A DNA stretch of 64,000 bases from a virus (lineage: Duplodnaviria > Heunggongvirae > Uroviricota > Caudoviricetes), in IMG/VR virus record IMGVR_UViG_3300014039_000029, positions 1 to 64,000 of that record. One strand, given 5' to 3'. Each line of letters begins with the position of its first letter. Position 1 is the first letter of the stretch. Below are positions 1 to 64,000 of this stretch, piece after piece. The notes under the pieces were generated by a model. It was given only the letters and a program-made list of their open reading frames with translations, was not told where the DNA came from and made no database searches. The translations under genes and the position numbers were made by a program.

Positions 1-567
1 TATAACACAAATTTTTGGGTAATTTTCTTTGATATTTAGACAAAATCTAAATCTTAACTGACCTTAAAGAGATTTGGATGTTATCATTTTTATGCTTACT
101 TTTGCACTCGTCAAGTTACGATTGACGATAAGAAGACATAGATTTTATTGTAGCCTTCAATAGGTAACGATATATTTTAAATCCCCTTAGTTGGTCGTAA
201 CACAACTTTGGGGATTTTCCATTTTCCTAAGTTGCAAGGCAAGTCAAGGCATAAGATTCGGCTAGATACCTTCCGCATTGCTGAGACTCAAAAATCACAA
301 GGAAGACTCATGGTGAAGTGCAGGATTAATTGCAGAAGGCACGAGAAGGATTGAAAGCTATGTTTCAAAAGCTGCAAAGCCGATTCACGCATAGATTTGT
401 GATAGGTCGACGGAAGGGGCGAATATACGGTCTCCACCTGGTGAATCCTTCGCCCTCAATGCAACATTTGAGGGTAAGGGGGATTTTACTTTTCTCAGCT
501 AACGTGCAACCAGTTCCTGTTTTAAGCCTAGCGGAATAAAAATATTAATTATAAAAAATATATCGTT

Positions 568-1326
568 ATGAAAAAAAATAATTATAATCAACCTAGCGTG
601 CACGTACCCACGCGTAAGGAGTTTGACGAGTATGTTTCTAGCAGAATGAAGCTAGATGATAAAGAATGGGAAGATGCCATTTGGAATTTAGCCCAAAAAG
701 TGGGTTGGAAAAAGAAAAATGGCGACGCACCTAATCATTGGCATTCGTTGGTTTCTGCATATCATGGAGTTTTGTTAGGTAAATGGAAAAGAAAGCCTCA
801 TCTACGAGAGGAAAAATCCACGACAGCAAAACCTAAGCACGAAAAGACCATCATCAACGAGATTGAAGAGGAATTTCCCGACAATGGTTTGCACTATGTG
901 GCTTACACAGATGGCTCTTGTGATAATTTGTCGCAAACAAAAGCAGGAGGTGCTGCTTACATAATTCTCAAGGACGGCGAGGTCATCAAGATGAAAAACC
1001 ACGGACAGCTGAACACCTCAAACAACCGCATGGAACTTCTTGCCATTATTAGTGCTGTTAACGCTTGCCCTGATGGCGCATATATTGACATCTATACCGA
1101 TAGTCAGTATTGCGTCTTGGTCTTGTCTAAGTCTTACAAGCCTAAGAAGAACCCAGACTTATACGAACTTTACAAAAAATGTGCTGCTCACGTTGCAGGA
1201 GTTCGCTTCCATTGGGTAAAGGGACACGACGGAAACAAGTACAATGAAATGGCTGACGAACTAGCGTATGGTGCCTATTGCGACATCTGCGACCAGTATA
1301 GCATAGAAAAATCTAAAAGACATTGA
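568..1326 (+). CDS. Ribonuclease H (RNase HI-like) with an N-terminal extension of about 100 aa
   Basis: The C-terminal 150 aa carry the RNase HI signature: YTDGSC, NNRMELLAI, YTDSQY, WVKGH and NEMADELA. Confidence 0.85.
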   Translation: MKKNNYNQPSVHVPTRKEFDEYVSSRMKLDDKEWEDAIWNLAQKVGWKKKNGDAPNHWHSLVSAYHGVLLGKWKRKPHLREEKSTTAKPKHEKTIINEIEEEFPDNGLHYVAYTDGSCDNLSQTKAGGAAYIILKDGEVIKMKNHGQLNTSNNRMELLAIISAVNACPDGAYIDIYTDSQYCVLVLSKSYKPKKNPDLYELYKKCAAHVAGVRFHWVKGHDGNKYNEMADELAYGAYCDICDQYSIEKSKRH

Positions 1327-2042
1327 GTATGGCACAAAGAACAAAGGAAGAAGAACTTAATATCGTCTTGAAGAACTACGACAAGATCAAGGCGGAGCGT
1401 GACATCCTCAAAAAGGAGAACGAGGACTTGAAGAGCAAGTTGACTCAGCAAGAAACCTTGTACAAGAATATGCTTACAACCTATTCCGAGAGAAAGGAAA
1501 TCTTGCCTAAGAAGTGGAACGGAGAGAAAATCCGTGCCAAGTTCGATAATTTGAACAATAGATATGAAAAGCTTCAAGCTGTCTATAGCAAGCAACAAGA
1601 GTATATTGAGTTGAAGGCTGTAAAGTTAAAAACGTTTGCCGACGAGAACATCAAGCTTAGAAACATGATAGATTCTTTGCGTGGTGCACTCTGTAGCGCA
1701 TATACCAAGGCTGATATGTTCTGCAACGATTTGAATGTATCCAAACGTGGCGAGGATTGTCTTAACCAAGAGTTTGATGGGAATGCTGTCGTTAGTAATC
1801 CTCAAAAGATGCCAGTGAGCGTTGTCGAGTATCAGCAACAGCAATTCATCAAGTATATTCGTGATGTTGTCGATATTTACAAGAAGACCGGCACGCTCAA
1901 TGGCATAGCAAGGCTTGCGCAGAAATATTCTGTCTCAGCCATCACGAAGGTTAAGTTCTTCCAGTACAGGCTGGACGATGAGCCGCTATCCGACAAGGAG
2001 ATTCTAGAGGTTTATGATTTGCTAAAGAAGAAAAAAATATAA
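1323..2042 (+). CDS. Hypothetical coiled-coil protein
   Basis: Long ORF whose start overlaps the stop of the RNase H gene. The N-terminus is K/E-rich with heptad-like spacing. No recognisable catalytic motif. Confidence 0.5.
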   Translation: MSMAQRTKEEELNIVLKNYDKIKAERDILKKENEDLKSKLTQQETLYKNMLTTYSERKEILPKKWNGEKIRAKFDNLNNRYEKLQAVYSKQQEYIELKAVKLKTFADENIKLRNMIDSLRGALCSAYTKADMFCNDLNVSKRGEDCLNQEFDGNAVVSNPQKMPVSVVEYQQQQFIKYIRDVVDIYKKTGTLNGIARLAQKYSVSAITKVKFFQYRLDDEPLSDKEILEVYDLLKKKKI

Positions 2043-2054
2043 ATATTTGGAGTT

Positions 2055-2264
2055 ATGAAAAAGATTAAGTGGAAAGTTATGTTGTTTGTAGTGTGGCTAC
2101 TCTCAACATTGATGATTCTTAGCTTAAGCCTTAGGGCTGTTAGTAAGGCGGACACCACCTTGAACATTATTGGAGTGATAGCTTTCACCCTGTGGATATT
2201 GTTCTCAATCGCAACAAATTGTTTAACATTTAAAAACAACAAGAAAGATGAACAAAAAAATTAA
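2055..2264 (+). CDS. Small membrane protein (two predicted TM segments)
   Basis: 69 aa with two hydrophobic stretches. Its end overlaps the next gene's start. Confidence 0.35.
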   Translation: MKKIKWKVMLFVVWLLSTLMILSLSLRAVSKADTTLNIIGVIAFTLWILFSIATNCLTFKNNKKDEQKN

Positions 2265-3054
2265 TCGTTTGTTTTTGGTAACGCTGCTTGGTGCAGCATT
2301 GTTTTCGACCACCTCATGTAGTGAGCGTGTAGATGCTGGTTCTGAGGGTATCTTGGTCAACCTCTATGGTTCAGATAAGGGTGTTGATGATGTGAGCCTT
2401 GTCACTGGTCGTGTTTGGTACAATCCTTTCACCGAAGAGGTGTACGAGTACCCAACATTCGTGCAGACTATCGACTACCCACCTTTCACCATCAATGCCA
2501 AGGATGGCTCGGAGTTCACCGTTGATCCTACAGTGTCTCTCAAAATGGTGGATGGCAATGCGCCAAAGGTGTTCAAGAAGTATCGCAAGGAGTTGAAGGA
2601 CATCATCAATGGTACTTTGTTCAACTATGTGAAGGATGCCTTCCGCATTCAGCTGAACAAATACACCACTGACCAAATCGTCAGCAATCGTGACTTGGTG
2701 GAGAAGGCTATCGAAGCCCAACTTAGCAAGGCACTCGCCAAGGAACACTTCCACCTAGAGCAGCTTACTTCTGGCTTGAAGTACCCAAGTTCTATTGTCG
2801 AAGCCGTCAATCAGAAGAACAAAGCCATCCAAGAAGCACAGAGAGCACTCAACGAGGTTGCCGTAAAGAAAGCCGAAGCCGAGAAGATGCTTGTGCAAGC
2901 CAAGGCAGAGCGTGAAGCCAACGAGTTGAAGACCGCATCGCTCACTCCTGCCATCTTGCAGAAGATGTGGATTGAGAAATGGAATGGCGAAATTCCACAG
3001 GTTATAACCAGTGGAAATAGCAGTACATTTTTGGATATTAGCAAATTGAAGTAG
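2248..3054 (+). CDS. SPFH/band-7 (prohibitin-like) domain lipoprotein
   Basis: Signal peptide with lipobox (LFSTTSC). SPFH-like core followed by a C-terminal coiled coil (AEAEKMLVQAKAEREANELK). Confidence 0.65.
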   Translation: MNKKINRLFLVTLLGAALFSTTSCSERVDAGSEGILVNLYGSDKGVDDVSLVTGRVWYNPFTEEVYEYPTFVQTIDYPPFTINAKDGSEFTVDPTVSLKMVDGNAPKVFKKYRKELKDIINGTLFNYVKDAFRIQLNKYTTDQIVSNRDLVEKAIEAQLSKALAKEHFHLEQLTSGLKYPSSIVEAVNQKNKAIQEAQRALNEVAVKKAEAEKMLVQAKAEREANELKTASLTPAILQKMWIEKWNGEIPQVITSGNSSTFLDISKLK

Positions 3055-3062
3055 TAACAACC

Positions 3063-3082
3063 GCCCTCTCTTCGGAGGGGGC
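3063..3082 (+). terminator. GC-rich hairpin immediately after the SPFH gene (no clear U-tract)
   Basis: Stem cCCTC/GAGGg with a tcttcg loop, 8 nt after the stop codon. Confidence 0.35.
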
Positions 3083-3097
3083 TTAAATGTAGAACTT

Positions 3098-3367
3098 ATG
3101 ATAAAGAAATTTGTAAGTAAATCCGTCAAACCATTCAAGGCTGTTCAATGGGATGGAGCAAATAAATCCGATGTAATTGATTTCGTTGGTAGTAAAAATG
3201 TAATCCTAGTAGATGACGAACATAAGTTGATAATCTTACAATCTTTCAAAAAAAAGCTTGTAGCAGAGGTTGGTGATTTTATTATATTTAAGCTAACACC
3301 GTTTGGACGATTTGTTGCTGTTGTTTCAAAAGATGACTTTATGTTTACATTTACGGAGGCTAACTAA
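3098..3367 (+). CDS. Hypothetical protein
   Basis: ORF in a compact + strand array. Confidence 0.4.
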   Translation: MIKKFVSKSVKPFKAVQWDGANKSDVIDFVGSKNVILVDDEHKLIILQSFKKKLVAEVGDFIIFKLTPFGRFVAVVSKDDFMFTFTEAN

Positions 3368-3377
3368 AATAGCATTT

Positions 3378-3626
3378 ATGAGCAGAAGAAACGAAAAGTA
3401 TTTTACAGGTGCGGAATGGTGTGATAATTGCTATCTGTACATCTTCGGGTATGGCAAGAAGCGTGGTAAGCAATGCGATTTCAGCTGCATCGGAGCACCA
3501 TTTCCTTGCAGATATTACATCAGCGCTTACTGGAAGATGATGCGTTTCTACCATTATCACAAGAAAAAGCCGAAATTCCCGACCACGCTAGAAGCTTGGA
3601 AGAATAGAGTAAAACTACCATTTTAA
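3378..3626 (+). CDS. Hypothetical Cys-rich small protein
   Basis: ATG at 3378 in the frame of the 3303 ORF. Several Cys residues (CDNC...CDFSC...C). Confidence 0.4.
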   Translation: MSRRNEKYFTGAEWCDNCYLYIFGYGKKRGKQCDFSCIGAPFPCRYYISAYWKMMRFYHYHKKKPKFPTTLEAWKNRVKLPF

Positions 3627-3639
3627 AATTAAATAGCTT

Positions 3640-3945
3640 ATGATTACACAAGAGACTTATGAAGCATTGAAGAATGCTAGAAAGAAACTCACAAACTGGA
3701 AAGGCGATGTAAAGCCTATTTTGTTCAAAGGCGATGCGGAAGAACTTTACAACCTTCTAGATACCACCATCCGTCAGTTCGATGGTGAGAATGAAATGAG
3801 GAACGTTCCCGAGCGTATCTTCCTCAACATTGGAGAGGACACACCCGATGGTGCCGACTTCAACGGACTTGACGAGGTGACATGGAGTAAGGAACGTGCT
3901 TCTATCAAGGATATTGAATACGTTAGAAAGGATGTCTTAAAGTAA
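3640..3945 (+). CDS. Hypothetical protein
   Basis: ORF of 101 aa. Confidence 0.45.
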   Translation: MITQETYEALKNARKKLTNWKGDVKPILFKGDAEELYNLLDTTIRQFDGENEMRNVPERIFLNIGEDTPDGADFNGLDEVTWSKERASIKDIEYVRKDVLK

Positions 3946-3995
3946 GCAGAAAAGGAGAGCTTAGTGCCCTCCTTTTTTGTTTGGTATCATAGGAA

Positions 3996-4376
3996 CTATC
4001 CTAGCTTTCCTTCCCACTTTTCCTTAACGAACTCCTGCTTGTTGTCTATCTTGTTTTCGATGATCTTGCTCAGTCGGTCGATAATGCCCTCCTGTACAAG
4101 CATCTTCACCTTAGCGTCAGCCAACTCCCTTGTGATTTCCTCGCTTGTTGGCTCATCGCTCACAAACATCGTACCCTTACCACGTAAAAGCCATTCTGCC
4201 GATATGTCCACGTACTTAGACAATATGGCATCTACAAAATCCATTGATGGCTCCTTTGTACCATTTAAATAATTGTTTGTCGCAGCTGGCTTAGCCCCTA
4301 TCTCAGCTGCAAACCCTCTGTTAGACAGCCTAAAATGGTCTTTAATCTCGTTTATTCTATCTTTAAGTCCTTTCAT
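3996..4376 (-). CDS. XRE-family helix-turn-helix transcriptional regulator (candidate phage repressor)
   Basis: N-terminal HTH_3-like segment (LSNRGFAAEIGAKPAATNNYLNGTKEPSMDFVDAI). It is divergent from a small + strand HTH gene. Confidence 0.7.
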   Translation of the reverse strand: MKGLKDRINEIKDHFRLSNRGFAAEIGAKPAATNNYLNGTKEPSMDFVDAILSKYVDISAEWLLRGKGTMFVSDEPTSEEITRELADAKVKMLVQEGIIDRLSKIIENKIDNKQEFVKEKWEGKLG

Positions 4377-4532
4377 AATTCCTATTGTTTATAAATGTGT
4401 AAATATACTAAGTAATTATAAATAAATGCCTACAAACGTAGATATGTGCCTACGATTTATTATCTTTGCACTCGTAAATCAGTTCAATACTGATACAAAT
4501 ATAGTTTAATGTTGCAAAGATAAACAAAAAAT

Positions 4533-4736
4533 ATGGTAAAGATAGCAAAAATTCAGAAAATTTTAATCGACGAGGATAAAATTCCTAAGTTGATTAGAGA
4601 TTTCGGCTGTAGCAGAGCTTCTGTTTACAATGCCATTGCGTTCCGAACGAACAGCAAACTATCCGAAAAGATAAGGAACCAAGCCTGCAACAGGTATGGA
4701 GGTCAACTCGTGAAGGTTCCCGTAAAGATAAGATAA
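4533..4736 (+). CDS. Small DNA-binding protein, Cro-like candidate
   Basis: 67 aa with an HTH-like segment (IPKLIRDFGCSRASVYNAIAF). It is divergent from the XRE repressor. Confidence 0.4.
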   Translation: MVKIAKIQKILIDEDKIPKLIRDFGCSRASVYNAIAFRTNSKLSEKIRNQACNRYGGQLVKVPVKIR

Positions 4737-4885
4737 AGAAAGCCGTTTGGCTCTTAGATAAAAATGGTTTTAGCGTTATAGATTTTAATTTTTCAAACCT
4801 CTCTCGTTCGAGAGAATAGGAAAAGGTTGTATCCATTAACTGAATTGAATTTTATACTTTATTTAATTTTACACTTTGCCCTTCG

Positions 4886-4899
4886 GTCTGTGAGGATAG
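4886..4899 (+). repeat. Copy 1 of the motif GTCYGTGAGGATAG(N7-9)TTTT, directly upstream of the tRNA-like gene
   Basis: A near-identical copy lies at 5545-5558. Confidence 0.5.
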
Positions 4900-4910
4900 A
4901 ACGGCATTTT

Positions 4911-4979
4911 GGCAGGCTAGCTCAGTGGTAGAGCGTTCGCTTAGGCGAAAGGTCGAGTGTTCAATTCACTTTCCTGCCT
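4911..4979 (+). tRNA. tRNA-like gene with an abnormal anticodon arm (possible tRNA pseudogene; anticodon not assignable)
   Basis: Cloverleaf elements are present: acceptor GGCAGGC/(T)CCTGCC, D-arm GCTCAGTGGTAGAGC, T-arm GAGTG-TTCAATT-CACTT. The anticodon stem TTCGC/GCGAA encloses only a 4-nt loop (TTAG), and total length is 69 nt. Confidence 0.5.
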
Positions 4980-5544
4980 CAATATCGTTATTGAATATTG
5001 TTATTAAGTTCCTAGAATGGTGACAAAAGAGCGGTAAACCAGTCCAGTGGCACAATCAATCAAAGAGAATAATTATTTGCTTATTTCATCGCCACAAACC
5101 ATAAGGAAATAGCGTGGGCTGCTATTCTACCAACACCTTCTTATATATAGCAATACCAGTGACAAAGCCAAACACCCATCGTAAGGGCGACAGAGCAATT
5201 GTTCTTTGACATGTTGAAGAGTATTAAGTCCTAAATATCGGGCTGCGTGGTGTGGAGTTGAATGTTGATTAGCCATATATAATGTTAAACAAAATCCTCG
5301 CAACCCAACACAGGGTGAGCATGGCTCTTAAATTCGTGGCAGCGCACGATGCCCTCAATCCTTTGCATAGTGTAAAGGAGCACGTCCGTGAACTTATTGT
5401 GTAAATCCTTAACAAACAGTCTTATCAAACACGGAAAGAGGCAGTTCGATTCTGTCTGCAAAGACTATCTCAATTACATTTTTTATCTTTGTGCAGCGGC
5501 ACACCAATTAATGATTTTGACTTGAAATAAGTTAATCCTGCCAG

Positions 5545-5558
5545 TCCGTGAGGATAGG
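5545..5558 (+). repeat. Copy 2 of the motif GTCYGTGAGGATAG(N7-9)TTTT, about 30 nt upstream of ORF 5593
   Basis: cagtccgtgaggataggtaggtttt compared with cggtctgtgaggatagaacggcatttt. Confidence 0.5.
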
Positions 5559-5592
5559 TAGGTTTTATAAATCTGTAAACAATTGTTGATAT

Positions 5593-5802
5593 ATGATAGA
5601 CTTGACAAAAACCACACTCTCCGCTTATCAGCAAAGAGTGTACGACATATATATGCAGCTAGCCCGAAACCCTTGGTGTAGCCTAGGGCATTTCGAACTT
5701 TGCTACAGGCGCATTTCGATACTCAACTCTAAGATAAAGAGCATCCGAAAGGCAATCAGAACTAGTGAAATCCAAAAAGAAGAGAAATATGACATTACAT
5801 AG
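5593..5802 (+). CDS. Hypothetical small protein
   Basis: ORF of 69 aa. Its end overlaps the start of the NinG-like gene. Confidence 0.3.
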   Translation: MIDLTKTTLSAYQQRVYDIYMQLARNPWCSLGHFELCYRRISILNSKIKSIRKAIRTSEIQKEEKYDIT

Positions 5803-6292
5803 GAAGACCCCATTGAAAAGAACTCCGTTCAAGAAGCCTGCACCTTGGGAAGTCAAGGCAAAGGCACAGGAGAAGAAGAAAGCCAAGGCAGGACTTAGCA
5901 AGCCAGCACTTGTCAAGAAACTTGATAAGGTGTTTTCCGAGTTCATCCGCTTGCGTGATACGAAAGAATGGGGCTTTAAATATGGTCGATGCATATCTTG
6001 TGGTCGTATCCTTCCTTGGTCGAAGCTTCAATGCGGGCATTATTACTCACGCACAAAGATGAACACGAGATTTGATGAGGAAAATTGCAATGCAGAGTGT
6101 ATTTCTTGTAATATTTTTTCAGCAGACCATCTGATAGGTTATAGAAAGAATCTCATCAAGAAAATAGGAGAGAAGGAGGTGGCTATGCTCGATATTCGGG
6201 CGCATCAAACCAAAAACTACTCCTTGTTTGAACTACAGCTCCTCATCACGCATTATGAGGAAGAAGTAAAGAAACTAAAAGATAGCTTATGA
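5765..6292 (+). CDS. ninG: NinG/Rap-like recombination protein
   Basis: FIRLRD...CISCG...CGHYYSR...RFDEEN...CISCN pattern as in lambda NinG. Confidence 0.8.
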   Translation: MKSKKKRNMTLHRKTPLKRTPFKKPAPWEVKAKAQEKKKAKAGLSKPALVKKLDKVFSEFIRLRDTKEWGFKYGRCISCGRILPWSKLQCGHYYSRTKMNTRFDEENCNAECISCNIFSADHLIGYRKNLIKKIGEKEVAMLDIRAHQTKNYSLFELQLLITHYEEEVKKLKDSL

Positions 6293-7044
6293 CAGACGTT
6301 ATTAAGAAAGAAACAATGACCTCGCTAGAGATAGCAGAGGTTACAGGCAAGCGACACTCAGACGTGCTTGAAGCAATCAGGAACATGGAACCAGCTTGGG
6401 AAAAAGTAGCCCAACGGAAATTTCCGCTCGGCTCTTACAAGGATGCCAATAACCAAGACAGACCTTGTTATATGCTTAACAAAACGGAATGCCTGTATGT
6501 CGCAACTAAATTCAATGACGAGGCGAGAGCCAAGCTTGTGCTTCGTTGGGAAGAACTAGAAACCAAGGAAGCCTCCATTACAAAAGTTCCTATCACCTTT
6601 GCAGAAGCCCTTCGTCTAGCCGCCGACCAAGCGGAAAAGATAGAAGCGCAGCAAAAGCAACTTGAAGCTAACTCGAAAGAGATAGTAGAGTTAAGCGGAA
6701 CAATCGCCACCATGCAGCCAAAGGTAACCTATGTTGATAAGATACTTGCAAGCAAGGAAACCGTTACCACCACGCAGATCGCCCAAGATTACGGACAGTC
6801 CGCCAAGGCATTCAATATCTTGCTTCGCAACTATGGCATTCAGCGTAAGGTTGGAGGTCAGTGGATTCTATACGCAAAGTATCTTCCTTGCGGTTATGTT
6901 CAATCGGACACAATATCGATTGAGCACAAAGATGGCTCGTCTGGTTCGGTAATGCACACCAAGTGGACACAGAAAGGAAGGCTTTTCTTATATGAAGAGC
7001 TAAAGAAACACGGACATTTACCATTAATAGAAAAGGAAAATTAG
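6289..7044 (+). CDS. Phage anti-repressor (Rha-like N-terminal domain plus KilA-C/ANT C-terminal domain)
   Basis: N-terminal SLEIAEVTGKRHSDVLEAIRNM...CYMLNKTECLYVATKF (Rha family). C-terminal VTYVDKILASKETVTTTQIA...WILYAKY (KilAC-like). Confidence 0.75.
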   Translation: MTDVIKKETMTSLEIAEVTGKRHSDVLEAIRNMEPAWEKVAQRKFPLGSYKDANNQDRPCYMLNKTECLYVATKFNDEARAKLVLRWEELETKEASITKVPITFAEALRLAADQAEKIEAQQKQLEANSKEIVELSGTIATMQPKVTYVDKILASKETVTTTQIAQDYGQSAKAFNILLRNYGIQRKVGGQWILYAKYLPCGYVQSDTISIEHKDGSSGSVMHTKWTQKGRLFLYEELKKHGHLPLIEKEN

Positions 7045-7050
7045 TAATAT

Positions 7051-7575
7051 ATGAGCAAAATCGGTACAAGAATCGTAGTGGATGCTATTCCATTCCACTT
7101 CCCAACTAAGGCGCACGAAACAGATGCTGCCTACGACCTCTACAATGCTAAAGACGTAGAGGCAGTTCCAAACACAAGGGTTTATGTTCCTCTTGGTTTC
7201 AAGATAGCCCTGCCTACCAATATGGCGATGATTATTCAGCCACGCAGCGGTCAGTCGGGCAAAGGTATGATAGCATTCGCTTGCTATCCTAAATGGCTTA
7301 GATGGATTTCTTGCATACCTGCAAGAATCCGCATCAATGCCGATGCAATCGTTGGATTGATAGATTCTGGCTACGGAGGGGAAGTACAGGCTATCATTAA
7401 GTTCGGACGATTCCGCTTGAAGCATCGCATCCTCCGCCTTCTCGGTTTTAAGATAATTATTGGTGCCAATAGCTGCATCTGCCAGGGACGCATAGTTTAT
7501 GTTCCACAAACGAATCTCATTGCAGGATTAGTCAACGGAACTCGAAGCGGTCTAGGTTCAACGGATAAACAGTGA
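7051..7575 (+). CDS. dut: dUTPase (trimeric type) with an insertion between motifs II and III
   Basis: Motif I AAYDLY, motif II PRSG, motif III GLIDSGYGGEV, motif V-like TRSGLGSTDK. There are about 20 extra residues between motifs II and III. Confidence 0.6.
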   Translation: MSKIGTRIVVDAIPFHFPTKAHETDAAYDLYNAKDVEAVPNTRVYVPLGFKIALPTNMAMIIQPRSGQSGKGMIAFACYPKWLRWISCIPARIRINADAIVGLIDSGYGGEVQAIIKFGRFRLKHRILRLLGFKIIIGANSCICQGRIVYVPQTNLIAGLVNGTRSGLGSTDKQ

Positions 7576-7775
7576 TGGACGAGCAATATATCATCGGCAA
7601 AATCCAAGAGCTGATGCCCGATGAGCATCATATCCCGCACGGCGTACTCTACTCACAGTTGAAGACCGCCGTACAGAAAGACCTGTCGGAAGCCCTTAAC
7701 AATCTCCTCAAACAAGAGGAGATTGCTTTCCACAAGACCCTCAACGACATATTAATAAATATACCAAATGAGTAA
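7572..7775 (+). CDS. Hypothetical protein
   Basis: 67-aa ORF. Confidence 0.4.
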   Translation: MMDEQYIIGKIQELMPDEHHIPHGVLYSQLKTAVQKDLSEALNNLLKQEEIAFHKTLNDILINIPNE

Positions 7776-8091
7776 AAAGAACATCAAACAAAATTACCTC
7801 CTCCAAATCAAGAACATTCTTAAGAAGGTGGAGAAGTCTCAGGATGCAGCCGGTCATTTCCGCTGCCTAGTCCTTATGGGCGATAAGCAGGAGCAGAAAG
7901 CCTACTCCTATCTTCATGCCTCAAACGAGGACTTGAAGAACCTCATCCTATCGGCAATGCGTAATAGCGACCGCTTTACTTCGGCAGCAGCGGAAGCCTT
8001 CATGCAGTACGACAAGGAACTGAGTGAAAAAGAAAAGTCAGAAACCAAAAACAAAAATAACAATGAAGAAAATCCTATTCGAGAAGATTAA
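7768..8091 (+). CDS. Hypothetical protein
   Basis: 107-aa ORF. Its 3' end overlaps the start of the ATPase gene. Confidence 0.35.
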   Translation: MSKKNIKQNYLLQIKNILKKVEKSQDAAGHFRCLVLMGDKQEQKAYSYLHASNEDLKNLILSAMRNSDRFTSAAAEAFMQYDKELSEKEKSETKNKNNNEENPIRED

Positions 8092-10063
8092 GCTTCTCAA
8101 CTTCTGTGGAATCCGAGACCTAGAGGTTAATTTCGGTGAAGACCTCACTGTTATCTTTGGCAGTAATGGGGTGGGTAAGACCACGCTAGCTTCTGCATTA
8201 ACCTACGTCCTCTTCGGCACCGACATCAAAGGCAATGCCCTTGACATTAAGACCTTCGACCGAGACCACAACATTATCCCGGAAATCGCCCATGAAGCAG
8301 AGCTGACGCTTTCTGTAGACGGTGAGGAAACTACCTTGAAGCGTACCCTCTCCGACAAATGGACTGGCAACACATGTACCAACACCTACAAGTATTTCAT
8401 CAACGATGAGGTATGCACCGCAGGCGATTTTAAGAAATGCGTGGATGGCATTTGCCCCGAAGTAACCTTCCGCTTGTGTTCCTCGGCAACAGACTTTGTA
8501 TCTCGCCCATGGGCAGAGCAGCGCAAGTTCTTGCAGCAGTTGGTTCCCGAGATTTCCACCGATGCTATCACCGAGGGCGATGCTAAGTACGATTTCGTCC
8601 TCGAAGCCTTGAAGAAGCAAGACATCGAGAGTCTCTTGTACCACATCAAGTACAAGCGCAGCGAGGTTCAGAAGCAGCTCGATGAAATCCCAGTACGCCT
8701 TCAGGAGCTCAACGAGGCACTGCCCGAAAAGGAAGACTGGGATGCATTGGAGTCGCAGCATGATGCAAAGATTGAGGAGCTGAAAGAGACGCAATCAAAG
8801 ATTAATTCCTTCTCCACAGGTGGAGCAGCCCAAGTCCGCATCCAAGGCATCCGCAAGCAACTGGAGTTTCAGCGCAAGCGCATCGACCAAATGGAAAAGA
8901 GCGCACGCCTCCAGTCTGGTGACGAGGAGGTGAAGCATGGTTCCGACCTTATCACTGCCCGAACCGCCAAGTCCAAGGCAAAAGCCATGGTCGATGAGCT
9001 GCAAGCCAAGATGGACGGATTCACCGATACCGAGATTCACATCAAGCAGCAGCTCGATGAACTTGAAAAGTCTAAGAAGCAGGGCGCCAAGGATTACGAA
9101 GCAGTCTCTGCCGAGCAATGGCATTGGGATGACAGCCTGTCCTTCTGTCCGCATTGTGGTCAGCCTCTCCCTGTGGAGAACGTTTTGAAGATAAAGCGAG
9201 ATTCCGAAGACCGATTCAACAACGACAAGGCAGACCGCTTGAAGAAATTGGTAGTCTTGGCAGGTGACATCAAGGGTAAGCAAGCAAAGCTAAACGAAAT
9301 GTTGGAGCAGTTGCAGGAAGACCGCACCACTATCACCAACCAGCTCACCGAAGCCCACAAGGCTCTCAAGAATGCCGAGTCTCACTATTCCGAGGTTGAG
9401 AAAGAAAATCCAAGAAGCTACACAGAGATTCTCGCAGAGAACGACAACTACAAGAAAGCCATCGAAGAGGCAAACCGATTGGATGAAGAACTGGACAAAC
9501 CTCCTGTTGAGAGTGATGAGGATAGAAAAATACTCGATGAGTTAGAAAGACAATCAGGCTCTATCTCTTTGGACGCACACAGGCTCTACGCTCGCCTATC
9601 CACGAAGCAGCAGTACGACAAGGTTTCTGCCCTCATCGAAGAGCGCAAGAAAAGCAAAGAGACCTATCAGAATCAGCTAGACGAGTTGGACGAGAAGCTA
9701 GACATCGCCACCGACTACTATCAGCATTCTTGCTCACTCCTGGAAGACGAGGTTAACAAGCATTTCGAGTTTGTGCGTTGGTCTCTCTTCAAGACCAATC
9801 TCGATGGCGACAAGAAGCCTTTCTGCGAGTGCTACCACGATGGCGTACCTTACAGCCGTCTCAATGGTGCCGCCAAGGTCAATGCAGGAATCGACATCGC
9901 CTATACCATCGCCCAGTTCTACGATGTGTCCGTTCCGATGATACTCGATGAATGCGAGAGCAACCTCCATCCTATCTACAAGGAAGGTTACCAGCAGATA
10001 AGGCTGTCGGTAAGCCCAGACGAAACTCTTCAAATCAAGTGTTCAGATGGAGCTGAAAACTAA
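8063..10063 (+). CDS. Rad50/SbcC-like SMC-type ATPase with a CxxC zinc hook
   Basis: Likely start MKKILFEKIKLLNF. Walker A GSNGVGKTT, long coiled coils with a central CPHCG hook, then C-terminal Walker B MILDECE and NLH. Confidence 0.7.
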   Translation: MKKILFEKIKLLNFCGIRDLEVNFGEDLTVIFGSNGVGKTTLASALTYVLFGTDIKGNALDIKTFDRDHNIIPEIAHEAELTLSVDGEETTLKRTLSDKWTGNTCTNTYKYFINDEVCTAGDFKKCVDGICPEVTFRLCSSATDFVSRPWAEQRKFLQQLVPEISTDAITEGDAKYDFVLEALKKQDIESLLYHIKYKRSEVQKQLDEIPVRLQELNEALPEKEDWDALESQHDAKIEELKETQSKINSFSTGGAAQVRIQGIRKQLEFQRKRIDQMEKSARLQSGDEEVKHGSDLITARTAKSKAKAMVDELQAKMDGFTDTEIHIKQQLDELEKSKKQGAKDYEAVSAEQWHWDDSLSFCPHCGQPLPVENVLKIKRDSEDRFNNDKADRLKKLVVLAGDIKGKQAKLNEMLEQLQEDRTTITNQLTEAHKALKNAESHYSEVEKENPRSYTEILAENDNYKKAIEEANRLDEELDKPPVESDEDRKILDELERQSGSISLDAHRLYARLSTKQQYDKVSALIEERKKSKETYQNQLDELDEKLDIATDYYQHSCSLLEDEVNKHFEFVRWSLFKTNLDGDKKPFCECYHDGVPYSRLNGAAKVNAGIDIAYTIAQFYDVSVPMILDECESNLHPIYKEGYQQIRLSVSPDETLQIKCSDGAEN

Positions 10064-10253
10064 ATACAACATAGGTGATACCGTCTATATCCTCGTCGAT
10101 TATAAAATCCATCGTGCCAACATCGCAGGCATCGGGATAGACGTAGTAGGCGAGCATAAGACCATCACCTATCGTTTCCCAGTCTTTCCCATGAGGAGGG
10201 AGAATCAATGTTTTAGAACAAAAGAAGAATTAATCAAATTTTTAACTAAATAA
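10047..10253 (+). CDS. Hypothetical protein
   Basis: 68-aa ORF between the ATPase and recT. Confidence 0.35.
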   Translation: MELKTKYNIGDTVYILVDYKIHRANIAGIGIDVVGEHKTITYRFPVFPMRRENQCFRTKEELIKFLTK

Positions 10254-10283
10254 AATTCCTACTATTGTAGGTTCAAAGAAAAA

Positions 10284-11150
10284 ATGGCAACAAATAAGCA
10301 GTTAGCAGTCAAGTCGTTCAACGACACATTAAACAACGCCTATTATCAGGCACAGTTGAAAAGCACCATGAAGGATAATGCAGGAACGTTCGCCACATCG
10401 CTCATGGAGCTGGTAACGTCAGATGAGAAGCTTCTCGCCTGTCCTCCCCAGTTGCTGATGGCAGAGGCGATGAAGGCAGCTTCCCTTCACCTTCCTCTCA
10501 ACAAGCAGCTAGGCTACGCCTACATCGTTCCTTATGGCAACACCCCTACCATGATTATCGGTTACAAGGGTCTCTATCAGCTTGCCATCCGTTCGGGACT
10601 CTACAAGAATATCAATGCCGACATTGTCTACGATGGAGAGTATCAAGGCTACGATAAGATTTCGGGCGAGCTCCATCTTGACGGGGAAAAGACCTCAAAC
10701 AAGGTTGTCGGCTACTTTGCCTTCCTAGAGCTTACCAATGGTTTCCGCAAGATGATGTACATGTCTCTCGATGATATGTGCCAGTACGCACGCAAGTATT
10801 CTGCCACCTTGAAGAACTGCAAGATGACGAACGAGCAGCTTGCGGATATGGCTCAGAAGCAATCCGAGAGCGGTCCAGGCACCAGCGTAGGTTGGTATGG
10901 TAATTTCAACGATATGGCAACCAAGACAGTTCTTCGCCGTTTGCTTTCCAAGTATGGTTATCTATCCATCGAAATGCAGAACGCAATGACCGTGGACGAT
11001 GTACCTACTGCCGAGGAGCAGCGTGATGCCGAGTTTGCCGAGGCTAAGGAGGTGGTTACCGTCGATGCTGAGACAGGAGAAATCAAGCAGCCAGAGTCTA
11101 GTGCTCCCGAAGCCGAGGCGAAAAAGCAAACCGACAACCCTTTCAAATAA
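10284..11150 (+). CDS. recT: RecT-family single-strand annealing protein
   Basis: AYIVPYGN...IIGYKGLYQLAIRSG and the C-terminal MATKTVLRRLLSKYGYLS match RecT hallmarks. Confidence 0.85.
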   Translation: MATNKQLAVKSFNDTLNNAYYQAQLKSTMKDNAGTFATSLMELVTSDEKLLACPPQLLMAEAMKAASLHLPLNKQLGYAYIVPYGNTPTMIIGYKGLYQLAIRSGLYKNINADIVYDGEYQGYDKISGELHLDGEKTSNKVVGYFAFLELTNGFRKMMYMSLDDMCQYARKYSATLKNCKMTNEQLADMAQKQSESGPGTSVGWYGNFNDMATKTVLRRLLSKYGYLSIEMQNAMTVDDVPTAEEQRDAEFAEAKEVVTVDAETGEIKQPESSAPEAEAKKQTDNPFK

Positions 11151-11156
11151 GCCATC

Positions 11157-11884
11157 ATGAAGTTAATTGTTATAGGCTCTTCGTCAGCTGGCAATAGTTA
11201 CTTGCTAGAGGCTACTGATGGGCAGCAGCTCTGTATAGAGGCAGGTCGCCCATTGAGAGAAGTAAAGAAAGTTGCAAATCTCAAAACATCAAAATGCGTG
11301 GGAGTGATTATCAGTCACTCCCACGGCTGAAAGGCGATCATGCGAAATACGCCAAGGAGTTCGTCAAGGCAGGCATTGATGTGTATTCCACACCAAGCCT
11401 ATCCTGCACTACCTGTGGCAGAATCATTCCAATGGTAAAGGAAAAGGTTTTCCAGATTGGCAATTTCTCGGTTACGCCTCTAGAAGTTCAGCACGATGTT
11501 GAATGTTATGCGTACTTGATTCATCATCCAGAGTATGGCTCCATATATTTCTTTACGGATGCCTACAATATGAAGCAAGCTATCCGGGGGTGCAAGTGCT
11601 ATATGTGCGAATGCAACTACGATGACTCTCTCTTGGAGAGAGCCGTTAACGAGGGCAAGACGATAGCAAGTCAAGCCGACCGCATCCGTCTCTCCCACAT
11701 GAGCCTAGCCCATGGCATCCAACTCCTCCAGCAGTGCGAAGCCGAGAAGTCAGCCCATCAGATAATCCTCATCCACGGTTCCTCTCGCCATCTCAATCCC
11801 GAGAAAGCAGTAAGCAAGTTCCAGCAAGTGCTAGGCGTTCCAACGTTCTACGCCAAGGCAGGAATGGAAATCAATCTAATGTAA
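11157..11884 (+). pseudogene. Metallo-beta-lactamase-fold hydrolase or nuclease interrupted by a frameshift in the HxHxDH motif
   Basis: ORF 11157-11333 encodes MKLIVIGSSSAGNSYLL...VGVIISHSHG and stops at TGA. The next ORF (11294-11884) continues ...GDHAKY in a different frame. The zinc-binding motif HSHGDH is therefore split. Confidence 0.55.
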
Positions 11885-11890
11885 ATCAAT

Positions 11891-12322
11891 ATGGCAGTAT
11901 TCAAGAATCTCAACGACCTCCGCACCTACATGTCAGCCTTGAAGGAAATCGACAAGGCGAAAGAAGCAGGTTATAGCTTGGAGATAAAGAAATTTCACCC
12001 AGTGCAGACCGACAAGCAGCAAGCATACATTCATTTCATGCTCAGCTACTTCTCTTGTCGCTACGGACAGACCTTCGTCTCGACCCTTCGGGAGTTACAG
12101 ACCAACATCTGCCCACACATCTTCGAGACAGGCAGGAAAGACGATAATCACAATCCTCTTTATCGCCCCCTCTCATCGCTCAATACCCAAGAGGCGAGCA
12201 GCGTAATCCGCAACTTCCTCGATTACTCCTCCATGGCAGGAATCAATATCCCTACCGAGGACGACAAGGAAGCCATCAGTTACTGCAAGCGAGAGGTAGG
12301 ATCGGCAGGAGGATGGGTATAA
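11891..12322 (+). CDS. Hypothetical protein
   Basis: 143-aa ORF. Confidence 0.45.
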   Translation: MAVFKNLNDLRTYMSALKEIDKAKEAGYSLEIKKFHPVQTDKQQAYIHFMLSYFSCRYGQTFVSTLRELQTNICPHIFETGRKDDNHNPLYRPLSSLNTQEASSVIRNFLDYSSMAGINIPTEDDKEAISYCKREVGSAGGWV

Positions 12323-12346
12323 ACAATTCAAAAAAAATAGAATCTT

Positions 12347-12847
12347 ATGAAGACATTAAAGGAAATCAACGCAGAGTCAAAAAAGTACGCTCCCGATGAT
12401 GAAGGTAAACGAGAAGCCTTCGTTCAAGGAGCACGATATGCTCTCACTGGTCGCTATTACAAGGAGGCTAGTATGTACCCCGACTTAGCAGTGCTAGGAG
12501 AATGCACAATATCGCATGTTGAGGAAGCACCGTCTTTCGAAGACTTCTGGAATGCTTACGACTACAAGAAAGGGCGAAAGAAATCCGAAGAGAAATGGAA
12601 TAGGCTTTCTTTCTCCGAAAAGGTAGCTTGCATGAAAGCCATCCCCGAATACGTGGCATCCACCATCAAGGCAGGACAACCACAAGACAATCGTAATTAC
12701 AAACCATATCGTGCCCATCCGCTCACTTATCTCAATGGCGCAAGGTGGGAAGACGAGATAGAAACACCAACAAGCAATGAACAGCAACGAGCACAGCGCC
12801 TTGCAGAGCGCACGAGAAACCTCATCAATAACGCCTTCCAACAGTGA
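12347..12847 (+). CDS. Hypothetical protein
   Basis: 166-aa ORF. Confidence 0.45.
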   Translation: MKTLKEINAESKKYAPDDEGKREAFVQGARYALTGRYYKEASMYPDLAVLGECTISHVEEAPSFEDFWNAYDYKKGRKKSEEKWNRLSFSEKVACMKAIPEYVASTIKAGQPQDNRNYKPYRAHPLTYLNGARWEDEIETPTSNEQQRAQRLAERTRNLINNAFQQ

Positions 12848-12869
12848 CAGACCGGGCTACATTCGTCCT

Positions 12870-13457
12870 ATGTCCTTCACCGAAGCAATCAACAAGGGCA
12901 ACAAGACGATGCTCACTATTCGTAAGGATGGAGGCTTACAAAATCTCACCGCTTGGGTTATGGGACGGTTGGTAGTGCTCTTTCACTATCTCGGTGCATA
13001 CGATACAGAAGGAGGCGTAACCGACTTTCAGATACAGATGCTAGCGCAACGCATTTGCGCCAAGTATTTCTACCTAACTCCAGGCGAGCTAGATTATTTC
13101 TTTGTTTGCTTCGAGAATGGGCAATACCGCAAGCTCTTCAACAACGGAAAGTCCATAAATCCACAAGACCTTATGATGTCCTTGGTCGATTACGAGAAAG
13201 ACCTGTTGGAGGAACGAGGAAGAGTAGAGGAAGAGAAGAAAAGACAGGAAGAAGCCAAACAAGCCGCCGAAGATGCCAAGAAGCCCCATGGCTTGGAGGC
13301 ATGGAAAAACTATTGTAAGAGCAATGGGCTTGATCCTGCCACCCACAAGCTAGCATCCGTCAAGCTGCACAATGTCAATGAAGAGTTATACGGTACGTCC
13401 GAGCAGCGAGCATCCGCCGAGCACAAGTTTCAACCATTAAGAAAGAAAAAATTATGA
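12870..13457 (+). CDS. Hypothetical protein (K/E-rich C-terminus)
   Basis: ATG at 12870 in the frame of the 12777 ORF. Confidence 0.4.
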   Translation: MSFTEAINKGNKTMLTIRKDGGLQNLTAWVMGRLVVLFHYLGAYDTEGGVTDFQIQMLAQRICAKYFYLTPGELDYFFVCFENGQYRKLFNNGKSINPQDLMMSLVDYEKDLLEERGRVEEEKKRQEEAKQAAEDAKKPHGLEAWKNYCKSNGLDPATHKLASVKLHNVNEELYGTSEQRASAEHKFQPLRKKKL

Positions 13458-13840
13458 GCAGACAAGAAATCGAAATCATGGTCTCAGCCATGATGTTTAT
13501 ACTGGGAATAGTCGTAATCCTCTACGACCGCATCCGATACCGCAAGTATTACGCAAGCCAAGGCAAGCTGATAATCCTTCGCCTCAACAATCCCTACGTT
13601 CGCAGAATCCTCGAAGGCAATCACTTCAACCTATGCGAGTGCGCCTATTACAACACCCATCAATATCTCTTCACGATAGAGGGCGACCGCATCTGTGGTT
13701 TCACCGAAGATTGCACCCATCTGATAGCCGATGCAGTCAAGCACAATCAGGAGGTAGTTGATTGCGGCATCAGCATCAATCGTTTCGTTTACGAGGTTCA
13801 AAAGGCTCAGAAAGAATATAACACGGAGGTAACCCAATGA
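13454..13840 (+). CDS. Hypothetical protein with an N-terminal TM segment
   Basis: 128-aa ORF whose start overlaps the previous stop. Confidence 0.4.
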   Translation: MSRQEIEIMVSAMMFILGIVVILYDRIRYRKYYASQGKLIILRLNNPYVRRILEGNHFNLCECAYYNTHQYLFTIEGDRICGFTEDCTHLIADAVKHNQEVVDCGISINRFVYEVQKAQKEYNTEVTQ

Positions 13841-14011
13841 AACAAGCGATGAAAGCCCTGTTCCTAGACATCATGCTCGATGGCAAGTTCATCTGTACCC
13901 TAAAGTACAAGTACTGCCCATTGTTCACGATTGATTACAACGAACTCTTGAAGTTCGTGGAACAAAAGAGACCGACATTGAAAGGTAAACCATATAATAT
14001 TTGTTTTTAAC

Positions 14012-14206
14012 ATGGAAGAATATAAAGTAGGCGATGAAATCACCTTGGAAGTCGTAGAAGCAAAATACTCAGATGACCGTGCAAGAAAATGTGCTGAATG
14101 CTTCTTCTTTGGGTTATATCCAAACACAGGATGCGCAGCACCATCATGTATGCCTGAAGAGCGTTCAGATGGAAAGAATGTAATATACATTGAGAAAGGG
14201 AAGTAA
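14012..14206 (+). CDS. Hypothetical Cys-rich small protein
   Basis: 64 aa. First member of a tightly packed small-gene cassette. Confidence 0.4.
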   Translation: MEEYKVGDEITLEVVEAKYSDDRARKCAECFFFGLYPNTGCAAPSCMPEERSDGKNVIYIEKGK

Positions 14207-14208
14207 GT

Positions 14209-14604
14209 ATGAAACAGAAATACATAGTTGGTGATTTGGTTAGAATATCATTTATCTCAGATGATAAAATCTTTGAAATTATAGAGGGTGGTACTATAAA
14301 TCCATATATAGCAAAAGATATGGATGGGAAAGAAGCTATAGCGGAAGAACATAGTATAATCCCAATTCCTATTACTCCAGAGATTCTTGAAAAGAATGGG
14401 TGGAAAGTGTATCACAGAGGTACACGTTTTATTTTTATCATTGATGATAACAGCTATATAATTATAGAATGGAGAAATAATGAAGTATTTAAAGCCTTCC
14501 TGTTCAGAGGTGCGAAATATGCAAGACTTATTGATTTGTTGTATGTTCATCAACTCCAACACCTTCTCTTTGGATTAGGTTTAGATAGTGACATGGAAGT
14601 ATGA
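14209..14604 (+). CDS. Hypothetical protein, paralog of ORF 15178
   Basis: Shares IPI(P/L)TPEILEKNGWK and a C-terminal VHQLQHLLF with ORF 15178. Preceded by AAGTAAGTATG. Confidence 0.5.
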   Translation: MKQKYIVGDLVRISFISDDKIFEIIEGGTINPYIAKDMDGKEAIAEEHSIIPIPITPEILEKNGWKVYHRGTRFIFIIDDNSYIIIEWRNNEVFKAFLFRGAKYARLIDLLYVHQLQHLLFGLGLDSDMEV

Positions 14605-14624
14605 AACTAAAGAAAAAAGTAAGT

Positions 14625-14840
14625 ATGTTTGGTATCTATGATGAAGAAATTGAGTATGTAAAAAGAATCCTTGCTTTTGACAAGGAAAAACCTCTAGCAA
14701 TTCCAAAAGGCATTATCCCAAGTGATAAACAGAAATGCCAGCCAAAGGAGCAGCATGAGTTCACCGTCAAGGGTGTGAAAATAATGGCTGCATCTAGAAA
14801 GGATGCTATCAAGAAGTATAATCATCTTAAAGGAAAGTAA
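14625..14840 (+). CDS. Hypothetical protein (alternative start at 14601)
   Basis: Preceded by the conserved AAGTAAGTATG junction. Confidence 0.4.
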   Translation: MFGIYDEEIEYVKRILAFDKEKPLAIPKGIIPSDKQKCQPKEQHEFTVKGVKIMAASRKDAIKKYNHLKGK

Positions 14841-14842
14841 GT

Positions 14843-15175
14843 ATGAATAACAATATTTTTACCTTTGGAAAGTATAAAGGAAGACAAGTTACAAGTATTC
14901 TCAGAGAGAATCCAGAATACTTTGGTTGGTGTAAGAGCAATGTCAAAGGATTCAAATTCTCTAAGCGAGATTATGAGATTTATCTTGAATGGCTTCGTCT
15001 TTGTCAAGACGACCTGCAATTTACAGGCTATGAGAATAGCGATAATAACATAAAATTTCTTTTTCGCCAAGTAAGTTTAGGTGAGTTTGATGATTATTCA
15101 GACAACGAGTTTCTAACAAAAGAAACATGTAAGGAGTATCTTAATGGCAGTAAAGAACATTATTTTAAAAAGTAA
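14843..15175 (+). CDS. Hypothetical protein
   Basis: 110 aa. Preceded by AAGTAAGTATG. Confidence 0.45.
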   Translation: MNNNIFTFGKYKGRQVTSILRENPEYFGWCKSNVKGFKFSKRDYEIYLEWLRLCQDDLQFTGYENSDNNIKFLFRQVSLGEFDDYSDNEFLTKETCKEYLNGSKEHYFKK

Positions 15176-15177
15176 GT

Positions 15178-15501
15178 ATGAATAGAATTGAATATATCCC
15201 AGGAGATTTGGTAAATACATTGTTTGGAATTGCTAAAATAACGAATGTATATAAAGAGGGCAGTTATGATTTTGAAGGTAAAAGTTTCAGTGGTTCTGAT
15301 ACATGTGAACCAATTCCTCTTACTCCAGAGATTCTTGAAAAGAATGGGTGGAAGAAAACTGACGCAACTTGGATTTATAAAAGAGAAGATAGCGTCACAA
15401 TTTTCCGACTTTTAGACGATAAAAGTTATGCCGCATATATAGGAAATATAAGACTTTTAGAATTTCAGTTTGTTCATCAACTCCAGCACCTTCTCTTCTG
15501 A
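15178..15501 (+). CDS. Hypothetical protein, paralog of ORF 14209
   Basis: Preceded by AAGTAAGTATG. Shares 40-nt near-identical DNA blocks with ORF 14209. Confidence 0.5.
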   Translation: MNRIEYIPGDLVNTLFGIAKITNVYKEGSYDFEGKSFSGSDTCEPIPLTPEILEKNGWKKTDATWIYKREDSVTIFRLLDDKSYAAYIGNIRLLEFQFVHQLQHLLF

Positions 15502-15699
15502 TTGGGCTTAAAAACAGAAATGGAGGTATAGGTATGAACCATCTTACAAGACAAGATTTTATTCAACTTAAAAATATGTTATGCTTATATAGCAATCGGT
15601 ATGCAGGTACCAGCACAGAGGCTATGCACATACAAGAGGTTATACGGAGCATAAATAGAAGATTAAACGTTTAACACCTTCGGGCTAAATAGTGAGAAT

Positions 15700-16383
15700 A
15701 TGGAAGAAGAAAAAGTAATAAAGTCCTACAAGGGCTTCGATAAAAATATGCAATGCCAAGGCTTTCAATACGAAGTAGGCAAGGAATATGAAATTGATGG
15801 TGACATTAAATGTTGCAACCGTGGTTTTCATGCTTGTGAGTCACCTTTGGAAGTTTTCGACCATTACAATATGCTTAACTCTCGTTTCGCCGAGGTTGAG
15901 CAATCTGGTAAAATTGACAAAGAATATAAATCAACAAAAGTTTGTTCTTCTCGCATCAAGGTTAAGGCAGAGCTGAAACTTGCTGACATTATCAATATAG
16001 GTATTGAGTGGTTGAAAGATATTACCTCACCATCTAAGGTAAATAAATCAACAGACTTGAATGATAATGGTGGTTACTCTGCTAAGACTGGTTCAAGCGG
16101 TGACTATGCTCAGATTGGTTCAAGCGGTTACTCTGCTAAGATTGGTTCAAGCGGTGACTATGCTCAGATTGGTTCAAGCGGTTACTCTGCTAAGATTGGT
16201 TCAAGCGGTTACTCTGCTAAGATTGGTTCAAGCGGTGACTCTGCTCAGATAAATAGCACTGGCGAAGATTCTGTAATCATGTGTGCAGGTAATGATTCCA
16301 TTGCAAAAGCGAAAGTTGGTTCTTGGATAACACTTGCTGAGTGGGTATGGGATGATAAGAAAGAAGCGTTCCTAAGTGTGTAA
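15700..16383 (+). CDS. Hypothetical protein with an N-terminal Cys/His-containing domain and 9-aa tandem repeats
   Basis: N-terminus YKGFDKNMQCQGFQYEVG...CCNRGFHACE. Seven units of [GYSAKIGSS]/[GDYAQIGSS]. Confidence 0.6.
   Translation: MEEEKVIKSYKGFDKNMQCQGFQYEVGKEYEIDGDIKCCNRGFHACESPLEVFDHYNMLNSRFAEVEQSGKIDKEYKSTKVCSSRIKVKAELKLADIINIGIEWLKDITSPSKVNKSTDLNDNGGYSAKTGSSGDYAQIGSSGYSAKIGSSGDYAQIGSSGYSAKIGSSGYSAKIGSSGDSAQINSTGEDSVIMCAGNDSIAKAKVGSWITLAEWVWDDKKEAFLSV
16072..16260 (+). repeat. Seven in-frame 27-bp tandem repeats inside ORF 15700-16383
   Basis: Units GGTTACTCTGCTAAGATTGGTTCAAGC and GGTGACTATGCTCAGATTGGTTCAAGC alternate in the order A B A B A A B'. Confidence 0.85.
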
Positions 16384-16519
16384 AGACAGAGTATGTTGAT
16401 GGTGAACGTATCAAGGCAGATACTTGGTATCAACTCAAAAATGGGAAGTTTAAAGAAATAACAGATTAACTAACCACCTCTCCTTGGTGACAGCAGGGAG
16501 GGGGTGAATAGAAAGAGAT

Positions 16520-16828
16520 ATGAGTGCAATAGAATTTGGAAAATGTGATATTTGTGGGAAAGAGACCTATCTATCACGTACATATTTTAGATACAGAATT
16601 GGTGGATGTACTTGTTGTGGCTGCACGTTAAGTGATGGTACAAAAGGACATTTTGAGGTAGTCCATCATTGTAATAAGTGTATTCCTCGTTTACCAACAG
16701 TTATTCATCCATTGTTCAAAGCTTTAGATGGAAAGACTTACAGAGCGAACATTACGAATGTTTTGCCATTTGAAATTGAGGGAAAATTTCTCATTGAAGA
16801 ACCTGTAATTAAGGAGGACAAACAATGA
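16520..16828 (+). CDS. Hypothetical Cys-rich (zinc-ribbon-like) protein
   Basis: CDICGKE...CTCCGC...HHCNKC. Confidence 0.45.
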   Translation: MSAIEFGKCDICGKETYLSRTYFRYRIGGCTCCGCTLSDGTKGHFEVVHHCNKCIPRLPTVIHPLFKALDGKTYRANITNVLPFEIEGKFLIEEPVIKEDKQ

Positions 16829-17214
16829 ATCGTGATGAAGCAAAGCAGCTGTTGCCTATTATTAAGGCATTCAGTGAAGGGAAAGAGATAGAAAGACGCT
16901 CTTTCGGTGAGAAACAATGGAAAGAAGCTAACTATATTGTACATACTGATTGTAATGAGTATCGCATCAAGCCCTCACCTAAGTACCGTCCTTTTGCCAA
17001 CGCAGAGGAGTGTATGCAAGAGATGTTGAAGCACCAACCTGTGGGATGGTTAAAACAAAAAGTAAGCAAAGTAATATATTGTATTGGAAGCTGTGATATA
17101 GAAAATATTTATGTTGGTACAACCACAAAAATACATGCTTATAATAAAGCCTTAGATGAGTTCACCTTCTATGATGGTTCAGTCTTCGGTGTTAAAGAAG
17201 AAAGCGAGGGTTGA
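16825..17214 (+). CDS. Hypothetical protein
   Basis: 129-aa ORF. Confidence 0.45.
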   Translation: MNRDEAKQLLPIIKAFSEGKEIERRSFGEKQWKEANYIVHTDCNEYRIKPSPKYRPFANAEECMQEMLKHQPVGWLKQKVSKVIYCIGSCDIENIYVGTTTKIHAYNKALDEFTFYDGSVFGVKEESEG

Positions 17215-17394
17215 GTATGGCATGGATAGCAGTAGATAAAAATGGTGATGAATACATCTATGAGAAGAAGCCTCTTAGAAGTGCCATGGGGTACTGGAAA
17301 CCAATACCTCATGATTATGAGGATAGAGACTCTGATTACTTGGAACTTCCAAAAGGTTCAATCAAGAAGCTTATAGGTAGATAGCTAAGCTGGA

Positions 17395-17595
17395 GTGATG
17401 AATGTGTTGAGCTTGAAGAAGAGTGATATGAAAGAAACAGGTTGGGTATTTATTGCATCAGCGATAGTATTAACATCACTTTTAACTCCAAGTACTGTAG
17501 GTGAGTACTTTGGCGATGTTTATGCTTTACCCATATTAATTATAGAGCTAATAATTATTGGGGTTCTTTTAATTAAATTTAGAAATAAGATATGA
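17395..17595 (+). CDS. Small membrane protein (two TM segments)
   Basis: 66 aa with two hydrophobic helices. Confidence 0.35.
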   Translation: MMNVLSLKKSDMKETGWVFIASAIVLTSLLTPSTVGEYFGDVYALPILIIELIIIGVLLIKFRNKI

Positions 17596-17948
17596 AGTTG
17601 GAAGATATTAAATTCAAAGCTAAGAGAGTTGACAATGGAGAATGGTTGGAAGGTGACTTGAAACATCTTACAAGTGGATGTGTTGCCATTGAAGGAAAGT
17701 ATTCCATAATTGAGGTTGACCCTACAACCGTCTGCCAGTACACAGGGCTTAGAGACAAGAACGGCAAAGAAGTGTGGGAAAACGATGAGTTATTGGTTAA
17801 CCATTACTTTGGAAGATTTATTGGTGCTGTTACTTTCGAAAAAGGATGCTTCTACATTGTGAGTGACTATAGCAAAGCAGAACTTAACAAAGTAGATTGT
17901 ATCTCAATTGTTCAATGTTCAAAGTTCGATAAGGAGGTGAAGAAATGA
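17592..17948 (+). CDS. YopX-like phage protein
   Basis: MKLEDIKFKAKRVDNGEWLEGDL...TVCQYTGLRDKNGKEVWENDEL resembles the YopX family pattern. Confidence 0.6.
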   Translation: MKLEDIKFKAKRVDNGEWLEGDLKHLTSGCVAIEGKYSIIEVDPTTVCQYTGLRDKNGKEVWENDELLVNHYFGRFIGAVTFEKGCFYIVSDYSKAELNKVDCISIVQCSKFDKEVKK

Positions 17949-18163
17949 AGGTTAGAATAAAACAAATTAGAACACCACGTGTCTTTAATGGAGCAATATT
18001 GCCATCCTTTACGGATAAAGTTCAATATGTAGTAAGATACAAATTCCATTGGTGGCAAAAATACAGGACAATAAAAGATAGATTTGGCAACCCAAGACTA
18101 TTTGATTCCGAAAAAGAGATAAATGAATATTTTATTAACATAGGATTTGAACGTGGCTTATGA
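17945..18163 (+). CDS. Hypothetical protein
   Basis: 72-aa ORF. Confidence 0.4.
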   Translation: MKVRIKQIRTPRVFNGAILPSFTDKVQYVVRYKFHWWQKYRTIKDRFGNPRLFDSEKEINEYFINIGFERGL

Positions 18164-18363
18164 AGATTAGACTGGCAAAGAAGATAATGAGCAGTGGTAA
18201 TGACTATTGGGTAGATAAGCGCATTGATAATGCAATGCTCAATAAAATTGGGTTGATGATGCCAATTACATTAGAGACCATCGCATCACCAAGGCGATAA
18301 GCATTTTTTGTTTAGGGTTTATTATTGGTTTAAATTCAAATAATTGAATGAATAATAATCACA

Positions 18364-18408
18364 ATCCCCACCCAGCTATCACAGCCGAGTGGGGATTTTC
18401 TGTTTTAA
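18364..18408 (+). terminator. Hairpin with U-tract between convergent gene blocks
   Basis: ATCCCCAC...GTGGGGAT stem followed by TTTTCTGTTTT. Confidence 0.5.
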
Positions 18409-18463
18409 AACATTTCAACTAACAACCTAATAATCATGAATAAAATAACAAGAAAAATCTATC

Positions 18464-18772
18464 TTACAACTTATCAATGTATTCATCCAAATCTTTTGCA
18501 TACCAGAATTTTTCCGTAAAGCCCTTGCGCTTTTTGCCCTCAGGCAGTTTTCCTTCCTTTACCAACCTTCTGAAAGTGGAAGAAGGAATCCTAGTATAAG
18601 AGCAAGCCTCGGCAAAACTCATTCCCTCATCCTTGTTGGCGATCATGTGGAGAAACGATAGCATCTGCTGGTTTTGAAGCTTCGTAGAGAAGCATCTTCC
18701 GCTCTGAATGCGGTCGTGAAACTCCATCAGAAGAGAATCAATCGCCTCCAGCTCCTTAGAAATCTCTGCCAT
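18464..18772 (-). CDS. Small HTH DNA-binding protein (excisionase or MerR-like candidate)
   Basis: HTH-like segment MSFAEACSYTRIPSSTFRRLVKEG. Confidence 0.45.
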   Translation of the reverse strand: MAEISKELEAIDSLLMEFHDRIQSGRCFSTKLQNQQMLSFLHMIANKDEGMSFAEACSYTRIPSSTFRRLVKEGKLPEGKKRKGFTEKFWYAKDLDEYIDKL

Positions 18773-18775
18773 AAG

Positions 18776-19216
18776 CTAGCACTTCTTATTGTGATACCAC
18801 CAGATACCTGCACCCATCGCTATCACCACCAAGAACAAAAATCCGACAAACAATCTTCCGAGCGTCATCAGTCTCTGTTCGTTCTTGGTAAGTTCCCTAG
18901 TCACAGGGTAGGGCACCGATACCGAATCTCTTTTGATGAAAGTGACAGTCTTCACCTTATATATATTGTGCCATCTGTCCCGATACGCCACCTTGTTATA
19001 ATATACCGTATCGCCTTTCTGATACACATACACCGAATCTTTCAGGATAACACTATCCAGTTTATGGAAAGTGTCGGTCCTGCAAACATACTCCGTATGA
19101 TATTCGGGCACCATGATATACTCCTTGCTTTTGCATCCTGCCAACGCTAGCAGCACTAGTCCTACGACCAGTCCGCTGCACAACCATTTCCAAACTCTAA
19201 TGTCATACCATTTCAT
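18776..19216 (-). CDS. Lipoprotein with a C-terminal TM segment (unimolecular spanin candidate)
   Basis: Signal peptide with lipobox LALAGC. C-terminal hydrophobic helix FVGFLFLVVIAMGAGIWWY. Lies immediately downstream of the endolysin. Confidence 0.4.
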   Translation of the reverse strand: MKWYDIRVWKWLCSGLVVGLVLLALAGCKSKEYIMVPEYHTEYVCRTDTFHKLDSVILKDSVYVYQKGDTVYYNKVAYRDRWHNIYKVKTVTFIKRDSVSVPYPVTRELTKNEQRLMTLGRLFVGFLFLVVIAMGAGIWWYHNKKC

Positions 19217-19758
19217 ACGTCCAAAGCCTTTTTACATTTCACAAGCCATTTCTTTCTGCTGTCAAGTCCATTGGTACCGCCGTTTATCTTCTTGGTAACA
19301 CCTAGGACGTTGTCCTTGTCGGCGAGAGCGTTCAGCCCCTTCTTCCACCAATACCACATGCCACTCTTCACTGCCCCCAGAGGCTTCTCTAGCCATTCTG
19401 GATTAGTCATGATGTCGCCAGTGCAATAGCCTGAGTTCTGATAAGCCTCATAGTTCGCTCTACCGGTCAGCATCAACAACCCTCTGCCCTTATACTTGGT
19501 TCCGTCCCCCTTCTGTGTATTACCGAGCATCTTGGCAAGCTTTCCTTGCTCGTATTTGTTGAAGTAGCAAGGTTTTCCTACCTCTCGCAGCAGCTTAAAT
19601 CCATTGGTCTCATGGCACACTTGCGCCAGAAAATGCGCCATCCTAAGCGGTGTGTTGATGCCGAATGTAGTAGCCCAGGCATTGATGTAGTGCAGGAAGT
19701 AATCAGTTCGCTGCCCATCACCGATGATGGCTAGCATCTGTTCTCTCGTCACCTTCAT
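19213..19758 (-). CDS. Endolysin, glycoside hydrolase family 19-like
   Basis: CHETNGF...YKGRGLLMLTGRANY...INGGTNG resembles GH19 signature segments. Confidence 0.7.
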   Translation of the reverse strand: MKVTREQMLAIIGDGQRTDYFLHYINAWATTFGINTPLRMAHFLAQVCHETNGFKLLREVGKPCYFNKYEQGKLAKMLGNTQKGDGTKYKGRGLLMLTGRANYEAYQNSGYCTGDIMTNPEWLEKPLGAVKSGMWYWWKKGLNALADKDNVLGVTKKINGGTNGLDSRKKWLVKCKKALDV

Positions 19759-20228
19759 GCCTTTTCCTCCTCCTTCGCTTGTTTCATTATCTCGAACATG
19801 GCTTTCGCCAAATCGTCTTTGTTCTCTAGGAGTATCGATACCGTACGCTCTTGTTTCCTTATCTCAGCCTTTTGCCAAGATTTCTCCCTCACGCTCACAA
19901 ATTCGCAGAACACGCAATATCCTGCCCATATCATCGAGAACACAGGGAACGGAAGCACCGTGCAGGCTATCAAATCGATGCACACAGCCACCATGAAGGG
20001 TGAGAAATACTTTCTTGCCTTGTCGCAAGTCTTCTTAAATCCTCTGCTGGTCGTAGCCTCGCCGTTCTCCTTCGCCTTTTTTATGCCGAAGAATAAGTCT
20101 ACTGCCATAGATACAACAAGAGCACCCATGCAGAGTGCGATGATTAGCGCAGCTCTATATAGATGCTCCTGTAGGAAAGTATGAATTATCTCTGTCATAT
20201 ACCATTGATGTTTGATTAATGCCGACAA
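19755..20228 (-). CDS. Holin candidate (multi-TM membrane protein)
   Basis: Three hydrophobic helices. Lies directly upstream of, and overlaps, the endolysin gene. Confidence 0.45.
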   Translation of the reverse strand: MSALIKHQWYMTEIIHTFLQEHLYRAALIIALCMGALVVSMAVDLFFGIKKAKENGEATTSRGFKKTCDKARKYFSPFMVAVCIDLIACTVLPFPVFSMIWAGYCVFCEFVSVREKSWQKAEIRKQERTVSILLENKDDLAKAMFEIMKQAKEEEKA

Positions 20229-20267
20229 AGATAGGCGTGTTTTCGATACGTTCTTCCGTATTTCCGT

Positions 20268-20726
20268 CTAACTGTTCATGTACCAGAAAATTTTATCGCA
20301 AGGGTGGGCTGTGTCCTCGTCGCAAAGAAAACTTACAGCCAGCTCGCTCATCCTCTCCGTAAGCTTCTCTTTGCTTTTCGTCCATTTCCTCACCACCTCC
20401 CAATGGTTCGAGTAGGCTAGGTTCATCGTCACGGCGTAGTCCCACATATTGTAGTCGGGTATCATGTCCTTCACCTTCTCATACTCGTCTCTTATCTCCT
20501 TGTAGTCGAAGTAGGGGGCAAACACCTTCTTCGTGTCACCCTCGTAGTAATACATCTGGGCGATGCAGCCTCTGGCAGACAACTCCGTAAAGTGGCTGTT
20601 GCCGTTCATGTAATAGTCTAGGCACCTCATGGCTGCCTCTCTCTGTATGCCGTCTAGTCCGCATTCGTCATTTTCCAGCATCCTGACAGCATTTCTTGCC
20701 TTTGATAGCAATGCTTGTGAGTCCAT
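20268..20726 (-). CDS. Hypothetical protein
   Basis: 152-aa ORF. Confidence 0.45.
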   Translation of the reverse strand: MDSQALLSKARNAVRMLENDECGLDGIQREAAMRCLDYYMNGNSHFTELSARGCIAQMYYYEGDTKKVFAPYFDYKEIRDEYEKVKDMIPDYNMWDYAVTMNLAYSNHWEVVRKWTKSKEKLTERMSELAVSFLCDEDTAHPCDKIFWYMNS

Positions 20727-21147
20727 AAGCGTAAGTTGTTATAGTTAATATTATTAGTATATAGTGCATGGTTAGTTGCTCCGGAGTTATCAGCCAGTGT
20801 TGGTAGCCAAACCTTATCACGCTGATCCCGATGAAATAGTAGAAGGGTATTCTGAATATCCAGCACCAGTGAAAGAAATAGCTCACAGGTATCATGGCGA
20901 ATGGCATGTACACATAGCATAGCGTATACATCCAGATGATGCAGCTCCCGTTGTCCTCGGTGTCTAGGATGGTCGGTCGTGGATGTCTACTGTAGTCCAT
21001 CACGCCATACCAGTGCCACAGCATCAACAGCAGGGGTGCCCACCTTGATAGATGCTCGTAAAAATGATAAATCTTCCTGCGCAGCAATTCGTGCTTCACG
21101 TCTTGCCGCTCCTCTTCGGTGAGAGGGTCTTCTTGTCTTCTTCTCAT
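20668..21147 (-). CDS. Hypothetical integral membrane protein (Trp/Tyr-rich)
   Basis: Several hydrophobic segments. Confidence 0.4.
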   Translation of the reverse strand: MRRRQEDPLTEEERQDVKHELLRRKIYHFYEHLSRWAPLLLMLWHWYGVMDYSRHPRPTILDTEDNGSCIIWMYTLCYVYMPFAMIPVSYFFHWCWIFRIPFYYFIGISVIRFGYQHWLITPEQLTMHYILIILTITTYAYGLTSIAIKGKKCCQDAGK

Positions 21148-21293
21148 AATCTTTTAATTTGATTTTTCGTATGTTGATTTAATTACTAATTTCTTAGAAA
21201 AGCAAGTTCTTGTTTGTTAAACTGTTGCAAAGCTAATAAAAATCTTACAAACACGCAATCTTTTGTGGCAAAAAGTTAAAGAATACTATTTTA

Positions 21294-21325
21294 TTTGGAC
21301 TATTTCTAAATTAATAGTATATTTG
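21294..21325 (+). promoter_or_regulatory. Bacteroidetes-type promoter (TTTG-N20-TATATTTG)
   Basis: TTTG at 21294-21297 and TAnnTTTG at 21318-21325, about 25 nt upstream of ATG 21349. Confidence 0.5.
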
Positions 21326-21348
21326 CAGCATGTTTTAAAGGCTATCTT

Positions 21349-21804
21349 ATGACGAAAACCAATTTTGACTTGAGTGCTCGGCAGCGAGAGGATTTGATGA
21401 TGGCATATCGTGACGTTGCGCCCCGATGCCATTCCCAGAGAGAGGCGTGGATTAAAGTCTCTGCCCATCCTGCGCCCAGATACTACGTCAGCCCAAAACA
21501 AGCTTTCGAGAAACTGCGCAAGATGGTGATGGGCGATACCTCCACGGTCGATGTGATGTCACCTCCCAGAAGGAGAATGTACTATTCGTTGTTCAATCGG
21601 CTTCAGGAGTTGTCTCAGCGCAAGGAGTTCATCGGCAAGTCGCTTTACTTCATCTGCACCTTCTTGGTTGGTGAGCCTGCGCCAGAATTCTTTTTGTCAC
21701 CGAGGACCGTAGAGGATATATTTTCTAATTGCAAGCGATATGGAAAGGAATACAGGGATATGGAACTGCGCAAGCAGAAACTGGAAGCCAAAGCTATCCA
21801 TTAG
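21349..21804 (+). CDS. Hypothetical protein
   Basis: 151-aa ORF downstream of the promoter. Confidence 0.5.
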   Translation: MTKTNFDLSARQREDLMMAYRDVAPRCHSQREAWIKVSAHPAPRYYVSPKQAFEKLRKMVMGDTSTVDVMSPPRRRMYYSLFNRLQELSQRKEFIGKSLYFICTFLVGEPAPEFFLSPRTVEDIFSNCKRYGKEYRDMELRKQKLEAKAIH

Positions 21805-22222
21805 CATTGCTTGCCTTGCAGGATATTTCCTCCATGTTGGTTTTTATGCTGGGTGTCCATGGTGGAATCATATAGCATACAGTTTCTGTCATGCGAACGT
21901 TTTTCATCTTACCGTCAATCTGATGGTACTTTGGGGCATCAGAAATAAGATGTCTGCGCTCTTGGCTTTCATTGTAGCCGTAGCAGCCAGCTTCCTACCG
22001 ATGTACGTAGGCGATTCCACGATGGGACTCTCAGGATTTCTTTTCGCTGTCTTCGGTATCATGTGGGGCAAGACAGGGAGATGGCTTGAAGCCTCCAAGA
22101 AGGCGATGCCGTTCATTCTCATCACGATGCTGATTCCGAATGTCAATGGTTTGCTTCATCTATATGCTTTCATAATAGGATATTTTGTAGGATTTCTTCT
22201 TAATATGTTTCATAAGTTTTAA
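21740..22222 (+). CDS. Rhomboid-like intramembrane serine protease candidate
   Basis: TM-embedded HLTVN (HxxxN), GLSGFLFAVFG (GxSG) and a C-terminal LHLYAFIIGYFVG (His in the last TM). Start is uncertain; the ATG at 21740 overlaps the upstream gene. Confidence 0.5.
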   Translation: MERNTGIWNCASRNWKPKLSISIACLAGYFLHVGFYAGCPWWNHIAYSFCHANVFHLTVNLMVLWGIRNKMSALLAFIVAVAASFLPMYVGDSTMGLSGFLFAVFGIMWGKTGRWLEASKKAMPFILITMLIPNVNGLLHLYAFIIGYFVGFLLNMFHKF

Positions 22223-22246
22223 GGTTTTAGTTAGTTACTATGTTTT

Positions 22247-22283
22247 GAAGGCGACTGCTCATCACGAGTAGCCGCCTTCTTTA
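22247..22283. terminator. Hairpin between convergent genes
   Basis: GAAGGCG...CGCCTTC stem followed by TTTATGTT. Confidence 0.4.
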
Positions 22284-22320
22284 TGTTATCAACTTAGCTT
22301 ATGAAAAGAATATAAAGTAT

Positions 22321-25074
22321 TTATCTCATCTTGTCTTCTCTTCTCGATTGTACCTCAACGATGCTGCCAGCAAACGAGTCCACAGCCTTGAAATCCTTCA
22401 ATGTATATTTGAAGGTAAAGTATTTCCAAGGTTTGCCCCCCAAAGAATGCAACTGACACCAGTGCTTACAGTCGTTGCTTCCCCATATTTCCAGACTCAG
22501 CTTTCCCTCATCTGTATCCGCCAAGTTCTTGATGGCTCTCAGGCTTTTCAACGTCATGCTGCCGCCCAGTTTCAGCGGTCTTGTCGTGATATGTCCGCTA
22601 TATTTCTCCTCGTCATCGTTGATGTCTGGCTTTCCTGTCAGCGTATAGATACCAAGGGCGATGTCCTGTATCACGTTGTCTGGATAGTCGTTCGTCACCG
22701 ACTTGATGGGGACGCCTATCGTGCTCATCCCGAAAGTACCGTCTGCTATATTGTAGATATAGTAGTCCTTCTCTTTCTCGTCAATCTCGCCGTCTTTGTC
22801 AAATCCATTGCTCTTCTTGAATATCCTCAGCATGGAGTCACGATAGTCGTAAGCGATGATGCAAGATTTTAAGAAGTTCAGGAATCCCTCATGCTGTTTC
22901 TCGGCAAAGTTCCTTGGGGTCCTTCCGTTCATCACCCTGCTCACGGTCGCCGCCGTTCCTCCAGATATAGCCATCAGCCCTTTATCTGATGTAAAGTATA
23001 CCAGTCTGTCTGTCGGCGTGATGCTGTCTACGTTGTTGCAGACCTCTCTTGATATAGGATATACGCTGCCATAGAGACCTTCCGATGTCACCCCCATGGC
23101 ATATATGCCTTCGTCTGTGAACACGATCAATGGATATTGTCCAAACTGTCCTTGGCTCACAGCCTCCGTATTAGCCACGATTCCCAGTATCTTTCCTGTT
23201 CCCACGGTGTTGTCGCCCGAAGCCTCAAACAAAAATGGATTGTTCACCACCGAGGTAAAAATCTGCGAGTCCATTGTTTCATGGGCAGTTGTGTCTACTG
23301 TAGGAATTTTCACATCGTCAGAAGGAACGAAAGTGTCATCTGTAGGCAATTTGTTAAAACTATATGCGCCGTTTAGCATCGGGTGTGGATGTAATTCCAA
23401 AAGCATACCTTTGTTGCTTACGCTGTCCCATACAATCATTTCCGTTGCGTTTGGGTCAGGGTAGTATAACCACGCATTGGCTGCGTCAGGTACAAGCTCA
23501 TCCATTTCGTCAGACTTAACCCAACAATCCATGCTATCGGAAACGATGTGTACGTAATATGAAAATTTGAAATTAGCATTATATGCCTGTATGTCATCAT
23601 GAAACAGATTGAATCCTTTAAATGGGTATCTCTTGATATTAAACATATTCAGTCTTTTGTTGTACACATATATGTTTTGAGATACTAACTTGGACCAACC
23701 ATAGTAGTCATCTACCTTTAGTTGCTCCTGCGTTGTAAGATTTTCTATTGTATGTATTGGGATAGGAGCGTCTTTTACACCTGCCCCTAGATAATATGAC
23801 GAATCCGTGCCAATAGAAAATAATTTATAGAACTGCGTTTTGCTTTTTAACTCGCTGATAATTTCTGAGTCTGATTTGTATTTCGGCATTAGCACCTCTC
23901 TGGCAGGATAGCTGTCCTTATCAAAGGCAAATACTGGTTTCTGTATAGCTGTGGCTCCAGGAAATGGATTTTCAATTGCGTAAGCTTGTCTCGCATTTAT
24001 AAAACTATAGTAGTACTCTCCATTCACTTCTTCAACGGAAGAAAATTTCCAGTCTTCATCTATATAAAAAGGCATCACTTCATCTGAGGCGAAAACCACC
24101 AATTCCTTTACTATGTCTTTCCAGTTTTCTATATCTTCTATGCTAGCTTCAAATCTTAACTTTGCATAATAAGGATACATGTTAAAATTACGAGTATCAC
24201 CTGATGTTTCTTTAAAGTTTTTGATATTCTCATCGTAGCAGACAGGCACATACCTGCAATTTCTATTGATGGTTGGGTAACATAGTATAGGAGCGGAAAT
24301 CCTCGCATAGCTCCCATCGTACAGCTTCAAGGCATACCTTATAAAAAAAGGAAACAGAAAATACCCTAATTCTTTAGCTTTTGATATAACAGCAGCAGCG
24401 TGCCCTCTTACCGCGGTCTGAAAGGTACTGACCTTTTCCGCATCATTTTTTGGAGTATATTTATAATATGAGGTTTTGTTTGTCAAGCCTTCATCTTCCG
24501 AAGGTTCTACAACTTTTGCAAAACTCCCATCTGTATTGTATAATGCTGATTTTTCCGACGAATCAATAATCTCTTTTAGATCGCATGAAGTAGTGCCACC
24601 TAAGCCAACAGATCCGCCAAGCAAGTAAGGCGTAAAGCTTGGTCTAGGCAAATCTGTTCCAAGCTCCTTGTATTTCCCTCCTTTGTACAGGAAATAAGCT
24701 ATTCCTTCGTTCGTAGCTATCACTACGGTGTTTCCCACGCTCTTCACATCAAGCACATTATACGTGATGTCGAAGCTTTGCCACAAGTTAGGGTCTACTT
24801 TTCCGTCCTCCAAGCTACCACTGAAGATAAGGCTCTTGCTAGTGCCCGCATCCCTCAGCATCACATAGTTCCTGTAGTCGGCACCCTTGTGGATATATAG
24901 AAGGTCGAAAATGCCATCTACCGCCTTAGGCTTCTGTATTGGCTTCATTCCTCCATCCTTATAGATGAATCCGTCACTCTCCAGCAGCTCCGAGTCGTCG
25001 CTCATTAGGTCGCTGGGCACGTTTGTCATGCCCTTGCCGAAACTCAATGTCTTTCTTTCTACGTTTCTTTCCAT
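22321..25074 (-). CDS. Large virion morphogenesis protein (917-931 aa), function unassigned
   Basis: Follows the large terminase in the same operon. No catalytic motif recognised. Confidence 0.5.
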   Translation of the reverse strand: MERNVERKTLSFGKGMTNVPSDLMSDDSELLESDGFIYKDGGMKPIQKPKAVDGIFDLLYIHKGADYRNYVMLRDAGTSKSLIFSGSLEDGKVDPNLWQSFDITYNVLDVKSVGNTVVIATNEGIAYFLYKGGKYKELGTDLPRPSFTPYLLGGSVGLGGTTSCDLKEIIDSSEKSALYNTDGSFAKVVEPSEDEGLTNKTSYYKYTPKNDAEKVSTFQTAVRGHAAAVISKAKELGYFLFPFFIRYALKLYDGSYARISAPILCYPTINRNCRYVPVCYDENIKNFKETSGDTRNFNMYPYYAKLRFEASIEDIENWKDIVKELVVFASDEVMPFYIDEDWKFSSVEEVNGEYYYSFINARQAYAIENPFPGATAIQKPVFAFDKDSYPAREVLMPKYKSDSEIISELKSKTQFYKLFSIGTDSSYYLGAGVKDAPIPIHTIENLTTQEQLKVDDYYGWSKLVSQNIYVYNKRLNMFNIKRYPFKGFNLFHDDIQAYNANFKFSYYVHIVSDSMDCWVKSDEMDELVPDAANAWLYYPDPNATEMIVWDSVSNKGMLLELHPHPMLNGAYSFNKLPTDDTFVPSDDVKIPTVDTTAHETMDSQIFTSVVNNPFLFEASGDNTVGTGKILGIVANTEAVSQGQFGQYPLIVFTDEGIYAMGVTSEGLYGSVYPISREVCNNVDSITPTDRLVYFTSDKGLMAISGGTAATVSRVMNGRTPRNFAEKQHEGFLNFLKSCIIAYDYRDSMLRIFKKSNGFDKDGEIDEKEKDYYIYNIADGTFGMSTIGVPIKSVTNDYPDNVIQDIALGIYTLTGKPDINDDEEKYSGHITTRPLKLGGSMTLKSLRAIKNLADTDEGKLSLEIWGSNDCKHWCQLHSLGGKPWKYFTFKYTLKDFKAVDSFAGSIVEVQSRREDKMR

Positions 25075-25081
25075 TGTCTTG

Positions 25082-27217
25082 TTATATTTTTGCAGCCGTA
25101 TGCACGCCGTCACCACCGCTGCTATGTTTCTCCTTCTGTTTCCACCTTGGCTTCTCCATGTCGTTGGCGCTCACCCACAAGCCGATGGCAGTGCTCATCA
25201 GCACATCGTCATGGTTGCCGTTTCCTACGATGTTTCCGAGGCTGCCATCATCGTGTCGCTCATAGATTCTCAGCTCATGATACATTTCCTTGTCTGGCTC
25301 GTCCCATAACATATCGTCTACAAACTGCTCCAAGTTGTCGATTACCCATCCCTTCGTCAGTTTGTTGGTCTGGAATCCATACTTAGCCAGCACATCGTCC
25401 GTCACGTCCTCTGGGCTAGTGGTGCGCTGATACAGGTTCTCGTAGTAGTCTGCTATCTCGTTCAGGATGCTTCCGAAGTGGTCGCCTTCCGTGTTGTTGT
25501 TTTTTTCTCGGTCGGCAGTGTTGCTCTCTATCACCAAGAGTGCGTCATCGTAGTAGTGAGCCAGTGCTGCCGCCATCCACGCCAACTTGTCGTGTCTTAC
25601 GTGTCCCCTGTATCTAGCCGCCACCCTAGGCTTGCCCTTGATGGTTGGTATCATGCCGAAGCGGTCTATCACAGTCATCACCGTATAGTCCGATGTTGAG
25701 CTCTTGCCACCAATATCCACGCTCACCACGTATCTGTTTTCCACTTGCAGCACGTTCGGCACCGCCCAAATCTTCAAGTCGCCCATGCCGTCCGTTCTGA
25801 TGTCTATCTTCGATTTGTTGATGGTCTGCTCGTTCTTCACCGCCGTGTTCACCATGATGTCGGCAGTATACAGAGGCTCACGCTTGTATTTCTTCTGCAA
25901 ATCATCAATAGAATAGGGGTTGAATACCAAGTTGCCAGAGTTACGGAAGGCATCTTCCTCGTCCACTGGTGCCTCGGTGGCGCAGAAGGCATGTGTGGTA
26001 AACTTGTTTCTAAAGTTCCTGTACCATTCGATGGCTTGGAAGCAAGCTCCCTTCTCCCACATTCGCCAGAAGAACTTGCCTGTCTCTCGGTAGCCCTTCG
26101 GGTTTGTGCTCTTGTCTCTGTTCTGCAAGAGCCACTTGGCAAAGGCTCTCTCGTTCTTCACATCCTCCATGTCGTGCTCGATGAAGAAACAAGGGATGAA
26201 GAGGAACGAGTAAGCATCGTTGTTCTTCGGGTCCATGGCTAGTTGGCATTTCTCGTAGAAGAATCCTGAGTTACCCTTGCCTGTGCTCTCAAACACCTCC
26301 AAGTTGTCCTCTTGGTTTCTGATACCACCCGAGATAGACGAAATCACGCCCTCAGGGTCGTGCTCGGGAGTCTTCTTCCAGTAAGCCACCTCCGAATAGT
26401 GGGCGCAGTGGAAGTTGCTACCACGCACGCTATCGAAATTCTCGAAGGATGCCACGGTCAGCGTGCTTCGTCTGATGGCTCTCATGCCGTCCGTCACTTG
26501 GAAATCGTCTGGTGAGTTTTCATAAGGCGAGAATTGTAGCTTGGCACCGCTGTGTCCGAGCGTCCAACCGGGCTGATTCTCCAATGCCTTTCGGTACATA
26601 GCCTTGATTTTCTTCGCCGTGTTCTTCTGCTGTGCCAGCACGATGGCGTTCCATCCGTCTCTTCTAAAGTCTTGCAGCCACTTGATGTAGAGCTGGGTTA
26701 GGGTAGAGCCTCCCCACTGACGAGCCTTCAATATGACTACTCGGATGGCTGCTCCGCTTGTGCGCAGGTCCTCGAATATCTTCAATAGCTTTCTCTGTGG
26801 ATAGTTCAGCTTGAAGGGTATCATGTTACCTGTCACCTTGTCTTCTATCTTGTCGGTCGCATACAGCGCAAACTCGGGGTCTTCCCTGAATCTCACCTTC
26901 ATGATTTCGAAGGTCAGCACCATGATGAGCTGCTTGGTGTAGTAGCTTTTTTCGTTATACTCCTTGCCCCACACCTGTATGATGTATTCTTTCAGACTGC
27001 CCACCTGTCTCAGTCCCCTATATAATAAGGTACGCATGCACTCCCTCGGTACCCACATCTTCTTGATCATGAAGTCTGGCAACTCCAATAGCTCCCTATG
27101 TTCCATGTCGTAGCAGTTTTCGCCAGTCCATGGGTCGTAGGTGCCATATATCTCGTCATACCGTCTTCGGTTCTCGGCTACGAGGTCGTCTATTTCTTTG
27201 TCAGTTACCAGTGCCAT
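25082..27217 (-). CDS. terL: Terminase large subunit
   Basis: Walker A-like VVILKARQWGGSTLTQ. C-terminal nuclease-type acidic segment VVSVDIGGKSSTSDYTVMTVIDRF. Confidence 0.75.
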   Translation of the reverse strand: MALVTDKEIDDLVAENRRRYDEIYGTYDPWTGENCYDMEHRELLELPDFMIKKMWVPRECMRTLLYRGLRQVGSLKEYIIQVWGKEYNEKSYYTKQLIMVLTFEIMKVRFREDPEFALYATDKIEDKVTGNMIPFKLNYPQRKLLKIFEDLRTSGAAIRVVILKARQWGGSTLTQLYIKWLQDFRRDGWNAIVLAQQKNTAKKIKAMYRKALENQPGWTLGHSGAKLQFSPYENSPDDFQVTDGMRAIRRSTLTVASFENFDSVRGSNFHCAHYSEVAYWKKTPEHDPEGVISSISGGIRNQEDNLEVFESTGKGNSGFFYEKCQLAMDPKNNDAYSFLFIPCFFIEHDMEDVKNERAFAKWLLQNRDKSTNPKGYRETGKFFWRMWEKGACFQAIEWYRNFRNKFTTHAFCATEAPVDEEDAFRNSGNLVFNPYSIDDLQKKYKREPLYTADIMVNTAVKNEQTINKSKIDIRTDGMGDLKIWAVPNVLQVENRYVVSVDIGGKSSTSDYTVMTVIDRFGMIPTIKGKPRVAARYRGHVRHDKLAWMAAALAHYYDDALLVIESNTADREKNNNTEGDHFGSILNEIADYYENLYQRTTSPEDVTDDVLAKYGFQTNKLTKGWVIDNLEQFVDDMLWDEPDKEMYHELRIYERHDDGSLGNIVGNGNHDDVLMSTAIGLWVSANDMEKPRWKQKEKHSSGGDGVHTAAKI

Positions 27218-27596
27218 GCGCCAAATCGTTTAGTTCCTCAAAGTCCACGTCTTGTATTTGTGGAGATGTAGTCACACCCAGCGTCTTGTCGTCGCCCACC
27301 TTTGTCATGCTGAGGGCTGCCAACTGCTTGAAGTCCTCGTCCAGCCCATGCGTCACGCTTACCTCGCTCTGCTTTGGTATCATGTGCTTCATCAGGTTGG
27401 CGTAGATGGTGCAGTATGTCTTGGGGTCGTATTCCGACAGCTCTATCATCTTTTCCTCAAACCGTTCTTGGTGTCGAGCCAAGAGGTCTCGCAAGAACTC
27501 CTTCTGTGCGCTCTTGTTGACAGGCAGAATTTTCTTGGCTTTTTCAGCCCTTTCCTTCTGCAGTTCCCTTACGGTCTGGTATTCGAAATCTTCCAT
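27201..27596 (-). CDS. Small protein immediately upstream of terL (terminase small subunit candidate)
   Basis: 131 aa, position only. Confidence 0.3.
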   Translation of the reverse strand: MEDFEYQTVRELQKERAEKAKKILPVNKSAQKEFLRDLLARHQERFEEKMIELSEYDPKTYCTIYANLMKHMIPKQSEVSVTHGLDEDFKQLAALSMTKVGDDKTLGVTTSPQIQDVDFEELNDLAHGTGN

Positions 27597-27614
27597 AAGC
27601 TATATTTTTTTACA

Positions 27615-28226
27615 TTATCCAAATGGCTTGAGGGTATGTATCATAGCCCCTGCCTTGGTTGCGTTGGCGCAGTCTATCATTTCCAGCTCAGCATCCTCTA
27701 GGTCCGTTGCCTTGTCTACCGTCAGTGGGTCTTTGCTGGTGAGGGTCAGCTTGAAGTATTCCAAGAGTGCGCCAGCTATGATGTAGTCGTGGATGGCTGA
27801 CGCCAAGCTGTCTAACCTTGTATCGTCCCAGTAGTCGGGCATCCTCAGCCATATTTCCTTCTCTTCCCATTCCTTCAAGGCGTTGTCTCTCACTCTACCC
27901 TCTGGTTTCATCACGTAAGCCGACAGAACGGACTCTGCTTTCTGTAGGTATTTGTCAAACCATCGGTAGAACATCGGTCTCTCTTGGTCGTTCTCGCTCG
28001 TTGGCACCATTTCCTCTTGGCTCGTCTGGTTGCCACGTCTGTTTCTTCCCACAAGACTTGTCGTTGCATCTATGTCATACCATAGTTGGTTGGCATAGAT
28101 GAAGATGTGCTTGTCGAAATATCGGTGCGCAGGTCTAGGTGGGCGAGGTAAGAATGGGTTGGACACCGGTTCCCATCCTCGCTCTCGGTCAAAGTGCATC
28201 GGGTGCAATGAGTTAAATTCCGTCAT
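27615..28226 (-). CDS. Hypothetical structural or morphogenesis protein
   Basis: 203-aa ORF within the late operon. Confidence 0.45.
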   Translation of the reverse strand: MTEFNSLHPMHFDRERGWEPVSNPFLPRPPRPAHRYFDKHIFIYANQLWYDIDATTSLVGRNRRGNQTSQEEMVPTSENDQERPMFYRWFDKYLQKAESVLSAYVMKPEGRVRDNALKEWEEKEIWLRMPDYWDDTRLDSLASAIHDYIIAGALLEYFKLTLTSKDPLTVDKATDLEDAELEMIDCANATKAGAMIHTLKPFG

Positions 28227-29016
28227 ATCCTTCCTCCTCTGTTACGATTACGTCACAATCAAAGTTCAGCTTGTCGCTGTGTCTGGACCACAGCTGCACC
28301 TTGCAAAACCCTGTGTTCTTGGGCACAAGGGTGAAAGCCCTGCGCTCCCTGCATCTGTGAATCTCCACGATGCTTGGGTTCTCGCTCCTTGCCTCTATGT
28401 CGTCGATGGCACCGCTGTTCAGCGAGTAGGATAGGGTAGCTTCCTCTCCCTTCTCCAGGGTTATCTCTCCCTCCACGCCTTCGCCGTTCACCTTGGCTGT
28501 CAACTCGGTTGGGTAGGGCACCGTTGGCAGTATCGGACCGCTCATCACGAAGCACTTTCTGATGGATTGCTCATCCACGCCGAGTGCCGCCTGATAAGGC
28601 TCAGCTTGTTTCAGGTTGGTGGTTTTAAGCCACCACTGGAATATCATGTAGTCCTCTACATATTTTGCCGAGAGTCTAGCCAGCGCATCGGTCAGCGTTC
28701 CGTTGTATCGTCTAGAGACAGATAGTGTAAACTCCACCACGCCGTCCGTCTTGTCGCCGTAGTAGATTACATTGTCGCCAACGGTCTGAGGCGTTGCCAC
28801 TAGATAGTCCACGAAGAAGGTCTTCAATATCTCCAGCGCAGTGTCAAAGTCTTTCGTGAGGGTACTTTCGTGTACCTCGTCATCCGTGGCTATCTCCTGC
28901 CCTGCAAGCTTTGCAGCCTTCGGGTCCGATGCCTCGTCTATCTTTCCTTTCAGATAGGTGGCTGTCTTCACGGCGTTCACTACAGCCTGTTTCACAATTT
29001 GGAATTTTATAATCAT
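28213..29016 (-). CDS. Virion protein with a C-terminal Ig-like (Big_2-like) domain
   Basis: C-terminal EATLSYSLNSGAIDDIEARSENPSIVEI...FTLVPKNTGFCKVQLWS. Confidence 0.45.
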   Translation of the reverse strand: MIIKFQIVKQAVVNAVKTATYLKGKIDEASDPKAAKLAGQEIATDDEVHESTLTKDFDTALEILKTFFVDYLVATPQTVGDNVIYYGDKTDGVVEFTLSVSRRYNGTLTDALARLSAKYVEDYMIFQWWLKTTNLKQAEPYQAALGVDEQSIRKCFVMSGPILPTVPYPTELTAKVNGEGVEGEITLEKGEEATLSYSLNSGAIDDIEARSENPSIVEIHRCRERRAFTLVPKNTGFCKVQLWSRHSDKLNFDCDVIVTEEEGYDGI

Positions 29017-29029
29017 ATTCTTTTCAGTT

Positions 29030-29545
29030 TTAAATTACACCCCTGAATGGCGTTCCGTCATCATTATACATCGTGCCTGTCATGTCCTTTAGGGTCTTGT
29101 CGCTTTTTGATGGTGCGTCTATGGAGTAAGCCAGCTTGATGGCACTCTCCAGATAGCTAGCCGTTTCATCGGCAAATTCCTTCGCTAGCTCTGGATAATT
29201 CTTCCCTAGCGTTACCTTCCCAATGTAGGCGATGGCATAGTTGGTAAAGATGTTTTCCACCGCTCCTACCTTGGCATCGTTTAGCCCATAAGTACTAAAG
29301 GTCAGCGTGCCTTCCGCACCCGATTCGTTGTAGCTCGTTATCTTGGGTGATAGCTCGCTGGCGAACGTCTCAGCCGCTCCATGGATGGCTTTGTCTAGGA
29401 TAGCCTCCTCGGTGCTCGATAGGGTAACACCTGCAAATATGGTGTTTCCCTGCTTGTCACCCTGTCGCTTTCCGACAAATGAAAGCTGTTCCTTTACCAT
29501 CTTTTTTAGGTCCGAAACATTGATGTTTATCGTTTTCTCGCTCAT
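29030..29545 (-). CDS. Hypothetical structural protein
   Basis: 171-aa ORF. Confidence 0.45.
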   Translation of the reverse strand: MSEKTININVSDLKKMVKEQLSFVGKRQGDKQGNTIFAGVTLSSTEEAILDKAIHGAAETFASELSPKITSYNESGAEGTLTFSTYGLNDAKVGAVENIFTNYAIAYIGKVTLGKNYPELAKEFADETASYLESAIKLAYSIDAPSKSDKTLKDMTGTMYNDDGTPFRGVI

Positions 29546-31551
29546 TATGCCACGTTGTTATAGTTAAAGAATTGGTTCACGGCGTTCTGGTCTGCGCCCT
29601 GCACCTGTCCGTTCTCATCAAGCTGCACGCCGCCCTGCTGTGCTGCCTGTTGCTGATACATAGCTTCCAGTTGCGCCTGCTGTTCCTGTACGCTTGCCAA
29701 AAGCTTGTCTGCGTATGGCTCGTTTACGTTCTGCAAGTACTGCACAAGGTTGATGGCTCCCATGCCGAGCAGTTCTTTCAACTCGTCGTTCTGTGCCGTG
29801 TTGTATGCAGCGGTCGCTGCGGCGTTCTTGATGCTTATCTTGAAGTGGATGTCTCTAGCCGAAAGTCGGTCGTAGTTATATACGTTCAATCCGCTCTTGT
29901 CAAATATTTTCCTACCGTCCTCATAGAACTGCTGTATAGTCATGCACTTCTTGGTAGCCAGTCGCTCGGTGAACACCTCCATGTCGCTCAGTATAGTGAA
30001 GAGCGAGGTGGTGGCGTTCTGACTCTCCTGCGCATATCTTGCCGCCGATGTACCTGCGCTTGGTGTCTTTCCCTGTAAGGCACCCGATACGTTAGTTACC
30101 TCCCTTATCAGGTTCAGCTCTATCTGCAGCAGTTCGTTGGTGCCGATGTTCACGGCGTTGCTGGTGATAATCTCTGGCTTCACGTTCGGCATCGTTCGCT
30201 TAGGCGAATAGAATATCCATCCGTCATATTCGATGGCTTCTTGCATGAATTGTTCTGGTGTCCTGTCGCCAAGCACGGTCCTTGGTATCATCTTGAAGCC
30301 CTTGAAGCTGCTTCTCAATGCCATGTCGTTCATCACGATTAGTCGGTTGATGTACCGCTGTTGGTCTATCACGTTCGCCATGAAGGGGTGAATCTCTCCG
30401 TTGATGTACGGATATAGTTTCATCGTGAAGGGATGGCTCTTATAGTCGTATGGCGTTTCCCCTTGGCAGAGCACCGTGCCGTCTGGTGCCATATAGGTGT
30501 AGTACCAGTACTTATCTGCTACCTCCCAACTCTTGATGTAGGCTCTCTCGTCCTCTGGCACGCCCATTTCCTCATATTGCTGTTCACGCTTGATGTTGTC
30601 GTTTCTCAGCTTGTTTATCATAGCCGTGTCTTCTAGGTCTATGCGGAAATATGCGTTGTTGCCACTTGACGCTATCGGGTCGAAGCATTGCAGCCTTGGC
30701 TTGGTCTCTGTGGTCCATACCTCAATCACCCTCACGTAGTGCTTTCCCTTGTTGCTGTAATCGAAGCTGAGGTTCTCCAACGATTTCTCCTCGTTAAACT
30801 CATAGCCACCTTCGCTCTCGTAAGAATCCTGTATGTCGAAGATACTATTCAGGTCGTTGATGGTAAGTCCATATTCCTCTCTGGCAAATTTCTGATACAA
30901 GTCTTCTCGGCTCACGTCATGCAGCACGCCTATCAAGCTGAGGTCGTTGTGTCTTGGGTCGCTGCCACACTCAAAAAACATGTGGTCGGGTTCCATCAGC
31001 TCCGTCCAAGCGTCTGGCATTTCCAGTTCCTTGTCTTCCCAGCTCTCCCTCACAAACATCTGTCCTCCTTGTAGGTAGTCCTTGATGGCGTGGTTCAGTA
31101 GGTCCTGCATTTCCGTGGTCTGCCAGTTACACTGCATCGTGGCACTCATCATGTCGCTCAACTGCCTTGATTCGTTGTCTCTCGCAAAACAAACTGGCTC
31201 CGTGCCCTGCTTGGCATAGAGACCTGCTATTGATTCCAAGATGCTCACCATGATGTTGTTGCTCATCGGGGTCATGTTGCGCTTCTCCATATAAGTGCGC
31301 TCTGTCATTTCCTCCCAACAGCCATCTTTGTACACTCTGATGATGTCGCTCCATTGGTCGCCTGTGCAGTATCTCATGGTTCTGGCTCTCGTCTCACGCA
31401 CGCCGCTCAGGTTGTTCCAAGCGTTCCTGCATCGGGTCAGCAGCTCCATGTCCGTTCCGTGCTCCTGTCTGCGTTTTCGTGCCTTCACCGAGTCGTATGT
31501 GTTGCGCCGTGGCATCACCTTGCTAAGTGTCAGTATTTTGGTCTTTGCCAT
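29545..31551 (-). CDS. Large structural protein, portal candidate
   Basis: 668 aa with a Q-rich C-terminus. First gene of the minus late operon, facing the scaffold and capsid genes. Confidence 0.35.
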   Translation of the reverse strand: MAKTKILTLSKVMPRRNTYDSVKARKRRQEHGTDMELLTRCRNAWNNLSGVRETRARTMRYCTGDQWSDIIRVYKDGCWEEMTERTYMEKRNMTPMSNNIMVSILESIAGLYAKQGTEPVCFARDNESRQLSDMMSATMQCNWQTTEMQDLLNHAIKDYLQGGQMFVRESWEDKELEMPDAWTELMEPDHMFFECGSDPRHNDLSLIGVLHDVSREDLYQKFAREEYGLTINDLNSIFDIQDSYESEGGYEFNEEKSLENLSFDYSNKGKHYVRVIEVWTTETKPRLQCFDPIASSGNNAYFRIDLEDTAMINKLRNDNIKREQQYEEMGVPEDERAYIKSWEVADKYWYYTYMAPDGTVLCQGETPYDYKSHPFTMKLYPYINGEIHPFMANVIDQQRYINRLIVMNDMALRSSFKGFKMIPRTVLGDRTPEQFMQEAIEYDGWIFYSPKRTMPNVKPEIITSNAVNIGTNELLQIELNLIREVTNVSGALQGKTPSAGTSAARYAQESQNATTSLFTILSDMEVFTERLATKKCMTIQQFYEDGRKIFDKSGLNVYNYDRLSARDIHFKISIKNAAATAAYNTAQNDELKELLGMGAINLVQYLQNVNEPYADKLLASVQEQQAQLEAMYQQQAAQQGGVQLDENGQVQGADQNAVNQFFNYNNVA

Positions 31552-31609
31552 TTTTTACACATTATTATAAATATAGGTGCAAAAATAGCCATATTGCCCT
31601 TTTTCTATT

Positions 31610-31657
31610 CCGTGTTTCCGAGCAAATATAATATGCCTCGGAAACACGGAAACACGA
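31610..31657. promoter_or_regulatory. 13-bp perfect inverted repeat plus three copies of GAAACACG in a divergent intergenic region
   Basis: CCGTGTTTCCGAG-N14-CTCGGAAACACGG, then GAAACACG again. The spacer contains ATATAATAT. Confidence 0.5.
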
Positions 31658-31709
31658 TTCCGATTTCTTTGCATCTTTGCCACAAAGTTTAATCGGTTAA
31701 AGAAAAATT

Positions 31710-32498
31710 ATGACAAAAGAAGAACTTGAAAAACAGAATGCAGAGGCAGCTCTAGAGGTTGCTGCTCCTGCTGAATCTGCCGAGTCTGCTCCGTCTGTTG
31801 ACGAGCGACCTAACCGCACGGCATTCTCCAAGCGCTTCTCCAAGCGACACAAAGACATCGACTTTGAGGATAAGGAGGCACGCTATGCGGCAATGAACGA
31901 TGATGCCGACGCTCTGGGCAAGTACGAGGAGAATGGTCAGGCTCTGAGCAAGATGCTCGATAACAACAAGTGGCTAGCTGCCATGGTTCTCGACTCCACC
32001 AAGAAGGGTATGCACCCATTCGAGTGGATGGCTTCACAGGGCATCGACATCAAGGCTGCTCTCGAAGACGAGGAACTGGGCAAGAAGGTTGCCGACCAGA
32101 TTACCGAGTATCAGGAGAAGGTTGCTGAGCAAGAGAAACATGGCGAACAGCTGATGAAGAACTTGCAGAAATCACGTGAGGCTCTCGACAAGTTAGGTCT
32201 CTCCGAGGATGAGGCTAACGACCTCTACGGAAAAGTATGGGGTGTTATCGCCGATGCAGAGGAAGGCAATATCTCCTCCGATACATGGAAGTTTTTCCAG
32301 CAAGCCTACAACTATGATTCCGACATCGCTTCTGCACGTGACGAGGCAGCCATGCAAGCCCGCAACGAGAAGATTCAGAACAAGGTTCGCTCCTCCGAGT
32401 CTGAGGGTATTCCACCAACACTCTCTAGTGCAGGTGGCGGCAACAAGCCAGCCAGCAAGAGAAAGCGAGAAAGTTTCTGGGACGACATTCGCAGTTAA
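31710..32498 (+). CDS. Scaffolding-like acidic coiled-coil protein
   Basis: Acidic, Ala/Glu-rich and helical. Lies immediately upstream of the capsid-like gene. Confidence 0.45.
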   Translation: MTKEELEKQNAEAALEVAAPAESAESAPSVDERPNRTAFSKRFSKRHKDIDFEDKEARYAAMNDDADALGKYEENGQALSKMLDNNKWLAAMVLDSTKKGMHPFEWMASQGIDIKAALEDEELGKKVADQITEYQEKVAEQEKHGEQLMKNLQKSREALDKLGLSEDEANDLYGKVWGVIADAEEGNISSDTWKFFQQAYNYDSDIASARDEAAMQARNEKIQNKVRSSESEGIPPTLSSAGGGNKPASKRKRESFWDDIRS

Positions 32499-32532
32499 TC
32501 AAATCCATAATACAAAATAAATATATACAAAA

Positions 32533-34230
32533 ATGAAGAAAGTAATTAATTATTTTTCTAACCATCAGTTCGTCTTCAAGATGATTCTGATGCTTCTTGC
32601 CATTGCTACAGGCGGTGGCGCAATGGCTATGGCAGACCTTACCGAAACTCAGATTGGCGACGAGGGCGTAGACCCTGCCAGCAAAGCTACGGTAGCCGAG
32701 AAAGAGCCAGTAGATAAAAATACAAGCGACCGACTTAGCCCTGGTGGCAAGAAGGACGGTCAAGACCTTACTGGTTCACAGGCATCTTCCACGCAGCTCC
32801 GAGAGGGTGGTTTGCTCGATAAGGAGTGGGATAGCGAGATTGTCAAGTTCTATCCTTTCAAGACTCCTTTGCTCTCCATCGTTCGCCGCATGGCTAAGAC
32901 CGTGCAGATTAAGAACTGGAATATTTCCCATCAGCGAGTCGGCGGTGAGACCCTTGACGGTCAGACCACTGCCAAGATTACTGAGGGTGATACCATCGAG
33001 ATTAATTCATCAAACTTCTCTGGTTCCATTCGACCTTTCTACAAAGGTACTACGGTGTTCGCTTCTGGTGTAGCTGGCTACGCCGAGGGCTCACAGGAAA
33101 AGCGTGAGGGTACCTTGATGCTCTACGTTATCGAGGCTAATGGTAAGAAGGCAGTCATGCAGGCAGTCAATGGAAAGCCAAAGACCGCAGGTGATTCTCG
33201 CATCAACCTCGACAATATGCAGTGCCCAGAGATTCCTATCGGCACAACGTTCCTTGCAGGTGCATCCGCAGCCTCAGAGTCTCAGCTTACCATCACCCCA
33301 GAGAACTTCCAGCCACGTGAGAAGGAGGTTTATGTTCAGAAGAAGCTTTTGAACATCGTCTTCACCGATGACTACGAGAAGGTTAAGAAGGAACAGCCTA
33401 TCACGGTTGCCGACCTCAAGACCGATGCCATCATCAAGTACAACCTCCGTGCAGAACGCACCTACCTCTTAGGCTGCAAGTCTCGCTTCAAGGCTGAGAC
33501 TGGTGACGGTCAGATTGAGGACGTGTTCACCTCGGAGGGTATCATCAATCAGCTTACCAATACTTATGGCATTGGCGATGAGTACACCTTGGGCGACATG
33601 ATCGCTATCTCCAAACTCCAGTTTACCGAGTTCTCAGAGAACGACCGCTGCTTTGCTTTCTGTGGCAAGAATGCCATCGAGCGTTTGGAGAATATCAAGT
33701 TAGAGGGCTCTCACCAGAACGACTTCATCAATCACAACGAGTTCGACCTTTCCTTCAAGCGATTCAAGGACACCTTCGGTTCCATTGATTTCGTTTGGAC
33801 CCAGACCCTCGACCTCATGGGTATGTCCGACTTCATGGTAATCTTCGACCCTAAGGCTTCACGTCGTTACGTCAAGATTGGCAAGAAGGAGCAGACCAAT
33901 GATATGTCCAAGGGTGGCGGCGAGGTTCGTGACGCTAAGCGTTGGATTCATCAGGAGGCTGATTCTGTTGCACTTCGTGGTTACAACTCCATCTTGGTTG
34001 GTCCTGCTAAGAAGATTGCGCAGATTGCCACAGAGTCGCTCGGTGCCATCATGTCTGCAAAGACGTTGCCTGAGACTCCATCCAAGGGCATGAAGGTTGC
34101 TCTCACACAGGATTACACCGTGAAGGGTTCTAATTCTCCTACGGATGATAAGACCTACGAGAAGGGTACCGTATACTATTACACTGGTTCCGCTTGGGTT
34201 ATCTACACAGGTCAGGACACCGCTCAGTAA
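32533..34230 (+). CDS. Major capsid protein candidate
   Basis: 565-aa ORF after the scaffold-like gene, followed by a strong hairpin. Fold not verifiable by eye. Confidence 0.4.
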   Translation: MKKVINYFSNHQFVFKMILMLLAIATGGGAMAMADLTETQIGDEGVDPASKATVAEKEPVDKNTSDRLSPGGKKDGQDLTGSQASSTQLREGGLLDKEWDSEIVKFYPFKTPLLSIVRRMAKTVQIKNWNISHQRVGGETLDGQTTAKITEGDTIEINSSNFSGSIRPFYKGTTVFASGVAGYAEGSQEKREGTLMLYVIEANGKKAVMQAVNGKPKTAGDSRINLDNMQCPEIPIGTTFLAGASAASESQLTITPENFQPREKEVYVQKKLLNIVFTDDYEKVKKEQPITVADLKTDAIIKYNLRAERTYLLGCKSRFKAETGDGQIEDVFTSEGIINQLTNTYGIGDEYTLGDMIAISKLQFTEFSENDRCFAFCGKNAIERLENIKLEGSHQNDFINHNEFDLSFKRFKDTFGSIDFVWTQTLDLMGMSDFMVIFDPKASRRYVKIGKKEQTNDMSKGGGEVRDAKRWIHQEADSVALRGYNSILVGPAKKIAQIATESLGAIMSAKTLPETPSKGMKVALTQDYTVKGSNSPTDDKTYEKGTVYYYTGSAWVIYTGQDTAQ

Positions 34231-34267
34231 TACGAAGGCTTCTTTTCATACAATATATAATCACACG

Positions 34268-34300
34268 GGGGGCAGGTGCAATAAGCCCTGTCCCCATTTT
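34268..34300 (+). terminator. Hairpin with U-tract after the capsid-like gene
   Basis: GGGGGCAGG...CCTGTCCCC stem followed by ATTTT. Confidence 0.45.
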
Positions 34301-34313
34301 ACAAAACAGAGAT

Positions 34314-34742
34314 ATGATCAAGACATACAACGCAAGAGTACAGAACAACAATATCAGTTACTTGCTAGAGGGTAAGCAGGGTAATCAGATGCGTTATAAT
34401 TTCACCAATGGTAACGTCATCACCAACAAATACCCTTCCATCACGCTTCGCAACCGTTATGCGCAGGAACTTTTGGAGTCCAGCTTGCTCTTCGCCAACA
34501 ACACGGTAGTATTGGAGCGCACGGAAGAGGAGTACCCCGGTGAGCTCGATGCTTTGAAGAAGGAAAATAATGAAACTCCTACTGAAAAGCAGCCAAAGAC
34601 CGAGGAGGTCAAGGACATTCGCACCACCGACGAGGTTATCGCCTACGTGAACGAGCGGTTTGACAAGGATTGCAAGACCCTCGCCACCGCAATGAAGCAC
34701 GCTTCAAAGGCTGGTCTAGTCTTCCCAGACTTCAACGAGTAA
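34314..34742 (+). CDS. Hypothetical virion protein
   Basis: ATG at 34314 in the frame of the 34194 ORF. Confidence 0.4.
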   Translation: MIKTYNARVQNNNISYLLEGKQGNQMRYNFTNGNVITNKYPSITLRNRYAQELLESSLLFANNTVVLERTEEEYPGELDALKKENNETPTEKQPKTEEVKDIRTTDEVIAYVNERFDKDCKTLATAMKHASKAGLVFPDFNE

Positions 34743-34764
34743 TATATATAAAAGGTGTAACGAA

Positions 34765-35421
34765 ATGACAGTATCGGAAATTATCAAGCAGGTACGTTGG
34801 TGCATAGACGAGGAATCCAACAACACATCGGACCTCACCGATGAGAGGGACGACCTCTATATGGACAACATCATCCGTGCCAAGATAAACGATGCCCTCC
34901 ACTGGCTCGCCATCACCGCAGCCTCCTCTTCCGTTTTGTCCGACTCCAAGCTGATAGGCACCACCACTTCCACCATCAAGGTGACCGATTACGATGCCAC
35001 ACGCAACATAGGAGTCATCACGATGGACGAGAATACCGAGGTAATCAATATCTCACGTGTCCGTGGCGATAGTTGGTATAAGGCAGTCGCTCCTATAGAG
35101 GACACCGACGATGAAGCCTTGATGATGTTCGATGACACGTCCATGGGAACGGTAGACCGCCCTCAAGCGGCTATCATGCGAGAGACACCAATCAGGATTC
35201 TCTTGCAGCCCAAGACCACAGAAGCTGTCATCTCCTACGTAGGTTTGCCCAAGAACGTCAACACAGATTCAGAGACAGAAATATCTGTACCCGACAAGTT
35301 AAAGAATGCTTTCGTCTACTACATTGCCTTCCTGCTCCTCTCTGCCTACGACGATACAAAGGCTAGCCAGATGTACACCATCGCCCTGCAACAGCTTGGC
35401 GTTAATCAATCCTCAAAGTAA
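34765..35421 (+). CDS. Hypothetical virion protein (head-tail joining candidate)
   Basis: 218-aa ORF. Confidence 0.4.
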   Translation: MTVSEIIKQVRWCIDEESNNTSDLTDERDDLYMDNIIRAKINDALHWLAITAASSSVLSDSKLIGTTTSTIKVTDYDATRNIGVITMDENTEVINISRVRGDSWYKAVAPIEDTDDEALMMFDDTSMGTVDRPQAAIMRETPIRILLQPKTTEAVISYVGLPKNVNTDSETEISVPDKLKNAFVYYIAFLLLSAYDDTKASQMYTIALQQLGVNQSSK

Positions 35422-35428
35422 AGACGAT

Positions 35429-35707
35429 ATGGAGAATATTCAAGCCACATACGATGCCAACGAGCTAGCTTGGGTTACGCCCATCCTCACCCTCCATAGA
35501 GACATCTTCCTAAAGATAGACCTCAAAGAGAAGGGCAAGGTGGTTATTCGCCAGTCCGACGATAAGGGCAATTTCCCTCGCATACCAATCCGCCGTCACA
35601 AGGACACTCAGTCCTTCGAGTTCCGTATCTCGGTCATCCCCGATACCGTCCAAATCCAAATATTCACTTCTACAGAACCAAAAGAAATTAAATATGCCTA
35701 CATTTAG
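35429..35707 (+). CDS. Hypothetical small virion protein
   Basis: ATG at 35429 in the frame of the 35306 ORF. Confidence 0.35.
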   Translation: MENIQATYDANELAWVTPILTLHRDIFLKIDLKEKGKVVIRQSDDKGNFPRIPIRRHKDTQSFEFRISVIPDTVQIQIFTSTEPKEIKYAYI

Positions 35708-38501
35708 AGAAGACGATAAGTTAGGTACCAAGGTTCCGCTCATCAAGACCGCCGACCTCAACGACAAGTCTGTCACTACAGAAAAACTTGCCGAAGGCTC
35801 CGTTGTCAACTCCAAGTTGGCTCCAGAGTCGGTTACGAAGGATAAGTTCGACAAAGAATTGCTCCAAATCTTCGAGGCTGCTGCTGGTCTTCCTGCAAAT
35901 CTTATAGAGACGATTCAAAATGTAGATACCACGCTTATTGATCATCAGCGGCAAATCTCAGCCAACGATGATGATATTTCCGACCTACAGGTTAAGACCA
36001 AGCAAATCAAAGACACCGTTGATGGCATAGCCGTCAGTGGAGGAGCATCCGTAGGCTCGGCTGTCACTTACGACAATACCCAGAGCGGATTGGATGCCCA
36101 GAATATCCAGAATGCTATTGACGAGTTGGTTAACAACCTTGGTCATTACGAGACCAACGAGGAGTGGCTACGTGCCTACACCGATGCCGAAGGTAAGTTT
36201 CTTTGGGGCATCCGTGTGGATGGTAGCATCGACTGGTCTGTTGGCATCCCTCGCCCTATCCAAAAGAAGATAGAGGAACTTATCGCCACCGATACCGCCA
36301 TTCAAGAGTCCATAGCCCAGCTTCGCACAGAGTTGACGGAATCCTTGAACAGCAACATCCAGTCGCTCAAAGACAACGAGATTAAGAATCTCCAAGACAC
36401 CAAGGTTGACAAGGAGGAAGGCAAGTCCCTCATTGAAGACGAGGTGAAGGAGTGTTTCAAGGTAATAGAGAACGAAGAGTTCATCTATGGCATCACAGAC
36501 AGTGAGGATAGATTGCTTTTTTGTATCTATAGAGAGACAGGCAAGCCATACTTCCCTCTCAATGAAATGTACCACGTAGAGCAGAACGAGGAGTTCTTTG
36601 CTGTCTGGCTTGATGCAGCAGACCATGTATTACTTGGTATCAGAAGAGACGGAGAAATCATTGGTGAGATTCATGCAGTCAATGCCTTGAAGCAAGTTGT
36701 CTCTCAGCTTCAATCAGACCTTGCAACCTTGCAGGAGAAGGTAGGTACAATAGACACAAGCCTTCAAGACCTTCTTTCCGTCTTCTCCTTGCAAGGGAAT
36801 GAGGAGTACCTTGCAGTAGAGACTGATGCAGACGGCAAGGTGCTGTCTTCCACAAATCCAGATGGTAGCCACTATATCCACAAGGTTAAGTCTGAGACTA
36901 TCCCAACAGAGTTTGAGCACATCGAAGACCCAGAGGGAAGAATGGAAATCACTACTGATGCAGATGGCAAGGTGATAGGCTACAGAGACTCGGAAGGTAC
37001 TCGTTATGAGCACAAACAAAATATCAAAAATCTATCCGTCAATCATTTCCAAGAACTTTCGCAAGAAGCCTGCAATGACATCATCAACTCACTTGCTGCC
37101 TACGGGTTGTCTATGGAAAATAAGTTAGATTTCAGCGATTATAAAGATATGTCCCTTGCTATTCCTAGAGGCGTGGCTATTGTAAATGTTATGGCAGATT
37201 CTCTTGCTACATCAAAAACGCAGAACAAAGATGCCATACTGGAATTTTGGGGAAGCGGTATATATTTCCGTAAAAATATCATCCTCAATGCACAAGGGCA
37301 AACATCTATGAATTTTACCAAAAAAAACCAGTCTTTTGACTTTAAGGATGGAACTTCCATTAAATTCGGTGACTGGGTTTCGCAAGATAGTTTCCATTTG
37401 AAAGCCAATGCTGATGATGTGTTCTGTGGTATCAACAATGTTGTATATAAATATGCTGACTATGTGGTAGGCAAGACTGATACAAGGTCAAATAGAGTCC
37501 TTCGCTCCACCACAACAACATATAAAATGGCTAGTGGTAAATTTGAGGCAGATTTCGATGATAATGCCAAGTGCATACCTGATGGATTCCCGATTGCTCT
37601 TCATCTTAATGGAGAATTCTATGGAATGTACTCATGGAACATGAAGAAACATCGTGCCAACTACTCCATGGACAAAAAAGACTACACTAGTATTATGATT
37701 GATCCAGATAGTCTGACATCTGAGACATTTTGGAATGGAACTATTGATTGGTCGAAATTTGAACTGAAAAATCCAAAGACTTTGATATGTATGGACGGTT
37801 CAAAATATGATGGTGATAATCCTAAAGAGTTGATTGATTCAACATCAGAAAAATATGATGAATCAAATAAAGACATTAAGAATACTACCATTACAAAATC
37901 AATACTAGTAAATCTTTCCAATGCAATGCCTACTATCAATACCTTATCAAACGATGAGGATAAGAAAGCCAAGTTCAAGGAAATATTCGACTTTGACAAC
38001 CTTGTTGTTTATTTCCTTGTCAGCAATGCCATTGGAAATTATGATGGTCTTTGGGGAAGAAATACTGTGTTTACGATTTATAAAGGAGGAAAGTGTGGTT
38101 TCAATTTCTATGATTGCAATGCTGTTTTCGGTCGTGAGGCAAGAGGGTTTTACAATATAAAACCAGATGAGTTAGAAAAAGCCACTGGCACACCTTTCGC
38201 TATGCTATTTGACTTGTTCAAAGATGAATTATCTGCGAAGTATAAAGACCTAAGAGACAGTGGTCTTATTTCCGCAGACATCATCATCAACTATCTTGAA
38301 AATTGGCTAAATATACTTGGAGTATATTCTATTAAAAAGAATCTGGAAAGATGGAATGATATAGTCTCTTATCGTGATGGAAACCAGACTTACCCATCAT
38401 ATCCACAAGAATATGGCTTTTTCGATTCTACAGAAAGATGCAAAAAATGGCTAGAGCAAAGAATTGCTTTCATGGATAGTACATTCAATTATAATGTTTA
38501 A
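35694..38501 (+). CDS. Tail fibre or receptor-binding protein (935 aa)
   Basis: N-terminal MPTFREDDKLGTKVPLIKTADLNDKSVTTEKLAEGSVVNSKLAPESV-type fibre motif. Central coiled coils and repeated EEF/YLAVETDADGKV blocks. Distinct C-terminal globular domain. Confidence 0.55.
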   Translation: MPTFREDDKLGTKVPLIKTADLNDKSVTTEKLAEGSVVNSKLAPESVTKDKFDKELLQIFEAAAGLPANLIETIQNVDTTLIDHQRQISANDDDISDLQVKTKQIKDTVDGIAVSGGASVGSAVTYDNTQSGLDAQNIQNAIDELVNNLGHYETNEEWLRAYTDAEGKFLWGIRVDGSIDWSVGIPRPIQKKIEELIATDTAIQESIAQLRTELTESLNSNIQSLKDNEIKNLQDTKVDKEEGKSLIEDEVKECFKVIENEEFIYGITDSEDRLLFCIYRETGKPYFPLNEMYHVEQNEEFFAVWLDAADHVLLGIRRDGEIIGEIHAVNALKQVVSQLQSDLATLQEKVGTIDTSLQDLLSVFSLQGNEEYLAVETDADGKVLSSTNPDGSHYIHKVKSETIPTEFEHIEDPEGRMEITTDADGKVIGYRDSEGTRYEHKQNIKNLSVNHFQELSQEACNDIINSLAAYGLSMENKLDFSDYKDMSLAIPRGVAIVNVMADSLATSKTQNKDAILEFWGSGIYFRKNIILNAQGQTSMNFTKKNQSFDFKDGTSIKFGDWVSQDSFHLKANADDVFCGINNVVYKYADYVVGKTDTRSNRVLRSTTTTYKMASGKFEADFDDNAKCIPDGFPIALHLNGEFYGMYSWNMKKHRANYSMDKKDYTSIMIDPDSLTSETFWNGTIDWSKFELKNPKTLICMDGSKYDGDNPKELIDSTSEKYDESNKDIKNTTITKSILVNLSNAMPTINTLSNDEDKKAKFKEIFDFDNLVVYFLVSNAIGNYDGLWGRNTVFTIYKGGKCGFNFYDCNAVFGREARGFYNIKPDELEKATGTPFAMLFDLFKDELSAKYKDLRDSGLISADIIINYLENWLNILGVYSIKKNLERWNDIVSYRDGNQTYPSYPQEYGFFDSTERCKKWLEQRIAFMDSTFNYNV

Positions 38502-38519
38502 TAATAAATTTTATATAAA

Positions 38520-39437
38520 ATGGCACAATGTTTAATAACAAAATTAAAAGGAATTGTCAATGATGACAGCCTTCCTAAGTTAGGAGAATTGATAATTGAA
38601 GTTAACAATGTTTCTTCAAAAAATCTAGAGTTGACATATACTGGTGTAAATATTAGAACTTGTGGAAATATTACTATTTCTAACACTGCATACGATACCG
38701 CTAAGTCGGTAAGTGGTACTGGAAAAATATTTCTTTCAAACGAAGGCAAAGAAAATCAAGTATATGAAATCAAGACTTGGGGAGAAGAAGGGTTTAGCTT
38801 CCCGAACTTAAATAGTTCTTTTCTGAAAGCTTGTTCCATCTTGTATATTTCCAACAAGGGATATGATACCCCATTGGCAAGAAGTAAAAACAGAATAAAT
38901 ATCAGTAATACAAACGTAATTGGAGAATACGCAGATTTTAAAGACTCGGAGATTATTAGCCTCTCTAATAGCACATGGAACGGGGGAGAAGTCTTTGACT
39001 TAGACAAATTACCCAACAACTCTAAGACAACTCTAATAGAGTTGTCTAAAATGAATGTAAAGGGTGATATTTCCAGGCTTAATGCAACTAACTACCCTAA
39101 AGTAACTAGCTTGAAGTTTTGGGGTAACAAAAATGCAGAAGGCTTGCATGGCGATATATCTAAACTTACTCCGAACGGAAGCCTTGTATATCTAACAAGA
39201 AGTTCAGCAGGCTACAGTTGGAGTGATAGACCTTCGAACTATAAAGTTTTAGCTATGTCTAATGCAAACCTCAATGGCGATATAGATAAAATGCTAATTA
39301 ATCAAGCCTCTTTGGAGGTGGGCAGCTCTTATGAGTATAAGAATATAGGTGTTATCGGTACTCGTACATCAGCATCTGATGCCGCAGTAGCTACATTACA
39401 AGATAAGGGATTTACAATTATTGTTACTCCTGCATAA
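38520..39437 (+). CDS. Beta-solenoid or LRR-like repeat protein (tail-associated candidate)
   Basis: Repeated N(V/L)xGDIS/GDID segments (NVKGDISRLN, LHGDISKLT, NLNGDIDKML). Confidence 0.4.
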   Translation: MAQCLITKLKGIVNDDSLPKLGELIIEVNNVSSKNLELTYTGVNIRTCGNITISNTAYDTAKSVSGTGKIFLSNEGKENQVYEIKTWGEEGFSFPNLNSSFLKACSILYISNKGYDTPLARSKNRINISNTNVIGEYADFKDSEIISLSNSTWNGGEVFDLDKLPNNSKTTLIELSKMNVKGDISRLNATNYPKVTSLKFWGNKNAEGLHGDISKLTPNGSLVYLTRSSAGYSWSDRPSNYKVLAMSNANLNGDIDKMLINQASLEVGSSYEYKNIGVIGTRTSASDAAVATLQDKGFTIIVTPA

Positions 39438-39477
39438 AGTATTAAAAATTTAACATCAAAAAGAAAGGAAACAAGAT

Positions 39478-39687
39478 ATGAACAAGTTGACAAAACCATT
39501 CAAGGTAGTCCACGAGGGAAACAAGATGATTTTTCCTCTGACGGAGCAAGGTGACAACGCTGAGGTATTCCCAGCCAACACAGCCACCGCAGTAGAGTTT
39601 GACACATACGCAGAAGCCAAGGCTTACGTGGATGAGCATGGCTTGGTGTATGAGGAACCGAGTTTTGACGGTCAGCAGGTCCGCTAA
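39478..39687 (+). CDS. Hypothetical small protein
   Basis: 69 aa. Confidence 0.4.
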   Translation: MNKLTKPFKVVHEGNKMIFPLTEQGDNAEVFPANTATAVEFDTYAEAKAYVDEHGLVYEEPSFDGQQVR

Positions 39688-39713
39688 GTAGCTGACTTCA
39701 CACATAATAAAAT

Positions 39714-39751
39714 AAGGTGTAACTCCACATGGGGCTACACCTTATTTTTTT
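39714..39751. terminator. Bidirectional rho-independent terminator
   Basis: AAGGTGTA-N14-TACACCTT stem followed by ATTTTTTT. Separates the + tail block from the minus island. Confidence 0.6.
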
Positions 39752-39780
39752 CACCTTTATGCAATACTAACTAGAGCAAA

Positions 39781-40161
39781 TTAACCTATCATGGTACCGC
39801 TTGCTTGCATCAACCCACCCATCAAATAGCAAGCCTCCTCACCATACATATCTATCAAATCATATTCCGCTATATGCTGAACCACATGCAGCATTTCGTG
39901 GCTGAGACTGTTGGCATACTCCCCAGCCGAAGTAGTCCACCCGATAGCCACAACCGATTTTCGCAAAGAAACATTCGAATAAGTCAAGCCCTTGTTAGCC
40001 TCACCTCTGAGCACGAGATTAGAGGCATCTTCGAGAGGAACACCCTTGCATCCCAAATCCCGAAGACACCTTCTAACATACATGGCATCCCTAGACCTTA
40101 CATCATAAAGCACATGCACCGTCCAGTCATACCTCTCCAGATAAATCTCCTGCTCAGTCAA
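39781..40161 (-). CDS. Small HExxH zinc-metallopeptidase-like protein (ImmA/IrrE- or SprT-like mini-zincin)
   Basis: SLSHEMLHVVQHI, with a Glu pair about 18 aa downstream (GEE). Confidence 0.5.
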   Translation of the reverse strand: MTEQEIYLERYDWTVHVLYDVRSRDAMYVRRCLRDLGCKGVPLEDASNLVLRGEANKGLTYSNVSLRKSVVAIGWTTSAGEYANSLSHEMLHVVQHIAEYDLIDMYGEEACYLMGGLMQASGTMIG

Positions 40162-40187
40162 AATTCTTAATTATTAATTCTTAATTA

Positions 40188-40610
40188 TCACAAGATTTCC
40201 TCCCATGGAATGCCCACACCATTCAGCGAGCAATCCGCATAGAAGCGGTTGAAGATGAAGCCATCTTGTTGATCTTCATCATCCACATAGTCTTTTACAA
40301 ACTGAGCTAGCGTTTTCTCGTCCATGATAGAAGAAGCGTAGAAATCAGCAAGAGCCATGTGGTACACATACACGAAATCCCAACCGGTGTTGTTCTCCAG
40401 TTCGATACTCTCCTTCTTCAATAGCTCCTCAATATCCTCACGCTTCATCACACGGATAGACTTCCCATTCTTCCGCATCTGCTTCACCGCCCACTCGCAC
40501 ATCTTCTTATTGAAGTGCCAGCCATTGTGCCTCAGATAAGCTTTCATCTCCTCTGGCTGATAATCGTAGGCATTCAAAGGTATTCTTTGTTTTCTCATAA
40601 TAGTAATCAA
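40188..40610 (-). CDS. Hypothetical protein
   Basis: 140-aa ORF. Confidence 0.45.
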   Translation of the reverse strand: MITIMRKQRIPLNAYDYQPEEMKAYLRHNGWHFNKKMCEWAVKQMRKNGKSIRVMKREDIEELLKKESIELENNTGWDFVYVYHMALADFYASSIMDEKTLAQFVKDYVDDEDQQDGFIFNRFYADCSLNGVGIPWEEIL

Positions 40611-40662
40611 TTAAAAGAAAGGTTTGGTAGCGAAAACGATTTCGTCACCAAACCCCACTTAG

Positions 40663-40938
40663 TTAATACTCCTCGCCGTAGCCTCGGTAGTCACGTCCCA
40701 TGCGCTCACGCTCCTCACGATGGTGCATGTCCTCGTAGCCCTCATGCTCTCGCATACCGTGTCTGCCTCCACCGTAACCTCGGTAGTCGGGCATACGGTT
40801 CCGCTCGCCGTATCGGTCTTCCTTCTCATGTTTCATCTTGTCAAGGCAAGTCATAGCCTTGCCACCGAAGCGAAGCATACTCTCGATGTTCTCGTACAAG
40901 TCATCAAACTTGTCTTCCGTAATCTCAATCATAACCAT
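40663..40938 (-). CDS. Hypothetical low-complexity RGYG/His/Glu-rich protein
   Basis: DYRGYGGGRHGMREHEGYEDMHHREERERMGRDYRGYGEEY. Confidence 0.4.
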   Translation of the reverse strand: MVMIEITEDKFDDLYENIESMLRFGGKAMTCLDKMKHEKEDRYGERNRMPDYRGYGGGRHGMREHEGYEDMHHREERERMGRDYRGYGEEY

Positions 40939-40976
40939 AATTCAAAGATTCTTTAGTGAATGGATAGAGTAGGAGA

Positions 40977-41477
40977 TTACTTGTTGACCGCCTTTTCGAG
41001 CAAGCCCATCATGCGGTCAAGCTTTCCTTCCATGCCGGAAACCTTGCCCTCCAGCTTCGAAATCTTCTCAGCCTGTTCCTTCTCCTTGGCTATCTGGGGG
41101 TTGAGTTGCAGTAGCATTCCCTCACAAGACTTTACAACTTTCTCATGGTAATCTACGCTCTCCAGTATCGCCCTCGAAGTTCTCAGCATCGCATCAACCT
41201 CCGCACTCATCGCATCCTTGCTTTCACTCACCACAAGGTTCTTATCGTTGGCTATCTGACCGTTGGCAGGGAGCTGTTTGAAGTCCACCTCCTCATCGCC
41301 AATTTTCACTTTCACATCTACCACAGATTCCATAGGCTGCGGCGTGAAGCCATTGTTAAACGATGGATACTTGGTCTGCGGATTGCTTACCGAAACAACC
41401 TGTCCGATTCTCAAAGTCGGGTTCTCGCCTTTATCCAAGACATAGAACAATGAATTTTGTCTCAAACCTGAAAACAT
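40977..41477 (-). CDS. Hypothetical protein with a C-terminal coiled coil
   Basis: 166-aa ORF. Confidence 0.45.
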   Translation of the reverse strand: MFSGLRQNSLFYVLDKGENPTLRIGQVVSVSNPQTKYPSFNNGFTPQPMESVVDVKVKIGDEEVDFKQLPANGQIANDKNLVVSESKDAMSAEVDAMLRTSRAILESVDYHEKVVKSCEGMLLQLNPQIAKEKEQAEKISKLEGKVSGMEGKLDRMMGLLEKAVNK

Positions 41478-41505
41478 AATGTAATCTCCTATCTATTAAA
41501 TCTTG

Positions 41506-41850
41506 TTAAACAATACCCGTCATCAGTTGAAGGGTGTTAGTGTCTCTCTCAAACCAGAACTGTAACACGCCAGTACCAGGAATATCAGCCACCGTAAGAG
41601 CCTCACCATTGTACTTAGTCACAGCCTGAGTTACGCCGTTGGTCTCGAAAAGGATTGGCAGCGTTGTAGTCGTGCCAGTCGGTATCGACTGCATCAAGTT
41701 CACGAAAATCGTTCCCCTGTAGTTCGCATTCACGAAGGCGTGATTTCTGAACGAGAAGACAACATTGTCCGTGTTCACCGTCACGCCTTGTGAAGCGATA
41801 GCCGCCGAGCCTCTACGGTTCACCCATGCGAATGGATTCATCCATACCAT
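41506..41850 (-). CDS. Hypothetical protein
   Basis: 114-aa ORF. Confidence 0.45.
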   Translation of the reverse strand: MVWMNPFAWVNRRGSAAIASQGVTVNTDNVVFSFRNHAFVNANYRGTIFVNLMQSIPTGTTTTLPILFETNGVTQAVTKYNGEALTVADIPGTGVLQFWFERDTNTLQLMTGIV

Positions 41851-41869
41851 AGTAGCCTCCTTTCTTAGT

Positions 41870-42880
41870 TTAACCCCAGAAACCAGCGTTGTTCAAACCA
41901 TTCAAGCCGTAAAGCCCATATTGTGCAGCGATACAATTAGGCACCGCCGTGAAGGGGCTGTAAGGAGTTGTTACGGTCTCTGGCAACTTGCACTTGATAC
42001 CTGCCACCTCACTCTGCAAACCTGCTAGCACTTGGTTAACAGGAGCCAGAGCCTGACCCACAATCTGAGAGGTCATCGCACTAGACTTGAATGTGCTGTT
42101 CTCCTCACGCAAATGGTCGAGCTTGTCTTGCATTTCACGAAGTTCTGCCGCACGTTGACCGTCCACGATGGTCTGAGTGCTGTCCTTGATAGCGTTCTGA
42201 ATGTCGCAAGTCTGTCTCTGAGTCTCGTAAGCCACGCTAGAGAATCCACGTTCCTGACCTACAGCCACGTTGTTGATGGCGTTGTTCAAGGTACCAGTCT
42301 GCTGACACATCGCCAACTTGATGTTACCATCCATTGCCGTGATGTTGTTGTTTACCTTGCAGCAGCAGTCTGCGAGCTGAGAAGCAATCTGCATATTGCC
42401 TTGCTGCAAAGCGTTGATGGTCTGCATACCGCTCATACCTACCTGATTGCCCACGTTCTGAACCTGTGAGGTAAGGTTGCTGATGGCGTTCTGAATCTGA
42501 CCTTCGGTGCAATTCAACTGAGTAGCCAAGTTGCTGATGGCATTGCGATTTCCACCGATGGCATCCATCAAGAGAGAGCGACCATAGTCGTTGTTGATTT
42601 CGTTGGCGATACCAGCTCCACGACCATTGCCGAAGCCGCCCCAACCATTACCGCCCCAACCCATAAGGAAGAAGAGGAAGATAACCCACATGAACCAACC
42701 ACCTTCGCCGCCGAATCCGTTATTACCCTTCATCGCAAGCAAGACGTTTGGGTCAACGCCCTGCTTCTGGAGCAGTGGCGCAAGAAGTCCTAGCATCCCA
42801 TTGTTGCCGCTAGTTCCTTCATTTCCGAAAACATAAGTTTTGCTTTCCATAAAAAATGATAGATTAATCGTTTCGTCCAC
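41870..42880 (-). CDS. Membrane protein with a Gly/Trp-rich glycine-zipper TM region and a Q/N-rich C-terminal domain
   Basis: NNGFGGEGGWFMWVIFLFFLMGWGGNGWGGFGNGRGAG, then Q/N-rich NAISNL-type repeats and a Cys cluster CCCK. Confidence 0.5.
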   Translation of the reverse strand: MDETINLSFFMESKTYVFGNEGTSGNNGMLGLLAPLLQKQGVDPNVLLAMKGNNGFGGEGGWFMWVIFLFFLMGWGGNGWGGFGNGRGAGIANEINNDYGRSLLMDAIGGNRNAISNLATQLNCTEGQIQNAISNLTSQVQNVGNQVGMSGMQTINALQQGNMQIASQLADCCCKVNNNITAMDGNIKLAMCQQTGTLNNAINNVAVGQERGFSSVAYETQRQTCDIQNAIKDSTQTIVDGQRAAELREMQDKLDHLREENSTFKSSAMTSQIVGQALAPVNQVLAGLQSEVAGIKCKLPETVTTPYSPFTAVPNCIAAQYGLYGLNGLNNAGFWG

Positions 42881-43114
42881 TATTGAACTTGTTGCAAAGG
42901 TACTCCAAATCCTTGGCGTGACCTAACTATGCTCAAAAATAAATTTGCAAGCAAATGTCTATTGAAAATCAATGATTTACGATGAGTAAGAAACTGCTCA
43001 ATTATTTAGCCTTAGTCTAAATTTATAAGAAACACCGGCATGACCGATACAACTTACCGATATTTTTACTACTTTTGCAAGAAAATAACGCATATATTTA
43101 TTTAATACGGTAAT

Positions 43115-43495
43115 ATGGGATGGGTTAAAACTGCAGAAGAACTTCGCTCTGAAATAATAATGGAGAGGAATGAACAAAAAAATAAAAGAAAGAGAACAAT
43201 AGCTTTAATGTTTTTCTTTTTTATTGCATTGTTTATAGTGTTATGGAATAATACTCCAACACGATTAGGTGAACATGTATTTATAGAGCGTGATTTGAAA
43301 AATCACAAGCAAACGATTCATACAAACAGTTCGTGTTCAAAAATCCGAATTGGATATGTAGTGAACGAAACCAGTTTTTACACTTATACTCCATACCTAG
43401 ATGAGTTCTGTTCAAAATGTTTCTATGAATCGGATGCCATAAAGCTAACTAAAGGCGAGAACAGATTTTCGAATACGAAAGCTTTAGGGCTATAA
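43115..43495 (+). CDS. Hypothetical membrane-anchored protein
   Basis: 126 aa with an N-terminal TM segment. Confidence 0.4.
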   Translation: MGWVKTAEELRSEIIMERNEQKNKRKRTIALMFFFFIALFIVLWNNTPTRLGEHVFIERDLKNHKQTIHTNSSCSKIRIGYVVNETSFYTYTPYLDEFCSKCFYESDAIKLTKGENRFSNTKALGL

Positions 43496-43563
43496 AAAGA
43501 GGTAAGTATTATAATTGCCTTATTTGGCTCTATATAAACTATCAAAAATGGAAAATTTTAAAA

Positions 43564-43788
43564 ATGCGATTTATGTATAAGTACAAATTAAACATTTATG
43601 AAATTGAAGAGAAAGAAACTCTTGCTTTAAACGTGATAGACTTAAAAGATAAAGTTGAGGCTATTTTGAAATCTGATGATGCAAAATCAGATGTTCCTGC
43701 TGTATGCTTTGAAGAAAACGATGACACCCCATTAGCTATAGCTTACAAAAAAGCGAATGGAGAGATTATTTTTTATTATCCAGAGTGA
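43564..43788 (+). CDS. Hypothetical small protein
   Basis: 74 aa. Confidence 0.4.
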   Translation: MRFMYKYKLNIYEIEEKETLALNVIDLKDKVEAILKSDDAKSDVPAVCFEENDDTPLAIAYKKANGEIIFYYPE

Positions 43789-43795
43789 TAAAACA

Positions 43796-43834
43796 AAGGA
43801 GGTGAGCCATTCAAGCCCACCTCCTTTTATTTTA
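43796..43834. terminator. Bidirectional rho-independent terminator
   Basis: AAGGAGGTG-N13-CACCTCCTT stem followed by TTATTTT. Lies between the convergent + small genes and the giant minus-strand gene. Confidence 0.6.
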
Positions 43835-46800
43835 GTTCAACTTATCCAGCTGTTCCACAGCATCCATCATGATTCTGTCAATATTCTCATTGGCAAACTT
43901 GATACTCTCGTTGTCACCCGACTTGTCACGAAGTTTCTTCCATTGCTTCATCTGCTTCTCGGCGAGCTCTATCACTCTTACCTTTGCTGCATCCTTTGAG
44001 TTTTGGAAGTTGTAGTAGTCAGCAACGTTCGTCAGCCTCTTGTCAATCGGAACATTCTTCGATTTCAGCCTATCCACATTGGCGATAGTCTTCTCCATTT
44101 CGTCCTTGTAGTTGTACCATTTGCTCTTCGTTCTCTGCAAGCTACTCTGCTCGCTAGGCGTATAGAGTAGGGAGCGAACGAAAGGAATATCCTTGGTCTC
44201 TGTATCAGAACCATGTTTGATAGCTCCAAGTGTACGTTCTGCAAAGGTAGCTGCACCGCCACCGATACCACCGAAGAAGTGGTTGACCATACTAGGGTTA
44301 GTAACCATGTCAAGGAAACCATTGCCTAGCATATCCTCGTTACCCTTGGCTACATCGTTGGTTTGCGCATTCACCCACTTATTGAGGGTCTTCAATCCCT
44401 CTGGCGTACCATTGTAGGCTCTTTGCCAAGCAGGAACGTTCTCGTTCCAATCACCTCGTCTCTCGATAGGCGCACCCTTCCAATCAGAGTTTTGTTCCCA
44501 TTCGATGAAAGGAGCGATGGCAGAAGGGGAGATAGCCTTGATAGTTTCCTCCAAAGGTTTCTTGCCAGCCGAAGAGTTGCCGAGGTAATCCATCACTGGC
44601 ACCAACTGCGACATACAGCCCACTGCATCTAGATAAGGATTCTTCTGTCCGCTCACGTTAGGCGAGAAGGTAAGACCTGCCGCCAAGTCGCCAAGACCAT
44701 AGAAGGCTCTCAACTCAATGGCAAGCGGAATGGTGATAAACTCACCACCACCTTTATAGATACAGAGGTTGTTTCTTCTCACGTAGTCAGGTAGCTCTCC
44801 GTATGGGTCTTTCACGCCATTGCGGTCTTTTTCGTCCTCACTAGCAATTAGCGCATTGTTCAGCAGCGCACCCAAGGCACCGAGCGCAAACGGAATGGAA
44901 AGCATATTCACCGATGTACCTACAGGATGGTTCTTCAGGTTCTTCACAAGAAGGTTCGTGCTCTGAATACCTGCGTTGAAGAACATCGAGCAGTGTCTGA
45001 GATAGCTTGATGTAAAGCCGTAAGCCCATCTTGCAGCAGCCTTTGTGCCGGTCATTTCTCCGTTCTTGAAGCTCTTGATGGCATCACCGCTTCCGTGTCT
45101 GTTGAAGTTGGTAGATACCTCCTTAGCATCATAAGTAGAGCGAACCACCGAACGTCCGAAATCACGACTAGCGCAATAGGTGGAGAATCGCGCGATATTT
45201 TCAGCCACCTCGTTCAGGTTCTCCAGATTGCCAAAGAAGAAATCACGTACCATCTTGCCGCCACGCTGCACCTTGCTACGCTCACCCTTCACATCCTGCT
45301 TATACTGCTTCTCCCATTCCTTCATGTTCTTAATCTGCACCCAGCCAGTCTCACCGCCGTTCTCCATAAACTCCTTGAAGTATCTCTGAATCTTGTCGTT
45401 CATATCCAAGGTGCCGTTGCGATACTTGGCAAACAATCCGAGACCTGTAGAGCCTTGCAAATCCTTCATGCTGATGTTTGATGCTCCCTTGTACAAGCCA
45501 AGCTGTGCGTAATACTTAGCCCACAAGCCGCCGTATCTTGCGCCTTCCTTAGTAGTAACGTTGCTAGATGCAAACTCAGCATCACGCATGATGTTTCTCA
45601 TCACAAACTCAGGGTTATAGGAAGTACAGAGCTGCGCCATCATTCGAGAGATTGAACCAAGAGGCTTCATGATGCCCTTAGCAGCCGAGTTCTCCAGCAA
45701 TCCATTCAATGCCTGTGCCGCTCTAGGGTTTCCGTTCACGATAAAGGAGTGCTTCTTTCCTGCAATCATCACATCGACTATATGCTGCGATTTGTTCTCC
45801 GCTCTCTGGAACTTATACCCGATTCTGCCCCTGCGATACACCTTCGTAGCCAAGCCCTTCGATGCCAAGTCCTTCATTTCCATATTGAAGTCGCTCACAA
45901 TCTGGCTGATTTCGTCAGCGGTCGCATCGTCAGGAATGTCTGGGTAACGCTCCACGGTGGTCTGAGTGATAGGGTCGCTTACATACCAAACGCTCGTTTC
46001 TGTAACTAGATTATTATTGGAGTTATTTCTGATGAATCTAGCGAACGCCTGTTTGATGGCATTCTGTCCGCCGTTCTTGATGGCTCTGTTGCCCATGGCT
46101 CCAATCTGAGCCAAGATGTTCGTTTCACTCAGATACTTGTGTCCCCTTGCCCTCATGATCGTCTTGCCGATATAAGATTTAGGGTCGCCCTTCTCGGTGA
46201 TATATCCGTACGTATCTTCCGCCGTAGCCTCGTCATACTTTCTCAGAGGCACATACCAGTTGAACATCTCCGAAACATGACCATACAGCTCCCTGCTTAT
46301 CAGTCCGTTCCTATAGTCACAGCCGATGGCATACTGGGTTGCAGTCTTCACCTTATCCCAATAGTCCTTCACTGCGCCCTTCTTGATGTCCTCCATTCTG
46401 CCCTCAGAGTCCATCACGCTCTGTATAGCCTCCGCATCATCGTAAGGGTCAGAACTTTTCTCCACCTCCTGAATGGCGTGAATACCCGAATAGTCGTGCT
46501 CGCCAGCATCAAACTTATTCGTTTCATCCACGTAAGTACGGATGAAGTCATCCATCTGCTTGTAATACTCCTTCAAGTCGATGTCACCACGCTCCAACTT
46601 CTCGTCAAGTGTCGCCTTCTCGTTGTTCCAATCATTCTCAATGGTGTCAGCAAGCTTCTTCTTTTTCTCGTCCATGCGCATGTCCTTCAAGGCATCACGC
46701 ACATACAAGATACGGTTGCGCTCCAAACCATGCTTGGTAATCATATAGAGGTTGAAATTACGAATCTTCTCATCGTCATTCTTCCCATCGAAGGCATTCA

Positions 46801-49800
46801 GCACCTCAGCCATCGCCTTGTCGAGAGGCTTCATCACGTTGCGCTCAAACATCTGAGCCGCATCGCTCATCGCTCCCTGCATCGTGTTTTGTAGGATATA
46901 AGGATTCTCCGAGGATGCAATATCCTCAATCTTCTTGCCAGGCACAATCGCCGTCATCAAGTTCTTAAGAGAAAGCATATTGTCCATATAGCTCTCAGTG
47001 AACATATAGCCGTGCTCATCAAGCGAACGATGGTATCTGTCAAGAGCCGTTCCAGTCGATGGGGTAGTGCGGAAGTGAATCTGTCCGTCAGTTGCCTCTT
47101 GGTACTCAGCCTTAGGCAAGTCGCCCAAGTCCCGAGCCTTGCCATCATTACTCTGATACATACCACCCTTGGCGATAACGTCAGGCACATCCTCATGGTC
47201 GAGACGGTATCTTACCGCCTCGGCTCTCATCTTCCAGTAAGGGTCGTTAGGGTTCTTCTGCAAGTTCTTGCTCAACCATAGCAAGTACTTCACATCTTTT
47301 GTGTTAGGAGCCATGCGATAGCCTATTTCGTGCAAGAAGTCAGTAACCTTATTCTTCAAGTTTCTCCAGAAACCAGCCTCGCCTCTTCCTTCCTCGGCAA
47401 GTCGGGCGATACCCTCCTCAATGGCATTATACACATTGAACGGATTGTACTTCATTTCCTCCATCACCAACTTCTTCAAGTCGGCGTTCTCAGGCTTATC
47501 CAAGTCATACCACACATCACGCAGGAACCTGTTGAATCTGTCTTCGCCAAACAACTCTCTCATTCCCTTGTGTCCCACAACCTCATGCCAGATAGTCTTC
47601 TCGGCAGTATAGCGGTCGTGGATGTTAGGCATGTACAAGTGTACCTCGCCAGTCTTCTCGTCATACCAGCCAGTTACATTCTTACCTGCTTCGATGTCAG
47701 CCTTCACCCTAGGGTTCGTAATCTCGTCCGCCGAATTAACCTCGTTCGCTTTCACGCCCACCTTCTCACTCACGTTGGCGATATGGTTAGCCACGATGCT
47801 CTGTGCATCATTACCCTGCTCACCATTGGTAGTACGATAGTGTGCTCTACTCTCCTCGAAGTCATTAGGTGTCTTAACCTTCACATCCATACTATTCAAG
47901 ACATGAAGCACATCATGCAATTTGTCGGCATCGAACGTAGCCCAAAAGTTGTTGCCTTTGGATTGGAAGTTGTGACCATGTACCAAGCCTAGCAGCTCTT
48001 GGTTCAAATAATACTTACCGCCTTCCTTTCTGCTAGCAGGAACATAGATGGTGTACATAGAGCCAAAGTTCTTAGCTATTCTCAACTTGCCGTCAGTTGA
48101 TTTCAATTCCGTTCCGCCTTCTTTCTTGGTAAACCAATTATATGCCTTCGCAATAGGCATATTACCTGTAATTTCCTCCGTGCTCACGCTGTCTGGCACC
48201 AAGATACCTTGCTTAACCTTACCGTCATCGGTAGTGTATGAAATCAAGTGCCCGATGCTATTGTTGTCAGCCAAAGCCTCCAACATATTACCTGTAATGA
48301 TACGTCCTGTTGTTCTGTCTTTCTTAGGAATCATTCTATCCCAAGAATCCATAGTGATAACCTTACACTCCTTGGCGAATCTTTCTGTGTCTGTATCAAT
48401 TCTTTCAAGTACCTTTGGTCTGGTCAGTGGTATTTCCACACGCTTTCTTGAATCGGTGGTAGCAAAGACGATGGAAGATGAACCTAAGTTGTAGTTCTTG
48501 TCGTACTTGAAACCGATAACTCTAGCAAACTCAGGATATGATGAAGTGGCATTGTCTTCCATATACCAATCCGATGGAACACTAACAGTTTTGTTTGGGT
48601 CGCAAACATAGAGCGGACCAATAAACATTTCATATTTAGTGTTTATGTTTGCGATAGCTTCTGATTGTTTCTCCAAAAGTTTCTTTTTGACATCAGCGAC
48701 AACATCAGATATTCTAGTCTTTATCTCTTCTTCTGTCAAAATATGTTCGCCCGGTGCGAGCTGGGTTCCCTTGTCGATTTTCTTTTGAACCTTGTCGTTC
48801 TGTTTCTCTAAAGACTTGCGAGTATTTTCCTCCGCTTTGGCAACTTTCTTTTCCATCTGCTCTGCCATTTTAGCCTTGGTTTCCTCAATCTTGGCAGCTT
48901 GTGCTTCCTTGATTTCAGCAATCTTATCGCTTCTCCAAGTTTCATAGTCCTTGCCGCCGAACATCTTCTTTTGTGCTTCCTGCACCTCCTCAGCCTTCAT
49001 AGGCTTCTTCAAAACATTCATTTCCACAGTTTCGATATAGGTGTTGTCGGCAAAGGCGTTGTCGCCGTTAGGGTCTGAGCCTTCCTTCCAAACCTCACGC
49101 TTCAAGGTCTTAGCCTCCAGTGGCATGTCTGTTATTTCGAGGTCGTTCATACCCATATCGTTCAACTGCTTAATCTTTTGCGCGTAGGCATCCGAAATGT
49201 CTTTTAGTACCACTTCCTGCTCCTTCACTGGTAACAAAGTCAGTCGCTTCATTACCTCGTAAGCAGGAGAGGAAACCGTGTCCTTTGTGTTCTTTCTTAA
49301 CTCTCCAAGCGACAAACCATCCTTGGCGTACTCCATGAATCCCCAACCCAGAGGGTCGGCGAGTTTGTTGTAATACTCTGGGTGTTGCGCCATATACTGC
49401 AAGACTATCTCATCACCATACTTGTTGGTGAAGTCTTGCACATCTACCTCGTTGAATTTACTCTTTTGAGAAGAAGTCGTGTTGGCATCCAATGATTTCA
49501 GTTTGTTCTTGAACATCATCATCAGTCGTTGTTCGGCTGGGATGGATGAAACTAAGTAAACGTACTTTCCTCGTCTTACCTGTCCTGTGCGGTCGATACG
49601 ACCACGCATTTGCACCTCCTCGTTGATATTCCCTTGCATCTGAGCGAATATCATGGTGCGCTGTCTTTGGTCTTTAAACTTAGTAGAGGCATGAAGAGAA
49701 ATACCAGTTGAGGCAGAACGGTTCAAGATAAGCACGTCAAGATCACCATTGTTGAATCGGTCTGCCAAGGCATTCTTGTTGGTATCGGTGCGCTTTTGTC

Positions 49801-52800
49801 TTACCACTTTTCCATCCTCATTATATACGAACTCGGTGTTTCTACCAGTCAGCTCTCCCACACGATAGCCAGCTTGCTCCAACCTGTGTTTGATTACATC
49901 AATAGGGCTGATGCTCAGTCCGCTTGTGGCAGATGCTATCTTTTCCTTGATTTCGTTATATCGTGCCACTGCTTCTTCGCCAAGTTCCTCAAGTCTCAAT
50001 ACCTTATTGTCTCGGTCTCCATATTCATTCTTCTCGGTGTATCTCAATATACCTTCCAAACCTTTCATAAGGGTAGTGTTAAGGTCTGGCATATCCATCA
50101 CTTCTCCCATCGGGTACTCGTCTGTCATACCCTCCATGGTGTTGTTTACTGCGATAACAGGTTTCTCTCCGTTCTTGATGGCTTCGATGGCATAGTCTGC
50201 CACCTTCTCAGCTTTGATGGAGAAGAGTGCTTGCTGTACTACATTGTAAGCTTTGCTTGCAAATGTAACGTTGCCGATACCCATATCCTTTGTTCCAGGT
50301 GTGTGGTCCACGCTACCTTGGATTAATGCGGCATCATCGCTCATTTCCCCCAACTTGGCATCCACGTAAGTACGTTGGAAGTTCAATATGTCGTTGAATA
50401 TACCAAAGATATTGTCAAACTTGTCTCGTTGTGCTTGAATCTCTGTTTCGTCCTCGGTAAGTGGATTCCAGTCGATGGTTACGCCAGTCATATCTCGCTC
50501 ACGGCGAATCATCTGACCGCTTCGTGTCAAGGCTTGGCTCATAATCTCTTGGAACACGGTACCACCTTTCTTGATGGCATTCAGAATTTTCCAAGAAGCA
50601 TCATCCTTTTCGTCCTTTTCGTCCTTGCTCTTACTGCCCAAGTCTGTCTTCAAGGCATACAGTTTCATCGCATCAGGAGTTTTTGCATAGGTAGCACTAA
50701 GGAATGTTACGCCCTTAGCCTTTGGCAAAACCTTCTGAATGAATGCACTTCCGCTTCCTTCACCTGCGGCATCATGACTTTCGTCAAGTATAAAGATACT
50801 GTTCTCTGCGAGTTTTTCAATAGCATCACGCTTCAACTGTCCGTTGCGGTCAGCTGCATTAATCTTTTTCTTATCTTTCCACTTGCCACCCTTATATTCC
50901 TGCAAACCCGTTCTGATTTGCGAATAAGTGGTGAGGATATAATCATATCCCTCTGGCAATTTTCCGTTTTCTGCGATATATTTTAATACTCGTTGTGTTT
51001 CTGTAGTGCTTGGCACATTATATATAATGCGCTGTTTTCTTACCTTGGTAACCCTTCCGTCAAGTCCTTTCACCTCTTCATCGTAGTTCTCCTTAATGTT
51101 GCCATCCTTGCTGGAGGCTAGGATAAATGGACGCAATTCAGGACTACCAATGTCTGTCAAGTCACGATAGGTGTCAGAGAAAAGGTTAGGCTTGATGGTG
51201 AACGATACTGGAATCCTACCTTGCTTAACCGCATAACGAATGATGGCAGCAGCTTGTCTTCCCTTACCTATACCAGTCTGGTCTCCAATAATGAAGCCAT
51301 TGCCTTTCTCCATCTGTTTTAATCCCAAGGCAACAGCATCCACTTGCTCGGCGGCGAGATGTGCGTACAAATCTTCCTTGTCATTATAGCCAAGGTTATC
51401 TACCAAGTATTGGTCGGCATCGCCAAGCTTATTCAATACCGTTTCAAGTGCCTCTTTTTGTCTAGCTGGTACCACGGCACCGAGCGACATGGAATGACTG
51501 TTAGGGGTATATGCAACCTTCTCTGTAGTCAAAGTTTGTTTCTTCTCTTCCTTTGGTTGGGTAGGAGTGTTGCTTACTGATTGAACATCTGAGGACTGTA
51601 GTCGTACTCCACGCTCTCGTCCATCTGTTCCGTTATCAGTTGCGCTAGTGTTGCTTCCTCCAGAGATAGAGTTGTCTCCTCGTCCGCTACTTCCATCGGT
51701 TCGTTCAGATTGTGGTACAGAAGTTTGTCCCCCTCTTGTGTCTGGGTTACTATTTCCATCGCTAGCACTCTCAGTTGTTCCTCCGTTGGCATCTTCTCGT
51801 TGCTCCACAGGTCGGGTGCTTGTGTCCAGTTCAGTCTGTTTAGGATTTGCAGGAGTTCTGTCAGAAACTCCTTCGTCTCCCATTCGTCCGACTCGTCCAC
51901 CATTCTCTTTAGTAGAATCAGAAACGTTTGTTCTATCACCTGCATTGTCACCTTTTCGCTTTTCTTCTCCGTGAATATCCACGGATTTGTCTTTGCTACG
52001 TAGTATGTCATCGTTTATTCTTTTATAAAGTTCGTCATAATCTTTCACGGATTCTGCTCTAGCGTTCTTCTCCACTGGTGGGTACACCTTGTTTTCTGGG
52101 TCGAACTTGCGTCTTCCGTTTATTAATATAATACGTGTAGGGTAGGTAGTTCCCTGCTTTGCATAGAGACTGCCATCCACATTTATCACGTCCTCCACAT
52201 TATAGTGGCTGTAGAGATAACCAAGGAAAGCCTTATCCTTCGGGTTCAGACTTCCGTTCTTGGCGTATTCCGTCTTGCCGCCGATGATGATGGCAGCACG
52301 ACCATCGTTCTTCATGCTCTCCAAGGCATTGATAGCCATCTGACCCTCCAGAGAGGAAATCTTGTAGCCGTCATACTCCTTTGGCGTTGCACTACCGAAT
52401 GGTGGGTTAGTTACCACCACGTCCACGTCCTTGTCGGCGAAAGGCTGGGTTCCGTCTTGGCTCGTCACGTTCTTGAAGCCCTGTCTTCTCAGGTTCGCCA
52501 AACGTTGAGCGTCAATGTCGTTCACATGCACCACGTCCATAGGCAAGCCGATGGTAAGCATACCGTTTCCTGCGCTAGGCTCCAGTGCGCTCTTCACTTC
52601 CTTGCCGCCTCCCTTCACATACATATCTGCCAAGAAAGCGTATGGGGCAGGGGTGGAATACTGCTGTCTCATTACTCGCTCAGAGTCACGTTGGTTGAGG
52701 CTAGGCTGATTCTGGTAGAGCTGCTTGATAAGTTCAAACTTCTTCTCGTTGCTTGTGGCAGGAGAGGAAAGAATCTCCCTCGCCTTGCTTACGATGGCAG

Positions 52801-55800
52801 TCTCAGCCAATTCCTGAAGGTCGGTGTCCTTCACGTCCTTCAATCCGCTGCTCTCCGCTATCTTTCTCAGCCCAACGATACCGTTCTTGAATCCACCGAG
52901 CGACAAAACAGTCTTCACCTTATTAATAAAGGTAGCCTCTTTCTGCTTTCTGTCCTCTGCATCCTTTGAGTCGCCCACAAGCTTCTCCTTGTGCTCAGGC
53001 GTATTCTTGCGCTCACGCTCGGCATACTCAGAGAGCTTCATGCGCTCACCTGTCTCAGGGTCAGTATATCTACCCTTATAGGCAGCCTCAGCCAAAATCT
53101 TGTTGGCATCATCCTTATTGATGTTTCCGAAGAAGAAAGCGAAGTCCTTTCTCACTCTCTCCATTACATCTTCAAGATCATACACTCCCTCCTTGATTCG
53201 GGCGTACATACTACCCTTGATGGCAGTCAACAGCTTAGGGAGAATCTCCTTCTGCTTGTCGGTCAGCGTAAGATGTCTGTCCATCCACTTCAAAGCCTTC
53301 GATGGGAGAGGCATAGGCAAAGAGAATAGCTTCCCGCTGCCATCATCCTTTCGGTCTTTGGCAGCATCAAGGAATTGCTGCATCAAGTCGGCAGTCTCCT
53401 TGTCACGCTCAGCCTTGAATTTCTTCACGTCAGCCTTCTTCTTTGCTCTCTCGTTAGAGGCATTGATAACGTCCATCACCTTCTGGGTAGCTGTCTTCTG
53501 CTTCTCGTCTTTCTCTGCCTTCTCCTTCTCGAATCCTTCTGCAGCATTCTTAATGCCTTCCATTGGGTCAGAAGAAACATTTTTTGCCTCGCCCTGGGCA
53601 ACTTCTTGCTCTGGCTTAGGCAAAGTTTTGCCTTGGCTAGGGCGATTTTTGTAAGCCTGTTCGTAGCAGATGCGAGCAATCTCAGAATCATCCTCGCCGT
53701 TCAGGTAGTCAATGGCAGTGTACTTGGCTTCATCATCTAAGCCCTCAACCGACATAATTTCATCCTCGGTCATAGGGTGCTCCTTCTTGAAGTCCTCGGC
53801 AGCAGCTTCAATCGGGTTAAACTTAGGGTCTGGCTTCTCCTCCTTTGGAAGCAATCTCATTCCATCCCAATCATAGGCATTGGCACCATTGGCTTTTCTT
53901 ACGAGGTCGATGCCCTTGTAAATCTCCCTTTCCCTCTCTTCGATTTCGTCTGGGTGCATACTCAGCAAGTACTCGTCATCCAAACCCTTCATGGCATCAA
54001 TCAGCCAGCTAGCCTGTTTCTTGTTAGGAATCATACCTTCAAGAGCCGATTCCCAAAGATGCTCTCCCTTTGCCAACTTCATCAGATACTTCATCTGTTT
54101 CTCAGTAGCAGCAGGGATAGGCTCGTCAGTGATTTTGTCTAAGATGCCCTTGGTATAATGGTTGAGAATGAGGTCAACGGTTGTGCTCTTGGTTCTCTGG
54201 CGACCGCCATACTCATCATAAGGAATGCCATAGTGCTCAGCCAAAAGCTCCTCAGCCTGTGCAAGCATACCCCAAGCCTCATCCTTCTTCTTCACGGTTC
54301 CGCTAGCTATCTTGTCGAGTATGGCTTGCTTTCGCTCAGGGATGGTAGCCTTAGCATTTACCGAGCTCTTGGCTTTTTCAAGTTCCTTCTTCCACAAGTC
54401 TTCCACGGAAGCCTCGTCCATGACCCCCATCATGTTCTGATGGTCTTTGAAAGCGAACTCATATTTCGTAGCCGCATCCTCTACGTCCTTGGCAGACTTG
54501 CCATCCTGCAAAGCCTTGATGTAAGCCTCCCTCTTTTCGTCAACGCTAGCTTGGTGCTCACGAATCTGCTTAGGAGTGAAGCCTACAGAGTTTGGCTTGT
54601 CTTCATCTGCTTCTCGTAATCCTCGTACGCCAGATTCAGAACCTCGTCCTGCGGCATTCTCGGATTTTCCATTGCTATCTTCTCGTACAGGTCGTACACT
54701 TCCCTCGTCACGTCTATCAACGCTCTGCGTCCGCTTGGACTCTTGATTTCCATTCTCACTAAGTCCTTGTTTGCTTCTTCTTTCATTTTCTCTGAATTTA
54801 AATGTTTCTTGTGCTATTTTTTGTAGCGTTGGATTAGACGTTATTTGAGAAACCACGTCTTCACCCTCTGCATACATTTCTTGTACGATATGAGCTAACG
54901 CCTCGTCTGCCAACATCCGGATTGGGTCTTCGCCAAAAGATTCCAATCTTGCAGCCTCATTGCGATAATACTTGTTTCCACACACCAGCTCGATGACATC
55001 TTCCAAGTCTGTTCGTTTGATGTCGCCATTCTCAACAGAGTAAACCAACATATTGACTCTTGAAGGGTCTTCGGCGTTATCATTATGCACGTACTCATGG
55101 GCAAAAGACCTTGCCAAATCCTTAGAATCCTTTGTGCTACCTAAATAGATATGAACTTTTCCGTTCTCGTAATAAGCAGCATAATTCCCACCAAACTTTA
55201 AAGCATTCTCGATATTCTTTCGTTCGGAAGGACTATTAGCCGCATCAAGCAATTCTTCCTTGGTCTTGTAAACCTCTGGCTCATCATAGCCATTCTGCTT
55301 GGCATAGTCTTTCACATACTCCGCCATATCGTCAAGAATCTGCTTGCGTTCCTCGTCCTTGGCAGTCTTAAGCTTCTCTACTGATTGGTCGAACCACTCA
55401 TCGTTTCGCTCTGGTTCAGCTGTGCCAGCTGCTCCTCCTGCTTCTTCTGCAAGTTTTTCATTGCCAGCAACATCATTGCCTCCTTCTTTCTCTGTAATTC
55501 TTCCTGTTTCATTGCCATATAGTTTAATGTTATTTTCCTTGATAGCCTTGCTTCCCTTCAAGAACTCAGCCACAAGCTGCTCTGGGGTAAGCATTTCGTA
55601 GAACGACAAGGCACCCTCATTCGTGTTGTAGTTCTTGGCGATGTTGTTATACTCGCTCATCAATTCACGGAAGGTAGAAGCCTTGCCCTCCAGAGCCTGA
55701 GCCATAGCTTGTGCCATCATCGGGAATCTATCTCTAGCATTCTCGCCGAAGGCACTGCTTTGTCTCAGCAAGTCATCCACGCTCATCTTGTTTCTTCCAG

Positions 55801-58800
55801 CCTCATAGAGCAACTGGATGGCTTGGTCTATCTCGTCACGCAGAGAGTAGTCGCCCAGCTTCAAGTTATCCATGATGGCACGAATGCCATTGATGGCAGC
55901 GTTCTTGATCTTGCTATCCACTCCAAGCATACGGATAGTCTCTGGCTTGAACACAGAGCCAAGCAAGAGGTTCTTCACATACTCCTTGCCCTGCGCCGAC
56001 AGTCTGTCTGGACCATCCATGAAGCCAGCCACCTCGTTCTGTCCGATGACACCTTTACTTACTAACGTCTTCACCAAGTCATTTATTGCCTTGGAATTGT
56101 TAAAGAAAGCATCCAAGCTACCATTTCCCTCAATGTCGGCAACGATGGCACCCACCTCGTCGCTAGTCAAGGTCTTAGCCTTAGCCACAGCTTGCTCGGT
56201 GTTGCTCTGCGTCTTCTTCTCGTTTCTGTTGAACATGGAGAAGGTAGCCGTATCATAAGGCAATCTTTCATCAGTTACCATCACAAGACGTGGATGCTCG
56301 ATTCCACTCTGCTCAATCTGCTCCTTGGTGAAGCCATAGTTCTGGGCATTGTCCATCAAGTCCTCGATGTATTCAGCATCTGTACCGTTCTTCGCAGCCT
56401 TCTGTCCTGCCATGGTTCTTCCGTTGCCATCGTAAACGATACCCTCGTCAGATACCGTAGGCACCTGAGAAATCGCCTGTCCGCTGTACTTCTGAGCCAT
56501 CTGGTCGGTGGTCTGTTGCGCCGCCTTGTCGTGCTCATAGTCTCTATCATTTATAGTTCTTCCCTCTGCATCCACAGGGAAGCCCTCTGACTTCTTATAG
56601 TCATTCATTACATCGTGCGAAGGAGTCAAGCTTTCGGCAGGAACAATCTCATAGTGTCCGCTAATCTTGTCGCCGTTAGGCAGACGCTTGCTTACGTGGT
56701 TGCCTTGTAATCTCGGCGCATTCTGGAACTTCTTGGCTACCTCGCTGCTAGCCTCGTTGGCACCCTCCACCTTTTCCTCGGTAGGTTTGCCCATGGTCTC
56801 AGCCACAGCCTTGGCAGTCATCGCCTTCTTGATGTTCTGCGCCTGTTCAAGCTGCTTCTTTGCAGCCTCGATGGTCTTAGCCTTTGCCTTCTGCTGTTCG
56901 ATAACATCATTAGGCTCGCCGCTCATGTCAATTTTCATCTTCTCGGCATCCTTCACAGCTTTCTCTGCTTGCTTGATTTGTGCATCCACGTAAGGCTCTG
57001 CACTATCCCCCAAGTCCTGCGAAAGAATCTCCGCCGCCTGTTCTGGCTTCATCGCTCCATAGTCAGGTGTTGGTCTTCCCTTTCTATCAGTAGTCATCGG
57101 CACATCGGTTCCGTCCGCAAACTTTCTAGTCTGCTGAGGCTGCTCTTGTGGTACTAAGTCCTCTTTTGTGGTATTATCTTTCGGCGAAGTGGTACTAACT
57201 TTTGCCGATGTGGTATTATCTTGTGGTGCTAACTCGCCATTTTTGCCACCATTCTCTGATTTGTGCTGAGTTTCTTCTTTTGGTTGAGGTTTAGCTGCAT
57301 CCTGCATCGCCTGTTCCTGAGCCGCCTCATTGTAAGGCTGAGAGTTAATCATCTGCAATCTTTGACGATACTCGTTGGCGAAATCCTCAGGCATCTGAGT
57401 CCGCATGAAGGTCACATCGTCCGTCTTCAAGTACACCATTTCCTTTGTGTTAGGGTCTAGGCAGATAAGCAAGTCGCCCACATCTTCCTTCGCACGACCA
57501 GTGGTAGGGTCGAAAGCCACATCGCCAGAGCCAACAATCAAGACTCTGCCATCGCTGTCCTGCACATAAACCACCTGTTCGCCGTTCATCTTCTTACCGT
57601 TCAACTCACCCTTGTAGCTCCAATCCTGCACGACACCGCTCACCACTTCCTCAATCTTCTGCTTGGTAGCCTCCTGCATACCCAGCACTCTAGCGTTCGC
57701 ATTGATATAATGGGCAAATGGTTCCAGCTGCTCCTGTGTCAGTCCGTTCTGAACCATCCAGTCGTAAATCTGAGGGTTGGTAAGCCCCTGGCTCTGTAGC
57801 TTCTTGAAGTTCTGGCTGAACACATCGTTATCCCTCATCAGTACGTCCATTTCAGCCTCAGCCTGTCTCAGTCCATTCAACTCCTGCTTTACCGCCTCGC
57901 CGTTTGGCTGCTCGGTGCCAAGGTTGTTGTCGCTAGCCACGTCCTTTCCGTTCAGGTTGCTCTGCTCTGCGTGAACCTTGTTAGGAGGAAAAGCCGTAAA
58001 TTCCATTATCTGGCGAAGATGAATGCAAGCCTCCTGCTCCCTGTCTGTTCTGCGCATGGCAGACTTATTGAAAGCCTTTACAAGGTCAGCGGTTTCCATA
58101 CCATATTGCTTGGCTACCGAGTCGAATATCTTCAACACGTTGCCTTTCTCCATGGCATAGTTAGTAAACTCACGTTCTACGGCAGATCCTTTAATACCCA
58201 ATCCGTCAACAAAGGCACGAATATCAGCGTTACTAACGGCATTCTTGATTCCCTGCATATAGAAATCATTCTGCATGTCATAGTTATTCTTGTCTATATT
58301 AGTAACAGCGGAAATAGCATTCCAGAGTCTAGCTTGCTCCTTGTAAGCTTTCATTGTATACAGAGCTTTATCCTTCTCATCGGCATCCGTGTATTCTCGC
58401 TTTGAAAGCAACTCGCCATATTTCGAATATTCATTGATGTATTTGCGTGTACCTCGGTTCAGATTATCTTTCATAACTACCTCATTGGTGAACAACACAT
58501 AGTCCATCAATGGGCGAGAGGAAGGCATAACGCCCATCACCATAGCTGAGAACTTAGCCTTGGCATCCCAAGACACGTTAGGGTCGGCGATAATCTTATC
58601 ATAGACAGTCTCGACAACCTTCATGTCTCTCTCAACATCGCCAAATGAAGTTGGCTCGCCGATGAAAGGCTTCTCCAAAATACCACCAGTTGTTTTCAGC
58701 TCCGTTTTTGCTTTCATGGCAGCATCGAACACGTTCCCAAACAGCCCCGGGTTAGCAGCGTTGGTCTCATCGATGGAGTTCATAATCTGCTGCTTCTCTC

Positions 58801-60709
58801 CCTCGGTCATCATGTATTGCGAAACCTTAGCCTTGTCGGAAGTCAGGAACTCGTTAAACTTCACCATGGTGGAGTTCCACCAGTTTAGAGGCTTTCCGTT
58901 CTTATCATATCGCTTGCCCTTCAAGCCTTCTGCCAAATGAGTTAATCTGAATCCAATGGCAGTTGGAAGGCTCTCCAATGTGCCATCAAACAGACTGAAC
59001 TCCTGATTACGTCCCTCAATCTTGCCAGAAACATAGCCACCGAGGTACATACCCATACCTTCCATGTAGGTCTTGGCTGCTTCCATTCCTATCTTGGCAG
59101 AGCCATACTTAAACCAATCCTTGGTCAAAGGAGTGGTCTTCACGCTTTTCAGTCCGATGCTTCGCCCAAATTGTCCAAGAGGAACACCAGCCAAGCTCAT
59201 GGTAGCAAAACTACCTGCCTCAGATGCACCGCTCGCCAACATAGCTTTCAAGGTTCCACCTAGTGATGTATCTTCTCCAGTTGAGAAGTTTTGTATAGCT
59301 CCGCTTGTCGCACCGAACGTGAAGCCAGTTACGCCTCCGCTAGTCACAGCCTGTACACCAGACAATCCAAGTCTCTGCGCCAAGTTGCCGTTAGCCATCA
59401 ACGCACCAATCTTAGTACTGTTGCCAATAAGCTTTCCTGATACAGCACCGCCCAACTTTGCCGATGCCCCAAATATTGGGTCTGCCACCATGCCAGCTAC
59501 GTCAGCCGCCACATTTTCTACGGTTCCACCCTTATAGTATGGATTCTTGCCCTCAGCTGTAGCAGCCGAAGCCTGTTCGCTCAAAATTCTCTGCCCACGA
59601 GTCTGTGTAGCCAGTCTGAGAGCTTTGCCAATCGTGTTGGAGTCGATGAATCTGTTGGCGATGTTGTCGAGCATATTCTTCGGTAGAGCCTTCTGATACT
59701 CCGATTGCTGCAAGCTAGTAGCCAATCTGTCCTTCAAATGTGGAATAATAGACTCCATGTAAGCCTCTGGAGTAACGCCAAGTCTTGTAGCCTCGTTCTC
59801 CACCTTCGCCACAAAGTTAGGGTCTTGGAACATCTTCAAAAATCCATTCCTAGCGTTGTCGGTCAAGTGCTTCGCCATCAAGTCAGGATCGACCTCCTTG
59901 TTGTAAGCCATACCCTTAACCATCAAGCCCATTCCTCCAGCTCCAGCTGACAAAGGAACGTTGTTTGCAGCGTCCAATCCTCTCTGTGCAGCTGCATTTT
60001 GCTCACTGAGCACGGCGTTATTGATGTAATCGCCCAAGTTGGCATCCACGAACTTGCTAGCCGAGTCGCTCATTTCCTGCTCAATCTCGCCCATAGGCTT
60101 CATTACGCCCACGGTTCCGTTGTCAATCATCGGCTGACTCTGACGGCGATACTCATCGTTGGCGATATGGTCTGCAGCGGTCTTCGCCGCTTGCTTTCTC
60201 ACCTGTTGATTCTGCTGATAAACCTGCTGTACGCCTCTAGGGGAAGAGTAGCTTACAGGATAGTCCGCTCCCTTCTTTGCATTGTCAATCTCATAAAGGG
60301 ACTGAACGAAAGGAGAAGCGTTCTTTGGCGCACCCACAGGAGCCTTGCCACGCTGGCTTTGCGGTCTGTGAAGGTAATCCACAGGCTGTTGATGCTGTTG
60401 TTTTCTATACCCCTGAGAAATCGCCATCTGCGCCGCCGTCTGAGGTCTGCTTGCCTGTTGCTGAGGCTGTGAAGTCGCAACCCTTGGCTGAGGATTGGTA
60501 GCGTGAAGTCCCAATCTCTGCGCAAACTCCTCGTAAGATTTACTAGACACCGCACCATCGGCATGGAGCGCATCGTAAAGCTTCTTGCGGTTCAGATAGC
60601 CATGCTTGCCACTGGCATACACAAAGTTTCTGAAATTCGCTCTGCTTCCCGACACCGCACCGTCTGCTTTCAGTGCATTATATAACTGGTCAAATTTATC
60701 TCCACTCAT
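43832..60709 (-). CDS. Giant polyvalent protein (5,625 aa): N6-adenine methyltransferase, SF2 helicase and two zincin-like HExxH modules (DarB-like anti-restriction or ejected virion protein)
   Basis: Single uninterrupted ORF. Methyltransferase motif I LEPSAGNG (about 52555-52585) and motif IV TNPPFG (about 52394-52408). Helicase motifs GDQTGIGKGRQ (about 51255-51295), ILDESHD (about 50770-50800) and QMRGRIDRTGQ (about 49580-49615). HEYVH (about 55082-55105) and HEVVGH (about 47570-47587). N-terminal tandem LY(N/D)AL(K/H)ADGAVS repeats. Q/P-rich, E/K-rich and G/S/T-rich linkers. Confidence 0.8.
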   Translation of the reverse strand: MSGDKFDQLYNALKADGAVSGSRANFRNFVYASGKHGYLNRKKLYDALHADGAVSSKSYEEFAQRLGLHATNPQPRVATSQPQQQASRPQTAAQMAISQGYRKQQHQQPVDYLHRPQSQRGKAPVGAPKNASPFVQSLYEIDNAKKGADYPVSYSSPRGVQQVYQQNQQVRKQAAKTAADHIANDEYRRQSQPMIDNGTVGVMKPMGEIEQEMSDSASKFVDANLGDYINNAVLSEQNAAAQRGLDAANNVPLSAGAGGMGLMVKGMAYNKEVDPDLMAKHLTDNARNGFLKMFQDPNFVAKVENEATRLGVTPEAYMESIIPHLKDRLATSLQQSEYQKALPKNMLDNIANRFIDSNTIGKALRLATQTRGQRILSEQASAATAEGKNPYYKGGTVENVAADVAGMVADPIFGASAKLGGAVSGKLIGNSTKIGALMANGNLAQRLGLSGVQAVTSGGVTGFTFGATSGAIQNFSTGEDTSLGGTLKAMLASGASEAGSFATMSLAGVPLGQFGRSIGLKSVKTTPLTKDWFKYGSAKIGMEAAKTYMEGMGMYLGGYVSGKIEGRNQEFSLFDGTLESLPTAIGFRLTHLAEGLKGKRYDKNGKPLNWWNSTMVKFNEFLTSDKAKVSQYMMTEGEKQQIMNSIDETNAANPGLFGNVFDAAMKAKTELKTTGGILEKPFIGEPTSFGDVERDMKVVETVYDKIIADPNVSWDAKAKFSAMVMGVMPSSRPLMDYVLFTNEVVMKDNLNRGTRKYINEYSKYGELLSKREYTDADEKDKALYTMKAYKEQARLWNAISAVTNIDKNNYDMQNDFYMQGIKNAVSNADIRAFVDGLGIKGSAVEREFTNYAMEKGNVLKIFDSVAKQYGMETADLVKAFNKSAMRRTDREQEACIHLRQIMEFTAFPPNKVHAEQSNLNGKDVASDNNLGTEQPNGEAVKQELNGLRQAEAEMDVLMRDNDVFSQNFKKLQSQGLTNPQIYDWMVQNGLTQEQLEPFAHYINANARVLGMQEATKQKIEEVVSGVVQDWSYKGELNGKKMNGEQVVYVQDSDGRVLIVGSGDVAFDPTTGRAKEDVGDLLICLDPNTKEMVYLKTDDVTFMRTQMPEDFANEYRQRLQMINSQPYNEAAQEQAMQDAAKPQPKEETQHKSENGGKNGELAPQDNTTSAKVSTTSPKDNTTKEDLVPQEQPQQTRKFADGTDVPMTTDRKGRPTPDYGAMKPEQAAEILSQDLGDSAEPYVDAQIKQAEKAVKDAEKMKIDMSGEPNDVIEQQKAKAKTIEAAKKQLEQAQNIKKAMTAKAVAETMGKPTEEKVEGANEASSEVAKKFQNAPRLQGNHVSKRLPNGDKISGHYEIVPAESLTPSHDVMNDYKKSEGFPVDAEGRTINDRDYEHDKAAQQTTDQMAQKYSGQAISQVPTVSDEGIVYDGNGRTMAGQKAAKNGTDAEYIEDLMDNAQNYGFTKEQIEQSGIEHPRLVMVTDERLPYDTATFSMFNRNEKKTQSNTEQAVAKAKTLTSDEVGAIVADIEGNGSLDAFFNNSKAINDLVKTLVSKGVIGQNEVAGFMDGPDRLSAQGKEYVKNLLLGSVFKPETIRMLGVDSKIKNAAINGIRAIMDNLKLGDYSLRDEIDQAIQLLYEAGRNKMSVDDLLRQSSAFGENARDRFPMMAQAMAQALEGKASTFRELMSEYNNIAKNYNTNEGALSFYEMLTPEQLVAEFLKGSKAIKENNIKLYGNETGRITEKEGGNDVAGNEKLAEEAGGAAGTAEPERNDEWFDQSVEKLKTAKDEERKQILDDMAEYVKDYAKQNGYDEPEVYKTKEELLDAANSPSERKNIENALKFGGNYAAYYENGKVHIYLGSTKDSKDLARSFAHEYVHNDNAEDPSRVNMLVYSVENGDIKRTDLEDVIELVCGNKYYRNEAARLESFGEDPIRMLADEALAHIVQEMYAEGEDVVSQITSNPTLQKIAQETFKFRENERRSKQGLSENGNQESKRTQSVDRRDEGSVRPVREDSNGKSENAAGRGSESGVRGLREADEDKPNSVGFTPKQIREHQASVDEKREAYIKALQDGKSAKDVEDAATKYEFAFKDHQNMMGVMDEASVEDLWKKELEKAKSSVNAKATIPERKQAILDKIASGTVKKKDEAWGMLAQAEELLAEHYGIPYDEYGGRQRTKSTTVDLILNHYTKGILDKITDEPIPAATEKQMKYLMKLAKGEHLWESALEGMIPNKKQASWLIDAMKGLDDEYLLSMHPDEIEEREREIYKGIDLVRKANGANAYDWDGMRLLPKEEKPDPKFNPIEAAAEDFKKEHPMTEDEIMSVEGLDDEAKYTAIDYLNGEDDSEIARICYEQAYKNRPSQGKTLPKPEQEVAQGEAKNVSSDPMEGIKNAAEGFEKEKAEKDEKQKTATQKVMDVINASNERAKKKADVKKFKAERDKETADLMQQFLDAAKDRKDDGSGKLFSLPMPLPSKALKWMDRHLTLTDKQKEILPKLLTAIKGSMYARIKEGVYDLEDVMERVRKDFAFFFGNINKDDANKILAEAAYKGRYTDPETGERMKLSEYAERERKNTPEHKEKLVGDSKDAEDRKQKEATFINKVKTVLSLGGFKNGIVGLRKIAESSGLKDVKDTDLQELAETAIVSKAREILSSPATSNEKKFELIKQLYQNQPSLNQRDSERVMRQQYSTPAPYAFLADMYVKGGGKEVKSALEPSAGNGMLTIGLPMDVVHVNDIDAQRLANLRRQGFKNVTSQDGTQPFADKDVDVVVTNPPFGSATPKEYDGYKISSLEGQMAINALESMKNDGRAAIIIGGKTEYAKNGSLNPKDKAFLGYLYSHYNVEDVINVDGSLYAKQGTTYPTRIILINGRRKFDPENKVYPPVEKNARAESVKDYDELYKRINDDILRSKDKSVDIHGEEKRKGDNAGDRTNVSDSTKENGGRVGRMGDEGVSDRTPANPKQTELDTSTRPVEQREDANGGTTESASDGNSNPDTRGGQTSVPQSERTDGSSGRGDNSISGGSNTSATDNGTDGRERGVRLQSSDVQSVSNTPTQPKEEKKQTLTTEKVAYTPNSHSMSLGAVVPARQKEALETVLNKLGDADQYLVDNLGYNDKEDLYAHLAAEQVDAVALGLKQMEKGNGFIIGDQTGIGKGRQAAAIIRYAVKQGRIPVSFTIKPNLFSDTYRDLTDIGSPELRPFILASSKDGNIKENYDEEVKGLDGRVTKVRKQRIIYNVPSTTETQRVLKYIAENGKLPEGYDYILTTYSQIRTGLQEYKGGKWKDKKKINAADRNGQLKRDAIEKLAENSIFILDESHDAAGEGSGSAFIQKVLPKAKGVTFLSATYAKTPDAMKLYALKTDLGSKSKDEKDEKDDASWKILNAIKKGGTVFQEIMSQALTRSGQMIRRERDMTGVTIDWNPLTEDETEIQAQRDKFDNIFGIFNDILNFQRTYVDAKLGEMSDDAALIQGSVDHTPGTKDMGIGNVTFASKAYNVVQQALFSIKAEKVADYAIEAIKNGEKPVIAVNNTMEGMTDEYPMGEVMDMPDLNTTLMKGLEGILRYTEKNEYGDRDNKVLRLEELGEEAVARYNEIKEKIASATSGLSISPIDVIKHRLEQAGYRVGELTGRNTEFVYNEDGKVVRQKRTDTNKNALADRFNNGDLDVLILNRSASTGISLHASTKFKDQRQRTMIFAQMQGNINEEVQMRGRIDRTGQVRRGKYVYLVSSIPAEQRLMMMFKNKLKSLDANTTSSQKSKFNEVDVQDFTNKYGDEIVLQYMAQHPEYYNKLADPLGWGFMEYAKDGLSLGELRKNTKDTVSSPAYEVMKRLTLLPVKEQEVVLKDISDAYAQKIKQLNDMGMNDLEITDMPLEAKTLKREVWKEGSDPNGDNAFADNTYIETVEMNVLKKPMKAEEVQEAQKKMFGGKDYETWRSDKIAEIKEAQAAKIEETKAKMAEQMEKKVAKAEENTRKSLEKQNDKVQKKIDKGTQLAPGEHILTEEEIKTRISDVVADVKKKLLEKQSEAIANINTKYEMFIGPLYVCDPNKTVSVPSDWYMEDNATSSYPEFARVIGFKYDKNYNLGSSSIVFATTDSRKRVEIPLTRPKVLERIDTDTERFAKECKVITMDSWDRMIPKKDRTTGRIITGNMLEALADNNSIGHLISYTTDDGKVKQGILVPDSVSTEEITGNMPIAKAYNWFTKKEGGTELKSTDGKLRIAKNFGSMYTIYVPASRKEGGKYYLNQELLGLVHGHNFQSKGNNFWATFDADKLHDVLHVLNSMDVKVKTPNDFEESRAHYRTTNGEQGNDAQSIVANHIANVSEKVGVKANEVNSADEITNPRVKADIEAGKNVTGWYDEKTGEVHLYMPNIHDRYTAEKTIWHEVVGHKGMRELFGEDRFNRFLRDVWYDLDKPENADLKKLVMEEMKYNPFNVYNAIEEGIARLAEEGRGEAGFWRNLKNKVTDFLHEIGYRMAPNTKDVKYLLWLSKNLQKNPNDPYWKMRAEAVRYRLDHEDVPDVIAKGGMYQSNDGKARDLGDLPKAEYQEATDGQIHFRTTPSTGTALDRYHRSLDEHGYMFTESYMDNMLSLKNLMTAIVPGKKIEDIASSENPYILQNTMQGAMSDAAQMFERNVMKPLDKAMAEVLNAFDGKNDDEKIRNFNLYMITKHGLERNRILYVRDALKDMRMDEKKKKLADTIENDWNNEKATLDEKLERGDIDLKEYYKQMDDFIRTYVDETNKFDAGEHDYSGIHAIQEVEKSSDPYDDAEAIQSVMDSEGRMEDIKKGAVKDYWDKVKTATQYAIGCDYRNGLISRELYGHVSEMFNWYVPLRKYDEATAEDTYGYITEKGDPKSYIGKTIMRARGHKYLSETNILAQIGAMGNRAIKNGGQNAIKQAFARFIRNNSNNNLVTETSVWYVSDPITQTTVERYPDIPDDATADEISQIVSDFNMEMKDLASKGLATKVYRRGRIGYKFQRAENKSQHIVDVMIAGKKHSFIVNGNPRAAQALNGLLENSAAKGIMKPLGSISRMMAQLCTSYNPEFVMRNIMRDAEFASSNVTTKEGARYGGLWAKYYAQLGLYKGASNISMKDLQGSTGLGLFAKYRNGTLDMNDKIQRYFKEFMENGGETGWVQIKNMKEWEKQYKQDVKGERSKVQRGGKMVRDFFFGNLENLNEVAENIARFSTYCASRDFGRSVVRSTYDAKEVSTNFNRHGSGDAIKSFKNGEMTGTKAAARWAYGFTSSYLRHCSMFFNAGIQSTNLLVKNLKNHPVGTSVNMLSIPFALGALGALLNNALIASEDEKDRNGVKDPYGELPDYVRRNNLCIYKGGGEFITIPLAIELRAFYGLGDLAAGLTFSPNVSGQKNPYLDAVGCMSQLVPVMDYLGNSSAGKKPLEETIKAISPSAIAPFIEWEQNSDWKGAPIERRGDWNENVPAWQRAYNGTPEGLKTLNKWVNAQTNDVAKGNEDMLGNGFLDMVTNPSMVNHFFGGIGGGAATFAERTLGAIKHGSDTETKDIPFVRSLLYTPSEQSSLQRTKSKWYNYKDEMEKTIANVDRLKSKNVPIDKRLTNVADYYNFQNSKDAAKVRVIELAEKQMKQWKKLRDKSGDNESIKFANENIDRIMMDAVEQLDKLN

Positions 60710-60732
60710 ATATTATCTTAATGTTTATTGTT

Positions 60733-62214
60733 CTACAATCCAAGTGCTTTCGTGTTCTTGTAACCATTTTTGCTCTTGCCACCAGAGACACCACCGCCTA
60801 CAGGCTTTCCGCTAGTAGTTTTCTTTGGTGCCGACTTCGGTTGAGCCTTTGTCGTACTAACAGTGCTGGTCTCGCCATACATATAATGGTTCTTCAACAT
60901 AGAACGGAAGGCATCGCCCTTCTTGCCTGGCATATTGGCAGCATAAGCAATCCAACAGTTCTGCAAGTCGTTGGCAAGTTGTGTATTACCCATACTTTGG
61001 TACATTTTGTAGGCATCGAGATTCTTCTTGTTGATATATCCGTTCTGGATAAGATGTTGTGTAATCTGTTTCTTCTCGATGCTGTTCAAGTCCTTCTTTC
61101 GGTTCAAATGCCCAGAAGGAGAAGAAAGATTGGTGAGAGAGCCACCCTTACCGCCTCCACCACCGCTGCCACCAGTGGCAATAGAGTGGGCGAGCCTTGC
61201 CCTAGCGATTCTGTTTCGTTCCTGAGCCAGAGCGATACGAGCCGCACTTTGCCCCTCGGAAACCTCATTATGTCGCTTGGTCTCGTCAAACTTCTTACCT
61301 GCCAAATCGTGGTTGAACTTGTCGTTGTCGAGTTGTCTCTGCAATCCTGCCTCCTTGTATCTCTGATTGAAGTCATCGCTCTTCGCTGCACGGTCGGCTG
61401 CTTGCTGCTTCAAGTTGAGGTTAAGTTGCTTATACGCCCTGTCAGCCTCAGCCGCCCTTTCCTTCAAGCTAAGGTTAGCCATCTTGTAAGCCGCACTGGC
61501 ATCCGCCGCAGCTTTCTGCGCTCTCTGCGCCTTTCTGTTCTGGTACCCCTGTTCAAGCATACTAGTAGGGTCGTTGAACTGTTGCAGAGGCGCACCCTTG
61601 GCAGTGTTCACGATATTGCCCATGTGACGGATGGCATCGGCTAAGGTAGCCACCATCTCCATGTTTCTAGTCCGTCTGGCATCATACTCGTCAGGAGTCT
61701 CGCCCTCTCTCATGCCGGGTCTCTTCTTCGGAATCAAACCGTTCAGCCATCCGAAGAAGCCACCGTCTTTCTTTGTCGGGTCAGATTGAAACTCTGGCAC
61801 CGTCTGACCTTGCGAAGCCGCACCGCCATTCAATGCCGCAGATAGCGAAGATAAGTCGTTCTGCTGAGGCTGGGCAGGGTTAGTTAACTGCACTCCTTCT
61901 TTTCCGTATTCAGGAGCTGGCGCAGGAGTATCGGGCGTTAGGTCTGTCTGAACGTTACCACTCATAGCCTCGAATTTTCCAACAGCCCCATTGTTCTGCT
62001 GAAAGAAATTCATGCTGGGCGCAACAGTACCCACGGCAGGAGTGCTACCATTCGGCGCACCTTGCATGGCTTGTTGCCCTCCACCCATCACATTATCGAA
62101 GTCTGGGTATTTCGTTCTCAGCAAGTCCTTCACCTTCTCTGGGTACCCACTGATGGTAATGGGCGCATTCTGCCTAGGCTGCTGAGTGTTGTTGTTATTC
62201 TTTGGTGTTGGCAT
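60733..62214 (-). CDS. Low-complexity G/Q/N/P-rich protein with a central coiled coil (internal virion or ejection protein candidate)
   Basis: 493-aa ORF that ends 23 nt upstream of the giant gene's start. Contains GGSGGGGGKGG and KxxK coiled-coil stretches. Confidence 0.5.
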   Translation of the reverse strand: MPTPKNNNNTQQPRQNAPITISGYPEKVKDLLRTKYPDFDNVMGGGQQAMQGAPNGSTPAVGTVAPSMNFFQQNNGAVGKFEAMSGNVQTDLTPDTPAPAPEYGKEGVQLTNPAQPQQNDLSSLSAALNGGAASQGQTVPEFQSDPTKKDGGFFGWLNGLIPKKRPGMREGETPDEYDARRTRNMEMVATLADAIRHMGNIVNTAKGAPLQQFNDPTSMLEQGYQNRKAQRAQKAAADASAAYKMANLSLKERAAEADRAYKQLNLNLKQQAADRAAKSDDFNQRYKEAGLQRQLDNDKFNHDLAGKKFDETKRHNEVSEGQSAARIALAQERNRIARARLAHSIATGGSGGGGGKGGSLTNLSSPSGHLNRKKDLNSIEKKQITQHLIQNGYINKKNLDAYKMYQSMGNTQLANDLQNCWIAYAANMPGKKGDAFRSMLKNHYMYGETSTVSTTKAQPKSAPKKTTSGKPVGGGVSGGKSKNGYKNTKALGL

Positions 62215-62225
62215 AGCTTATCATT

Positions 62226-63089
62226 TTACTCACCTAACAAATCTCGCATCAACTTGATGTTCATTCGCATCATTTCCTTGCAGCCTTCCATAATATCGTC
62301 CTCGGTAGGCTTCTTGCGCTCTTTACCTAAAGCTTTCCAGACCCAATCTTCAACGTAAATATTGTACTTAGGATTAGCATCCTCTGGATTGTCCTCGGCA
62401 GGGTAAGGCTTAGTCTCCTCTGGAGTTGGAATGCGAGGCTTCTTCAAGTTTCGTATCTTTGCCTTTAACTCTCCTACAGTCTGGTCTCTTTCGTCCATTA
62501 AGGCAAAGTGCTTTTGCTGCAAATCATGAAGTTGATTCTTCAACCCCTCAATCTCCTTCAAGTATTTCTGGCACACCTCGGTCAACTTATCCTCACGAAC
62601 CTTTGAAAGGCGAAGCTCCTCTGATACGTCAGACAAAACAGCATCCTTGTCACGAATAACCTTTCTCAGCTTGCTAATCTTCTTGCTCTGCTTCACGATG
62701 ATCTTATTGCGAGAAGCGGAAAGCTCGTCCAAAGCCATATTACGCATTTTCAACTCATCAATCTCTCTTGACTGTTTGAAAATCTTCTTAGCCTGTTCGT
62801 CCAACAAAGCATCGTTAAACAGCTTGGCAGACTCTTTAATAGCAGGACTCTCACCGCCTGGAGCCGTGGTCTTTGCCTCATACTCCTTCTTCAAACGAGC
62901 CTTGCGGGCATCAAATTCGTCAAGAACCATACCGATACTATAACTAGCTTTTTGAACTATCTTCATTGCTTCTACAACGTCAGGACTCTCATATTTTGTA
63001 AAAGCATCCGAAGGAACTGATTCGTAATCTACCTTTGTAAGTACAAAACCTTCCTTCTTCAATAGCTTCTTTGCTTCTTCTAATGTCAT
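62226..63089 (-). CDS. Coiled-coil protein
   Basis: 287 aa, K/E-rich and heptad-like. Confidence 0.5.
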   Translation of the reverse strand: MTLEEAKKLLKKEGFVLTKVDYESVPSDAFTKYESPDVVEAMKIVQKASYSIGMVLDEFDARKARLKKEYEAKTTAPGGESPAIKESAKLFNDALLDEQAKKIFKQSREIDELKMRNMALDELSASRNKIIVKQSKKISKLRKVIRDKDAVLSDVSEELRLSKVREDKLTEVCQKYLKEIEGLKNQLHDLQQKHFALMDERDQTVGELKAKIRNLKKPRIPTPEETKPYPAEDNPEDANPKYNIYVEDWVWKALGKERKKPTEDDIMEGCKEMMRMNIKLMRDLLGE

Positions 63090-63108
63090 AATCTATTCTA
63101 TTTAAATA

Positions 63109-63303
63109 TTAATTCAATATTCCGTTATTAATTCTAGCAATTTGTGCTAAGGGTGACTCGTTTGGATTAAACTTATAAAAAGACTTCTCCCTATATTCTG
63201 TAGATTTCTGATTTCTTATCCAAATCTCCTGAAACTTATAATACGTATCACAATGTAGCATCTTTTTTCTATTTAAACGTTTAAACTTCTGAAATTTCGC
63301 CAT
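63109..63303 (-). CDS. Hypothetical small protein
   Basis: 64 aa. Confidence 0.35.
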   Translation of the reverse strand: MAKFQKFKRLNRKKMLHCDTYYKFQEIWIRNQKSTEYREKSFYKFNPNESPLAQIARINNGILN

Positions 63304-63610
63304 TGTGCTCTAAAACCTTCATGTGGTTATAAGCATCATAGGCTGTTAAAAGAACACGACCGTATTCTGCTGCGCATACAAATTGAAAACAAGTGTAGTC
63401 AACAACGTGACCTCGATAAAACTTGTTGCCATTGTGGTACTCAATCAGGTCACCTTCTATGCCCTCAAACTTTTTCGTGTTGCAGTTATACAAGCCAAGC
63501 TGACCTTCTCTTGTTATCTTGCACAAAGCAGACACCTTCACTTCCTTCAATTCCCAATGGGTTGAATCTGTGAGGTCAACTTTCTTTCTATTGATTAAAA
63601 CCTTCTTCAT
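63281..63610 (-). CDS. Hypothetical protein (first gene of the minus operon)
   Basis: 109 aa. Confidence 0.45.
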   Translation of the reverse strand: MKKVLINRKKVDLTDSTHWELKEVKVSALCKITREGQLGLYNCNTKKFEGIEGDLIEYHNGNKFYRGHVVDYTCFQFVCAAEYGRVLLTAYDAYNHMKVLEHNGEISEV

Positions 63611-63647
63611 ATTCTCTGTTTTAAACTTATTAACACTTCTCGATTTT

Positions 63648-63775
63648 TAAGGGGGTGGGGAAAATCGGAAAACCCATTTTGGAAAAGAGGGGGTGGGGGG
63701 AGGCGACATTTTTATTTATGTATTTATCTACTATAATTTGCAACGGTGGTCAAAGGGGGTGGGGGTCTTGGGGTC
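63648..63775. repeat. Three GGGGGTGGGG(GG) G-tract repeats in an intergenic leader
   Basis: gggggtgggg (63650-63660), gggggtgggggg (63690-63702) and gggggtgggggtcttgggg (63757-63775). Confidence 0.7.
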
Positions 63776-63895
63776 GATGTTTACACCTGTCTGCCTGTCC
63801 ACCTTGCCTTGCCTCGGTCGCTCGTCCACTCACCTTTTGGATGCACCTCCAACCGACTTGCCACCTCGTTACTTGTACACCTTGCCTTTGTAGTG

Positions 63896-64000
63896 AACAC
63901 CAGTCGCTAGCCCTAGAGGGTCGTTGCCCATTCCATCGAGTCCACCGCTTGGCTGCTTTGGCACTGGGTTAGGTGCGAGTTTGCTCACTTCTGTTATCTT
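63896..64000 (-). CDS. C-terminal fragment of a CDS that continues beyond the window edge
   Basis: Open frame from the window end, ...KITEVSKLAPNPVPKQPSGGLDGMGNDPLGLATGVHYKGKVYK*. The other two frames stop immediately. Confidence 0.3.

Follow-up and report, generated by a model that had tools for sequence, protein, structure and literature searches.

A DUF7666-family gene with a three-part architecture

An open reading frame on the plus strand of the window (the whole 64-kb stretch of Caudoviricetes DNA analysed in this work) encodes a protein of 227 amino acids and contains an in-frame repeat array and, near its 3' end, the site of a 4-bp deletion (Table 1). The gene belongs to DUF7666 (PF24703), a catalogued, uncharacterised family of widespread early or accessory phage proteins. 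Its product matches the Pfam profile with 117.1 bits (cut-off 27), residues 7-99 corresponding to profile positions 1-94 of 95, and also matches phrog_4433 (E 5.6e-49). The protein consists of an N-terminal domain of ~100 residues, a central array of 9-residue units and a conserved β-rich C-terminal domain. Most full-length family members likewise combine the N-domain with period-9 repeats and a C-terminal domain of the pattern ...G.W..L...VDG..IK.D.WY.L..G.F.E.

Table 1. Features of the DUF7666-family locus (positions in the 64-kb window).
Feature	Start	End	Strand	Basis or peptide
Open reading frame, truncated DUF7666-family allele	15700	16383	+	Pfam DUF7666 and PHROG matches; alignment with relatives
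DUF7666 N-terminal domain, residues 7-99	15718	15996	+	predicted ADP-ribosyltransferase-like fold; family-invariant residues
Seven-unit 27-bp in-frame array	16072	16260	+	repeat finding; comparison with relatives
Unit 1	16072		+	GYSAKTGSS
Unit 2	16099		+	GDYAQIGSS
Unit 3	16126		+	GYSAKIGSS
Unit 4	16153		+	GDYAQIGSS
Unit 5	16180		+	GYSAKIGSS
Unit 6	16207		+	GYSAKIGSS
Unit 7	16234		+	GDSAQINST
Two 54-bp two-unit blocks (YSK-DYQ, YSK-DYQ), differing at one base	16072	16179	+	repeat comparison
Adjacent identical units (YSK, YSK)	16180	16233	+	unit listing
Conserved C-terminal domain, in-frame part, GEDSVIMCAGNDSIAKAKVGSWITLAEWVWDDKK	16261	16362	+	relatives; AlphaFold pLDDT 61-84
4-bp deletion site	16362	16363	+	alignment with L081; the 4 nt are present in 6 of 6 close relatives
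Displaced gene remainder, -1 frame, SVPKCVKTEYVDGERIKADTWYQLKNGKFKEITD followed by a stop	16365	16469	+	identity with intact relatives

The DUF7666 N-domain is matched by 4,521 clusters (50% identity), and members of the family are spread over thousands of lineages of phages and prophages, ranging from those of gut Bacteroidales to those of Salmonella, Pseudomonas, Acinetobacter, Vibrio and Clostridioides. The repeat scaffold differs between subfamilies (AQIGSS, SAATNT, GAASAT), and a few members carry 8-residue or pentapeptide repeats. In the Rheinheimera phages (115 records) the match is confined to the N-domain and the repeats are pentapeptides, so that these phages cannot serve as a unit-count series. 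The closest described counterparts are gp53 of Salmonella phage ES18 and gp30c of Acinetobacter phage fLi-Aba02, which share with the window protein the N-domain, the three-part architecture, the 9-residue logic and the C-terminal motif, as well as the early or accessory genome position; the window allele differs in being truncated. In NCBIfam, the family YdhT reached only 46.7 bits (cut-off 300), with the match confined to the repeats, and near-identical DNA was absent from the phage collection both for the gene region and for a 20-kb structural block. The literature searched contained no mention of DUF7666, PF24703 or the PHROG numbers and no experimental data for any member, and the papers that name both ES18 and gp53 deal, according to their titles and abstracts, with unrelated subjects.

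The gene is located downstream of a RecT recombination module, with genes for a SMC-like ATPase, RecT and a nuclease-like protein upstream, and lies among small early genes, in agreement with the original prediction of a position in the variable small-gene region and not in the structural block. The host of the phage probably belongs to the Prevotella/Leyella group. A scan for terminators and promoters near the gene gave no signal above shuffled expectation. In ES18, gp53 directly follows gene N in the early-left operon, and in a further relative (L086) a Tad2-like/sequestin gene adjoins the homologue.

Organization of the repeat array

Tandem Repeats Finder reported an array at 16072-16250 (period 27, 6.6 copies, 90% matches) with a score of 295, the highest of any tandem array in the window (the runner-up scores 75). 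The seven in-frame 27-bp units proposed earlier are all present and in register. Four of them had been described as identical, but only three are (16126, 16180 and 16207), the unit at 16072 differing at one base (ACT instead of ATT, giving Thr instead of Ile); the units at 16099 and 16153 share one sequence. The proposed alternation of two unit types is strict in the first five units but is not continued in the later ones, and the array is better described by three two-state sites per unit than by two types. The unit consensus in the window is G-[Y/D]-[S/Y]-A-[K/Q]-I-G-S-S, with the variable bases at unit positions 4, 8 and 13. Segments 16072-16152 and 16126-16206 share 99% identity, and the pair of 54-bp blocks bears the mark of a recent block duplication, while the adjacent identical units 5 and 6 bear that of a recent single-unit duplication.

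The repeats (residues 113-180) were modelled by AlphaFold with pLDDT values of 23-39, which is not confident and could reflect either disorder or folding only as an oligomer. The scaffold residues G1, A4, I6, G7, S8 and S9 probably form a β-roll-like solenoid to which each unit contributes one short strand, and in such a β-roll model the variable residues would be exposed on the solenoid surface.

A truncated allele with a 4-bp deletion

Across the deletion site, the window reads AAGAAA/GAAGCG (the slash marks the lesion), where the five closest relatives have AAGAAAAAACGAAGCG and the sixth has AAGAAAGAACGAAGCG. Because of the loss of these four bases at 16362/16363, the reading frame is shifted to -1 and ends at a stop codon at 16381-16383. 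The displaced remainder comprises the last 34 conserved codons and is identical to the C-terminus of the intact proteins P0120, P0023, P0035 and P0022; intact relatives with the same number of units (seven) are 257 amino acids long. With the remainder added, phrog_27197 was matched at E 4.1e-17 instead of 1.8e-4, and tblastn alignments to phage homologues spanned residues 2-257 as one piece. The intact C-terminus ends 67 of the 77 relatives, with eight of the other ten cut by contig ends, whereas the window open reading frame lacks in its own frame the ...VDG..IK.D.WY.L..G.F.E motif of the PHROG 4433/27197 architecture. A search of IMG/VR with an exact 24-nt pattern spanning the deletion site gave no match.

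According to these alignments, the window copy is a truncated allele that arose by a recent 4-bp deletion and is probably impaired or inactive. Since the flanks are 100% identical to those of intact alleles, the lesion is very recent, and the preservation of the downstream coding sequence therefore carries little information. Disrupted alleles are also found in phage fEg-Aba01 and in Salmonella phage Emek, where the gene is annotated as 'gp53 with frameshift', and the gene call in the window deserves to be flagged as a frameshifted allele.

Array turnover and restricted variation among relatives

Unit number differs widely among relatives and always in steps of nine residues, which supports the proposed gain and loss of units without a frameshift. 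Complete alleles with a 100% identical 372-nt 5' part of the gene have 7, 7 and 12 units, and slightly more distant alleles (95-99.5% identity) have 11-15. Rather than being fixed in all relatives, the number ranges from about 5 to 26 across 80 IMG/VR loci, with open reading frame lengths changing by 9 amino acids at a time. The array of locus L083 corresponds to that of L084 without units 4-6, a clean three-unit deletion, and the genomes of phages fLi-Aba02 and fLi-Aba03, whose flanks are identical, are 162 (6 x 27) apart in length. In the alignment of the window with its relative L081 (15082-16499), 11 mismatches fall within the 189-nt array and none in the other ~1,230 aligned nucleotides; with the next shared block included (12 mismatches in 1,555 nt), the excess in the array has a binomial p of 4.5e-8. 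Most arrays were assembled from short reads, a large number of contigs break off within the array and fLi-Aba03 has N at variable bases, so that single unit counts or orders may be wrong. The N calls and the contig breaks are also the sole hints that unit number may vary within one population. The aligned alleles show that the array changes by duplication and deletion of whole 27-bp units and diverges far faster than its flanks.

Among 955 units, non-silent variation is almost confined to bases 4, 8 and 13, that is, to codon 2 (D/Y/N), codon 3 (S/Y) and codon 5 (K/Q) of the unit, whose six remaining residues are constant. In close alleles nearly all remaining unit bases are identical, silent sites included. 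All eight combinations of the three sites are common and follow each other in near-random order; with the fraction of same-state pairs at 0.51-0.59 for lags 1-4, a two- or three-unit super-repeat was considered and no clear one was found. The two most variable positions come right after the invariant Gly in 56 of 69 family arrays and are dominated by D/Y/N, then by Y/S/R/Q. This fixed set of variable positions points to a putative binding surface under diversifying pressure, in which selection would maintain heterogeneity among units. Plain unequal crossing-over is expected to homogenise the three variable sites as well.

The N-terminal domain and its predicted fold

The Cys/His cluster that had been noted as conserved proved to be so for four of its five residues (Cys19, Cys39, His44 and Cys46), which are essentially invariant over 139 diverse family members, but not for Cys38. 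The family-invariant residues of the N-domain are K11, C19, C39, G42-F43-H44, C46, P49, Y56 and G70. The structure model of this domain has a pLDDT of 94.3 and is predicted to adopt the ADP-ribosyltransferase (ART) fold (SCOP d.166), a superfamily that includes BC2332-like proteins, PARP catalytic domains, Tpt1/KptA, Arr, the anti-CRISPR AcrF11, the Rhs toxins TreX/TreTu and diphtheria toxin. Compared with these families, the window N-domain is shorter (~100 residues) and has no detectable sequence or profile similarity, and the catalytic H-Y-E or R-S-E residues were not identified in it. A Cys-Cys-His-Cys set is not known to be a defining motif of the d.166 ART families, and the invariant Cys3-His set may alternatively bind zinc.

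Sequence searches gave no further support for this assignment. The N-domain profile had no hmmsearch match in the PDB at E <= 10, the full-length profile found by sequence only composition-driven collagen matches there, and DUF7666 alone recurred when 39 diverse N-domains were compared with Pfam at E <= 10. Acinetobacter phage homologues have been independently annotated through a match to the Arr structure (PMC7354433), but this annotation was not reproduced at the sequence level, since hhalign with the N-domain profile gave no signal (probability 0.2% against Arr-2 and 0.45% against the Arr-family profile). In the model, His44 is located on a strand that is followed by a helix, and conservation extends to an aromatic residue at 63 and to Glu67 and Glu91; no H-Y-E or R-S-E motif was established from these positions. 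We infer that the N-domain is the effector part of the protein and may use NAD+.

Comparison with known repeat systems

RTX β-rolls (GGxGxDxUx, as in CyaA and alkaline protease) share with the window family the nine-residue period, the Gly-rich turn followed by a short strand and the variable copy number. However, the family motif is G-x-x-A-x-I-G-S-S rather than GGxGxDxUx, its Asp occupies another position, and each unit would have two inward-facing hydrophobic positions, as opposed to one in RTX; moreover, the window protein looks cytoplasmic, as judged by composition alone. Calcium binding is unlikely, because no more than about half of the units (~56%) contain the Asp.

Length-variable tandem-repeat proteins, which change by slippage or unequal recombination, include bacterial surface proteins and the collagen-like repeats of phage host-range proteins. 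The window family resembles them in its in-frame, near-identical DNA units, in copy numbers that differ between close relatives and in its conserved flanks. In contrast to these proteins, it is taken to be neither a surface nor a virion protein, and every array is polymorphic at three codons per unit but otherwise homogenised, with the same positions affected across distant subfamilies.

Alternative explanations

Differences in unit number and order, perhaps including the seven units of the window, could be artefacts of short-read collapse, expansion or chimeric joining. Contigs do end within the array (eight in IMG/VR, two from metagenomes and two of a Leyella stercorea isolate assembly), several Pseudomonas phage records stop within the gene, fLi-Aba03 has N exactly at the variable bases, and many database open reading frames switch frame inside arrays. 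Against this, the longest exact internal repeat of the window array is ~67 nt, a length that ordinary reads can span, and neighbouring variable sites are at most 18 bases apart, so that k-mers of 119-127 should not collapse them. The clean three-unit difference between L083 and L084 was found in contigs from different samples, 5 to 26 units occur in more than 60 complete open reading frames, each with an intact conserved C-terminus, and variation is seen in thousands of family members, which makes artefact an improbable explanation. Slightly less improbable, but still poorly favoured, is a neutral spacer, in which the repeats would be a flexible linker of free length and the variable residues would have no function. 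The very low pLDDT, the tolerance of 5 to 26 units and the Gly- and Ser-rich composition agree with a linker; six of nine residues are nevertheless strictly conserved, including the alternating Ala-x-Ile typical of a β-strand with a buried face, and distant subfamilies with different scaffolds vary at the same relative positions. In close arrays, furthermore, all polymorphism changes amino acids while silent sites are homogenised, and in some family members the units are replaced by pentapeptide repeats, which are known solenoid formers. That the array belongs to a trimeric triple β-helix of a virion protein, like those of tail fibres or spikes, is very unlikely: the repeat region matches tail-fibre PHROG families weakly (E 0.002-0.1) and only through low-complexity repeats, the nearest structural-block gene is ~6 kb and the portal gene 13 kb away, the surroundings are early genes, the ES18 copy lies in the early-left operon and an ART-fold N-domain is no fibre feature, even if the low monomer confidence could reflect an obligate oligomer.

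A site-directed process, such as a diversity-generating retroelement, might write the variable bases. Like retroelement targets, the arrays concentrate change in a few defined codons with an alphabet rich in Tyr, Asp, Asn and Ser, and polymorphism survives there while the rest of the unit is homogenised. Yet a template repeat, as a second copy of the array, is absent from the whole window, and no reverse-transcriptase domain was detected in the 21 window open reading frames scanned against Pfam (most of the large ones). The dimorphisms are G/T, A/C and A/C instead of adenine-specific, the NAC codon retains A at its second base and the minor variants are those that transitions would be expected to produce from the major ones. 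This process is left with a negligible probability. Hardly more credible is a programmed -1 ribosomal frameshift near 16360 that would restore the conserved C-terminus and keep the gene functionally intact. The C-terminal coding sequence is fully kept in the -1 frame straight after the shift point; however, all six closest relatives encode a single-frame protein, the -1 frame does not open before 16359 and the 0-frame stop is at 16381, the resulting 22-nt overlap (GAAAGAAGCGTTCCTAAGTGTG) contains no X-XXY-YYZ slippery heptamer, and the full identity of the flanks to intact alleles makes the lesion very recent. The least unlikely of the alternatives, although well short of even odds, accepts the architecture and assigns it another role, namely that of a prophage toxin (of a toxin-antitoxin pair) or of an abortive-infection or superinfection-exclusion factor protecting the lysogen. 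Temperate Acinetobacter phages carry the gene in the lysogeny module beside a small gene that the authors termed an 'antitoxin' (PMC7354433), the recurrent disrupted alleles (window, fEg-Aba01, Emek) would be consistent with a gene that is costly or toxic, and toxins are numerous among ART-fold proteins. On the other hand, PADLOC gave no match (0 families at E <= 1), there is no conserved partner (the downstream gene differs among the window, L081, L086 and L088), the ES18 copy is part of the early-left lytic operon behind N, and the window copy lies among early genes of the same orientation.

Proposed mechanism and role

We therefore favour, with a probability of about 0.6, the reading as a whole: a DUF7666 early accessory protein with an ART-fold effector head and a recombining β-roll array, represented in the window by a recently truncated allele. 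The array would change through replication slippage or unequal homologous recombination between units, possibly assisted by the phage's own RecT-type annealing protein. Selection would keep the solenoid surface heterogeneous and changeable, a pattern that an arms race is expected to impose on a partner-binding face. The likeliest role of such a protein would be in early host takeover or counter-defence, the latter being a guess; if it is true, DUF7666 would represent a large and unexplored class of phage effectors.

A more far-reaching and doubtful extension is a recombination-driven diversity system that retargets an ART-fold effector. Each unit of the solenoid would present two or three variable residues, and the rapid shuffling of units would alter the length as well as the surface pattern of the solenoid. 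The alphabet could be small and antibody-like (Asp/Tyr/Asn, Ser/Tyr/Arg/Gln and Lys/Gln), and changing proteins of the host or of rival phages would be the targets. Such a system would be comparable to variable lymphocyte receptors and retroelement-diversified proteins, but would operate by tandem-repeat recombination alone. In a still more speculative variant, the variable residues themselves would be acceptors for modification by the N-domain.

The truncated allele, the predicted ART fold of the N-domain and the family-wide three-codon variation pattern are new relative to the original prediction. The ART-type fold, the divergence of the repeat block ahead of its flanks and the fixed set of variable positions are new and testable features of the family. 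As regards annotation, the array breaks short-read assemblies and has been mislabelled as collagen-like, as a C-type lectin or as CRISPR, the misleading 'C-type lectin' annotation being carried by some homologues.

A truncated member of the DUF7666 family

The repeat gene of the window belongs, as a truncated allele, to DUF7666, a protein family that is catalogued in Pfam but uncharacterised. Residues 7-99 of the gene product score 117 bits with the DUF7666 profile, for which the cut-off is 27. A search of the accessible literature found no mention of this family. The N-terminal domain alone matches 4,521 clusters (50% identity, E ≤ 0.001), and homologues are present in phages of Salmonella (ES18 gp53), Pseudomonas, Ralstonia, Vibrio, Acinetobacter, Clostridioides, Blautia and Bacteroides, as well as in genomes of Bacteroidales, Prevotella and Leyella. 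Most full-length members share a three-part plan comprising the N-terminal domain, 9-residue repeats and a conserved C-terminal domain; 8-residue repeats are rare, and Rheinheimera phages carry pentapeptide repeats. Other homologues bear the labels 'C-type lectin precursor', 'collagen-like' or 'pentapeptide', and in Vibrio phage 1.185.O (MG592551) the repeat array is annotated as CRISPR spacers. BFVD matches include DUF7666-annotated proteins of giant viruses (Hyperionvirus, Sylvanvirus, Megavirus), with ankyrin-repeat proteins of Megavirus and Tupanvirus in the same weak match list.

The sequence 3' of the ORF encodes, in the -1 frame, SVPKCVKTEYVDGERIKADTWYQLKNGKFKEITD. With this stretch appended, the E-value for phrog_27197 dropped from 1.8e-4 to 4.1e-17, and a one-piece alignment of phage homologues to residues 2-257 was obtained. 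The reconstructed protein is the same, repeats excepted, as P0120, a 257-aa protein from the metagenome contig L081. DNA alignment with L081 (AAGAAAAAACGAAGCG, against AAGAAA followed directly by GAAGCG in the window) showed that the ORF is truncated because of a 4-base deletion. These bases are present in all six closest relatives. An ORF is detectable in 77 IMG/VR relatives, and in 67 of these it finishes with the conserved C-terminus; of the others, eight run off the contig within the array, one (L062) has a divergent C-terminus and one is anomalous. Since the deletion lies approximately 100 nt past the array, it does not reflect a repeat-assembly problem. A programmed frameshift restoring the C-terminus is unlikely, as the relatives encode the protein in a single frame and direct reading of the 22-nt stretch where a shift is possible revealed no slippery heptamer. 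The predicted full-length model places the lost residues in three strands (pLDDT 84-87), and therefore the truncated product is probably impaired. Frameshifted homologues were also found in Salmonella phage Emek (NC_018275) and in fEg-Aba01 (MT344103), and thus disrupted alleles recur among cultured phages.

Features of the window discussed in the text
Feature	Position	Strand	Remarks
SMC-like ATPase	8024-10063		Upstream of repeat gene
RecT	10284-11150		Upstream of repeat gene
Metallo-beta-lactamase-like protein			Upstream of repeat gene
Paralogous small ORF	14209-14604	+	No Pfam match
Paralogous small ORF	15178-15501	+	No Pfam match
Repeat gene	15700-16383	+	227 aa
Tandem array (Tandem Repeats Finder)	16072-16250		Period 27 bp, 6.6 copies, 90% matches, score 295
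Seven in-frame units	16072-16260	+
54-bp two-unit blocks	16072-16125, 16126-16179		One mismatch
Doubled single unit	16180-16233
4-base deletion	16362/16363		Relative to L081
Displaced C-terminus	16365-16469		-1 frame; stop included
Cys-rich ORF	16520-16828	+	102 aa; no Pfam match
P22-like portal	29545-31551	-
CotH kinase-like domain protein	35694-38501	+	935 aa; E 1.2e-9
ddrB-like ParB domain, Strawberry-notch-type helicase (AAA_34 + Helicase_C_4), LPD38 domain	43832-60709	-	One ORF, 5,625 aa

Turnover of the repeat array

The array has the top Tandem Repeats Finder score in the window (runner-up 75). The original prediction of seven in-frame 27-bp units was confirmed, with all units in register (in order, GYSAKTGSS, GDYAQIGSS, GYSAKIGSS, GDYAQIGSS, GYSAKIGSS, GYSAKIGSS and GDSAQINST). 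Only three units (at 16126, 16180 and 16207) are identical rather than the four proposed, the first unit being one base off these; the units at 16099 and 16153 also share one sequence. The duplicated 54-bp block and the duplicated single unit are marks of recent duplications.

Evolution is far more rapid in the array than in its flanks. When 15082-16499 is compared with L081, all 11 mismatches fall within the 189-nt array and none in the other ~1,230 nt (binomial p = 4.5e-8 once the following shared block is counted in, with 12 mismatches in 1,555 nt). The 372-nt 5' part of the gene is 100% identical in the window and four contigs with homologous loci (L081, L084, L046 and L083); of these five arrays, three are complete, with 7, 7 and 12 units whose order differs, and those of L046 and L083 stop at contig ends after ~6 units. 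This difference in number supports the predicted gain and loss of units, and the original interpretation as a whole is partly supported. Over its extent, the L083 array equals that of L084, a contig from a different sample, without units 4-6, a clean 81-bp in-frame deletion. Where identity is 95-99.5%, alleles carry 11-15 units. A fixed unit number in relatives is contradicted by the 80 IMG/VR loci, where ORF lengths range from 228 to 428 aa in 9-aa steps and the period-9 Gly run from 5 to 26 units. The homologues in the cultured phages fLi-Aba02 and fLi-Aba03 measure 345 and 291 aa; the flanks are free of mismatches over 2,860 nt, and one genome is longer than the other by exactly 162 nt (6 × 27). 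Recombination among units is well known as a way in which repeats change length.

Short-read assemblies are the source of most arrays, and 10 contigs in the set stop within the array. Two contigs of the Leyella stercorea isolate MSK.21.24, NODE_45 and NODE_11 (L095 and L104), both end inside the homologous array, with the 5' part of the gene on one, the 3' part on the other and similar coverage (185 and 166), indicating that the array breaks assemblies; they also hint at the host group of the phage. fLi-Aba03 has N at variable bases, and many database ORFs change frame within their arrays. Such switches are seen in several family representatives (P0124, P0160, P0259 and P0268), the repeats of P0124 reading IGRLRSDWF, and either sequencing errors or real frameshifts are common in these arrays. 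That unit number varies widely is a robust finding, and any single count, including the seven of the window, is provisional.

Variable codons within the repeat unit

In a set of 955 units, taken from 89 loci, nearly all variation that changes an amino acid lies at unit bases 4 (G/T/A for Asp/Tyr/Asn, ~56:34:9), 8 (A/C for Tyr/Ser) and 13 (A/C for Lys/Gln), the latter two at ~50:50, and the other varying bases are silent. All eight D/Y × S/Y × K/Q combinations are common, and adjacent units are almost uncorrelated in type. In the closest alleles the remaining 24 bases, including silent sites, are alike in nearly every unit, and therefore the array is undergoing homogenisation; nonetheless, the three variable sites are mixed in every array. 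Arrays were also compared across distant subfamilies, whose scaffolds differ; in 56 of the 69, an invariant Gly is immediately followed by the two positions that vary most, and these hold chiefly D/Y/N, then Y/S/R/Q. This pattern, which is not fully explained, points to possible selection for heterogeneous residues at defined positions. A retroelement mechanism was rejected, as no template copy of the array is present in the window, a scan of 21 window ORFs detected no reverse transcriptase, and the changes at variable sites in the 955 units are not adenine-specific. At the family level, the less ordinary features are these fixed variable positions, which stay mixed despite homogenisation, and the predicted ART-type fold.

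Predicted structure

Comparison of the predicted N-terminal domain with known folds gave the highest score for BC2332 (8.1), followed by PARP15 (6.6), Tpt1 (6.0), PARP13 (5.9), Arr and PARP4 (both 5.5), AcrF11 (5.3), TreX (5.2), TreTu (5.1) and diphtheria toxin (5.0), below which ranked pertussis and cholera-type toxins, MbcT, ParT, DarT and others. Approximately 45 of the top 60 matches have the ADP-ribosylation fold. BC2332 is classified in this fold (SCOP d.166.1.6; PMC3000352) and has been predicted to be toxin-like (PMC3024214), and a homologue in three Acinetobacter phage genomes was annotated as a putative ADP-ribosyltransferase from a match to the structure of Arr (PMC7354433). No link of this kind was recovered from sequence: the domain had no match in the PDB at E ≤ 10, matched DUF7666 alone in Pfam, and gave hhalign probabilities below 1% against Arr-2 and an Arr-family profile. 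For a predicted structure, the assignment to the ART-type fold thus has good support.

Across 139 diverse members, K11, C19, G42, F43, H44, C46, P49, Y56 and G70 show little or no variation and C39 is 96% conserved, which upholds the proposed conserved Cys/His cluster for four of its five residues, C38 being unconserved. The invariant Cys-Cys-His-Cys set could be a metal site. The proposed beta-solenoid is not established, because pLDDT is 23-39 across the repeats (residues 113-180) in the full-length model. Unlike RTX repeats, the window unit does not match the calcium-binding motif.

Genome context

As predicted, the gene lies among small ORFs apart from the structural block, within the rightward early region; the first large leftward ORF is ~6 kb away and the portal gene ~13 kb. 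In the closest relatives, L081 and L084, near-identity is lost at 16499, ~30 nt past the displaced stop, and picks up again at 16943 or 17919. The gene therefore lies at a mosaic junction, with a downstream gene that varies from relative to relative. In the close relative L086, the gene directly 3' of the homologue (1081-1719) matches Sequestin/Tad2-like families, which are anti-Thoeris proteins. The ES18 homologue comes immediately after gene N within the early-left operon, before cIII, kil and erf, and those of Acinetobacter phages lie within the lysogeny module. These positions are consistent with an accessory role in host takeover, counter-defence or exclusion, none of which is favoured.

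The next ORF in the window (CDICGKE...CTCCGC...HHCNKC) probably encodes a zinc-ribbon protein. The two paralogous small ORFs have common motifs (P-[IL]-TPEILEKNGWK and VHQLQHLLF), and one of them contains a 44-nt piece that is found again in L081. The 5,625-aa ORF looks like a 'large polyvalent protein' as in some phages and plasmids, and the P22-like portal suggests a podovirus-type phage.
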